Shown: piece by piece, positions 1-27,221 of the stretch
How the letters are laid out: every line of letters begins with the position of its first letter
Numbering within the stretch: position 1 is the first letter of the stretch
NCBI GenBank assembly: GCA_963836205.1
Contig: CAWIIV010000003.1
Span: 1 to 27,221 of the forward strand
Reading direction: 5' to 3'
Origin: an uncultured Acidimicrobiia bacterium
Lineage (GTDB): Bacteria; Actinomycetota; Acidimicrobiia; Acidimicrobiales; AC-14
DNA: 27,221 bases
Program-made: the position numbers and the translations under genes
The notes under the pieces: model-generated
The model's input: only the letters and a program-made list of their open reading frames with translations
Databases searched by the model: none
Told to the model about the DNA's origin: nothing

Positions 1-160
1 AGCATGTCGAGGAGGTAGGCCAGCACCGACGGCGCCAGCGTGTTCTCGTGGCCCCGGGCGCAGCGGGAGCGGTAGAGGCCGCCGTGGTCGCCGGGCGGGA
101 TGAGGTCGGCCAGCAGCCAGCACGTGGGGCAGGGGACGACTTCGTCGTCCGGCCCATCAT
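1..160 (-). CDS. Partial small hypothetical protein with Cys/His motif, running off the window edge; start probably frameshifted
   Basis: One minus frame reads DGPDDEVVPCPTCWLLADLIPPGDHGGLYRSRCARGHENTLAPSVLAYLLDM with GC3-rich codons. The ATGATG at 160, which overlaps the stop of the upstream gene, is out of that frame. Confidence 0.4.
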   Translation of the reverse strand, partial: MMGRTTKSSPAPRAGCWPTSSRPATTAASTAPAAPGATRTRWRRRCWPTSSTC

Positions 161-471
161 GCCGCCTTCGGCGGGGCCGACTCGGCGGAGGAGGCCGAGT
201 CGACGTCGGTGAAATCGAAGATGGCGTCGAACGGGAAGGCCGACTCCACCGCCGCCCGGGTGTCGGCTTCCTCGATCAGCCCGGTCATCGACTCGCCCGA
301 CATCATGGCGATGACGAGGGCGAGGGCAGCAACGTGGCCCGCCTCCCAACCGTCGCCGTAGCCGGTGAGGTAGTCGAACGTGGGGGCTTCCGGCGCCACC
401 TTGCCCACCGCCCAGTGGCGGGCGGCGGCGTTCTGCAGGAATCCTCGGCACAAGCTCTCGATGTCATCCAT
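157..471 (-). CDS. Hypothetical protein, 104 aa
   Basis: ATG preceded by GAGAGGAG Shine-Dalgarno; host-like codon usage; no family recognised. Confidence 0.7.
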   Translation of the reverse strand: MDDIESLCRGFLQNAAARHWAVGKVAPEAPTFDYLTGYGDGWEAGHVAALALVIAMMSGESMTGLIEEADTRAAVESAFPFDAIFDFTDVDSASSAESAPPKAA

Positions 472-500
472 CGTGCCGCTCCTCTCTGGGCGTCATCCCC

Positions 501-529
501 GTATCGTCATTTCCCCTTTGGGACTTGAG
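501..529 (-). promoter_or_regulatory. Putative sigma28 (FliA/WhiG)-type promoter
   Basis: Minus strand CTCA-N17-GACGATAC, about 30 nt upstream of the ATG at 471. Confidence 0.4.
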
Positions 530-914
530 CCACACACGGCGAATGAGCTTTTCGACCCACCCGGCAATGGGGGCACGGTCGGGGCCGCGTTCCCCCTCCC
601 ACACGGGAACCGCCTCACAGCGAGTCATACGCCCGCTGACCTGCGATGACGCGGCCATCACGCTGTCCACCGACCGAAGACCGCAGGCGGGCCCGCGAGC
701 GCAGGCAGGATCGAGCGTCGATTTTGTCAATACCGGGGCCCTGGCCGGTGACGGGCGCGTCACGCGGACGACCCCGGCCCGCCTCTTCAAGCGACCGCCA
801 CCGGGCGCCGTCGAGGACCCGCCCGTGGCCACCCCTTTGACCGTCGTCGAGCGGCACCAGCACCGCATGGAGGGCCGGGGAAGTAGTCCGATCGGCTCTT
901 TGTCGGCCGCCGGC

Positions 915-940
915 CTCAAGCGCTCTCGGGCGGTGGCCGA
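915..940 (+). promoter_or_regulatory. Putative sigma28 (FliA/WhiG)-type promoter
   Basis: CTCA-N17-GCCGA, ending 10 nt before the ATG at 951. Confidence 0.45.
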
Positions 941-950
941 CCGTTTGTCC

Positions 951-1178
951 ATGGCCACCCGGCGCTTCGTCAGGAGAGCGGAGGAATGGACTGAGGTCGC
1001 CCGCTGGCTGGGTGTCTTCTGGTTCTGCCGCTGCCACTACAGCAACGTCGCCAGCTACCGCTGCTACTACTGCGGGAAGCGGGCGCCGGCAGAGGTCCGC
1101 ACCCTGGTGATCGACACCCTCCGGGCCGCGGAGCGGGTCGAGATCCCGGCCCCCGTACCGGTCTCCGCCCGTCATTAG
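951..1178 (+). CDS. Small zinc-ribbon protein, 75 aa
   Basis: 3' part of ORF 525..1178 from ATG 951; contains WFCRCHYSNVASYRCYYCGKR (W-x-C-x-C-x3-N-x5-C-x2-C, RanBP2-like spacing). Confidence 0.6.
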   Translation: MATRRFVRRAEEWTEVARWLGVFWFCRCHYSNVASYRCYYCGKRAPAEVRTLVIDTLRAAERVEIPAPVPVSARH

Positions 1179-1215
1179 GGACGTTCGGCTCTCCCTGCCC
1201 CAACCCCGGTACGGG

Positions 1216-1221
1216 TACCTT
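1216..1221 (+). promoter_or_regulatory. -10 element for a leaderless hydrogenase transcript
   Basis: TACCTT (TANNNT) 6 nt before ATG 1228; no Shine-Dalgarno. Confidence 0.4.
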
Positions 1222-1227
1222 GATCGC

Positions 1228-2250
1228 ATGGAGCAGGTGCCGGTCCTGTGGCTCACCGCCGGCCTCAGTTGTGACGGCGACTCGATCGCCATGACCGCCG
1301 CCACCCAGCCCAGCCTGGAGGACCTCGTGCTGGGCGCCTTCCCCGGTGTGCCCCGCGTCCGTTTCCACCACCCGGTGCTGGCCTACGAGGTGGGCGACGA
1401 GTTCCTGGCCGGGTTCGAGGACGCGGCGGCGGGCAAGCTCGACCCCTTCATCCTGGTCATCGAGGGCTCCATCCCCGACGAGACGGGCAACGAGGAGGGG
1501 TGTTGGGCCGGCTTCGGCACCGACCCCGCGACCGGCCAGCCCATCCCCACCACCACCTGGGTCGACCGGCTCACGGCCAAGGCGTGGGCGGTGATGGCGG
1601 TGGGCACCTGCGCCGCCTACGGCGGCATCCACGGCATGGCCGGCAACCCCACCGGCGCCATGGGCCTGGCCGACTACCTGGGCTGGGACTGGCGCTCGCA
1701 GGGCGGCATGCCCATCGTCAACCTGCCCGGCTGCCCGATCCAGCCCGACAACTGCACCGAGACCCTGCTCTACCTGGTCCGCCAGCTGGCCGGGCTGGCC
1801 CCGCCGATCCCGCTCGACCACGTCCTGCGCCCCAAGTGGCTGTTCGGCCAGACCCTCCACGAGAACTGCGACCGGGGCGGCTACTACGAGCAGGGCGACT
1901 TCGCCGGCGAATACGGGTCGTCCAAGTGCATCGTCAAGCTCGGGTGCTGGGGACCGGTGGTCGACTGCAACGTGGGCAAGCGGGGGTGGATGAACGGCGT
2001 CGGCGGCTGCGCCAACGTCGGCGGCACGTGCATCGGCTGCACCATGCCCGGCTTCCCCGACAAGTTCCAGCCCTTCCTCGACGAGCCCCCGGGGGCGAGG
2101 ATGTCGTCGTCGGCGGTGCTGCTCTACGGACGGTCGGTACGGGCCCTGCGCAACGTGACCCGTGCGTCGATGAACGTCGAACCGGAGTGGCGAGGGCCGC
2201 TGCCGAAGGGACTGCGGACCGCGGGCGACGACCCGCCGACCGGCGGGTGA
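1228..2250 (+). CDS. hhyS: Group 1h (group 5) [NiFe]-hydrogenase small subunit
   Basis: LWLTAGLSCDGDS, GTCAAYGG, PGCPIQPD, HENCDRGGYY, KCIVKLGCWGP and GGCANVGGTCIGCTMPGFPD Fe-S motifs; no Tat signal, as is typical of Hhy. Confidence 0.95.
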   Translation: MEQVPVLWLTAGLSCDGDSIAMTAATQPSLEDLVLGAFPGVPRVRFHHPVLAYEVGDEFLAGFEDAAAGKLDPFILVIEGSIPDETGNEEGCWAGFGTDPATGQPIPTTTWVDRLTAKAWAVMAVGTCAAYGGIHGMAGNPTGAMGLADYLGWDWRSQGGMPIVNLPGCPIQPDNCTETLLYLVRQLAGLAPPIPLDHVLRPKWLFGQTLHENCDRGGYYEQGDFAGEYGSSKCIVKLGCWGPVVDCNVGKRGWMNGVGGCANVGGTCIGCTMPGFPDKFQPFLDEPPGARMSSSAVLLYGRSVRALRNVTRASMNVEPEWRGPLPKGLRTAGDDPPTGG

Positions 2251-4019
2251 CCGACACCGGCCCCCACCTGGTCGACAAGACGTGGGACCCGATCACCCGC
2301 ATCGTCGGCAGCCTCGGCATCCACGCCCGCATCGACTTCCGTGACCGCAAGGTGGTGCGCTGCCACAGCACGTCGTCGATCTTCCGGGGCTACAGCGTGT
2401 TCATGAAGGGCAAGGACCCCCGCGACGCCCACCAGATCACCAGTCGCATCTGCGGCATCTGCGGCGACAACCACGCCACCGCCTCCGTCTACGCCCAGCA
2501 GATGGCCTACGGGATCAAGCCCCCGCACCTGGCCGAGTGGATCGTCAACCTGGCCGAGGCGGCCGAGTACATGTTCGACCACAACCTCTACCAGGAGAAC
2601 CTGGTGGGGGTGGACTTCTGCGCCCGCATGGTGGGGGAGACCAACCCCGCGGTGCTGGCCCGGGCCGAGGTCACCGAGTCGCCCCACGCCGACGTCCACG
2701 GCTACCGCACCATCGCCGACATCATGCGGGCGTTCAACCCCATGGAGGGTGCCCTCTACCTGGAGGCGCTCAAGATGAGCCGCCTCACCCGGGAGATGTT
2801 CTGCCTGATGGAAGGGCGCCACGTCCACCCGTCGCTGTTGTACCCGGGCGGCGTCGGCACCGTGCCCACGGTCCAGCTCTTCGACGACTACCTGGTGCGG
2901 CTGGTGAAGTACGTCGAGCACCTCAAGCGCATCGTCCCTCTCCACGACGACCTCTTCGACTTCATGTACGAGGCCCTGCCCGGTTACGAGGAGGTCGGCC
3001 GGCGGCGGGTGCTGCTCGGCTCGTGGGGCTCGTTCCAGAACCCGGAGACGTGCGACTTCCGCTACGACCACATGACCTCGTGGGGCCGCGACATGTTCGT
3101 CACGCCCGGCATCGTGGTCGACGGCGATCTGGTCACCACCGACCTGGTCGAGATCAACCTGGGGATGCGGATCCTGCTCGGCAGCTCGTTCTACGAGGAC
3201 TGGGCCGAGGGGGAGACCTTCGTCACCCACGACCCCCTGGGCCACCCCGTCGACCAGCGCCATCCCTGGAACCAGACCACCTCGCCCCGGCCCCAGCGGC
3301 GCAACTTCGAGCCGGGCGGCCACTACACGTGGGTGATGTCGCCCCGGTGGCTCGATGCCCGCACCGGAGAGCATCTCGCCCTCGACACCGGCGGAGGCCC
3401 CCTCGCCCGGCTGTGGGTCACCGCCCTGGCCGGCCGGGTGCACACCTCCTACGTCGACGCGCCGGGCGACGGGTCGGTGCGCATCCGCCTCCCCCGCACC
3501 GCCCACCTACCCGAGACCGAGCTCACCTGGCGGGTGCCGCGGTGGTCGAACACCATCGAGCGCGACCGGGCCCGCACCTACTTCCAGGCCTACAGCGCGT
3601 CCATCGCCTTCCACTTCCTGGAACAGGCGATGGCGGAGGTGAGCGCGGGCCGGCTCGACGTGTGGACGCCGTTCGAGGTGCCCGACGAGGCCGTCTCGTG
3701 CGGGTTCCACGAGGCGGTACGGGGCGTCCTGTCCCACCACATGGTGATCCGCAAGGGCCGCATCGCCAACTACCACCCGTACCCGCCCACCTGCTGGAAC
3801 GCCAGCCCCCGGGACTCGTTCGGCACCGCCGGCCCCTATGAGGACGCGGTCGCGGGATCGCCGGTGTTCGAGGAGAACGGGGCCGACCAGTTCAAGGGCA
3901 TCGACATCATGCGCACCGTCCGCAGCTTCGACCCCTGCCTGCCCTGCGGCGTCCACCTCTATCTGGGCGGGGGAAAGGTGCACCGGGCCCTCCACGGCCC
4001 CACGCTCGGGGTCCGGTGA
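2247..4019 (+). CDS. hhyL: Group 1h [NiFe]-hydrogenase large subunit, 590 aa
   Basis: GTG overlapping the hhyS stop (GTGA); WDPITRIVGSLG, L1 TSRICGICGDNH, L2 SFDPCLPCGVH plus a 20-aa C-terminal extension. Confidence 0.97.
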   Translation: MTDTGPHLVDKTWDPITRIVGSLGIHARIDFRDRKVVRCHSTSSIFRGYSVFMKGKDPRDAHQITSRICGICGDNHATASVYAQQMAYGIKPPHLAEWIVNLAEAAEYMFDHNLYQENLVGVDFCARMVGETNPAVLARAEVTESPHADVHGYRTIADIMRAFNPMEGALYLEALKMSRLTREMFCLMEGRHVHPSLLYPGGVGTVPTVQLFDDYLVRLVKYVEHLKRIVPLHDDLFDFMYEALPGYEEVGRRRVLLGSWGSFQNPETCDFRYDHMTSWGRDMFVTPGIVVDGDLVTTDLVEINLGMRILLGSSFYEDWAEGETFVTHDPLGHPVDQRHPWNQTTSPRPQRRNFEPGGHYTWVMSPRWLDARTGEHLALDTGGGPLARLWVTALAGRVHTSYVDAPGDGSVRIRLPRTAHLPETELTWRVPRWSNTIERDRARTYFQAYSASIAFHFLEQAMAEVSAGRLDVWTPFEVPDEAVSCGFHEAVRGVLSHHMVIRKGRIANYHPYPPTCWNASPRDSFGTAGPYEDAVAGSPVFEENGADQFKGIDIMRTVRSFDPCLPCGVHLYLGGGKVHRALHGPTLGVR

Positions 4020-4037
4020 CCCCGGGTCGGTGACCGA

Positions 4038-5543
4038 GTGAGCGACACCGGCCCCGTCGACGTGGCCGGGCTGGAGGCGCACCTGGCGGCGATGGCCGTC
4101 GGCGACAGCGAGGCCCTGGAGGCCATGCTCCGCCTGGCCGAGGTGGTCTTCCCGGGACGGGTGGGCATCGGCGACCGGGAGCGAGTCGTGTGGCCGACCG
4201 CCGGCCACCACCACGGTGGCGCCGCCCATCCGGGCGACGACGCCGACCTCAGCGAGCGCGACCAGCTGGCCGCCAACGTGCGTCGATCGGAGGTCCGCTT
4301 CCAGTCCCTCGTGGAACAGGTGCCGGCGGTGGTGTTCTCCGCCGCCCTCGGCGACGCCGACAACGAGGTCTACGTCAGCCCCCACATCGAGACCGTGCTC
4401 GGGTTCACCCAGCAGGAGTGGCTGACCAACCCCCTCCTCTGGTACTCCCAGCTCCACCCCGACGACCACGACGTGGTGATCGAGGCCTTCACCCGGGGCG
4501 TGCAGACGGGGGGGCCGTTCCGGGCCGAGGTGCGCTTCATCTCCCGCGACGGCGAGGAGGTCTGGATCCTGGGCGAGGCCCGCCTCATCCGCGACGACGC
4601 CGGCCGGTTGGCCTACTTCCAGGGCGTGGGCTTCGACATCACGCCGTCCAAGCGGGCGCAGGCGATGATGGCGGAGGCCGAGCACGTCCGGGTGGAGGCG
4701 GCCCAGCTCCTGGCCGAGGTCTACGCCGCCCGCAACGTGGAGCTGGCCGAGCTCAACGAGCAGCTACGGGTGGCGGTGGACCAGGCGGAGGCGGCCGAGG
4801 CCCTCCAGCGCCAGCTCCTGGCCCGGGAGCGGGAGGTCGTCGACCGCCTGACCCGCCTCGACCGCGACAAGAACGACTTCGTGTCCAGCGTCAGCCACGA
4901 GCTGCGGACGCCCGTCACCAGCATGCTGGGCTACCTGGAGATGCTCGGCGACGGCGACGCGGGGCCGCTCAACGTCCAGCAGACCCGCATGCTGGAGGTG
5001 ATCAGCCGCAACAGCCGGCGGCTCCTCAACCGCATCGAGGACCTGCTGACGGTGTCGGGCGTGGAGGCGGGCAAGATCCGGCTGACGCTGACGCCGGTGG
5101 CGGTTCCACTGCTGATCGAGTCGGCGGTGGCGGCCATGGCCCCGGCCCTGTCGGGACGGGAGCTGAAGCTCACGGTCGACGTGGCCGACGACGCCATGAC
5201 CGTCACCGCCGACGCCGAGCACCTCGACCGGGTCCTCATCAACCTGTTGAGCAACGCGGTCAAGTTCACGCCCGACGGCGGCCGGATCTCGGTCTCGGTG
5301 GGCCGGCAGGGCGACACGGTGGCGCTGGTGGTGGCCGACACCGGCCTCGGCATCCCCGAGGACGAGCAGTCGCGGGTCTTCGAGCGGTTCTTCCGGTCGT
5401 CCAACGCCCAGGAGCTGGCCATCGCCGGCACCGGGCTGGGCCTGGTGATCGTGAAGGGGATCGTCGAGCTCCACGGGGGGGCGGTGGCACTGCGGTCGAC
5501 CCCCGGCGTCGGCACCGAGGTCACCATCAGCCTCCCCGCCTGA
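4038..5543 (+). CDS. Cytoplasmic PAS/PAC-domain sensor histidine kinase
   Basis: PAS (YVSPHIETVLGF, LHPDD, RDGEEVWI, FDIT), probable coiled coil, H-box SHELRTP, N-box NLLSNAVKF, DTGLGI, FERFFR, GTGLGL; no transmembrane segment seen. Confidence 0.95.
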   Translation: MSDTGPVDVAGLEAHLAAMAVGDSEALEAMLRLAEVVFPGRVGIGDRERVVWPTAGHHHGGAAHPGDDADLSERDQLAANVRRSEVRFQSLVEQVPAVVFSAALGDADNEVYVSPHIETVLGFTQQEWLTNPLLWYSQLHPDDHDVVIEAFTRGVQTGGPFRAEVRFISRDGEEVWILGEARLIRDDAGRLAYFQGVGFDITPSKRAQAMMAEAEHVRVEAAQLLAEVYAARNVELAELNEQLRVAVDQAEAAEALQRQLLAREREVVDRLTRLDRDKNDFVSSVSHELRTPVTSMLGYLEMLGDGDAGPLNVQQTRMLEVISRNSRRLLNRIEDLLTVSGVEAGKIRLTLTPVAVPLLIESAVAAMAPALSGRELKLTVDVADDAMTVTADAEHLDRVLINLLSNAVKFTPDGGRISVSVGRQGDTVALVVADTGLGIPEDEQSRVFERFFRSSNAQELAIAGTGLGLVIVKGIVELHGGAVALRSTPGVGTEVTISLPA

Positions 5544-5559
5544 ACGCTCTCCGGGCGCG

Positions 5560-5606
5560 AAAAGGGCGCCCACTCGGCTGACGGCGGACCAGCCGAGAAG
5601 GGCGCC
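5560..5606 (-). terminator. Intrinsic terminator-like hairpin between convergent genes
   Basis: Minus strand GGCGCCC-TT-CTCGGCTG-(9 nt loop)-CAGCCGAG-T-GGGCGCC followed by CTTTT. Confidence 0.55.
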
Positions 5607-5698
5607 GGCCCATATGTTGGCGGGTTCCGCGCCGCTATGCAAGACAGACCGGTCAGTCGCCTCGATTTCTTTCCGAAACCGCTCGGCGGCCGGGCCGT

Positions 5699-5719
5699 GA
5701 CCCCGGCGGCTCCGGGGTC
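5699..5719 (-). terminator. Hairpin just after the UBP-ZnF stop codon
   Basis: GACCCCGG-(5 nt)-CCGGGGTC perfect 8-bp stem; no U-tract. Confidence 0.4.
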
Positions 5720-5723
5720 GAAG

Positions 5724-6014
5724 TCACGGGTGGTGGAACGAGGGGGCGCCGGGGACGAGGAAGGCGACCTCGTCGACGTAGCACCACCACCACTCCTCAC
5801 CGGGCTCGTAGGTCTGGATCAGGGGGTGGGCGGTGCTGCGGAAGTGGGCGGTGGCGTGGCGGTTGGGGGAGCTGTCGCAGCAGCCCACGTGGCCGCACGC
5901 CATGCACAGCCGCAGGTGGACCCACCGCCCGCCGATGGCCAGGCAGTCCTCGCACCCGTCGGCGTGGGGCGAGACGGCGGCGGCCTGGTCGAGATGGGTG
6001 CAGGTGTCGGGCAT
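5724..6014 (-). CDS. UBP-type zinc-finger protein, 96 aa
   Basis: CTHL, GCEDC, WVHLRLCMACGHVGCCDSSPNRHATAH and EPGEEWWWCYVDE motifs; ATG at 6014. Confidence 0.9.
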   Translation of the reverse strand: MPDTCTHLDQAAAVSPHADGCEDCLAIGGRWVHLRLCMACGHVGCCDSSPNRHATAHFRSTAHPLIQTYEPGEEWWWCYVDEVAFLVPGAPSFHHP

Positions 6015-6031
6015 GGGTCCCCTCTGGTGTA

Positions 6032-7432
6032 TCAGCCTCGGGCGCAGGATGTTCCCGGACGGCGGGCGGCGGTCGACCAGTCGGGATCGTCGGTGCGGGG
6101 CCAGTAGTCGCCGGTCCCCGGGTCCTGGTCGTAGGGGACGGGCGGGTCGTCGCCACCGGCGATGGCGGCTACGGCGGCCAGGAAGCGGTCGATGTCGGCC
6201 GCAGTGGTCGACAGCCCGGCGCTGGCCCGCACCGCGCCCGGGATGTGGCGCCGGTCGCCCCGAAGCACGGCCGACCGGTACGAGGCGACCTCGCCCTCGT
6301 CGAGGCCGAGCAGGCGCAGGAGGTAGGGGTGGGCGCAGAAGCACCCGTGGCGGACGCCGATGGCGTGCTCCGCGCTCAGCCGGGCCGCGACCAGGGCGTG
6401 GTGGACGCCGTCGACCACGAACGTGGCCAGGGGCAGGGTGGGCGCCCCCAGGGCCGGGCCCAGCAGGTGCACGCCGTCGATGGCGGCCAGCCCGTGGCGG
6501 AGGCGGTCGGCCATGGCGTCGTCGTGGGCGACGATGGCGGGCCAGCCGAGCTTGGCCAGCTCGTCGATGGCGGCGTGGAGGGCGATCGCGCCCACGACGT
6601 TGGGCGAGCCCGCCTCCTCCCGCTCGGGCGGGTCGGTCCACACCACCTCGTCGAGGTCGACCAGGTCGACGGCCCCCCCGCCGGCCAGGAAAGGGTCGCC
6701 CGTCTCGAAGGTCGACCGGGGGCCGACCAGGACGCCCCCGCCGTAGGGGGCGTACATCTTGTGGCCGCTCCAGGCGAGGAAGTCGGCGCTGGCGGGAAGC
6801 GGGCGGTGGGCCGCCAGCTGGGCCGCGTCGACCAGCACCGGGATTCCCCGCTCGTGGGCGGCGGCCACGATGTCGTCGGTGGGTGGAATCCAGCCGGTGA
6901 CGTTGGACGCACCGGTGACGGTCAGCAGCCGGGGCCGGGGCCCGTCGTCGAGGACGGCCGCCACGTCGTCGGCGTCGAAGGTGCCGTCGGGCCGGCACTC
7001 CACGTACCGGCGGCGGGCCAGGCGGGCCCAGGGGAGGAGGTTGGCGTGGTGCTCGACGACGGTGGTGACCACGACGTCGTCGGGCGCCAGCCGCAGCCGG
7101 TAGGCGAGGTGGTTGACGGCCTCGGTGGTGTTGCGGCAGATGATGGCCACGTCGGTGGCCTCGTTCTTGCCGGCGAAGGCGAGGGCCGCGGCCCGGGCCT
7201 CCTCGTACTCGGCGGTGGCGAGCTGCGACTTCCACCCCGCCCCCCGGTGCACGCTCGAGTACTGGGGCATGAAGTCGGCGACCCGCTGGGCGACGGCCGG
7301 CAGGGCACTGGTGGACGCGGCCGCGTCGAGGGACAGGTAGGGCCGCTGGAGACCGTCGATGCAGGGTGCGCTCAGGCCGTCGCCGACCAGCTCGACGCCG
7401 AGACTGTCGCCTTCCGGCGCCTGATCCGGCAC
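6032..7432 (-). CDS. Class V aminotransferase, SufS-type cysteine desulfurase-like
   Basis: LDAAAST, YSSVHRG, EHHANLLPW, DAAQ, SGHKMYAP (PLP Lys), EAGSPN, RHGCFCAHP (catalytic Cys motif). Confidence 0.9.
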   Translation of the reverse strand: MPDQAPEGDSLGVELVGDGLSAPCIDGLQRPYLSLDAAASTSALPAVAQRVADFMPQYSSVHRGAGWKSQLATAEYEEARAAALAFAGKNEATDVAIICRNTTEAVNHLAYRLRLAPDDVVVTTVVEHHANLLPWARLARRRYVECRPDGTFDADDVAAVLDDGPRPRLLTVTGASNVTGWIPPTDDIVAAAHERGIPVLVDAAQLAAHRPLPASADFLAWSGHKMYAPYGGGVLVGPRSTFETGDPFLAGGGAVDLVDLDEVVWTDPPEREEAGSPNVVGAIALHAAIDELAKLGWPAIVAHDDAMADRLRHGLAAIDGVHLLGPALGAPTLPLATFVVDGVHHALVAARLSAEHAIGVRHGCFCAHPYLLRLLGLDEGEVASYRSAVLRGDRRHIPGAVRASAGLSTTAADIDRFLAAVAAIAGGDDPPVPYDQDPGTGDYWPRTDDPDWSTAARRPGTSCARG

Positions 7433-7438
7433 GCCCCC

Positions 7439-7444
7439 ATTCTA
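7439..7444 (-). promoter_or_regulatory. -10 element for a leaderless desulfurase transcript
   Basis: TAGAAT 6 nt upstream of GTG 7432 on the minus strand. Confidence 0.55.
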
Positions 7445-7498
7445 CCGGCCACCCGTATTTCGGTGGCACGTCCCGGGGGGGTCGGCGAAGCTCAGGCC

Positions 7499-8059
7499 GT
7501 GCGCCACCTGACGAGGGACGAGCTGGCCGCGGGCCTGGACGACATCGCCCGGTCGCCGGTGGACGGCGGGCGGGTCGAGCTGATCGTCCGCCGGCCGTCG
7601 CCGGGAGCGCGCCAGATCCTGGCCGAGGGGACGCTCGACCCCGACCTCGGCCTGGTCGGAGACGGCTGGCAGGTGCTCGGCTGCCCCGACACCCCCGACG
7701 GATCGTCGCACCCCGACATGCAGCTCACCGTCATGAACGCCCGGGTCGCGGCCTTGCTGGCCGTCGACCCCGACCGGCGGGCCCTGGCCGGCGACCAGCT
7801 CTATCTCGACCTCGACCTCGGCGTCGACAACCTGCCGCCGGGATCCCGCCTGGCCGTCGGATCGGCCGTCATCGAGGTCACCGACCAGCCCCACCTCGGC
7901 TGTCCCAAGTTCGCCGCCCACTTCGGAGGGTCCGCCCTCCGCTTCGTGAACTCCCGGGCGGGACGCAGCCTCCGACTGCGGGGGGTCAACGCCAAGGTGA
8001 TCCTGGGCGGGACGGTGCGGGTGGGCGACCGGGTGGAGAAGCTCCGTGCCGCCTGCTGA
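7499..8059 (+). CDS. MOSC-domain protein, 186 aa
   Basis: 3' part of ORF 6245..8059 from GTG 7499; GLVGD, AGDQLYLDLDL, GSAVIEVTDQPHLGCPKF, RGVNAKVILGGTVRVGD. Confidence 0.85.
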   Translation: MRHLTRDELAAGLDDIARSPVDGGRVELIVRRPSPGARQILAEGTLDPDLGLVGDGWQVLGCPDTPDGSSHPDMQLTVMNARVAALLAVDPDRRALAGDQLYLDLDLGVDNLPPGSRLAVGSAVIEVTDQPHLGCPKFAAHFGGSALRFVNSRAGRSLRLRGVNAKVILGGTVRVGDRVEKLRAAC

Positions 8060-8077
8060 CCGCCGCCGAATCGCCCG

Positions 8078-8590
8078 TCAGCCCGCGGGCTCGACCTCGA
8101 AGATGTCGGCGGGGGCGCTGGCCATGAGGCGGTCGGCCATCGCCTGCTTGAGGGCGGTGAAGCGGGCCTCGTCGGCGGGAGTGCGGTCGGGCTTGCGGGC
8201 CATGGCCACGAACTCGTCGGTGACCTGCCCCTCCCGCACGAGGAGCGTCACCGCGGCGTCGCCGTAGCGGGGGCGGAAGACGAACTGCTCCAGGGTGGTG
8301 CCCCGATCGGGGCGCTCGAGGGCGGCGTCGACGAGGTAGCGCCCCTCGGTCAGGCCCCGGGTGACGAGCTCGAACGCGTCACGGGCGCCCGGGCCTCGGA
8401 AGGCGGTCTCGATCACGATCCGGCGGCGCTCGAGGGGCCACTCGGGATCGAGGAGGGGAAAGGCGAGCTCCATGGCCTTGAAGGCCATGGCCACTCCGGC
8501 CGGGCTGCCGGGTCCGCTGTAGCGGAGCATCTCGTCGAACGAGAAGGCCAGGGCCACCCCGTCGTCCACCACCTCCAGCACGTTCCTCAC
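8078..8590 (-). CDS. Conserved hypothetical protein, possibly FmdE/FwdE-like
   Basis: GC3-rich ORF; YSGPGSPAGVAMAF and GPGARDAFELVTR loosely resemble FmdE-like proteins; leaderless start (TACGAT at 8602-8597, then 6 nt, then GTG). Confidence 0.7.
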   Translation of the reverse strand: MRNVLEVVDDGVALAFSFDEMLRYSGPGSPAGVAMAFKAMELAFPLLDPEWPLERRRIVIETAFRGPGARDAFELVTRGLTEGRYLVDAALERPDRGTTLEQFVFRPRYGDAAVTLLVREGQVTDEFVAMARKPDRTPADEARFTALKQAMADRLMASAPADIFEVEPAG

Positions 8591-8653
8591 GTACCGATCG
8601 TACGACCGGGCGGCCTATGGTCCTGACCAGGCCCCGTCCACCAAAGGAGACCG

Positions 8654-9310
8654 ATGAAGGTTGCGATGCTGGGAACGGGCGTGGTCGGCCAGACCCTCGG
8701 CACCCGGCTGGCCGGCCTGGGCCACCAGGTGATGATGGGCGCCCGCCAGGCCGGCAACGAGAAGGCGGCGGCCTGGGCCGCGGGGCTCGGGCCGTCCGCC
8801 TCGGCCGGCACCTTCGCCGAAGCCGCCGCCTTCGGCGAGCTGGTGGTCAATGCCACCGCGGGCTCGGTGTCGGTCGAGGTCCTCACCGCCGCCGGCGAGG
8901 ACAACCTGGCGGGCAAGGTCGTGCTCGACGTCTCCAACCCCCTCGACTTCTCGAAGGGCATGCCGCCGACCCTCTCGGTCTGCAACACCGACTCCGTGGG
9001 CGAGCAGCTCCAGGCCCGGTTCCCCGCCGTGCGGGTGGTCAAGTCCCTCAACACGGTCAACGCCGACGTGATGGTGCACCCCGAGATCGTCCCCGGGTCG
9101 CACACCATGTTCCTGTGCGGCAACGACGCCGACGCCAAGGACGAGGTGCGGGCGGTGCTGGAGAGCTTCGGCTGGCCCGCCGCCGACCTCCTCGACCTGG
9201 GCGACATCGGCGCCGCCCGGGGGATGGAGATGTACCTGCCCCTCTGGCTGCGCCTGTGGGGCGCCACCGGCACCGGCCACCTCAACGTCAAGGTCTGCGT
9301 CGGGACCTAG
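8654..9310 (+). CDS. NADPH-dependent F420 reductase family oxidoreductase
   Basis: AAGGAG SD; Rossmann LGTGVVG, LDVSNPLD, VVKSLNT, LDLGDIGAARGME. Confidence 0.9.
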   Translation: MKVAMLGTGVVGQTLGTRLAGLGHQVMMGARQAGNEKAAAWAAGLGPSASAGTFAEAAAFGELVVNATAGSVSVEVLTAAGEDNLAGKVVLDVSNPLDFSKGMPPTLSVCNTDSVGEQLQARFPAVRVVKSLNTVNADVMVHPEIVPGSHTMFLCGNDADAKDEVRAVLESFGWPAADLLDLGDIGAARGMEMYLPLWLRLWGATGTGHLNVKVCVGT

Positions 9311-9496
9311 TGCCGCGTCAGGCAACGTCGGCCCTGTCCGCCAACGGCACCTCGGGGACACGCTGGCAACGGCAGGGGACCAGCATTATTGGGGCCACGT
9401 TCTGGGCACACCACCGCACGTCGCCAGCGCGCCCCGAGCCGTCGATCTGTACACATCGGCCGGCCCGGACGCCAGTAAGGGGCATCTACTCGAGAA

Positions 9497-9599
9497 TTGC
9501 GGGTCAGCGCAGCTACCGGCGTCGACGATCCTGGAGCACAACCCCTCGCAGCCCCTCTACCTCCTGACCGAACCGGACATGGGATACCGCTTCGTCCCC
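9497..9599 (+). pseudogene. Relic of the C-terminus of a KdpE/OmpR-family response regulator
   Basis: 9531-9599 translates LEHNPSQPLYLLTEPDMGYRFVP; LRV, AQL and RR pieces lie just upstream in shifting frames; no start codon and no receiver domain. Confidence 0.6.
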
Positions 9600-9676
9600 G
9601 GCCCGCCGTCGAACCCGGCTGATCGGGCGTATACGCTTGCTCCTTCGTCGCCCGGCGGGCGACATAGAGGCGGACG

Positions 9677-10336
9677 ATGGCGACGCTGAGCACCACGACG
9701 ACGAACGCGGGCCTGCGAAGAACCACGAGGCGGGCCGGGTTGGTGGGCTTCCTCCTGGCGGCGATGGTGGCCTGCAGCGGATCGGACTCGGACGACGGGG
9801 CGAGTCCCATCTCGGCCCCCGGGTCGACGCCGACGACGGCCGCCGGTGGGGGGTCGGGCGTGACCACATCGGCCCTGGCGCCCGTTACCACCGAGCCTTC
9901 CCGGCCACCCGCCACGAGGGGGCCTCAGACGGTCGTCGTCGGGCCCGTCACGTTCCACGTCCCGGCCAACTGGACCTCGTTCGAGAGCGGCGGCTCCACC
10001 TACGTGGGTGAGAGCGCGGGTAAGCAGGGACACATGAACCTCATCGTGACGACTGACTACGGCGGGACCGTCGACGCCCTCCGTCACGACCGGTGCCAGG
10101 GTGACGGGACCCACGAGTCGAAGCCACCAGCGAACGTGGAGCTGATCGAGTCGGGGTTCGAACCGGTGGGCCGCGCCACGGCCGAGTTCCGCCGGTGGCG
10201 TTTCGCCTGCCCGGACTCCGAGATCACGGTCGAGGAGCACCGGGCCTGGCTCCTTCCCGTATCCCGCGTCGGGATCGTCGAGCAGCGCCACGTCCCCCAG
10301 GTGCTCGACGTGGTCACGACCGCCGAGGTGGCCTGA
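9677..10336 (+). CDS. Putative lipoprotein
   Basis: Basic N-region, hydrophobic stretch, MVAC lipobox-like site, Ser/Thr/Pro linker, then a folded domain with two Cys. Start uncertain. Confidence 0.7.
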   Translation: MATLSTTTTNAGLRRTTRRAGLVGFLLAAMVACSGSDSDDGASPISAPGSTPTTAAGGGSGVTTSALAPVTTEPSRPPATRGPQTVVVGPVTFHVPANWTSFESGGSTYVGESAGKQGHMNLIVTTDYGGTVDALRHDRCQGDGTHESKPPANVELIESGFEPVGRATAEFRRWRFACPDSEITVEEHRAWLLPVSRVGIVEQRHVPQVLDVVTTAEVA

Positions 10337-10455
10337 CCCTCCCAAGGAGATGGCGGGCCGCGGGTTAGGCCTGGGGGCACCATGGCCAGGTTGAGGCACA
10401 GACGCCTAGGGCACTCATCACCCCGAGTTACCTCACAAGATGTATGCTTATCTGC

Positions 10456-10650
10456 ATGCGGAGCACCAGCGTTCGCATCGATGTAGCCACACACGAAGAG
10501 CTCAAACGACTTGCCGCGGAACTCAACACCACGGTCGGCAACACCGTGTCCCTTGCAGTTCGCGCGCTTCGCCAAGACCGCGTCGGCGCGGACCTCGCGG
10601 CACCGCTTCGTGAGAACGAGACTGCCTGGCTCGATGCCGACGTCGGGTGA
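10456..10650 (+). CDS. Putative type II antitoxin, ribbon-helix-helix-like, 64 aa
   Basis: TSVRIDVATHEELKRLA beta-alpha start; acidic tail WLDAD; overlaps the toxin gene; TATGCT -10 (10443-10448) lies 7 nt before ATG 10456. Confidence 0.75.
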   Translation: MRSTSVRIDVATHEELKRLAAELNTTVGNTVSLAVRALRQDRVGADLAAPLRENETAWLDADVG

Positions 10651-10975
10651 TGTCGTCGATCTCGAGCTAGGCCCGCCGGAAGGACGAGAGGCGGGATTCC
10701 GCCATCCAGCGATCCTCGTTACGGCCGAACGAATCCTCGATGCCCGACCCTCGGTCGTCCACGTCGTCCCGCTTACGAGCAACATTCGCTCGTTCCACTC
10801 CGAGGTGGTGCTCGAGCCCGACAGCAGCAACGGCCTCGACGTCGCATCGGCGGCGCAGTGCCAGCACATCCGAGCCGTCTCGCCACATCGGATCATCGAC
10901 GTACGCGGCAACGTCGGCACGACCGTGCTGAGCCAGCTGCGCGAGACCATCGCCGTCATCCTCGATCTGCCCTGA
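10634..10975 (+). CDS. mazF: PemK/MazF-family endoribonuclease toxin, 113 aa
   Basis: GDVVDLELGPPEGREAGFRHPAILV, VVPLTS, NGL...SAAQCQHIRAVSPHRI. Confidence 0.9.
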   Translation: MPTSGDVVDLELGPPEGREAGFRHPAILVTAERILDARPSVVHVVPLTSNIRSFHSEVVLEPDSSNGLDVASAAQCQHIRAVSPHRIIDVRGNVGTTVLSQLRETIAVILDLP

Positions 10976-11434
10976 CGACGACAACGTCGCGCGATATGGC
11001 ACGAGAGCGCCACCCGTAGCCGTCGTTCTGGTCGCGCTTGGGGACGTAGCGATGCGAGGATCGCGAGCCCGTCGTGCGTCGCCTACCCGATCGCAGCTAA
11101 TCCGCGTAGCCCGCGAGAGCGGAGTTGAACTACGTCGATGGACGTCGTCACTATCGCCGTCAACGACAACGAAAGGCTCGGCTTCGCCATGGAGGACAGC
11201 GCCCGGTCGCGGGAGAGGTGCTCGTCCGTTCCGGACATCCAGCTGCTGAGTCTCGCAGCGAACCTCGCTCGCGAGGACGCCGATTTCCCATCGCTGGGAC
11301 CATGGAAGCGAATACGCCCGACGACCCCGTCGGGGCCTCTATGTCTTCCGTTCCTCCTGCACGCTCCTCGTCATGCTGGGCTGGCCGCGGCCTGACGTGT
11401 CGCCCGCGTATGCTCACTGGCGTGACTCCATTAC

Positions 11435-12703
11435 GTGGAACGCTATCCGAGCGCTAACGGGGTGGATCCTTACGACGTCTTCGTACCGGCTGGCTTACCG
11501 ACCATCACCTACAACCCACGCGAGTCGACTGGATTAGAAGACAAGATCCGGCAATACCTCAGGGCGCCGCATAGTATCCTGACAATCTCCGGTCACACAA
11601 AAAGCGGTAAGACCGTATTGTTGAAGAACGTCCTCACCGACGAGCACGTCTGGCTTGAGGGCTCATCGATCAGTTCGGAGAAGGATATCTGGACGCAGCT
11701 CGCTTACGCCATGGGCATATACGAGACGGAGCATTCCAGTTTGACTCACTCGACGGCGGATGACTCCGGACGCTCGGCCGGACTCAACGTTCCAGTTGCG
11801 CAGACGTCGCGTTCACATCAAGAGCGTGAAAGCATCGAGAGGTCTCGGGACCACACGCGAGTGGTACCCGTACAGGCCTCCGTCATCAACAAATTGAAGC
11901 GCTCGCCAATTCCGATAGTAATCGACGACTTTCATTTTGTCAGTGGCGAGACGCAGGAAAGGTTTGTACGCGGCATTAAGCCTTGCCTCCTCCACGGGCT
12001 GCCCGTTGTCTTGCTTGTAGTACCTCACAAAGCGAATGAGGCGGTTCAGGCAGAACCGGAGATGAGCGGTAGAGTCACGAATGTCCGGGTGCCGCCCTGG
12101 CGCGCCGACGAGCTGCGACGAATCGCCCAACTTGGGTTTAGCGCACTCAACGTCGAGCTGTCCGAGGGCTTGATGGACGACTTTGTGGATCAGTCTGCCG
12201 GTAGCCCGCTACTAATGCAGCAGTTCTGCCTTCAAGTCCTGATCTCCAGTGGGCGCCGTAGCGTTGTGTCGGGCATTACACACCTATCTCTCGCCGATCG
12301 AAGCGAATTCTTTGTTCAATGTGCGGAGGCTCTGACGGTTTCGATGGACTTCTATCGGATGTCGAGAGGTTCTCTCCGTGGCTCCGGAAGCAGGAAACAA
12401 ATGCTCGGCTCCTGGGGAGAAGAGGCCCGCGATATCTACGGGGTGGTCATGAACGCGATCACTGAGTGCTCTCCGAGTAACGCCATCACGTACCGACAGC
12501 TTCGAGCCTCGTTGGCCAGGTCGATCCGACCGGAGGACATGCCACGAAAGAACCAAGTTACAAGAGCCCTCCGTGAAATAGATAAGATTGCACGGCAGTC
12601 AACCGGGTCGCCGGTTCTTGAATGGGATGCGCGCGACGAGGTCCTTTACATTGTGGACCCGTTCTTCGCCTTTTTTGTCCATTGGGTGGCGCCAGGACTG
12701 TGA
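11435..12703 (+). CDS. P-loop (AAA+/STAND-like) ATPase with probable C-terminal winged helix
   Basis: Walker A GHTKSGKT, Walker B IVIDDFH, GSPLLMQ GxP helix, C-terminal VLEWD...LYIVDPFF. Confidence 0.85.
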   Translation: MERYPSANGVDPYDVFVPAGLPTITYNPRESTGLEDKIRQYLRAPHSILTISGHTKSGKTVLLKNVLTDEHVWLEGSSISSEKDIWTQLAYAMGIYETEHSSLTHSTADDSGRSAGLNVPVAQTSRSHQERESIERSRDHTRVVPVQASVINKLKRSPIPIVIDDFHFVSGETQERFVRGIKPCLLHGLPVVLLVVPHKANEAVQAEPEMSGRVTNVRVPPWRADELRRIAQLGFSALNVELSEGLMDDFVDQSAGSPLLMQQFCLQVLISSGRRSVVSGITHLSLADRSEFFVQCAEALTVSMDFYRMSRGSLRGSGSRKQMLGSWGEEARDIYGVVMNAITECSPSNAITYRQLRASLARSIRPEDMPRKNQVTRALREIDKIARQSTGSPVLEWDARDEVLYIVDPFFAFFVHWVAPGL

Positions 12704-12756
12704 CGGAAGGACACGCACGCAAGCGATGACAACTCACTACTGGAAGACATCCACTC

Positions 12757-13869
12757 ATGGGTAAGACGCATCGAGTACTGCTAATTACGACGGGCGGATC
12801 ACTCATCGCTGGCCTAGTCGCATCGGAACGAGGTCATTCCTCGCACGGTGGTAAGGATGCCGATGTTGAGCGGCTCGTTAGCCCTGCGATCGACTTTCTA
12901 AACCGCCAGTTCGGCCTTAACATAGAGTTGGAAACTGTCGCACTGTACGACATTGAGAGTTCTGATCTCGGACCGACGCATTGGAGCGAACTCGCTGGCC
13001 TGATCGCAGAGCGCTATGATGACTACGACTCCTTTATTGTCTTCCACGGGCGCAGCACATTAGGTTATACGGCGGCGGCCCTCTCATTCGCGTTAGCGAA
13101 TCCCAACAAGCCTATCTTGTTGACGGGATGCCAGCTGCCGTTTGGTGTGCCGGGCTCAGACTGTCTCAGCAACATTGAGAACGCACTCCGCCTGGCCGTT
13201 TGGAGCCGACACGATCGAGTTCCACTGGTCGGTGTCTTTGTCGTGTGGGGAGGCGAAGTCATCACTGGAACCCGAGTGAGAAATACTTCATCGACTTATG
13301 ACTCGTTCGAGTCGTCTAGCTTAGGAAAAGTTGGGCGAGTGGGTCGCGTGATCACCATCAACGAGTTGAGCCTCCAGCGCCACCTTGGCTATCTAAGTAC
13401 CAACATGTATCCTCGAGCCCATTCAAGTAGAAGCTTGATATGCCAAAACGACTTTGACATGCGGATCGCCTCGCTGACGGAGTTTCCCGGCATGTCGATG
13501 ACGCAACTGAGCAGGCTTGCCAACGACGACGACGTCAAGGGTTTCATCATTCGTTCGTTCGGAGCGGGGGCGCCAAGTTCCGACCTGATTCGGACCCTCG
13601 AGCACTTAAGAGATCGGCAGATACCCGTAGTCATCACTTCACAAACGGAATATGAGATCAGCAACTTCCTCGCGAACGAGTCCGGAATTGTTCTTCGTAA
13701 TAGGAGTCTCGCTATTCCTGCGTACGACATGAGTATTGAAGCTCAGACGACGAAGTTGGGTTGGTTACTCGCCCGCCAGCGGTCCGGCCAGATTGGGTAC
13801 GAGGGAGTTTGTGCTGAGATGGTTCATGATTTGCGCGGGGAAATCCAGGTCATGTGGGACGTCGGATGA
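12757..13869 (+). CDS. Type I L-asparaginase-fold protein with degenerate active-site motifs
   Basis: LLITTGGSL, IESSDL, HGRSTLGYTAAALSF, KPILLTGCQ, FGAG, IPVVITSQ, DMSIEAQTTKLGWLL, DLRGEI are collinear with AnsA-type enzymes. Confidence 0.85.
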   Translation: MGKTHRVLLITTGGSLIAGLVASERGHSSHGGKDADVERLVSPAIDFLNRQFGLNIELETVALYDIESSDLGPTHWSELAGLIAERYDDYDSFIVFHGRSTLGYTAAALSFALANPNKPILLTGCQLPFGVPGSDCLSNIENALRLAVWSRHDRVPLVGVFVVWGGEVITGTRVRNTSSTYDSFESSSLGKVGRVGRVITINELSLQRHLGYLSTNMYPRAHSSRSLICQNDFDMRIASLTEFPGMSMTQLSRLANDDDVKGFIIRSFGAGAPSSDLIRTLEHLRDRQIPVVITSQTEYEISNFLANESGIVLRNRSLAIPAYDMSIEAQTTKLGWLLARQRSGQIGYEGVCAEMVHDLRGEIQVMWDVG

Positions 13870-13889
13870 ATCGATCAGGACGGCGGGAC

Positions 13890-14054
13890 TCAGGACGCGT
13901 CTTCCGGCATCCCCATCGCTACATTTGGCCAGCCGAACTAGACCAGATGGGTCGCATCGCTGGCTTCACGCTCGAGAGCCGCCACGGCGGCTGGAACGCT
14001 GAGCCCTTCACGGCGGACTCATCGGATCACGTACCCATCTATCGCGTCGCCTGA
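13890..14054 (+). pseudogene. 3' fragment of an actinobacterial class I SAM methyltransferase
   Basis: HRYIWPAELDQMGRIAGFTLESRHGGWNAEPFTADSSDHVPIY matches the C-terminal pattern I recall for that family; no SAM-binding N-terminus. Confidence 0.65.
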
Positions 14055-14370
14055 CCCCACCTCGCCTTGGCGTCCTCCGCGCCCTATTCGGCGATCTGAT
14101 CACACGGGCGCACCGGCCGAGGTGTCCCGGAACGCCCCCCGCACGGCGGTTCGCGACGTGTCCCAGACCGCCGGCTCGAAGGCGCGACCCGACGACGGAA
14201 TCGTGCCTGACGTAGCACTGGACGGCGTTGCTCTAATCGTCTTCCACAGCGCCGCCACCGCAAAGGCCCCACGTCACAGCGTCAAGAAACTGTCAGATTC
14301 TCCAGAACGGCCAATTGCTCATCAGCGTCCAAGCCTTGGCGCGCCGGGCGCACCGGCTGGTCAGGGCTGG

Positions 14371-14763
14371 TCAGGGCTCCAGCAGGCCGGGGTGGGCGGG
14401 GACGTCGACCGCGTGTTCCCGGAGGGCCGCCAGGGGCACGATGTCGAGGGCCCGCTCGTGGGTGCAGGCCAGGACCACGAACGAGGCCGCCCCGTCGCGG
14501 TGGGCCCGCAGCCAGTTGGCGGCCGTCACGCACCAGCGGTCGCCCGGCCGGAGTCCCGGGAAGCGGAACTCGGGTCGGGGCGTGCTCAGGTCGTTGCCGA
14601 TCCGGCGCTGGTGGTCGAGGAACTCGGCGGTGACGACGGCGCAGATGGTGTGGCTGCCCCGATCCTCGGGCCCCGTGCTGCAACATCCGTCCCGGTAGAA
14701 GCCGGTGACCGGGTCGGTGCCACACGGCTCCAACTCGCCTCCGAGCACGTTGCGTTCGGCCAT
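14371..14763 (-). CDS. DUF2237 family protein
   Basis: NVLGGELEPC, TGFYRDGCC, GNDLSTP, FPGLRPGDRWC, THERAL. Confidence 0.9.
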   Translation of the reverse strand: MAERNVLGGELEPCGTDPVTGFYRDGCCSTGPEDRGSHTICAVVTAEFLDHQRRIGNDLSTPRPEFRFPGLRPGDRWCVTAANWLRAHRDGAASFVVLACTHERALDIVPLAALREHAVDVPAHPGLLEP

Positions 14764-14812
14764 CCCCGCAGTATCGCCCGTGACGCCCGCGGTTGCCCGT
14801 GCGCCCGGGCGA

Positions 14813-15271
14813 TCAGACCCAGTAGCGGGGGGGGCAGTTGAAGGCTTGGAGGAGCGGCACTCGGCTGGGGTCGTCGTGCATGCCTTGAACGTCGTAGGTG
14901 TTGTTGATGTCGGCGCACTTGATCGGGTCGTAGGGCGGGATCGTGGTGGTGGTGACCAGGCTGGTCGGCGGCTCGGTGACCGGCAGCTGCGTCGTCGGCG
15001 GAATGGTGACGATGGTCGCCACGGTCGTCGCCGGGCGGGCGGTGGTCGGCGGGGCGGCAGTGGTCGTCGGCGCGGGCGCGGCGGTGGTCGTGGTGGTGGA
15101 CGGTGCCCGGGTGGTGGTGGTGCGGGCCACGGTGGTGGTCGTCGACTCGATGGCCGTGGTGGACGCCACCTGGCGCATGGGCCGGTCCTCCTGACCGAGG
15201 ACGACGCCGACGCCGACCGCCGACAGGAAGATCGCTGCGAGCAGGCCGACGAACAGCCTCGTCCGGTTCAT
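14813..15271 (-). CDS. Exported or membrane-anchored Thr/Pro-rich protein
   Basis: N-terminal hydrophobic signal, poly-Thr low-complexity stalk, small C-terminal domain with two Cys. Confidence 0.7.
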   Translation of the reverse strand: MNRTRLFVGLLAAIFLSAVGVGVVLGQEDRPMRQVASTTAIESTTTTVARTTTTRAPSTTTTTAAPAPTTTAAPPTTARPATTVATIVTIPPTTQLPVTEPPTSLVTTTTIPPYDPIKCADINNTYDVQGMHDDPSRVPLLQAFNCPPRYWV

Positions 15272-15278
15272 AGGAGCG

Positions 15279-15307
15279 TTATCGGCACGAAAGTGGTCCG
15301 CCTGTAG
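15279..15307 (-). promoter_or_regulatory. Sigma28 (FliA/WhiG)-type promoter, leaderless
   Basis: TACA-N16-GCCGATAA (perfect sigma28 -10), 7 nt before ATG 15271. Confidence 0.55.
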
Positions 15308-15377
15308 GTCATTCGGACTACTCGGAGCCCCTTTTTGGGCGCCCGCGGACGCTTACGGACGGGCCGTGGCCACCGTC

Positions 15378-15395
15378 GGGGCCGTCACCGGGCCT
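15378..15395 (-). repeat. 18-bp inverted repeat, copy 1
   Basis: Reverse complement AGGCCCGGTGACGGCCCC is identical to 22314-22331. Confidence 0.5.
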
Positions 15396-15439
15396 TCGCC
15401 GACGGGAGGCGGGCGCTGGTGGCGGTGGTCACCCACCCG

Positions 15440-15468
15440 TTGTCGACCACCGGTCGCACCCGCTTGAG
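15440..15468 (-). promoter_or_regulatory. Putative sigma28-type promoter
   Basis: CTCA-N17-GTCGACAA, 7 nt before GTG 15432. Confidence 0.3.
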
Positions 15469-15966
15469 CCCGGGCGAGAAATGGGCGGGGATTGGCTGAC
15501 TGGTCCGGCACCGAACGGGGTAAGGGAGGCCCGATGACGGGCCGGTATACAACGGTGACCACGGCATCGGCGGTAGCCGGTGCCCCCACGGAAGCGCACC
15601 CGCCCCGGGCGACCGGCGGGGCTCGTCCGTACCGTCCGCACCCTCACGGGCCCGAACGGCCTCCGAAACATCGCCCCGCCGAGCATCCGACCGCGGTGGC
15701 CGTGTCCGTCCGAGATCCGCACCTCACCTCCTAAGCGGTCGGACTCCTCGCATGGCAGCCTCGCCGAGGACACCTCGGCTGACCCGGGTACTTCCCTCGA
15801 CCCTCTCGCCGCGTGCGGAGTCCTCTCCCGCGCCCCACCGGCACGACCTGCAGCCACGCGGGCCGATCCACCACCGCCAGCCCCTGCACCCCTGCTAGGC
15901 GCCATGGGCGTTCGCTCCCTTCCGCCCCCTTCCGAGTGGGCCGCCGTCCCCGAGAGGAGCGCGGAG

Positions 15967-17004
15967 GTGCCCCGGCTCCCCCCCCGCCGCAAAACCCACG
16001 GCCGACACCCCCGCCGCAGCCGGGCCCTGGCCGCCATCGGCCGCACCCCCCTCGTCGACGTCGCCCTGCGGGTGGACGGCCGGTGGCGCCGGGTGGGGTT
16101 GAAGCTCGAGTCGCACAACCCGGCCGGCTCGATCAAGGACCGGACGGCGTACTCCCTGATCCGCAGCCTGGAACGCATGGAGGAGCTGCGGCCCGGTGAC
16201 CGCCTGGTCGAGTCCACCTCGGGAAACCTGGGGGTTGCGCTGGCCCTGATCAGCCGGGAGCGGGGCTACACCTTTACCGCGGTCGTCGATCCCAAGGTCG
16301 ACCCGCTGGTCGTCGATCGGATCCACGGCCTGGGGGCGGAGGTCGTCCTGACCGACGAGGTCGACGCCACCGGCGGCTACCTGCTGTCGAGGCTCCGGTT
16401 GGTGGAGCAGATGGTGGCCGAGGACGGCACGGTCTGGCCCAACCAGTACGGCAACCCGGCCAACCCGGCGGTCCACTACCACCACACCGCACCCGAGGTC
16501 CGCCGCCAGGCGCCCGACGTCGACGCGGTGTTCGTGGCCACGTCGACCGGCGGCACCCTCGCCGGCTTCGGCCGCTACTTCAAGGCCGTCAGCCCGCGGG
16601 TCCGGGTGGTGGCGGTCGACGTGCCCGGCTCGCTGGTGTTCGGCACCACCTACGCCCCCCGCCTGCTCAACGGGGTGGGGTCGAGCCGCGCCTCTCAGTT
16701 CCTGAGCCCCGCCGACTACGACGACGTCGTCATCGTAGGCGACAGGGACGCCGTCGCCGCGTGCCACCTCATCCAGGGGTCGGTGGGCATCGGGCTGGGC
16801 GGCTCGTCGGGGGCGGTGGTGGCTGCCTGCGCCCGCTACCTGTCCGCCCATCGCGAGGTGCGACGGGCCGTGTGCATCTGCCCCGACGGGAGCGCCAACT
16901 ATGCCAGCAGCATCTACGGCACCTCCTGGCTGGCCCGGTTCGGCTTCCGCCCGGAGAAGGACGCGGCCGAGCTTCCCTTCGACGACGCCGTACTGGCCCG
17001 GTGA
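15967..17004 (+). CDS. sbnA: SbnA-like PLP enzyme of the cysteine synthase family (2,3-diaminopropionate biosynthesis)
   Basis: KLESHNPAGSIKDR, ESTSGNLG, SbnA-type GGYLLSRL, WPNQYGN, GSLVFG...GVGSSR, GGSSG. Start uncertain: GTG 15967 after GAGGAG, or ATG 15904. Confidence 0.85.
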   Translation: MPRLPPRRKTHGRHPRRSRALAAIGRTPLVDVALRVDGRWRRVGLKLESHNPAGSIKDRTAYSLIRSLERMEELRPGDRLVESTSGNLGVALALISRERGYTFTAVVDPKVDPLVVDRIHGLGAEVVLTDEVDATGGYLLSRLRLVEQMVAEDGTVWPNQYGNPANPAVHYHHTAPEVRRQAPDVDAVFVATSTGGTLAGFGRYFKAVSPRVRVVAVDVPGSLVFGTTYAPRLLNGVGSSRASQFLSPADYDDVVIVGDRDAVAACHLIQGSVGIGLGGSSGAVVAACARYLSAHREVRRAVCICPDGSANYASSIYGTSWLARFGFRPEKDAAELPFDDAVLAR

Positions 17005-18059
17005 GCGGCAACGGCGCCGGAGGCGCAACCCGCCCGCTGGAGAACGGCCTGCTCTACCTGAGCGAGGATGACGTCGATCAGGCCTGCCGGGAGGTCGACC
17101 CGGTGGCGTGTGTCGCCGACGCGCTGGCCCGGCTGGCGGCGGGTGAGGCCGAGGTCCCCGACGAGGCGGTGCTGCGCTGGGACCCCCGAGGCGGAGGCAT
17201 GGCCCGCACCCTGAACATGCCCGGGTTCATCGCCGGCCCGGTCCCGGTCCTGGGCACCAAGATCATCAACGCCAGCACCGAGAATCCCAGCCGGGGCCTG
17301 CCCCGGGCGGCCGGCCTGACCCTGCTGTTCAATCCCGTCACCGCCCGCCCCGAGGCGATCATCCAGGCCGCCGGCATCAGCGCCCTGCGGACGGCGGCGG
17401 TGTCGACCCTCGCCGCCCTCCACCTGCGCACCACCGGCCCCCAGACCCTGGGGGTCATCGGCGCCGGCCCCATCGCCCGGGCCCATGTCCTGCTGCTGGC
17501 GGAGCACATCGACCTCGAGCGGGTGCTGGTGTGCGACCACGCCACCGACCGGGCCCTCGGCCTCGTCCACCAGCTGCGGGAGGAGCCGAGGATCAGGCAG
17601 GTCGAGGAGCGGAGCGACCCGGAGAAGACCGTCCGCGACGCCACCATCGTGGTCACCGCCACCACGACCACCACCGCCTACGTCTGCCACGACTGGCTGC
17701 GGCCGGGCGCGGTGGTCGTCAACGTGTCCCTCGACGACGTGGAGGAGGAGGCCTACCTGCGGGCCGACCGGCTCTACGTCGACCATTGGGGCCTGGTCGT
17801 GGCCGACACCCAACGGCTGCTGGGCCGCCTGGCGCGGGCGGGCAAGGTCTGCGGACCGGGAGAGAGCGGCGAGGCCGGCGCCCGCCCGGTGGACGGGACC
17901 CTGGGCCAGTTGGTCACCGGAGCCTGCCCGGCTCGGGACGACGACGGCCAGATCATGCTCGTCAACCCCTTCGGCATGTCGATCGAGGACCTTTCCATCG
18001 CCAGCCGGGTCTACGAGATCGCCCTGCTCCGCAACTACGGTCTGTTCCTCGACCAGTGA
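17001..18059 (+). CDS. sbnB: SbnB-like ornithine cyclodeaminase/mu-crystallin family protein, 352 aa
   Basis: GTGA coupling; LLYLS, NMPG, NPSRGLPRA, ISALRTAAVS, GAGPIA, VNPFGMSIEDL. Confidence 0.8.
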   Translation: MSGNGAGGATRPLENGLLYLSEDDVDQACREVDPVACVADALARLAAGEAEVPDEAVLRWDPRGGGMARTLNMPGFIAGPVPVLGTKIINASTENPSRGLPRAAGLTLLFNPVTARPEAIIQAAGISALRTAAVSTLAALHLRTTGPQTLGVIGAGPIARAHVLLLAEHIDLERVLVCDHATDRALGLVHQLREEPRIRQVEERSDPEKTVRDATIVVTATTTTTAYVCHDWLRPGAVVVNVSLDDVEEEAYLRADRLYVDHWGLVVADTQRLLGRLARAGKVCGPGESGEAGARPVDGTLGQLVTGACPARDDDGQIMLVNPFGMSIEDLSIASRVYEIALLRNYGLFLDQ

Positions 18060-18983
18060 CCGCCCGCAGCATCATCTCCCTCGAGGACATCTCCACCGAC
18101 GACCTTCGCTGGCTGGCGCACCGGGGGTGTGCCTATGCCGAGGGCGCGGCCGTCGAGCGGGTGCTCTCCGGGCGGGTGGTGGCCGTCTACTTCCGGCAGA
18201 CCTCCACCCGCACCCGCACCGCCTTCTCCGCCGCCGCCCTCCGCCTGGGAGCCCAGAATCCTCACCTTCGGGCCCCACGACCTCCAGACCAACACCGGCG
18301 AGACCTACCTCGACACCGGCCGGGTGCTGGCCACCATGGTCGACGCCCTGGTGGCTCGCACCGCGGGCGACCCCGATGAGCTGCGCGACTTGGCCGCCCA
18401 GGGCCGGATGCCGGTCGTCAACGCCATGACATCCGACGAGCACCCGACCCAGGCCGTCGCCGACCTCGCCACCCTGCTCCAACACTTCGGACGTATCGAC
18501 CACCTGCGGGTCCTCTACCTGGGGGAGGGCAACAACTCCGCCTCCGCCCTGGCCCTGGCCCTGTCCCGGTTCCCCGGAAACGAGCTCTACCTGCGGACTC
18601 CTGCCGGCTACGGCCTGGCCGACGACAAGTTGAAGCTGGCGTGCGGCCACGCCGACGAGACCGGGAGCGTGGTCGACGAGCGTCACGACCTGGAGGGGCT
18701 CCCGGAGGCGGTCGACGCCGTCTACACCACCCGCTGGCAGACGACGGGCACCGCCAAGCCCGATCCCGACTGGCACGAACGCTTCCGGCCCTTCCAGGTG
18801 AACGACGACCTGATGGCTCGCTGGCCCGACGCCCGGTTCCTGCACGACCTGCCCGCCCACCGGGGCGAGGAGGTCACCGCCGAGGTGCTCGACGGCCCCG
18901 CCAGCCTGGCCCTGCCCCAGGCGGCCAACAAGTACCACACCGCCCTGGCCATCCTCGAGTGGTGCCTGGCCGGACCCCGATGA
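18056..18983 (+). CDS. OTC-fold carbamoyltransferase, frameshifted near 18257
   Basis: From GTG 18056 the frame gives TSTRTRTAF...LGAQ; removing one A at 18257-18258 continues into ILTFG...EHPTQ...GEGNN...TTRWQTTG...HDLPAHRGEEV...QAANK. Confidence 0.85.
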
Positions 18984-19897
18984 CCGCGGCCTGCCTCGAC
19001 CGGGTGTCGGCCTACCGCCACCTCACCGTCGCCGACCGGGACCCGCCCGACCGTCGGGGCATCTTCTTCGACCCGATCGACACCGAGGTCGGCGCCTGGG
19101 CGACCGTCGACCTGGTCGAGGAGGGGTCCACCGTCCTCGACCTCGGATCGGGCGGCGGCGCCGCGGCCGCGGCGGTGGCCAGGGCCGGGGCGGCCCACGT
19201 CCACGGCGTCGACATCTCCGAGGAGAGCGTCCGGTGGGCGTCGGAGCACCATGCCCTCGACGGGCCCGCCCGGCGGGTCACCTTCGGGCCGGCCGACTAC
19301 GCCTCGCTGACGACCTCCGCCCTGCTGGCGGCCACGCCCCTGTCCCGACCCCCGGACGTGGTGGCCAGCAACCCGCCCTACGTGCCGGTCCCACCGGTCG
19401 ACGGCTCGGGACGGGTCTCCATCGACGGCGGCCCCGACGGTCTCCGCCTGGTGCGGATCGTGGTCGGCCACGCCGAGGCGCTCGGGTCGGCGCTGTCGCT
19501 CACCATCGGCAGCTACTCCTCGCCCCGGCGGGCGGCTGCGTTGCTGGCCGGCTGCGGCTACCGGATCGCGGGCGTCACCCTGGCCGCGCTTCGCCTGGGC
19601 GACTACACCGTGCAGCACATGGACCGCGTCCTCTCCCTCGAATCGGCGGGGGAGGGACCCCTGCTGCGCACCGACGACGGCGCCGTCTCCTACCTGTGCG
19701 TGGGGCTCTCCTGCCGCCGGGACGCCGCGGACGACGCCGACGGCGGGCTCTCTCCGGACGGGTTGCTCCGCCTCCTCGACCATGCCTGCCGATCGCGGAC
19801 CACCCACCTGGAGGCCCTCGACCGGGCCACCGCCGCCTGCCCCGTCCCGGTGCGGGTGCTGGTCCTGCCCGAGGAGCACCGGCGTCACCATTGCTGA
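18980..19897 (+). CDS. Class I SAM methyltransferase, HemK/MTS-like, 305 aa
   Basis: ATGA coupling; VLDLGSGGG, GVDIS, SNPPYVP, DGGPDG. Confidence 0.85.
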   Translation: MTAACLDRVSAYRHLTVADRDPPDRRGIFFDPIDTEVGAWATVDLVEEGSTVLDLGSGGGAAAAAVARAGAAHVHGVDISEESVRWASEHHALDGPARRVTFGPADYASLTTSALLAATPLSRPPDVVASNPPYVPVPPVDGSGRVSIDGGPDGLRLVRIVVGHAEALGSALSLTIGSYSSPRRAAALLAGCGYRIAGVTLAALRLGDYTVQHMDRVLSLESAGEGPLLRTDDGAVSYLCVGLSCRRDAADDADGGLSPDGLLRLLDHACRSRTTHLEALDRATAACPVPVRVLVLPEEHRRHHC

Positions 19898-21021
19898 ACC
19901 TGACCGTGGGCGTCGAGGAGGAGTTCTTCGTGGTCGACGCCGCCACTCGCGAGCTGGCGGTCGACGCCACGCCGGTCCTCGCCGCCCTCGGCGGGCCCGG
20001 TACCGGATACCCGAGCTTCGCCGACGAGTTCCGGCTGAGCATGGTCGAGAGCCGGACCAGCCCGTGCGCCCGCCTGGACGGGCTGCGGTCCGAGCTGGCC
20101 ACCCTCCGCCGGCAACTCGCGGGGGCGGCGGCTGCGACCGGCCACCGGGTCGTCGCGGCCGGCACCGTCCCCCTGGGCGATTGGCGGAAGCAGGTGGTCA
20201 ACCCCAAGCCCCGGTTCCTCCAGGTGGCCCGCGACTACGCCCGCCTGGCCGACGAGCACGTGGTCTGCGGGTGCCACGTCCACGTCGGCATCGACGACCG
20301 TGACCTGGCCGTCGAGGTCATGAACCGGGTCCGGCCGTGGCTGCCCGTCCTCCTCGCCCTCTCGGCCAGCTCCCCGTTCTGGATCGGGGAGGACACCGGC
20401 TACGACAGCTACCGGAGCGTCGTCATGGGCCGATGGCCCCTCTCCGGAGTGCCTCCCCTCTACGACTCCTTCGAGGCCTACACCCGGTCGGTGCAGGCGG
20501 TGATCGACGCCGAGGTCGCGGTCGACGTCCGCCAGGCGTTCTGGGACGTGCGGCCGGGGGTCACCCACGAAACGCTCGAGTTCCGCGTCGCCGACTCCTG
20601 CCCGTCGGTCGACGACACCATCCTCCAGGCCGGCCTCGGCCGGGCCCTCGTGGGGACCTGCCTGGACGAGATCGACCGGGGCCGGCCGGCCACCGACCAC
20701 CCCTCCGAGCTGCTGCGGGCGGCCCGGTGGCGGGCGGGGCGATTCGGCCTGGGCGACCGCCTGCTCGACGCGCTCACGGGCGAGCTGCTGCCGGCGGCCA
20801 CCGTGGTGGACCGGTTGGTCGCGCACGTGGCCGATGCCCTGGAGCAGTCCGGCGACCGGGACGAGGTGACCACGCTCGCCGAGCAGGCCGTGCAAGGAGG
20901 GTCGTCGGCGGCACGCCAACGGGCCCGGCTGGCCCAGACCGACGACCTCGTGACGGTGGTCGACCTGCTGGCGGACGAGACGGCCCGGATCGAGGGATCT
21001 CAGAGATCGGAGCGACAGTGA
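19891..21021 (+). CDS. YbdK-family carboxylate-amine ligase (GCS2, glutamate-cysteine ligase-like)
   Basis: TVGVEEEF, CGCHVHVG, LALSASSPFW, WDVRP, TLEFRVAD; TTG start at 19891. Confidence 0.9.
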   Translation: MLNLTVGVEEEFFVVDAATRELAVDATPVLAALGGPGTGYPSFADEFRLSMVESRTSPCARLDGLRSELATLRRQLAGAAAATGHRVVAAGTVPLGDWRKQVVNPKPRFLQVARDYARLADEHVVCGCHVHVGIDDRDLAVEVMNRVRPWLPVLLALSASSPFWIGEDTGYDSYRSVVMGRWPLSGVPPLYDSFEAYTRSVQAVIDAEVAVDVRQAFWDVRPGVTHETLEFRVADSCPSVDDTILQAGLGRALVGTCLDEIDRGRPATDHPSELLRAARWRAGRFGLGDRLLDALTGELLPAATVVDRLVAHVADALEQSGDRDEVTTLAEQAVQGGSSAARQRARLAQTDDLVTVVDLLADETARIEGSQRSERQ

Positions 21022-21251
21022 CGAACGAGGTCGAGGCGACCATCACGGCCTATCCCGACGGCCCCTACCTGGTGCGCGGGTGCTACACGATCGTCGACGT
21101 CGACGGGACCGTGATCGAGACGGCGCGCCGCACGGTGGCCCTCTGCCGCTGCGGCCGCTCGGGTCAGAAGCCCCTGTGCGACGGGTCGCACGCGGCCTCG
21201 TCGTTCAGGGACTCGGCGCGGCGCCAACGGGCCGATCGGCCCCGTCCCTGA
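21018..21251 (+). CDS. CDGSH iron-sulfur domain protein, 77 aa
   Basis: DGPYLVRG...ALCRCGRSGQKPLCDGSH; GTGA coupling. Confidence 0.9.
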   Translation: MTNEVEATITAYPDGPYLVRGCYTIVDVDGTVIETARRTVALCRCGRSGQKPLCDGSHAASSFRDSARRQRADRPRP

Positions 21252-22281
21252 CCCGCAGCGACGACTCGCCCCGGGCCCAGCAGCCCAGCACGTACTCCGC
21301 GAACAAGCCGTCGACGGCCGCGCCCACCGCCGCGCCGAACACCATGTCGCCGACCAGGCGGGGGTCTTCGGCCGCCAGCGCCCCCGCCAGGTCGTGGAGG
21401 GTGATCATGTCGTGGATGGAGTCGGCCAGGACGTGCTCGTCGAAGAAGTCGGTGGCGTCCGGCCCGTAGCCCAGGCGGCGCAGGGTGTCGGCAGATCGTT
21501 TGGTGGAACTGGCCGAGGTCAGCTCGCCGATGACCAGGTGACCGACGGCGGCCCCCCGCAGGCGGCGGTGGAGGCCGAACATCGACATGAGGTTGACCGT
21601 GGCCAACGTGGGCCCGGGAAGGCAGTCGAGGTAGGCGCCGTAGCGACCGTCGAGCCCGACCGCCTCCATGGTGTTGCGGAAGAGCTGGGCGTGGATGCGC
21701 TCGGCCCGCCCGCAGCCGTACTCGTCGAACGCGACCTCGAGCATGGCGCCCTTGGCCTTGCCCTCGAGCCGGGGGATCACCCACGACTGGGGGTCGAACT
21801 CCTTGAGCTGGTAGGCGGACTTGTGGACCAGGAACTCCGCCATCTCCGCCCGGGTGCCGGCCTCCTTGAGGTGGCGGGAGATCGACGGCCCCGGCTGGTT
21901 GGCGATGCGGCTGAGGAGGACCGCGCTGTCGCCCCCCTCCGTCGGGACCAGGTGACCGAAGCGGGCCCGCAGCGCCGACTCGAAGGCCTGCTCCAACGCC
22001 CGGCGGAAGCCGAGCAGGGCCGGGCTCCACTCCCAGCCGTCGTCGACGTGGGCGAAGCCCCGGTAGTGGGTCTCGTAACAGACATACAACGCCAGCTGGA
22101 AGTCGTCGTCCGCCACCGGGTCGACGCCATCGATGACGGGAGCGTCGAACCGGTCGCTGTCCACCGGCGGCCGTCCGAGCACCTCGAACAGCCACCCGGT
22201 GAGGGGGCCACGGGGAGGCGGCAGGGGCGGGTCCCGACGGTCGACCGGAGCTGCCACGGTGGCCTCCTGGCCCACGCTCAT
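21205..22281 (-). CDS. Heme-oxygenase-like diiron oxidase (iron-containing redox enzyme family)
   Basis: LYVCYETHYRGF, DEYGCGRAERIH (E-x9-H), GELTS, EHVLADSIH (H-x3-D-x2-H). Confidence 0.88.
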   Translation of the reverse strand: MSVGQEATVAAPVDRRDPPLPPPRGPLTGWLFEVLGRPPVDSDRFDAPVIDGVDPVADDDFQLALYVCYETHYRGFAHVDDGWEWSPALLGFRRALEQAFESALRARFGHLVPTEGGDSAVLLSRIANQPGPSISRHLKEAGTRAEMAEFLVHKSAYQLKEFDPQSWVIPRLEGKAKGAMLEVAFDEYGCGRAERIHAQLFRNTMEAVGLDGRYGAYLDCLPGPTLATVNLMSMFGLHRRLRGAAVGHLVIGELTSASSTKRSADTLRRLGYGPDATDFFDEHVLADSIHDMITLHDLAGALAAEDPRLVGDMVFGAAVGAAVDGLFAEYVLGCWARGESSLRVRDGADRPVGAAPSP

Positions 22282-22313
22282 GACCGCAGACGCCGGGGGA
22301 CGGCCGCCCAGGC

Positions 22314-22331
22314 AGGCCCGGTGACGGCCCC
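22314..22331 (+). repeat. 18-bp inverted repeat, copy 2
   Basis: AGGCCCGGTGACGGCCCC; partner at 15378-15395 on the minus strand. Confidence 0.5.
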
Positions 22332-22337
22332 CGCCGT

Positions 22338-22346
22338 TGCTACCAT
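22338..22346 (+). promoter_or_regulatory. Extended -10 element
   Basis: TG-C-TACCAT about 100 nt upstream of TTG 22446; a hairpin follows at 22391-22414. Confidence 0.35.
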
Positions 22347-22445
22347 CGGAAGCGCCGGCGGACGAGCAGGCCGGCCGTCTGGTGCGCCGCGTGACGGAGC
22401 CCCGCTCCCGTCACCGATCGACAGGCTCGGGCAGGAAGGTGGTCG

Positions 22446-23168
22446 TTGAGACCGATTATCGGCGTTGGGGCCTACCCACGCGTCGTCGAGACGCCGTTCG
22501 GGCCGACGCTGCTGCAGACCGCCACCCGCTTCAACGTCCGGGCCATCGAGCGGGCCGGGGGGGCGGTGGTCATCCTGCCGGTGACCGAGGCGGCTCGCCT
22601 CCGCGACGTGCTGGGCATGGTTCACGGCGTGCTGCTACCCGGCGGCGGCGATGTCAACCCCTCGCTGTACGGGGCGGTGCCGATGGACTGCACCCGCGAC
22701 GTCAACCCCGAGCGCGACGCCTTCGAGATCACCCTGTTCGAGGACGCCCTGACCTCCGGGCTTCCGGTCCTCGGGATCTGCCGTGGCATGCAGCTCATGA
22801 ACGTCGCCCTGGGGGGCACGCTCCTCCAGGACGTCTCCGCCGCCACCGGCCAGTTCCACTGGAACCCGGGCCAGTGGCGGGAGGGGTCGCACCGGATCAA
22901 GATCGAGCCCCACAGCCGCCTGGCCGAGGCCCTGGGAGAGACGGAGGTGGCGGTGAACTCGATCCACCGCCAGGGCATCGACCGGCTGGCGACCGGCATT
23001 CGGGCGGTGGCCTGGGCCGACGACGGCTCCGTCGAGGCGGTCGAGTCCGAGGGAGATTCGGCGTTCCTCGCCGTGCAATGGCACCCCGAGATCCTCGAAG
23101 ACCTCCCCGAGCAGCGGGGCATCTTCGACGCCTTCGTGGAGCAGGCCCGCCGCTACGCCGACGGCTGA
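22446..23168 (+). CDS. Gamma-glutamyl-gamma-aminobutyrate hydrolase family (PuuD-like, peptidase C26)
   Basis: LLPGGGDV, PERDAFE, GICRGMQ, VNSIHRQ, VQWHPE; Cys-His-Glu triad intact. Confidence 0.9.
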   Translation: MRPIIGVGAYPRVVETPFGPTLLQTATRFNVRAIERAGGAVVILPVTEAARLRDVLGMVHGVLLPGGGDVNPSLYGAVPMDCTRDVNPERDAFEITLFEDALTSGLPVLGICRGMQLMNVALGGTLLQDVSAATGQFHWNPGQWREGSHRIKIEPHSRLAEALGETEVAVNSIHRQGIDRLATGIRAVAWADDGSVEAVESEGDSAFLAVQWHPEILEDLPEQRGIFDAFVEQARRYADG

Positions 23169-23241
23169 CGACTCCGGGCCTGGTGGGCGACGGCCGGGTG
23201 GCCCACGGGCTGCTCACCCTCGACCCTCGCCTGCCCGCCGG

Positions 23242-24103
23242 TTGAGGTTCCCCGGGCGCCTGGCGCTGGCCGTCGCCCTGGCCACGTCGGCCGCGTGCGG
23301 GTCGGGCTCGGGGTCGGGAGGCACGCCCGAGCCGCCACCGCCGGAGTCGGCCCCGCCGCCGGCCATCCGGGTCATGACGTGGAACCTCCAGCGGGGACAG
23401 GCGCAGGCGGGCCCGCTGGCGGCGGCCGACATGGCCCCCCTTTGCCGACGTGGTCGCCACCCAGCGGGCCGACGTCGTCGGCCTGCAGGAGGTCACCCTC
23501 GACCAGGCCGCGGCCGTGAGCAGCACCCTCGGGTGGGACAACCCGGCCTACGTCGAAACCAAGCGCCCCTGCCCCGGGTTCACGCCCCCGTTGCCGGCGT
23601 CGTGCGTCCCGTTCGGCAACGCCATCCTCAGCCGCCACCCCCTCGGCCGGATCGAGCACTGGGTGCTGCCCCCGTCCCGCCTGGAGACGTCGATCGAGGA
23701 CAGGGTGCTCCTCCGGGCGGTCGTCGACACCGGCGCCGGCGGCAGCATCACGGTCTTCGTGACCCATCTCGCCGCCAACGCCACCGACGGCGAGCGGGAA
23801 GCGCAGGCGGAGGCAGTGCTCGATCACATCGACGACCGTCGCCCGGTACTCCTCGGTGACTTCAACGCCCGGCCCACCGCCGGGGTCATCGCCATCGTGA
23901 AAGCCGACTTCGTCGACGCCTGGGCCGAGCTGCGGGGCGACGAGGACGGCTTCACCTCCAACGCCGTGCTCCGTCTCGTCCGGCGCATCGACTACGTGTT
24001 CGTCGGGCGGGGGAGCGGGCTGCGGGTGGTCGCCGCCGACATCGACCGGCGGGTCCTCTCCGACCACCTGCCGGTCGTGGCCGAGCTCGCAGGCTGGGCC
24101 TAG
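23242..24103 (+). CDS. Endonuclease/exonuclease/phosphatase (EEP) family lipoprotein, frameshifted in a C6 run at 23435-23440
   Basis: TSAAC lipobox-like site and VMTWNL in the first frame; GLQEV, GNAILSR, THL, GDFNA, RIDYVF, SDHLPV in the second; deleting one C joins them. Confidence 0.85.
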
Positions 24104-24118
24104 GCTGACGGCGGCGCC

Positions 24119-24769
24119 ATGATCCTCTACTGCCCACGTTGCGGAACCGAGTTCCCCCACAAGTTCCGGGGCGAGTGGTTCGACTCCGGCCCGATCTGCT
24201 CCGACTGCGGCGTGGCCGTGGCCGACCCCCCGCCCATGCTGGCGCCGTCCGACGCCGAGGTCACCTACGGTCTCGACGAGTGGCCGGTGACCGACCGGGC
24301 CGCCCTCGTCGCCGCCCTCGTCGACGACGACATCCTCTACCGGTGGGAGCCGGGAATCGTGCTGGCGGTGCCGGAGGCCGCCGAGGAGGTCGTCGACGGG
24401 ATCCTCGACGACCTGGAGGTGTCCGACGCCGACGCCGAGGCGGTGCGGGTGGGCGATCCCGATGTCGCGGGCGTCGTCGAGGACGGGCTCGATCCCGACG
24501 CCGACGGGGGGGAGGAAGCGCAGGCGGCCATGTCCGACCTCTTCGTCGTCGCCGACCGCCTCCACCACACCCCCTGGGACCCGGAGCTGGGCGTCGAGCT
24601 CGACGACCTCGTCACCGTGGTGGCTGCCACCCTGCCCCCGTACGGGGTCGACCGGTCGGTGTGGCGACGGATCCACGAGCTGGCCACCGCCGTCGGCGAG
24701 GCCAACGACGACGACACCGCGGCCGAGTCCACCGCCGCCCTCCGCGACTACCTCCGACCCCTCGTGTAG
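24119..24769 (+). CDS. Acidic hypothetical protein with an N-terminal zinc ribbon
   Basis: YCPRCG...CSDCG; GC3-rich ORF. Confidence 0.8.
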   Translation: MILYCPRCGTEFPHKFRGEWFDSGPICSDCGVAVADPPPMLAPSDAEVTYGLDEWPVTDRAALVAALVDDDILYRWEPGIVLAVPEAAEEVVDGILDDLEVSDADAEAVRVGDPDVAGVVEDGLDPDADGGEEAQAAMSDLFVVADRLHHTPWDPELGVELDDLVTVVAATLPPYGVDRSVWRRIHELATAVGEANDDDTAAESTAALRDYLRPLV

Positions 24770-24888
24770 CCGAAGCGCGTTGACACGAACCGCCGATTCC
24801 TTCTAGATCAAGAGGCGTCCCGGCCGGCAACAGAATCGGCCGGCCGGGCGTCAGGGTGGGTGGCAAGGCCGACGAGCGGAGGCTTTCG

Positions 24889-26961
24889 ATGACGACGGGG
24901 CGCAGGGTGCGGGGCCAGGCCGCCGTCGTCACCTTCCTGGCCGTCGCCCTAGTGGCGTTCGGCGCCTGCGGCCAGGGCTCACGGAAGGCCGACGCCAGCC
25001 TCGAGGAACGGATCGACGCCCTGGCCGCGGAAGGACTCGTCGCCGGTCCGCTGGCGGGCATGTCGATCGCGGTCGTCCGAGATGGGCGGACCGTCGTGTC
25101 GAAGGGCTATGGCCTGGCCGATGTCGACCGAGGGATCCCGGCGACGGAGGACACCGTCTACCGCATCGGCTCCCTCACCAGGCAGTTCACCGCCGCCGCC
25201 GTCCTCCAGCTGGTCGAGGCGGGGCAGCTCAGCCTCGACGACGACCTCGCCACGTCGCTTCCCGACTTCCCCAGCAAGGGACGTCGCGTCACCGTCCGGC
25301 ACCTCCTCAACCACACGTCGGGGATCAGGAACCACACCGACCTGCCGGGGGGCCGGGCCGAAGCGGGCACCACCCTCCAGTCGGTGGTCGACCTGATTGC
25401 CGCCCAGCCGTTCGACTTCGACCCGGGCCAGCGCTTCCGCTACTCGAGCTCGGACTACGTCCTCCTCGGGCTCGTCATCGAGAGGGTCACCGGCGGCAGC
25501 TACGCCTCGTACCTCGACGACCACGTCCTCGAGCCCCTCGGACTGCGGCAGACGTCGTATTGCCCGGACGGGCCGGAGGGGTCGGGACAGGCCCGTGGCT
25601 ACGCAGTGGCCGACGGGGAGTTGGTCGACGCCCCGCCCATCGAGATGGCGGTGCCTTTCGCCGCCGGGGGGCTGTGCTCGACGGTGGGTGACCTGATGAC
25701 CTGGAGTCAGGCGTTGCGCGACGGGCGAGTCGTCTCCGACGCGTCGTACCGGCTGATGACGACGCCCACCGAGCTGGCCGACGGGACCACCGAGCCCTAC
25801 GGGTTCGGCCTGACGATGGCTCCCCTCCAGGGCCACGCCGCGGAGTTCGACTCCGGCTCCACCACCGGCTTCATGGGCAGCCTCACCTTCTTTCCCTACG
25901 CGTCGGTCACGGTCGCACTCCTGGCCAACACCCAGATCGAGGGGTCCGGACTCGGTCCGCTGGCCGCTCCGGTCGACGCCGCCGCCCTCGGCATCGCCGA
26001 GGACCCCATCCGTCTCGATGCCACCACCCGAGGGCAGGTGATCGATGCCGTGCTCTCCCGAATTCGGGACGGGTACGTCTTCCCGGACCGGGCCGAGGAG
26101 ATGGAGCGAGCCGTTCGCGCCCGCCAGGCGGCCCACGAGTACGACGACGTGACCAGCGGCCCTGCCCTGGCCCGGCTCCTCACGGCCCACCTCCAGGAGG
26201 TGAGTCACGACAAGCACCTGCACGTCGACTACTTCTTCGGCGCGCTCGGCCCCGTCGGGTCGCCGCCCGACCAACAGCAGATGGCGGAGCGGGCCCATTT
26301 CGGCGTCGAGCGCGTCAACCGCCTTCCGGGCAACGTCGGCTACATCAACCTGACCGGGTTCGTTCCCGCGGAGGGAGTGGAGGCGGCGGTGGCGGAAGCG
26401 ATGGCGGCCGTGCACGACGCCGATGCCCTGATCTTCGACCTTCGGGACAACGGCGGTGGCGACCCGCGCATCGTGGCCCTGATCAGCTCCTATCTCTTCG
26501 GGGAGGAGCCCGTGCACCTCAACGACATCTACCGGCGACAGGGAGTGCTCCCCGAGCAGCTCTGGACGCAGCGGGACGTCGTCGGGCCGCGCTTCGGCCC
26601 CGACAAGGCTGTCTACGTCCTGACCAGCAGATTCACCTTCTCGGCCGCGGAGGCGTTCGCCTACGACCTGCAGGCCCTCGGGCGGGCCACCATCGTGGGG
26701 GAGACGACAGCCGGGGGCGCCCACCTGAGCGACGCCGGACCGCTCGTTCTCGGATTCGACATGTTGCTTCCGACCGGGCGGGCAGTGAGCCCCGTCACGG
26801 GGACCGACTGGGAGGGCACCGGTGTGATCCCCGACGTGCCGGTGTCGGCCGCCTCCGCCCTCGACACGGCGACGTCGATGGCCCGCCAGGCGCTCGCCGA
26901 GGGACTCACGGGGGCGATCGGCGACGAAACGGTCGCTGCCCCCTCCAACCCGGCCCCGTGA
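24889..26961 (+). CDS. Lipoprotein: beta-lactamase/AmpC-like domain fused to an S41 peptidase, 690 aa
   Basis: GGAGG SD before ATG 24889; FGAC lipobox; YRIGSLTRQF, LLNHTSG, AAGGLCST; then DLRDNGGG, TFSAAE, GETTAGG, WEGTGVIPD. Confidence 0.88.
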   Translation: MTTGRRVRGQAAVVTFLAVALVAFGACGQGSRKADASLEERIDALAAEGLVAGPLAGMSIAVVRDGRTVVSKGYGLADVDRGIPATEDTVYRIGSLTRQFTAAAVLQLVEAGQLSLDDDLATSLPDFPSKGRRVTVRHLLNHTSGIRNHTDLPGGRAEAGTTLQSVVDLIAAQPFDFDPGQRFRYSSSDYVLLGLVIERVTGGSYASYLDDHVLEPLGLRQTSYCPDGPEGSGQARGYAVADGELVDAPPIEMAVPFAAGGLCSTVGDLMTWSQALRDGRVVSDASYRLMTTPTELADGTTEPYGFGLTMAPLQGHAAEFDSGSTTGFMGSLTFFPYASVTVALLANTQIEGSGLGPLAAPVDAAALGIAEDPIRLDATTRGQVIDAVLSRIRDGYVFPDRAEEMERAVRARQAAHEYDDVTSGPALARLLTAHLQEVSHDKHLHVDYFFGALGPVGSPPDQQQMAERAHFGVERVNRLPGNVGYINLTGFVPAEGVEAAVAEAMAAVHDADALIFDLRDNGGGDPRIVALISSYLFGEEPVHLNDIYRRQGVLPEQLWTQRDVVGPRFGPDKAVYVLTSRFTFSAAEAFAYDLQALGRATIVGETTAGGAHLSDAGPLVLGFDMLLPTGRAVSPVTGTDWEGTGVIPDVPVSAASALDTATSMARQALAEGLTGAIGDETVAAPSNPAP

Positions 26962-27221
26962 TCGGGCGGCAGTGGCCGTGGCCCAGACCCCGACGCAGGC
27001 TCGTTCGAGGACCGGGCTCGACGCTTGATCCGCCGACGGTGGGCCACCACGAGACGACCGATATGGAGACCCTCCGGGGGGAGCATCGAATTGAAATCAT
27101 CGTCTTCATTTTGGGAGTCTTCGCTCAAGCATTCAGTTAACGAAGGCCGAATCGATCGACACTGCGAACACATCACCGCAGGTCAGAGGAAGTGCCGAGG
27201 AACCGTGCGGCAGAAAGCCCG

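Follow-up and report, generated by a model that had tools for sequence, protein, structure and literature searches.

Among the closest described counterparts of the locus reported here is the sensory group 2b system HoxBC-HoxJ-HoxA of Cupriavidus necator (HupUV-HupT-HupR in Rhodobacter), in which a small subunit, a large subunit and a soluble PAS histidine kinase are encoded in this order. The known sensory enzymes of group 2b are markedly different from uptake hydrogenases. Group-1h enzymes (actinobacterial type), such as HofKG of C. necator and Hhy of M. smegmatis, oxidise the trace H2 of the atmosphere with high affinity and are insensitive to O2. In the [FeFe] enzymes of group C, hydrogenase and signalling parts are fused. 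In its table passages, the HydDB description lists as putative sensory classes the diguanylate cyclase-linked [NiFe] group 2c and the kinase-, chemotaxis- and phosphatase-linked [FeFe] groups C1-C3; these passages give no signalling-linked class within group 1h (PMC5037454). Where regulation of Hhy enzymes is addressed in two recent papers, the regulators are described as unknown and expression is said to follow starvation (PMC13098282, PMC13289019).

The window analysed here, i.e., the whole 27,221-nt stretch of DNA from an uncultured Acidimicrobiia bacterium, carries on its plus strand hhyS (1228..2250; 340 amino acids), hhyL (2247..4019; 590 amino acids, GTG start) and a kinase gene (4038..5543; 501 amino acids, GTG start). 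GTGA at positions 2247-2250 is common to the end of hhyS and the start of hhyL, and 18 nt (4020-4037) separate the hhyL stop from the kinase start. These coordinates and the Pfam domains of the kinase (PAS_3, residues 111-197; HisKA, 278-344; HATPase_c, 392-500) confirm the arrangement described in an earlier sequence-only reading of the window. The three genes would be co-transcribed, and the transcription unit probably includes a small upstream Cys4 ORF (951..1178, plus strand; 75 amino acids, CxC...CxxC motif), which lies 49 nt upstream of hhyS and with which the unit may begin. This ORF occupies the same position, with 70-89% identity, in five of the six most closely related loci (type-A loci; L001-L005, not L006), and a Pfam search assigned it to no family. 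Pfam likewise found no family for a conserved, divergent ORF of 111 amino acids (157..492, minus strand), whose synteny with the unit is seen in type-A loci too (68-74% identity in L001-L005). Since the genes downstream of the kinase lie convergently on the opposite strand, the unit ends at the kinase. A terminator-like hairpin had been proposed at this position: a nested G+C-rich stem-loop does follow the kinase stop (about 5565..5606, plus strand), but its terminator nature found no support, as its folding is indistinguishable from chance (z = -0.97 against shuffled sequence, with an equally good fold in 36 of 200 shuffles), it has no U-tract, and it coincides with no site in a terminator scan. 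Our tentative interpretation, which we favour while giving it somewhat less than an even chance, is that the three genes and, probably, the Cys4 ORF couple a group-1h hydrogenase to a phosphorelay, with the kinase reading the state of the hydrogenase. The close packing of the genes, with the GTGA overlap, the 18-nt gap and the convergent neighbours downstream, speaks for this interpretation.

Judged by sequence, both hydrogenase subunits are of the group-1h type. HhyS (Pfam Oxidored_q6 and NiFe_hyd_SSU_C) and HhyL (NiFeSe_Hases) have 5AA5 as their best solved relative, with 520 and 1010 bits, respectively, compared to about 140 and 160 bits for the next solved hydrogenase. We take 5AA5 to be the group-1h enzyme of C. 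necator (HofKG), an assignment that is consistent with the pHG1 locus. HhyS begins with MEQVPVLW, has no Tat-type leader, and retains every conserved Fe-S cysteine column as well as the CDGD motif; an Asp is a ligand of the proximal cluster. Two clade-specific cysteines, Cys92 and Cys176, occur besides the conserved columns. HhyL carries the cysteine pairs of the Ni-Fe site in the motifs RICGICGDNH and DPCLPCGVH and continues for 20 residues beyond CGVH. HofKG and M. smegmatis Hhy have the metal-site motifs, CDGD and the C-terminal tail in common with HhySL and likewise lack a Tat leader. Compared to 16 other group-1h large subunits, HhyL shows only about four fixed or near-fixed differences, namely the fixed K28R and F115Y, the near-fixed F170L, and a fixed one-residue gap near position 320. 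All three genes of the unit are under purifying selection, with dN/dS values of 0.07-0.15 for hhyS and 0.12-0.25 for hhyL. HhyL looks fully catalytic, with hardly any indication that its function has changed. By reasoning alone, ambient H2 would be expected to saturate a sensor based on a high-affinity enzyme or to keep it permanently on, unless the sensor reported flux or acceptor state, and this, like the retained tail with its requirement for proteolytic maturation, speaks against the coupling we favour.

Like HoxBC, the hydrogenase is predicted to be cytoplasmic and lacks a Tat leader, and the gene order within the unit is that of the 2b system. The next-closest relatives (type-B loci, L007-L009) resemble hoxA-hoxB-hoxC-hoxJ even in beginning with a receiver gene. 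However, HhyL is only 23% identical to HoxC, and HhyS 35% to HoxB, and HoxC ends at its CxxH motif (CTVH), where HhyL adds its tail. Based on the low identity and the kept tail, membership in group 2b was rejected. The kinase was likewise rejected as an orthologue of HoxJ or HupT: BLASTP aligns only residues 235-501 with HoxJ, at 28% identity, leaving the PAS regions unaligned, and Pfam assigns PAS_3 here but PAS/PAS_9 in HoxJ. Because the PAS domain of HoxJ is unrelated to that of this kinase, the HoxBCJ-like layout is convergent, as the earlier reading had suspected, and its remark that the enzyme keeps a tail that 2b enzymes lack, with no protease gene nearby, also stands. Unlike HoxBC-HoxJ-HoxA, the window encodes no response regulator, and none was found in type-A loci, which also counts against the coupling; receiver genes do occur in relatives of types B and C. 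The HydDB classes [NiFe] 2c and [FeFe] C1-C3 offer a further parallel, as they too combine a hydrogenase with signalling outputs that can be exchanged, but these are separate hydrogenase lineages, whereas the enzyme here is of the group-1h type; in contrast to [FeFe] group C, hydrogenase and signalling protein are separate polypeptides, the latter being characterised by a single PAS_3 subfamily.

The kinase starts with an N-terminal region (4038..4289, plus strand; residues 1-84), comprising a helix motif, EA..L..LA.V.FP, and a poorly conserved linker. In the alignment, the motif is shared by the majority of hydrogenase-linked PAS proteins, which come from several phyla, and the predicted model of the kinase places helices at residues 9-19 and 23-37, with low confidence for residues 43-64. 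The PAS_3 sensor domain follows (4290..4682, plus strand; residues 85-215), belonging to a hydrogenase-associated subfamily that was delimited in this analysis and is not a published family. Its predicted fold (pLDDT about 90 or more) matches generic LOV/FixL-type domains, and the domain contains no recognisable cofactor motif; both points weigh against the coupling we favour. The remaining part (4869..5537, plus strand), which consists of HisKA as dimerisation and phospho-acceptor domain with the H-box SHELRTP and of HATPase_c as catalytic domain, also contains the motifs DTGLGI and GTGLGL. No hydrophobic segment precedes the PAS domain, and the only Kyte-Doolittle peaks above 1.6 fall inside the catalytic domain; the kinase is therefore classified as soluble on sequence grounds. 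Among type-A proteins, the PAS domain is 88-95% identical, which equals the conservation of the hydrogenase subunits, compared to 76-83% for the kinase core.

The linkage between hydrogenase and kinase is conserved. All six orthologues of the kinase (74-82% identity; type-A loci, L001-L006) and all three next-closest hybrid kinases (43-47% identity; L007-L009) directly follow hhyS-hhyL, so that the three-gene order, which the earlier reading had proposed to trace across genomes, recurs in nine of nine closest kinase relatives, each from the genome of a different species, and is more than chance. No base separates the hhyL stop from the start of the kinase ORF in L007 and L008. L007-L009 also have a receiver-only gene before hhyS and a kinase bearing REC and Hpt domains, which places the hydrogenase genes within an operon for signalling. 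The flanks are syntenic across the six type-A loci as well (threonine dehydratase, SufS-like desulfurase, F420-type reductase), which would fit simple shared ancestry, i.e., a synteny inherited or accidental in a narrow lineage, with a kinase that has no functional tie to hhySL. We consider this very improbable, and the pattern across phyla already contradicts it. Using the kinase alone as query, 80 loci were fetched, 37 of which match the PAS domain (residues 85-215) and 43 the kinase core only. Group-1h genes occur in 29 of the 37 PAS-matching loci, but in none of the 43 core-only control loci (Fisher p = 7e-15). In the PAS tree, a branch with support 98 separates 28 linked domains and one unlinked domain from seven unlinked ones, and the PAS domain of the window falls on the side with 29 members. 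The linked PAS_3 domains come from six phyla, with different flanks and gene orders, and are attached to five types of output: HisKA, hybrid with Hpt, HisKA_2, HisKA_3, and SpoIIE/PP2C. The PAS_3 subfamily is thus specifically associated with group-1h genes, and it is the sensor domain, not the output, that travels with the hydrogenase, an association across phyla that goes beyond the earlier reading.

The tightest neighbour of the PAS_3 subfamily is the small subunit gene. In Acidobacteriota, a dedicated, extra hhyS paralogue lies directly 5' of the PAS gene in 11 of 11 loci, which the sequence-only reading had not foreseen; at the six loci with called ORFs (L032, L034, L036, L040, L055, L058), the two genes overlap by up to 11 nt or are up to 77 nt apart. 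All Fe-S cysteines are retained in nine intact paralogues, and the remaining two are a degenerate and a frameshifted copy. Seven of the 11 modules are followed by a canonical operon of its own standing (hhyS-hhyL-NifU-DUF5947-DUF6084-HycI), separate from the module, and in the two of these seven that were scanned with Pfam (L032, L055), a LuxR-type regulator stands between kinase(s) and operon. The PAS gene of Myxococcota and Planctomycetota stands at the end of the hyp cluster, after hypB or HycI and 3-5 kb from hhyS, a position that fits a plain regulator equally well and counts against the coupling we favour.

These arrangements bring in a second reading, which we regard as a serious though rather doubtful possibility: the kinase would be an ordinary cis-encoded regulator, whose PAS domain senses redox state, O2, or energy or carbon starvation and controls hhy transcription via an unlinked response regulator, while HhySL would be a working high-affinity uptake hydrogenase that sends the kinase no signal. 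Regulators are often encoded next to their targets, and type-C modules that immediately precede a full catalytic operon, partly with a LuxR-type regulator in between, as well as PAS genes at the end of a hyp cluster, agree with such a role. The near-identity of HhyL to canonical group-1h enzymes, including its maturation tail, points in the same direction, as do the unknown regulators and starvation-dependent expression in published accounts of Hhy (PMC13098282, PMC13289019). However, an ordinary regulator leaves unexplained why all 11 Acidobacteriota loci maintain a dedicated hhyS paralogue, mostly with intact Fe-S ligands, and why three of these paralogue-PAS pairs have no hhyL within about 10 kb (the L040 contig comprises only 6.7 kb). 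Nor does it account for the lack of accessory genes. NifU-like, DUF5947, DUF6084, HycI and hyp genes accompany the hydrogenase in all 15 complete canonical group-1h loci examined (Cupriavidus, Streptomyces, Embleya, Streptantibioticus, and 11 loci from genome collections), whereas the window has the kinase after hhyL instead. The observation of the earlier reading that hyp, endopeptidase and hhyE genes are missing from the 27 kb proved correct: a Pfam scan of the 30 window ORFs returned no maturation gene (no hyp, protease or NifU-like gene), and tblastn of the window with HycI, NifU-like, DUF5947, DUF6084 and HypA-E proteins from related loci found none. In L001-L009, the 10 kb to each side contained no accessory genes either.

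The phylogeny of the small subunit tracks PAS adjacency, which an ordinary regulator does not explain either. In the HhyS tree, every PAS-adjacent small subunit falls on one side of a branch, for which the support is moderate (80; SH-aLRT, quick search), and the mainstream subunits fall on the other, including the catalytic copies in five of five within-genome pairs from Acidobacteriota. The window's subunits are separated from mainstream group 1h: kinase-linked HhyS and HhyL each form their own clade with support 100, the outcome for HhyL being the one that the earlier reading had suggested looking for. A tree joining kinase-linked HhyS with mainstream Acidimicrobiales HhyS is rejected by the AU test (p = 2.7e-5), for a grouping named after the tree was seen. 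Together with the missing accessory genes, this separation could indicate that HhySL of the window is a dedicated sensor paralogue with little respiratory role, active only with the kinase and complemented by a mainstream catalytic Hhy elsewhere, which is the earlier reading in its strong form. On the contig of L004, a fragment of a second hhyS of the mainstream type lies 1.2 kb further upstream (80% identity to Embleya HhyS, 70% to the linked copy), and kinase-linked HhyL clusters have 1-7 members, while many mainstream HhyS clusters have hundreds to thousands. We nevertheless consider a dedicated sensor unlikely, since the second hhyS occurs in one relative only, as a fragment at the contig edge with no hhyL after it, the AU grouping was chosen post hoc, and HhyL has few clade-specific changes. 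The earlier interpretation of a 1h-derived sensory hydrogenase is partly supported: the conserved linkage, the separate clades, the convergent layout and the kept tail agree with it, while a nearly unchanged HhyL and the lack of a response regulator gene speak against the sensory role; HhySL may instead be a working enzyme that is monitored or regulated in addition.

For the coupling of hydrogenase and phosphorelay that we favour, the following mechanism can be envisaged. HhySL would oxidise H2 as a complete [NiFe] enzyme in the cytoplasm, with hyp and protease genes at other sites of the genome providing for its maturation. The soluble kinase, translated together with it, might read the state of the hydrogenase via its N-terminal helix and the PAS_3 domain, whose likeliest contact would be the Fe-S small subunit, through direct binding or electron transfer. 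Changes in autophosphorylation, putatively dependent on H2, could then be passed on as a signal to a response regulator encoded elsewhere, which would determine the output. The recurrence of this PAS_3 sensor beside group-1h enzymes in six phyla suggests a previously undescribed route by which soil bacteria sense or control hydrogen use. In Myxococcaceae, PAS_3-SpoIIE proteins adjoin hhy/hyp genes, in parallel to the phosphatase-linked class of [FeFe]-hydrogenases.

The hydrogenase-kinase unit of the window (G+C ~72%) consists of three consecutive genes, all read from the + strand: hhyS (1228-2250; 340 aa, Pfam Oxidored_q6 and NiFe_hyd_SSU_C), hhyL (2247-4019; 590 aa, GTG start, NiFeSe_Hases) and a kinase gene (4038-5543; 501 aa, GTG start, PAS_3, HisKA and HATPase_c). 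The hhyL start and the hhyS stop share a GTGA, and 18 nt separate the hhyL stop from the kinase; gene coordinates and Pfam domains agree with the sequence-only reading, which had described this overlap and the short gap to a soluble PAS-HisKA-HATPase kinase. Among solved structures, the closest match for both chains is 5AA5 (1010 and 520 bits; runner-up ~160 and ~140), the group-1h enzyme HofKG of C. necator; on the unit proteins, NCBIfam models of generic kinases and of other hydrogenase classes matched only below threshold. HhyL carries the motifs RICGICGDNH and DPCLPCGVH with 20 residues beyond the final His, HhyS has a CDGD motif and no Tat leader, and the kinase has an H-box (SHELRTP), the usual ATP-lid motifs and no hydrophobic segment N-terminal to its PAS domain. 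The absence of maturation genes noticed in the same reading extends to all families searched: no hyp, protease, NifU-like, DUF5947 or DUF6084 gene was found within the 27-kb window. The terminator-like hairpin proposed to follow the kinase is present as a stem-loop; its terminator character did not hold up, with a stability not above that of shuffled sequence (z = -0.97) and no U-tract. A terminator and promoter scan of the window gave nothing relevant, and an Rfam search of it gave 0 matches.

Conservation of this linkage was assessed by scanning a genome collection with the kinase, not the hydrogenase, as query, so that hydrogenase genes found nearby are independent of the query. From 341 pattern matches, 89 had an encoded relative, and the best 80 of these 89 loci (L001-L080) were retained and searched for HhyS and HhyL by tblastn. 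Kinase orthologues form ~25 protein clusters (66-89% identity over full length) from Acidimicrobiia/Actinomycetota MAGs, beyond which identity falls to ~47%, with hybrid kinases carrying REC and Hpt domains. The kinase lies directly after hhyS-hhyL at 6/6 loci with an orthologue (L001-L006, 74-82% identity) and 3/3 with a hybrid kinase (L007-L009, 43-47%), so that the linkage is indeed conserved in relatives. These loci represent type A (window and L001-L006; hhyS-hhyL-kinase) and type B (L007-L009; REC-hhyS-hhyL-hybrid kinase, then a MerR-like gene on the opposite strand); the receiver-only gene upstream of hhyS in type B is 74-75% identical among the three loci. Within 10 kb on either side, hyp or accessory genes were found at 0/9 of the loci L001-L009. 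HhyL and kinase matches on equal-sized contigs (13 sizes, plus the L002 contig), which do not imply adjacency, hint at further same-contig pairs. In a plasmid collection, 9 records matched hhyS/hhyL (76-80% identity) and none covered the kinase.

In other lineages, PAS genes accompany the hydrogenase in different arrangements. Type C (seven Acidobacteriota loci) comprises an hhyS paralogue, one or two PAS kinases and then a canonical operon (hhyS-hhyL-NifU-DUF5947-DUF6084-...-HycI-hypC), with a LuxR-type response regulator between kinase(s) and operon in L032 and L055, the two type C loci scanned with Pfam. In type D (L034, L036, L040), paralogue and PAS kinase are paired and hhyL is absent from the locus, which is only 6.7 kb long for L040, and L058 shows hhyL (in two frames), an hhyS paralogue and a PAS-GAF hybrid kinase in that order. 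The Myxococcota and Planctomycetota loci and L054 carry a canonical hhy/hyp cluster in which the PAS gene follows hypB, HycI or hypE, while canonical loci without a PAS gene (Cupriavidus, Streptomyces, Embleya, Streptantibioticus) read hhyS-hhyL-NifU-DUF5947-DUF6084-HycI-hyp. A Rokuibacteriota locus (L014) retains a 54-residue remnant of an hhyS N-terminus at 5881-6042; a PAS-PAS-GAF hybrid kinase, whose first PAS is 63% identical to that of the window, is encoded shortly downstream in another frame. The arrangement resembles an hhyS-(hhyL)-kinase unit in decay.

The association with group-1h genes is carried by the PAS_3 domain. When the kinase query was divided into its N-terminal part, the PAS domain (residues 85-215) and the kinase core, the PAS part was matched in 37/80 loci, 29 of which contain group-1h genes, compared to 0/43 loci that match the kinase core only (Fisher p = 7e-15). 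Of these 29, 26 have hhyS and/or hhyL; the other three are L014, counted on its hhyS remnant alone, and L017 and L022, at a contig edge, which are included on accessory genes only. The 29 loci belong to six phyla (Actinomycetota 9, Acidobacteriota 11, Myxococcota 5, Planctomycetota 2, Rokuibacteriota 1, Pseudomonadota 1), and hydrogenase genes are missing from the other eight PAS-matching loci (L033, L037, L066, L070 and L077-L080). A PAS tree of 36 sequences, 28 of them linked and 8 unlinked (with the near-copies L002, L004 and L006 omitted and a single PAS taken per unlinked multi-PAS protein), splits with support 98 into the 28 linked domains plus L033 versus the 7 other unlinked ones. Among type-A loci, the PAS domain is as conserved as the hydrogenase subunits (88-95% identity), compared to 76-83% for the kinase core and 53-65% for the N-terminal region. 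The outputs attached to linked PAS domains vary: HisKA, hybrid kinases with Hpt, HisKA_2 (Sorangium), HisKA_3 with additional PAS domains, and SpoIIE/PP2C (Myxococcaceae); an N-terminal helix motif, EA..L..LA.V.FP, is common to most of these proteins. Across the loci compared, this pattern makes a functional tie between the PAS_3 subfamily and group-1h hydrogenases very probable. In a Myxococcaceae hhy/hyp cluster, the PAS_3-SpoIIE (PP2C phosphatase) protein is encoded directly after hypB (L020:9962-11863), which suggests a partner-switching, not a two-component, output from the same sensor domain; SpoIIE is Pfam-confirmed in L020 only, and L021, L022 and L030 are presumed alike on tblastn.

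Several observations point to the small subunit as the putative partner of the PAS domain. The Acidobacteriota paralogues lie directly upstream of PAS genes, the two genes overlapping by up to 11 nt or lying up to 77 nt apart in the loci with called ORFs (L032, L034, L036, L040, L055, L058), and 9/11 are intact with all conserved Fe-S cysteines, the defective ones being L056 (degenerate) and L063 (split by a frameshift). In a 43-row HhyS tree, from which the degenerate L056 copy was omitted, a branch of moderate support (80) sets all PAS-adjacent small subunits (types A and B, paralogues, Myxococcaceae, Sorangium, Gemmataceae) apart from the mainstream ones, which include the catalytic copies of the same Acidobacteriota genomes, so that within-genome pairs are split in 5/5 cases. 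HhyS and PAS trees are partly congruent: both place Gemmataceae in the Acidobacteriota group and Sorangium near the Acidimicrobiia group. It is because ligand-complete paralogues sit directly upstream of PAS genes and the HhyS phylogeny tracks PAS adjacency that HhyS would be the partner, and for the same reason a signal from hydrogenase to kinase is tentatively favoured, at a little short of even confidence, over a plain cis-encoded regulator. The latter, a kinase that is encoded next to the hydrogenase and senses something else, is a less probable alternative. In structure prediction, residues 1-270 of the kinase (pLDDT 83) match only generic LOV/FixL-type PAS folds in the PDB, with no clue to a cofactor, the PAS alignment contains no conserved Cys or LOV-type motif, and a predicted complex of HhyS with these residues (score 0.00, without control runs) speaks neither for nor against binding.

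The kinase-linked large subunits form a clade across genomes, a point that the sequence-only reading had proposed to test: HhyL of types A and B is united with support 100 among 26 rows, including 16 other group-1h large subunits, and HhyS of types A and B likewise forms its own clade. A purely taxonomic explanation, with this clade as the Hhy form of Acidimicrobiia, was rejected, because mainstream Acidimicrobiales and Ilumatobacteraceae HhyS join Streptomyces, Rhodococcus and Thermomicrobium sequences (support 100) and stand well apart from the kinase-linked clade (support 100). A tree constrained to unite the two Acidimicrobiia HhyS groups is worse by 68 log-likelihood units (AU p = 2.7e-5); the united group was named post hoc from the unconstrained tree. 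One type-A contig carries a second hhyS fragment of mainstream type (L004:3-587), cut by the contig edge, with no hhyL after it and 1.2 kb upstream of a unit whose HhyL is 95% identical to that of the window. The fragment shares 80% identity with Embleya HhyS and 70% with the linked copy. It is closest to mainstream HhyS, among them sequences from Acidimicrobiales (89%) and Ilumatobacteraceae (85%), many of which belong to very large clusters; among the 120 matches listed, none is on a contig equal in length to that of a kinase or HhyL match, which is weak evidence either way on a second locus.

As judged by sequence comparison, kinase-linked HhyL appears hardly altered relative to other group-1h enzymes. 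Types A and B differ from 16 others by fixed K28R and F115Y, a fixed one-residue gap near 320 and a near-fixed F170L, and the tail beyond CGVH is kept in 26/26 HhyL sequences. Additional cysteines occur at residues 92 and 176 in HhyS of types A and B, the first being Ser in L008, and pairwise dN/dS relative to the window is 0.07-0.15 for hhyS, 0.12-0.25 for hhyL and 0.29-0.40 for the kinase. A strong form of the sensor reading, in which the HhySL of the window is a dedicated sensor, is judged unlikely, the alternative being a functional enzyme that is monitored as well. More generally, it is possible, if doubtful, that a widespread and so far undescribed class of sensors built on hydrogenases exists within group 1h, spanning at least six phyla, in which a small-subunit lineage would dock to PAS_3 and report H2 oxidation or electron back-pressure to a phosphorelay or PP2C; the docking subunit would be a dedicated HhyS paralogue or belong to a whole dedicated HhySL pair, as in the window.

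The closest parallel is the group 2b regulatory hydrogenase HoxBC of C. necator with its kinase HoxJ, and the type B order is the same as that of hoxA-hoxB-hoxC-hoxJ on pHG1. HoxJ aligns with the kinase over the core only (28% identity) and its PAS belongs to another Pfam family, HoxC is 23% identical to HhyL and lacks the tail, and HoxB is 35% identical to HhyS; the likeness is therefore one of layout, not descent, in line with the convergence that had been proposed. Biological removal of atmospheric H2 is mainly the work of group-1h hydrogenases. The HydDB table, in the excerpt of its paper (PMC5037454), gives 2b, 2c and [FeFe] C1-C3 as sensory or putatively sensory and group 1h as an uptake class only. 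How Hhy is induced is posed as a question in an excerpt of a 2026 study, with Hhy regulators unknown (PMC13098282), and a second one states that its signals and regulators are yet to be identified, framing the substrate as always available (PMC13289019). In the full-text literature, covering main texts outside subscription-only papers, no report of a kinase- or phosphatase-linked group-1h hydrogenase was found. The PAS module tied to group-1h enzymes in six phyla, a set that includes dedicated small-subunit paralogues and to which the window adds a stand-alone hydrogenase-kinase unit, provides concrete candidate regulators or sensors for Hhy, which can be tested in culturable carriers such as Sorangium cellulosum So ce26 (L025). 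Should the kinase receive its input from the hydrogenase, H2 sensing by a [NiFe] enzyme would have arisen a second time, independently, and would operate in air at trace H2, with a bearing on soil H2-sink models and O2-tolerant H2 biosensors. If the proposed sensor class exists, soil bacteria would be active sensors of trace H2, and substrate or flux, not starvation alone, would set how strongly high-affinity hydrogenases are expressed.

Several neighbours of the unit are conserved as well. A 75-aa ORF with a Cys4 motif (CxC...CxxC; 951-1178, + strand) lies 49 nt upstream of hhyS and is kept in L001-L005 with the motif CRC(H/R)YSNV(A/G)(S/T)YRCYYCG, as is a divergent, acidic 111-aa ORF (157-492, - strand); Pfam and NCBIfam gave no family for either or for several further window ORFs. 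After the kinase, the genes lie on the opposite strand: a small zf-UBP zinc-finger ORF and then a SufS-family cysteine desulfurase (6032-7432, - strand), a pair (5724-7432) convergent with the kinase that could, speculatively, serve Fe-S supply for the hydrogenase. Synteny extends to the desulfurase in L001-L004 and L006; the zf-UBP ORF is seen only in L003, and a Pyr_redox_2 gene lies between desulfurase and kinase in L001, L002, L004 and L006. Positions 11000-14000 form a low-G+C island (0.55-0.60 vs ~0.72), probably horizontally acquired, with a 422-aa ORF of no family (11435-12703) and a type-I asparaginase-like gene (12757-13869). A cluster at 15580-23168 resembles small-molecule biosynthesis and comprises SbnA-like and SbnB-like genes (2,3-diaminopropionate synthesis), an ornithine carbamoyltransferase-like gene, a methyltransferase, a YbdK-type carboxylate-amine ligase, a Haem_oxygenas_2 iron enzyme (minus strand) and a Peptidase_C26 gamma-glutamyl hydrolase. 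Further downstream, an unusual 701-aa fusion ORF (24856-26961) joins a beta-lactamase/transpeptidase-like domain to a Peptidase_S41 tail-specific protease domain.

Follow-up and report, generated by a model that had tools for sequence, protein, structure and literature searches.

The window analysed here, i.e., the whole stretch of 27,221 nt, is one entire 27-kb contig of an assembly that consists of 25 contigs and is 88.6% complete. It contains two genes on the forward strand, one coding for an ATPase (P0001, 11435-12703, 422 amino acids, GTG start) and the other for an asparaginase-fold protein (P0002, 12757-13869, 370 amino acids, ATG start), flanked by a toxin-antitoxin (TA) pair and by the remains of a methyltransferase gene. 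The features of this region are as follows.

10444..10650, + strand: putative ribbon-helix-helix antitoxin, a 68-aa ORF overlapping the toxin ORF, assigned by eye and position only
10511..10975, + strand: PemK/MazF-type toxin ORF, PF02452 (PemK_toxin) at 56.3 bits (cut-off 23.1)
11029..14086, no strand: strain-specific islet (ca. 3 kb), the sole part of the contig without a ca. 99% identical copy elsewhere in the assembly
11435..12703, + strand: P0001, AAA+ ATPase of the ORC/Cdc6-like type, with a winged-helix region at the C-terminus, PDC-S59-like (HMM match and AlphaFold model)
11591..11614, + strand: Walker A motif of P0001, GHTKSGKT, residues 53-60 including Lys59; G53, K56, G58, K59 and T60 are invariant in our alignment A2
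11912..11935, + strand: Walker B region of P0001, IVIDDFHF, residues 160-167; no variation in A2 at D164, D165, F166 or H167
12704..12756, + strand: spacer between the two genes, 53 nt, no terminator-like site inside
12757..13869, + strand: P0002, asparaginase-fold ORF of the HGTNT clade, divergent and orphaned (Pfam, tree and column deviations)
13045..13059, + strand: HGRST, residues 97-101 of P0002, replacing HGTNT of the clade (canonical HGTDT)
13854..14054, + strand: 3' remnant of a class I SAM methyltransferase gene (last ca. 55 codons), starting directly after the asparaginase stop

A strain-specific islet of low GC content

The initial annotation had singled out two co-oriented genes of low GC content, 53 nt apart, and their composition (54-56% in a contig of 70-75% GC) agrees with that description. 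Measured in 500-nt steps, the GC content was 0.516-0.584 across 11251-14000, 0.65-0.66 at 10001-11500 and ca. 0.69-0.77 in the rest of the contig. The P0001 gene has a GC content of 0.564 (GC3 0.652) and the P0002 gene one of 0.542 (GC3 0.612), compared with 0.73 (GC3 0.90-0.92) in the two flanking genes. The low-GC DNA ends, on its 3' side, at the stop codon of the asparaginase gene, where it abuts the truncated methyltransferase gene. The flanks have close copies in the same assembly: positions 1-11028 are 98.9% identical to contig C4, and positions 14087-27221 are 99.0% identical to the end of contig C16. Neither of these copies carries the islet, which was also absent from the 40 relatives searched. 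In C4, the TA pair is followed not by the islet but by other genes, among them those for a Tn3 transposase and an integrase, and two congeners have yet other genes at this point. No att-like or inverted repeats were found flanking the islet (all were 21 nt or shorter and imperfect), and promoter- and terminator-like sites were not more frequent than in shuffled sequences. The islet is foreign DNA, as had been suspected, and it is specific to one strain.

The genes on either side were also correctly recognized at first sight. The toxin, with its PemK_toxin domain above the cut-off (residues 45-151 of the listed ORF) and the small overlapping ORF upstream, resembles the MazEF/PemIK type II systems; the true start of the toxin is probably near 10643, and the 68-aa ORF at 10444-10650 had no Pfam match at E ≤ 0.01. 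Copies of the TA region are found in a congener (95% identity) and on contig C4 (ca. 99%). The TA pair lies outside the islet, and because the other strain and congeners conserve it along with the flank, it serves as a marker of the site and does not belong to the module. The broken gene on the other side is a methyltransferase reduced to its last ca. 55 residues, as against 260 amino acids in an intact homologue at another locus (L189), to which the remnant has 76% DNA identity over 13871-14055.

The ATPase and its family

The initial annotation had described the product of the first gene as a STAND/AAA-like ATPase. The AAA+ part of this description holds: in the AlphaFold model (pLDDT 86.7, with a 25-residue low-confidence insert at 109-133) the best PDB folds retrieved by Foldseek were Cdc6 (1fnn, E 8.2e-11), ORC2 (1w5s) and RFC subunits. 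P0001 shares with the archaeal Orc1/Cdc6 and clamp-loader AAA+ proteins (1fnn, 1w5s, 2qby, RFC) the AAA+ core, the lid and a C-terminal winged-helix-like part, with E-values from 8.2e-11 to 1e-6 and TM-scores of 0.43-0.50, but it differs from them in its low sequence identity (9-16%), in the insert at 109-133 and in its mobile and defence-type context. The STAND part is less certain: the fold includes no sensor repeats, Pfam detected neither an NB-ARC or NACHT domain nor repeats in the 422 residues, and in the fold search CED-4 and ZAR1 came no higher than ranks 34-48. Among distant members of the family, one (P0180) carries PF00931 and another (P0199) was named NB-ARC by its source. The Pfam matches of P0001 itself, to AAA_22 and AAA_16, were below cut-off. 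All 28 invariant columns of A2 are kept in P0001, which departs from the consensus at four of the 51 conserved columns (family median 1, maximum 12).

A search with PADLOC, one of the checks that had been proposed, matched P0001 to PDC-S59 (E 7.4e-27, 92.5 bits), with residues 33-415 aligned to profile positions 25-400 of 428. PDC-S59 is a candidate in PADLOC-DB v2.0, for which PADLOC sets no curated cut-off, and the "S" in its name stands for a single gene; the name was not mentioned in the literature that we searched. The genomic surroundings of the family are along the same lines. In 102 loci there was no recurrent partner, and the largest cluster of neighbours (10 of 102) consisted of phage structural genes. 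In eight of these loci, which are from P2-like prophages, the ATPase sits between the gene for the replication protein GPA and that for the portal protein, a site published as a defence hotspot (PMC9122126). Other neighbours were HsdM, DUF1156 and D12 methylases, a PD-(D/E)XK nuclease, SNF2 and DUF3427 helicases, TIR proteins and CI-type repressors. P0001 is therefore like PDC-S59 in its nearly full-length HMM match and in belonging to a family of stand-alone genes that occupy prophage hotspots or have restriction-modification genes as neighbours. On the other hand, its nearest relative is only 39% identical and PDC-S59 is itself a candidate. Judging from these sequence comparisons, P0001 is probably a member of this single-gene candidate defence family.

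The asparaginase-fold gene and the HGTNT clade

The asparaginase fold of P0002, already named in the initial annotation, is clear from both Pfam domains (PF00710, 120.2 bits, cut-off 22.5; PF17763, 61 bits, cut-off 34.6), and the best PDB sequence matches had E-values between 5.5e-29 and 1e-28. In E. coli asparaginases the catalytic triad is formed by the Thr and Asp of HGTDT and a Lys, while the Thr of the TGG motif acts as the nucleophile. P0002 shares both domains and the TGG Thr (T12) with type I L-asparaginases (E. coli AnsA, 2p2d) and GatD. However, it remains below the curated NCBIfam cut-offs (TIGR00519, 178 vs. 260.5; NF006998, 128.6 vs. 376; GatD NF003217, 125.4 vs. 310), the aligned Lys is absent, and the HGTDT of E. 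coli asparaginase I (2p2d) pairs with HGRST, so that Thr and Asp are replaced by Arg and Ser.

Within the family, P0002 falls inside a clade of 28 rows, mostly from operon loci (FastTree support 99), characterized by HGTNT in place of HGTDT. Its end branch is very long (0.73 vs. a median of 0.17), which makes its exact sister uncertain, and its nearest relative has 56% identity. The metagenomic proteins closest to it, P0003, P0005 and P0009, are 54-56% identical. The clade signatures TGGT, HGTNT, RV(K/T)K and xGxGD read TGGS, HGRST, RV-R and FGAGA in P0002. HGTNT is present in 191 of the 193 clade sequences, the exceptions being P0002 and the broken gene of locus L021, and P0002 is the only one with an intact frame that lacks it. 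The Lys of RVKK is kept by 192 of the 193, the column being a gap or Arg in P0002 alone, which is also the sole sequence without the FGAGD Asp. Of the 127 columns with a conservation of 90% or more, P0002 departs from the consensus at 25 (median 2), the second worst case of all 193 after the broken L021, and at columns at least 98% conserved it matches the consensus in 81%, compared with 99.5% for a typical member and 94% for the equally divergent L016. The losses are spread nearly evenly over conserved and variable site classes, like in the broken L021.

In spite of this, the frame is full-length and uninterrupted, with three in-frame indels. Among 300 simulated runs that allowed substitutions only, the share with a frame still open was 3.3% when 19% of the residues were changed and 0.3% when 30% were. 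Pure neutral decay is thus unlikely, some selection on P0002 must have persisted, and we have downgraded decay of this kind as an explanation. Pressure on GC content was also considered as the only cause of the long branch. P0002 has lost 40 and gained 18 FYMINK residues, and a like net loss is found in L016, which nevertheless keeps the signature motifs; we have discarded this idea.

Intact members of the HGTNT clade are encoded in operons of several genes, the other products being FGE-sulfatase-domain, YbaK/racemase-like and TIR proteins. Leaving the window apart, at least one of the partner families was found within 5 kb in 24 of the 25 loci of the group that we call A, with FGE-domain proteins in 18 of the 25, YbaK/racemase-like proteins in 17 and tRNA_edit or TIR-tRNA_edit proteins in 10. 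By Pfam, two of the neighbour clusters correspond to tRNA_edit plus Asp/Glu-racemase-like proteins and to FGE-sulfatase-domain proteins with variable N-terminal modules. The clade is also associated with KAP or cyclase-like modules, with CBASS/Pycsar-type TIR effectors and with TIR-asparaginase fusions. In L012 and L013, for example, the intact operon codes for EamA, a cyclase-like-FGE protein, the asparaginase, a YbaK/racemase protein and a TIR protein. An NTPase may be found directly upstream of the asparaginase: a KAP NTPase-FGE protein in L002, L017, L018 and L022, a Metallophos-AAA_14-nSTAND4 protein in L024, and in L023 a KAP NTPase that, with the asparaginase, stands alone. In a large subclade of 40 loci, mostly from CPR bacteria and DPANN archaea, no partner recurs and all four signatures are kept. 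In viral contigs, no relative of the clade was found among 32 pattern matches. From this gene context, the asparaginase of the clade is predicted to be the central enzyme of TIR-linked operons. In line with the defence role suggested in the initial annotation, the family of each gene, taken separately, is found in defence-type surroundings.

P0002 nests in this clade and has an NTPase directly upstream, as in five of the operon loci, but partners of the FGE-domain, YbaK/racemase-like and TIR kinds are all missing, and it has none of the four signatures. Searching the islet by tblastn with partner proteins gave no remnants of them (all E ≥ 0.02). In the rest of the 88.6%-complete genome there were no YbaK/racemase, TIR-tRNA_edit or TIR partners, and only two weak FGE-domain matches. 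With the signature residues and all the partner genes lost, amino-acid depletion by P0002, one of the activities initially envisaged for the module, is unlikely as far as sequence and gene context can tell.

The initial annotation knew of no system based on an asparaginase fold. This is no longer up to date, since a bioRxiv preprint of October 2026 (10.64898/2026.10.19.760177) predicts, in the text passages compared, conflict systems that combine V4R effectors with an asparaginase-family enzyme. The enzyme is placed there beside TIR, HEPN or 2TM effectors, and the proposal is that it converts an amide substrate into a diffusible signal. We found no V4R or ParA domain by Pfam in P0001 or in the scanned neighbour proteins, and the islet has no further genes. 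The HGTNT clade differs from those systems in that its recurrent ligand-type domain is tRNA_edit/YbaK-like; the enzyme of the preprint may belong to the same clade. No description of FGE/asparaginase/YbaK-racemase operons with TIR was found in the literature searched, which in the case of the preprint means those same passages. The operons of the clade fit the proposal, as worded there, that asparaginase-family enzymes make immune signals, and would extend it (10.64898/2026.10.19.760177). We believe that these TIR-linked operons of a widespread clade are a better lead than the window itself.

One system or two neighbours

The central claim of the initial annotation was that both genes form a module, and here the evidence went against it. 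Using an HMM built from 89 proteins of the ATPase family, 81 asparaginase-clade loci were searched (up to 7 kb of flank each); the sole match was the window's own locus, leaving 0 of 80. Conversely, an HMM of the asparaginase clade found no asparaginase in the 102 ATPase-family loci (80 metagenomic and 22 viral), at least 1200 nt downstream of the ATPase being present in 73 of them. The families do not co-occur elsewhere, which is what the initial annotation had itself named as refuting the module. At the locus itself, the common orientation, the gap of 53 nt without a terminator-like site and the nearly equal GC and GC3 indicate that the two genes probably arrived together and are probably co-transcribed. 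Both proteins are singletons. The nearest relatives of P0002 and P0001 are only 56% and 39% identical, so the lineage from which the genes came has not been sampled, and any pairing that it conserves would escape our view. When a complex of the two proteins was predicted with the help of their alignments, the score was 0.01 (mark 0.32), a value that speaks neither for nor against binding. One possible relationship of P0001 was rejected along the way, namely as a divergent form of the usual upstream partner of the clade: the hhalign probability was 32%, over 52 columns around the P-loop only, and BLASTP against the KAP protein of L023 gave an E-value of 5.6.

There are several possible explanations for this arrangement. 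The one that we consider probable, with some reserve, is that the islet is a fragment of a defence island, containing a stand-alone candidate ATPase and an orphaned asparaginase that is either a relic or a remodelled gene, with no conserved pairing between them. The fragment would have been acquired horizontally into a variable site just downstream of the mazEF-type pair. The role that we attribute to P0001 is based on its fold, its intact ATP-binding motifs and the genomic surroundings of its family, and its mode of action we infer: it would act alone as an ATP-driven switch, the lid and winged-helix part recognizing phage nucleic acid or protein, after which the ATPase would oligomerize and either block phage replication or arrest the cell. 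P0002, having lost its partners and its signature active-site residues, would no longer perform the ancestral reaction and may be decaying or drifting to another role. The adjacency of the genes would come from island shuffling and truncation and not from a conserved functional pairing. If so, the seemingly tidy pair of an ATPase and an odd enzyme in this low-GC islet most likely consists of a lone candidate defence gene and a relic beside it, and adjacency and composition by themselves did not make a system. P0001 would then be a divergent (39% identity), actinobacterial-type member of PDC-S59 in a clean, strain-variable site, convenient for a single-gene test.

Another alternative is a genuine two-gene system, in which the ATPase captured from a TIR-linked operon an asparaginase-fold protein that was remodelled into a pseudoenzyme serving as ligand sensor, scaffold or effector. 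The features of the locus that suggest co-transcription are in its favour, and so is the frame, which is still open although residues of the former active site have changed heavily, an unlikely outcome of pure drift; besides, the clade does have a variable NTPase partner upstream, including the minimal combination of L023. However, the pairing is absent from all 80 and all 102 loci, no partner of any kind recurs in the ATPase family, P0001 lacks an FGE domain and has only the P-loop in common with the usual upstream partners, and the changes in P0002 are as evenly spread as in the broken L021. We regard this explanation as improbable. Slightly less credit still is due to the more specific idea of an immune system from unsampled lineages, whose ATPase would have recruited the asparaginase fold from a TIR-linked operon, catalysis being lost and P0002 kept as a sensor or oligomeric scaffold, with the pair of L023 as a parallel minimal form.

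Equally doubtful is the idea that P0002 might still work as an amidohydrolase through a rearranged active site, as a lone metabolic passenger beside an unrelated ATPase. The conserved nucleophile Thr (T12), the good scores of both Pfam domains, the open frame and the partnerless subclade of 40 loci, which indicates that a stand-alone life is possible for the clade, would be consistent with it. But the Thr and Asp positions of HGTDT are Arg and Ser in P0002, the Lys kept in 192 of 193 members is missing, the TIGR00519 score is below the cut-off (178 vs. 260.5) and the stand-alone subclade keeps all four signatures, of which P0002 has none.

The last alternative concerns the assembly. A chimeric contig joining foreign DNA to host flanks could be suspected because the window is a whole contig of an incomplete assembly, both its flanks duplicate other contigs and no read crossing the junctions was seen in small shares of four sequencing runs (contigs from these shares covered only the flanks and one 217-nt piece at 12487-12703), but such an artefact is highly improbable: it would need two false joins, and the flanks are ca. 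1% different from the copies on C4, C5 and C16, which indicates a second strain and not the same reads used twice. Moreover, a contig from an independent run leaves the window sequence at the same left breakpoint, 11028, and continues exactly as C4, so this is a real rearrangement point, and the two congeners likewise diverge just after the TA pair.

The islet and its site

The low-GC islet (11029-14086) carries, as the initial annotation had it, two co-oriented genes.

11435-12703, plus strand: ATPase ORF (protein P0001, 422 aa)
12757-13869, plus strand: asparaginase ORF (protein P0002, 370 aa), 53 nt after the ATPase ORF

The rest of its description also held. GC is 0.52-0.58 over 11251-14000 versus about 0.69-0.77 for most of the contig (0.564 and 0.542 in the ATPase and asparaginase genes), and GC3 is 0.65 and 0.61, respectively, versus 0.90-0.92 in two flanking genes. 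On the left, the islet adjoins the MazF-type toxin-antitoxin (TA) pair, a PemK/MazF toxin (10511-10975) with a small ORF upstream of it; on the right, the broken gene (13854-14054) is what remains of a gene for a class I SAM methyltransferase, namely its last ca. 55 codons; a full-length homologue (260 aa) is present in another locus, L189. The low-GC DNA stops at the asparaginase stop codon, abutting this truncated gene, and no flanking repeats were seen around the islet. The 406 nt upstream of the ATPase gene, towards the TA pair (11029-11434), have a GC content of 65%, and the short ORFs there neither match Pfam nor recur elsewhere in the assembly.

The window is one complete contig (C3) of an assembly of 25 (88.6% complete). 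Positions 1-11028 have a second copy on contig C4 (98.9% identity) and 14087-27221 at the end of C16 (99.0%), while 1-9886 also recurs on C5. The sole part without a copy elsewhere in the assembly is 11029-14086, i.e., the islet is strain-specific and, as the whole contig except this stretch is duplicated at ca. 99% identity, the bin holds at least two strains. On C4 the TA pair is followed by genes for a DUF6653 protein, a Tn3-family transposase, a DUF6036 nucleotidyltransferase-like protein and a tyrosine recombinase; a MauE-like protein is also found beside them at this site of the other strain (C4:20000-28608, L192). A low-depth contig from an independent run departs from the window at 11028 and then continues exactly as C4. 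In two congeners with the same TA pair, different genes again follow: one has RibD_C-domain proteins there, the other a glyoxalase-family protein. The islet was not found in any of the 40 relatives searched, and of 41 genomes (the unpublished G009 and that of the window itself counted) seven match the methyltransferase remnant or the TA part and nothing else.

The ATPase and its surroundings

In Pfam, P0001 matches only AAA_22 and AAA_16, both sub-threshold. The PADLOC check suggested by the initial annotation came out positive for this gene, with a near full-length match (E 7.4e-27) to the candidate family PDC-S59, a name not found in the literature searched, whereas PADLOC v2 has no model for the asparaginase, nor for the cyclase-type FGE partner or the YbaK/racemase protein of the operons described below. 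Among 5.8 billion clusters searched, 93 relatives turned up, the closest with 39% identity. Walker A (GxTKSGKT) and Walker B (DDFH) are invariant in an alignment of 42 of these and present in P0001, which departs from 4 of the 51 columns conserved at 90% or more (family median 1, maximum 12). In a Foldseek search with its AlphaFold model (pLDDT 86.7), archaeal Cdc6/Orc1, ORC and clamp-loader subunits came first (TM-score 0.43-0.50, E 8e-11 to 1e-6), ahead of CED-4 and a plant NLR. As modelled, P0001 thus belongs with the ORC/Cdc6-like AAA+ proteins; its C-terminus resembles a winged helix, and it has no sensor repeats. The same genome encodes a second, distant member of the family (C20:130892-132454, HMM E 8.4e-20).

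No recurrent partner gene was found among 102 loci of the ATPase family (every one of the 22 viral stretches, and the best 80 of the 388 confirmed in metagenomes), and the biggest neighbour clusters, of phage structural genes, reach at most 10 loci each. Eight loci (L166-L172, L177) are P2-like prophages in which the ATPase gene is flanked by the GPA replication and portal genes, a site that the available text of PMC9122126 gives as the old/tin defence hotspot. Other neighbours include HsdM, DUF1156 and D12 methylases, a PD-(D/E)XK nuclease, SNF2 and DUF3427 helicases, TIR proteins and CI-type repressors, together with ordinary housekeeping genes. Such surroundings are those expected of a defence candidate that stands alone.

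The asparaginase and the operons of its clade

P0002 has both Pfam asparaginase domains and falls under every NCBIfam cut-off (type I, 178 vs. 260.5; GatD, 125 vs. 310). Its relatives, hundreds of proteins of about 370 aa from very diverse phyla, share about 75% column identity among themselves and none exceeds 56% identity to P0002. We sorted 80 loci of the clade into groups A to C by tree, not by neighbours. Group A (25 loci, the partial L051 being included on identity) comprises the window's own clade and its sisters, and 24 of its loci have at least one partner family. An FGE-sulfatase-domain protein is encoded directly upstream of the asparaginase in 18/25, and a protein with tRNA_edit (YbaK-like) and Asp/Glu-racemase-like matches downstream in 17/25; these two matches are recurrent and above cut-off in some loci only. 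There is also a tRNA_edit or TIR-tRNA_edit protein in 10/25, a separate TIR protein in 4/25, a PLP decarboxylase in 8/25 and an FAD oxidoreductase in 5/25. The gene order is PLP decarboxylase / FAD oxidoreductase / EamA, FGE protein, asparaginase, and tRNA_edit(YbaK)-like plus racemase-like protein, often with TIR proteins next. At its N-terminus the FGE protein carries one of several modules: in L062 a TIR domain, in L002, L017, L018 and L022 a KAP NTPase, and in six loci a module with weak similarity to cyclases (PF00211, 24-28 bits, cut-off 21.9). We found no description of such operons in the literature searched.

Operons of the asparaginase clade and their TIR proteins
Recurrent operons: L002-L024, L062, L066-L081; e.g., L012:4529-10799, L013:81-6252, L009:4072-9484
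TIR-tRNA_edit proteins (520-560 aa; TIR N-terminal, tRNA_edit C-terminal), adjoining the asparaginase gene: L004:4576-6141 (minus strand), L015:8989-10566 (minus), L024:7967-9562, L016:5058-6737 (minus)
TIR-asparaginase fusions (about 750 aa; TIR N-terminal), directly after the clade asparaginase gene: L069:8216-10504, L080:3766-6030, L075:3159-5330 (TIR match just under cut-off)

In the TIR-tRNA_edit proteins the TIR part belongs to the CBASS/Pycsar effector type (CAP12-PCTIR_TIR, 76-86 bits; 'Effector TIR' and PycTIR matches in PADLOC), and the YbaK-like part may be a ligand sensor. Group B (15 loci) has an additional second asparaginase of about 750 aa, which in L069, L075 and L080 is the TIR fusion listed above. 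A minimal form, L023:5407-8110, consists of a KAP NTPase without FGE domain and a divergent asparaginase alone, and in a variant, L024:3487-9562, a Metallophos-AAA_14-nSTAND4 protein lies upstream of the asparaginase and a TIR-tRNA_edit protein downstream. In group C (40 loci, L025-L061, mostly CPR bacteria and DPANN archaea) the short branches spanning both domains and the lack of any recurrent neighbour suggest exchange between these organisms and a stand-alone role. The available text of a preprint of October 2026 (bioRxiv 10.64898/2026.10.19.760177) presents predicted systems in which V4R, fused to ParA, TIR, HEPN or 2TM, is coupled to an asparaginase-family gene, the enzyme being proposed as maker of a diffusible signal; those systems, as presented there, have V4R/ParA modules, whereas here Pfam called neither in any neighbour scanned. 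No other text on asparaginase-family enzymes in immunity was found in the literature searched.

The window contains no FGE, YbaK/racemase or TIR partners or remnants of them, and elsewhere in the genome there are two weak FGE-domain matches and none to the YbaK/racemase, TIR-tRNA_edit or TIR partners. The asparaginase copy itself is eroded as well as orphaned. In E. coli asparaginases, a Thr, an Asp and a Lys make up a catalytic triad. The clade has four signatures (TGGT, HGTNT, RV(K/T)K and xGxGD), with HGTNT where canonical asparaginases have HGTDT; it is kept in 191 of 193 sequences, the exceptions being the window (HGRST, aligned with HGTDT of E. coli asparaginase I, 2p2d) and L021 (HHEHT), a copy with a garbled reading. 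P0002 alone among the 193 lacks the signature Lys and has Ala for the final Asp. It departs from 25 of 127 conserved columns (median 2), exceeded only by L021. In a tree of 87 rows it falls inside a 28-row clade (support 99) on an end branch of 0.73 (median 0.17), and its pairing there with L016, also a long branch, is not reliable. The changes are distributed almost evenly across site classes; at columns conserved at 98% or more, P0002 matches the consensus in 81%, versus 99.5% for a typical member, 94% for L016, of equal divergence, and 80% for the broken L021. Composition accounts for part of the divergence (FYMINK residues: 40 lost vs. 18 gained, with the same trend in L016). The reading frame is nevertheless open and full-length. 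With residue change set to 10, 19 and 30% in a substitution-only simulation, 16, 3.3 and 0.3% of 300 runs kept it open; for this reason constraint is strongly relaxed or altered, but probably not absent.

Pair or orphan

The initial annotation had proposed a two-gene defence module. This holds up in part. Each family, taken singly, is indeed of defence type, but the module does not pass the co-occurrence check that the annotation itself had set, as the pairing was not found elsewhere: the ATPase-family HMM matched in none of the 80 other asparaginase-clade loci (the best 80 of 95 confirmed, up to 7 kb each side), and the asparaginase HMM in none of the 102 ATPase-family loci, 73 of them with at least 1200 nt downstream. 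We think it rather probable that the islet is a truncated piece of a defence island. Beyond the fold, motifs and context described above, we infer that the ATPase would act alone as an ATP-driven switch; its lid and winged-helix part might recognise a phage component, and by oligomerising it might then block replication or arrest growth. The asparaginase would descend from the TIR-linked operons, its partners lost, probably at the same truncation that cut the methyltransferase, and with its signature residues gone it would no longer perform the ancestral step.

A true pair, of the ATPase with an asparaginase-fold pseudoenzyme, would account for the common orientation, short gap, like composition and open asparaginase frame; an NTPase also precedes the asparaginase in five or six clade loci, including the KAP pair of L023 and the STAND-type protein of L024, and both window proteins are singletons from an unsampled donor lineage. 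However, with no co-occurrence in either set of loci we hold it to be unlikely. P0001 and the proteins usually preceding clade asparaginases have the P-loop alone in common. A still-active stand-alone amidohydrolase, its frame open and its signature residues lost, seems improbable to us as well, and an assembly artefact very improbable indeed.

The window itself is of low-to-moderate interest, and the TIR-linked asparaginase operons are the better lead. Further along the window, a PALP-family enzyme (15580-17004) is followed by an ornithine cyclodeaminase-family enzyme (16761-18059), a pair that resembles SbnA/SbnB-type diaminopropionate synthesis.

Follow-up and report, generated by a model that had tools for sequence, protein, structure and literature searches.

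Excerpts of a review (PMC4581275) define the L-2,3-diaminopropionate (Dap) transcarbamylases (DPTCases) by the signature (T/S)RWQTTG plus HDLP, and the precedents named there, from viomycin, capreomycin and zwittermicin biosynthesis, all supply peptide assembly lines. SznE and SznF of the streptozotocin pathway are an N-methyltransferase and an N-oxygenase of the heme-oxygenase-like diiron oxidase (HDO) type, which together modify the side chain of an amino acid, methyl-arginine (PMC11705231, in excerpt). A YbdK-like ligase is likewise known from an operon for a small non-proteinogenic amino acid (PMC13674229, in excerpt).

The window analysed here, a stretch of 27,221 nucleotides, holds a locus that we consider to have a somewhat better than even chance of being an NRPS-independent specialised-metabolite operon of an uncultured soil actinobacterium, which would turn serine-derived L-Dap into a small modified amino acid. 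Judged from the encoded enzymes, the product would most likely be an N-methylated, N-oxygenated ureido-alanine, possibly glutamylated. Full-text literature searches returned no matching pathway, and the gene combination, which the preliminary description could not assign to any recognised pathway, was not found in print. It also appears in a few cultured Streptomyces.

Gene content and layout

Frame-plot gene calling together with Pfam and NCBIfam scans places eight genes at positions 15967..23168 of the window:

15967..17004, + strand: SbnA/CmnB-like PLP enzyme (PALP PF00291, 1.3e-58; best NCBIfam model TIGR03945, SbnA family)
17001..18059, + strand: SbnB/CmnK-like NAD-dependent dehydrogenase (OCD_Mu_crystall PF02423, 9.5e-41; best model TIGR03944, SbnB family)
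18056..18983, + strand: likely L-2,3-diaminopropionate transcarbamylase (OTCace_N and OTCace matches, split across two frames)
18980..19897, + strand: class I SAM methyltransferase with NPPY motif, distantly PrmC/HemK-like (Methyltransf_25/31 and PrmA matches)
19891..21021, + strand: YbdK/GCS2-family carboxylate-amine ligase (PF04107, 2e-53; NF010041, 364 bits, cut-off 332)
21018..21251, + strand: CDGSH [2Fe-2S] protein, 77 aa (zf-CDGSH PF09360, 3.7e-19)
21205..22281, - strand: heme-oxygenase-like diiron oxidase (Haem_oxygenas_2 PF14518, 4.4e-50)
22446..23168, + strand: Peptidase_C26/class I glutamine amidotransferase-like gamma-glutamyl hydrolase (PF07722, 5.8e-64), of doubtful pathway membership

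The arrangement of six overlapping co-oriented genes, a convergent HDO gene and a hydrolase gene, as first described, is thereby confirmed. Start and stop overlap at all five consecutive junctions from the SbnA-like to the CDGSH gene (by 4 nt between the SbnA-like stop and the SbnB-like start), and the 3' ends of the CDGSH and HDO genes overlap by 47 nt. Adenylation, carrier, NIS-synthetase and transporter families had no match among the 35 ORFs scanned, which are a part of the window's ORFs, and no regulator, resistance gene or exporter was seen among them. The claim that no NRPS lies nearby is thus borne out for the ORFs scanned.

Dap supply and carbamoylation

The SbnA-like protein scores 309 bits against TIGR03945, under the equivalog cut-off of 350, and its nearest solved structures are CmnB (8if7, 4e-74) and SbnA (5d84, 4e-56). 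The SbnB-like protein scores 212 bits against TIGR03944 (cut-off 327) and is closest to SbnB (4m54, 9e-52) and CmnK (7cxs, 8e-49), the following match reaching just 1e-25. These relationships support the proposed role of the pair as L-Dap synthases. A related cluster, L002, uses another SbnA/SbnB lineage (35-37% identical) that lies above both equivalog cut-offs (391 > 350; 372 > 327), and we interpret this as an indication that Dap supply itself is the conserved trait.

The carbamoyltransferase gene carries one additional A at about 18257/18258, a +1 frameshift relative to a copy that is 99.0% identical and lies on another contig of this MAG, C16. The frameshift noted earlier is therefore real, a one-base insertion, but its repair by hand is needless, as the C16 allele is an intact ORF of 308 aa. 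This allele contains the motifs STRTR, HPTQ, TRWQTTG and HDLP, the last two of which match the published DPTCase signature exactly; the signature was seen in 12 of 12 loci checked. The OTC-fold protein is thus likely a Dap transcarbamylase, in line with the carbamoylation first proposed for it, and beta-ureidoalanine a likely intermediate.

In our view it is unlikely that the operon's sole output is a modified Dap unit destined for an NRPS or other assembly enzyme encoded elsewhere. This reading draws on the DPTCase precedents of the excerpted review (PMC4581275), all of which feed peptide assembly lines, on a small locus of contig C23 in the MAG that encodes A-MT-T, C and reductase, and on NRPS adenylation domains in several relatives. 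However, the window ORFs scanned include no adenylation, carrier or condensation gene, and the same holds for the neighbouring ORFs that were scanned out to about 7-10 kb at loci L001, L031-L033 and L055-L057. Of four cluster-bearing relatives, just one (G004) has a full-length C23 NRPS orthologue (72% identical), and G016, which is 91% complete, gave no match at E <= 1e-50 with the C23 query. Some versions of the cluster have MFS or MMPL transporter genes next to them, as a free small molecule would predict.

Recurrence and sister clusters

The genes for SbnA, SbnB, DPTCase, methyltransferase (MT), YbdK, CDGSH and HDO form a complete set in each of the 10 HDO-type loci (C3, which is the window's copy, C16, G001, G003, G004, G016, L002, L055, L061 and L062). 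Since the same seven genes recur at the last eight of these, the arrangement goes beyond chance. The nine loci other than the window's come from relatives within the Acidimicrobiia, a further Actinomycetota MAG, two metagenome contigs and a single Streptomyces-like genome. A glutamate synthase gene adjoins the cluster in G001 and G003.

Sister clusters in Streptomyces-like genomes (L056, L057 and L058) have the order MFS-SbnA-AurF-like-SbnB-DPTCase-MT and lack HDO and CDGSH. YbdK is absent from the intact L056 and L057, and the degenerate L058 holds a fragment of it. The best PDB match of their AurF-family protein is AurF (4e-11), and it is non-homologous to the HDO. The presence of an AurF-type diiron N-oxygenase in place of HDO, CDGSH and YbdK points to N-oxygenation.

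Whether the two halves of the cluster co-occur elsewhere had been raised in the preliminary description. They do so in the nine further loci, yet each half, SbnA/SbnB/DPTCase/MT and YbdK/CDGSH/HDO, is also found alone, and they can therefore function apart. It might be argued that two independent units merely lie side by side, the first yielding (methyl)ureidoalanine and the second being a general module with an unrelated substrate. Of 400 sampled Actinomycetota, 64 have HDO homologues and none has the MT. CDGSH lies close to HDO in 32 of 39 loci (19/19 and 13/20), a widespread actinobacterial gene pair, and the pair stands without Dap genes in 17/19 and 20/20 loci, with YbdK alongside in 6 of these 37. 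Conversely, L056 and L057 have SbnA/SbnB/DPTCase/MT but no HDO, and L059 has DPTCase-MT only. We nevertheless regard independence as improbable: the CDGSH gene is translationally coupled to the Dap-side operon, the seven genes travel together in 10/10 loci of distant hosts, and an AurF-type N-oxygenase is found inside the Dap gene set where the HDO is missing. Moreover, a quick version of a tree search places all seven cluster-linked HDOs that were tested on a single branch (SH-aLRT 100) within a large family, apart from the HDOs resident in the Streptomyces-like genus. Members of this branch come from Acidimicrobiia, a further Actinomycetota MAG and a Streptomyces-like genome; the tree crosses taxonomy, a sign that an accessory trait may have spread horizontally.

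The diiron oxidase and its CDGSH partner

The HDO is a single-domain protein of 358 aa. Its nearest structures, the N-oxygenases SznF (6e-8) and HrmI (1e-5), are remote in similarity. The ligands E187, H197, E253, H283, D287 and H290 are invariant in 40 homologues and align to SznF Glu215, His225, Glu281, His311, Asp315 and His318, respectively. The protein would accordingly be placed as an N-oxygenase on a methyl-ureido amino acid, and the N-oxygenation proposed earlier gains support from the retained ligands, from SznF and HrmI as nearest structures and from the AurF-type replacement in the sister clusters.

HDOs also carry out C-C cleavage, desaturation and rearrangements, and the ureido-dehydroalanine residue of the tuberactinomycins means that a ureido-alanine scaffold can be desaturated. 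The HDO could thus perform another reaction, such as desaturation to dehydro-ureidoalanine, oxidative C-C cleavage, decarboxylation or ring formation including an N-N bond, in which case the product would be other than an N-hydroxyurea. The family includes olefin, nitrile, azetidine and acetylene formation besides C-C cleavage, and the similarity to SznF and HrmI is remote. We assign this a low probability, as the only solved relatives found at E <= 1e-4 are N-oxygenases and a member of the AurF N-oxygenase family takes the HDO's place.

The CDGSH protein shows the motif C-x-C-x2-S-x3-P-x-C-D-G-S-H, with C43, C45, C54 and H58 invariant among 35 homologues. A predicted complex with the HDO scored 0.56 against 0.00 for the best control, with at least 92% of contacts shared among runs and a partner pLDDT of at least 80. 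This is rated weak support: 116 of 157 solved complexes attain such a mark, as do 2 of 215 mismatches, but only 18 of the 157 solved complexes score <=0.60, along with both mismatches that passed. The prediction is consistent with the CDGSH protein being an electron donor to the HDO, as we infer.

Methyltransferase, ligase and hydrolase

The methyltransferase scores 53 bits against TIGR03534 (PrmC), far under the cut-off of 199, and 34 homologues show no variation at N131, P132 and Y134. Foldseek matches of its predicted model (pLDDT 89) are generic class I methyltransferases at TM 0.4-0.5, including PrmC (2b3t), HemK (1vq1) and AerE (7rc5). PrmC and HemK methylate a glutamine carboxamide; that the target here may be a ureido nitrogen is a guess. 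The gene adjoins or sits near DPTCase in every locus that holds it and is rare, with 73 protein clusters in 5.8 billion.

A primary or catabolic role (nitrogen storage, osmolyte, detoxification) is very improbable, for although no regulator, resistance gene or exporter lies among the window ORFs scanned and glutamate synthase is a neighbour in two genomes, the MT is patchy (strong matches in 4 of 40 relatives, including 3 of 7 of the same genus, in none of the 400 across the phylum and in 6 of 401 genomes of one Streptomyces-like genus) and the HDO tree suggests horizontal spread.

YbdK, present in all ten HDO-type clusters, would catalyse ATP-dependent glutamylation of an amino acid, and the pathway could end in a glutamyl conjugate. 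By contrast, the C26 hydrolase, first taken as PuuD-like and part of a glutamyl protection cycle, is not a conserved core member of the cluster. It scores 92 bits against the PuuD model NF008471 (cut-off 266) and is the cluster's neighbour in no more than 3 of 10 loci (C3, C16 and G001); its orthologues are 60 kb off in G003 and 20 kb off in G004, and those of G016 are on other contigs. A glutamylation/deglutamylation cycle is therefore unproven.

Proposed pathway

The first two steps of the pathway that we propose are backed by sequence evidence, and we infer the remaining three. The SbnA/CmnB-like enzyme would convert O-phospho-L-serine and L-Glu to ACEGA, from which the SbnB/CmnK-like dehydrogenase would release L-Dap and 2-oxoglutarate. 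DPTCase would then carbamoylate the Dap beta-amine with carbamoyl phosphate to give beta-ureidoalanine (albizziine). In step 3 the NPPY methyltransferase may N-methylate the planar ureido nitrogen, comparable to PrmC/HemK on the glutamine carboxamide. In step 4 the HDO, re-reduced by the co-operonic CDGSH protein, may N-hydroxylate the methyl-ureido group to an N-hydroxy-N-methylureido (hydroxyurea-like) amino acid; SznF-type nitrosation is not expected, because the HDO has no cupin domain. In step 5 YbdK may couple the amino acid to glutamate, either to provide a handle ahead of oxidation or to form the final dipeptide. Cysteine is a beta-substituted alanine, like the proposed substrate. The C26 hydrolase, outside the core set, may take the glutamate off in the window's lineage. 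The suggestion of a small free Dap derivative, for example a methylated or N-oxidised albizziine, thus agrees with the Dap, ureido and N-oxygenation signatures, but its glutamyl cycle is unproven.

Comparison with known systems

The staphyloferrin B sbn operon shares the adjacent SbnA/SbnB-type pair, SbnB (4m54) being the nearest solved dehydrogenase relative, but its NIS synthetases (IucA/IucC) and siderophore transport genes were not found among the window ORFs scanned. The PuuA/PuuD and EgtA/EgtC (ergothioneine) systems resemble the window's lineage in an adjoining GCS2-family ligase and C26 gamma-glutamyl hydrolase; PuuA, however, is a glutamine-synthetase-type enzyme and not GCS2, and the window's hydrolase falls short of the PuuD cut-off and is not conserved with the cluster. 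AurF/CmlI-type clusters are approached by L056, L057 and L058, where an AurF-family gene lies between SbnA and SbnB, whereas the window has the non-homologous HDO with CDGSH and YbdK. The substrates of AurF and CmlI are arylamines.

The tuberactinomycin (viomycin/capreomycin) and zwittermicin supply genes have in common with the window the SbnA-type PLP enzyme, the SbnB-type dehydrogenase and the OTC-fold transcarbamylase. CmnB and CmnK are best or second-best solved relatives of the Dap pair (CmnB/VioB, CmnK/VioK), and VioL/CmnL are likened through the published signature only. In contrast to these systems, the window's cluster has no NRPS nearby and adds a methyltransferase, a diiron oxidase, CDGSH and YbdK, none of which the viomycin, capreomycin or zwittermicin clusters are known to carry.

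SznE/SznF differ in the remote similarity of the HDO (E 6e-8), in the cupin domain that forms the N-N bond in SznF and is lacking in the 358-aa protein, and in the substrate, a guanidine rather than the urea expected here. Yet both systems pair a methyltransferase gene with an HDO gene, the window's HDO has all metal ligands of the SznF central domain, and the proposed methyl-ureidoalanine would be a shorter urea analogue of N-omega-methyl-arginine (PMC11705231, in excerpt).

Gene content and genomic setting

The seven genes that run from an SbnA-like enzyme to a heme-oxygenase-like diiron oxidase (HDO) recur in the same order in four Acidimicrobiia relatives of the same genus or family (G001, G003, G004, G016) and on two metagenome contigs (L061, L062), and in rearranged form in another Actinomycetota MAG (L002) and in a Streptomyces-like complete genome (L055). 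The two halves of the cluster, which the preliminary description had joined in one pathway, thus occur together elsewhere. Gene calling by third-position G+C frame plot and start-codon mapping, followed by Pfam and NCBIfam scans, recovered every gene which that description had named:

15967-17004, + strand, SbnA-like PLP enzyme (Pfam/NCBIfam)
17001-18059, + strand, SbnB-like dehydrogenase (Pfam/NCBIfam)
18056-18983, + strand, OTC-fold protein in two frames (Pfam)
18980-19897, + strand, NPPY methyltransferase (Pfam/NCBIfam)
19891-21021, + strand, YbdK/GCS2 ligase (Pfam/NCBIfam)
21018-21251, + strand, CDGSH protein (Pfam)
21205-22281, - strand, HDO (Haem_oxygenas_2), convergent (Pfam)
22446-23168, + strand, Peptidase_C26 protein (Pfam/NCBIfam)

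Start and stop overlap at five junctions in a row, from the SbnA-like gene through CDGSH (by 4 nt where the SbnB-like start meets the SbnA-like stop). Across the whole window Rfam gave no match at E <= 0.1, no promoter-like sites were seen, and the one terminator-like site is no more than expected by chance. The flanking genes encode a NiFe hydrogenase, a histidine kinase, a class V aminotransferase, a DUF2237 protein, an EEP-family protein and a 701-aa protein (24856-26961) in which a serine beta-lactamase-fold domain is fused to a Peptidase_S41 domain. The aminotransferase frame (6032-7432) overlaps a second minus-strand frame (5724-7469) with a zf-UBP zinc finger in its N-terminal part; the third-position G+C signal shifts phase near 6000, and there may therefore be a further frameshift at this place.

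The MAG (G000) comprises 4.05 Mb in 25 contigs and is 88.6% complete; among named genomes it is closest to that of an uncultured Acidimicrobiia bacterium, the MAG L001, which is the same place as G001. The window has a G+C content of about 72%, except for 55-60% at 10.4-14.0 kb, where a 422-aa ORF without Pfam match (11435-12703) precedes an L-asparaginase gene (12757-13869). C16, a contig of the same MAG with a second copy of the cluster, ends exactly at the inner edge of this stretch (14087 on the window contig, C3). The stretch at 10400-14000 thus points to a strain-specific insertion at which the assembly was interrupted.

The two copies (C3 14087-27221, C16 28398-41532) are 99.03% identical, with 119 mismatches and 8 gaps. 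The mismatches are unevenly spread, with none in the SbnA-like and SbnB-like genes, 2 in the carbamoyltransferase and 78 in the methyltransferase, ligase, CDGSH and HDO genes together, which could reflect strain recombination or a mosaic assembly. The beta-lactamase/Peptidase_S41 fusion is split by a 1-base indel in C16. The window carbamoyltransferase, whose frame is not intact, carries one extra A at about 18257/18258 relative to C16, where the ORF is intact (308 aa); the gene is likewise in a single frame in G001, G003, G004, G016, L002, L061 and L062, and L065, another metagenome locus, aligns as a match across the site. In a check against reads, the best public run contained 0.22 of the sampled words, and 18211-18304 was covered by no contig from four public runs. 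An assembly error is plausible because other frame errors occur in these assemblies; the alternative is a strain allele. Apparent fusions of the carbamoyltransferase with the methyltransferase, in a G001 frame and in protein P0159, were considered as a Rosetta-stone link and rejected: their junction resembles out-of-frame translation of the normal C-terminus, P0159 has further frame errors, and both are treated as frameshifts.

Predicted diaminopropionate supply and carbamoylation

The assignment of the first two genes to synthesis of L-2,3-diaminopropionate (Dap) is supported. Their closest solved structures are those of Dap enzymes: CmnB (8if7, 4e-74) and SbnA (5d84, 4e-56) for the SbnA-like protein, ahead of cystathionine beta-synthase (9e-44) and of the cystathionine and cysteine synthases altogether, and SbnB (4m54, 9e-52) and CmnK (7cxs, 8e-49) for the SbnB-like protein, with the next match at 1e-25. 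Both proteins nevertheless fall below the equivalog cut-offs, the former with 309.4 bits against 349.95 (TIGR03945, still the best of 31 models), the latter with 211.9 against 326.9 (TIGR03944, the best of 23). The cluster of L002 uses another SbnA/SbnB lineage, only 35-37% identical to the window pair and above both NCBIfam equivalog cut-offs (391 and 372 bits), and what stays constant is therefore the supply of Dap. By their sequence signatures, the two enzymes would provide L-Dap, using O-phospho-L-serine, L-Glu and NAD+.

The suggestion that the OTC-fold protein carbamoylates Dap gains strength from its motifs. Its translation contains the carbamoyl-phosphate motifs STRTR and HPTQ, TRWQTTG replaces the DxxxSMG of the 240s loop of OTCase, and HDLP replaces HCLP. 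According to a review of transcarbamylases (PMC4581275), precisely (T/S)RWQTTG and HDLP mark L-2,3-diaminopropionate transcarbamylase (DPTCase), which forms beta-ureidoalanine. HDLP and TRW(Q/E/R)TTG are found in all 12 cluster loci checked, and beta-ureidoalanine is the predicted product of this step.

The diiron oxidase and its putative CDGSH partner

That the convergent gene encodes a diiron HDO is borne out by PF14518 (170 bits, cut-off 28.9) and by a complete set of metal ligands. E187, H197, E253, H283, D287 and H290, invariant in 40 homologues, align with Glu215, His225, Glu281, His311, Asp315 and His318 of SznF, among which we take His225 and Glu281 to be metal ligands. The structure paper on SznF gives Glu215, His311, Asp315 and His318 as metal ligands (PMC7848743). 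The 358-aa HDO aligns with HrmI and with the central domain only of SznF; PF14518 is its sole domain, and no cupin domain was found.

Three Streptomyces-like sister clusters, L056, L057 and the degenerate L058, read MFS-SbnA-AurF-like-SbnB-DPTCase-methyltransferase, without HDO or CDGSH; YbdK is absent from L056 and L057 and only a fragment in L058. Their AurF-like protein has AurF as its best solved relative (4e-11), and a distant metagenome version (L064) likewise combines OTC-like, methyltransferase and AurF-like genes. A non-homologous diiron N-oxygenase thus occupies the same slot. Of the arguments for N-oxygenation of the Dap-derived product at the HDO step, this is the strongest at hand. 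The exchange between HDO/CDGSH/YbdK and the AurF-type gene would amount to a natural experiment, with two diiron scaffolds for the same step. A further AurF-like protein, 38% identical to that of L056, is encoded on contig C8 of the same MAG (101930-102820), away from Dap genes.

The HDO family is common: 64 of the 400 genomes sampled, including three unpublished ones, have a member. A quick maximum-likelihood tree was built from 44 HDOs, leaving out duplicates (L020-L024, L030, L034), matches below 250 columns and also L061 and L062; in it the seven cluster-linked HDOs group together (SH-aLRT 100), apart from the HDOs resident in the Streptomyces-like genus.

The CDGSH protein (PF09360, 69 bits) contains the motif C-x-C-x2-(S/T)-x3-P-x-C-D-G-(S/A/T)-H, whose three Cys and one His do not vary among 35 homologues. 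A CDGSH gene lies near the HDO gene in 19 of 19 and in 13 of 20 loci (32 of 39 in all). To our knowledge, no native electron donor is known for HDO enzymes in general, and this recurrent pairing offers a concrete candidate. Prediction of the complex, each partner with its alignment, scored 0.56 against 0.00 for the best control, with at least 92% of contacts agreeing between runs and partner pLDDT of at least 80; we rate it as weak support. Among solved complexes 116 of 157 reached this mark, and among mismatches 2 of 215; a score of 0.60 or under belongs to only 18 of the 157 and to both of the passing mismatches.

The pair is also found in other contexts. In six of the 37 loci without Dap genes, a YbdK-type gene goes with the pair. 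Several such loci in Actinomycetota have a gene of about 310-360 aa, resembling family-2 glycosyltransferases, between HDO and CDGSH (L003:1699-2631, L007:1996-2973, L011:11038-12093), and in L010 and L013 the same intervening gene lacks a Pfam match. We interpret this insert as a hint that the pair acts on other substrates elsewhere.

Methyltransferase, ligase and hydrolase

The methyltransferase family is small (73 protein clusters), with N131, P132 and Y134 invariant and P133 nearly so. It has NPPY in common with the N5-glutamine methyltransferases PrmC and HemK, but scores only 53 bits on TIGR03534 (PrmC), below the equivalog cut-off of 199, which places it in a separate family, outside the release-factor methyltransferases. 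Its structure model (pLDDT 89) yields generic class I matches including PrmC, HemK and the aeronamide N-methyltransferase AerE. In the pathway it would N-methylate the ureido group.

The gene is rare: 4 of 40 relatives have strong matches, and it occurs in none of 400 sampled Actinomycetota and, within the Streptomyces-like genus, in 6 of 401 genomes. Among the named sources of its homologues are S. tsukubensis, S. corynorhini, S. olivoverticillatus, S. huasconensis and Actinophytocola oryzae. Of 80 loci kept by a metagenome scan with the alignment, L061-L065 alone belong to the family; the others are generic methyltransferases. In L002, class I ribonucleotide reductase genes (small subunit, ATP-cone/large subunit N-terminus; L002:3-1688) directly adjoin the methyltransferase, which would be intriguing if the product were hydroxyurea-like. 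As a resistance hint this was rejected, since the reductase is a cluster neighbour only in L002; no class I homologue was found in G000 or in the other loci compared for it.

The YbdK ligase exceeds the cut-offs of NF010041 (364, cut-off 332) and TIGR02050 (269, cut-off 176) and may glutamylate the product. A YbdK-like ligase in a small thiohistidine-dipeptide operon (PMC13674229) provides a recent precedent with non-proteinogenic amino acids. The adjoining C26 hydrolase, by contrast with its earlier placement in the pathway as a PuuD-like enzyme, is not a core member. It scores 92.5 on the PuuD model NF008471, below the cut-off of 266, and adjoins the cluster in only 3 of 10 loci (C3, C16, G001). 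Orthologues (65-71% identity) are separated from the cluster by about 60 kb in G003 and by about 20 kb in G004, those of G016 are on different contigs, and none lies beside HDO in L055, L061 or L062.

Neighbouring genes and the question of an assembly line

The preliminary description had noted no adenylation, carrier, NIS synthetase or exporter gene in the window; in agreement, no adenylation, carrier, condensation or IucA/IucC gene and no transporter family was found among the 35 ORFs scanned. The NRPS-type and IucA/IucC genes were likewise absent from the flanking ORFs scanned in L001, L031-L033 and L055-L057. Elsewhere, MMPL-family transporters adjoin the SbnA-like gene in G004 (L031:3548-5770) and G003 (L033:13992-16217), and MFS transporters do so in the AurF-type Streptomyces-like clusters; these neighbours, which the window copy lacks, are possible exporters. 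The L055 cluster is flanked by genes for a PanD-type aspartate decarboxylase and a DUF4246 protein (L055:4829-5254, L055:13666-15087), plus a TetR regulator, none of them seen in any Acidimicrobiia version.

We consider it unlikely that the cluster makes a modified Dap building block for an NRPS or assembly enzyme encoded elsewhere: contig C23 of G000 does carry one small A-MT-T, C and reductase locus, but a full-length orthologue of this NRPS occurs in only one of four cluster-bearing relatives. About 4 kb from this NRPS-like locus (A-MT-T, C with TubC docking domain, reductase, sulfotransferase) lies a bacterial ORF with a MACPF/perforin domain and hemopexin repeats (L060:612-2099, G000:C23:120612-122099).

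Putative product and comparison with known systems

In the pathway proposed here, the HDO would N-hydroxylate the ureido product, with CDGSH as reductant. A more far-reaching reading, which we consider less likely than not, is that a natural amino acid of the hydroxyurea type results, N-hydroxy-N-methyl-ureido-alanine, free or as a glutamyl dipeptide, and that CDGSH is the dedicated physiological reductant of the HDO. If true, the product could be an antimetabolite of glutamine or asparagine, quench radicals or bind metal, and the partnership would reach the many actinobacterial HDO-CDGSH pairs and give a function to bacterial CDGSH proteins. The cluster is also present in cultured Streptomyces (S. 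tsukubensis and S. corynorhini are among the sources of both methyltransferase and HDO homologues), and its chemistry is therefore testable without the uncultured host.

The gene combination had not been recognised from a known pathway, and full-text searches, which covered neither subscription journals nor MIBiG, found no paper that describes this gene set or pairs CDGSH with an HDO. A proteomic study of S. scabies mentions AurF, SbnA and SbnB at separate loci (PMC11479980). The Dap pathways of viomycin, zwittermicin, staphyloferrin B and alanosine depend on NRPS or NIS enzymes, whereas no such genes were found among the window ORFs scanned; the cluster would contribute a small route without NRPS that leads from serine to a ureido amino acid in N-oxidised form. 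N-nitrosating enzymes of the SznF type have a C-terminal cupin fused to the HDO domain, which the window HDO lacks. SznE and SznF provide the methylate-then-N-oxygenate parallel, as described in a review (PMC11705231); the logic proposed here resembles this streptozotocin pair, but on a urea scaffold.
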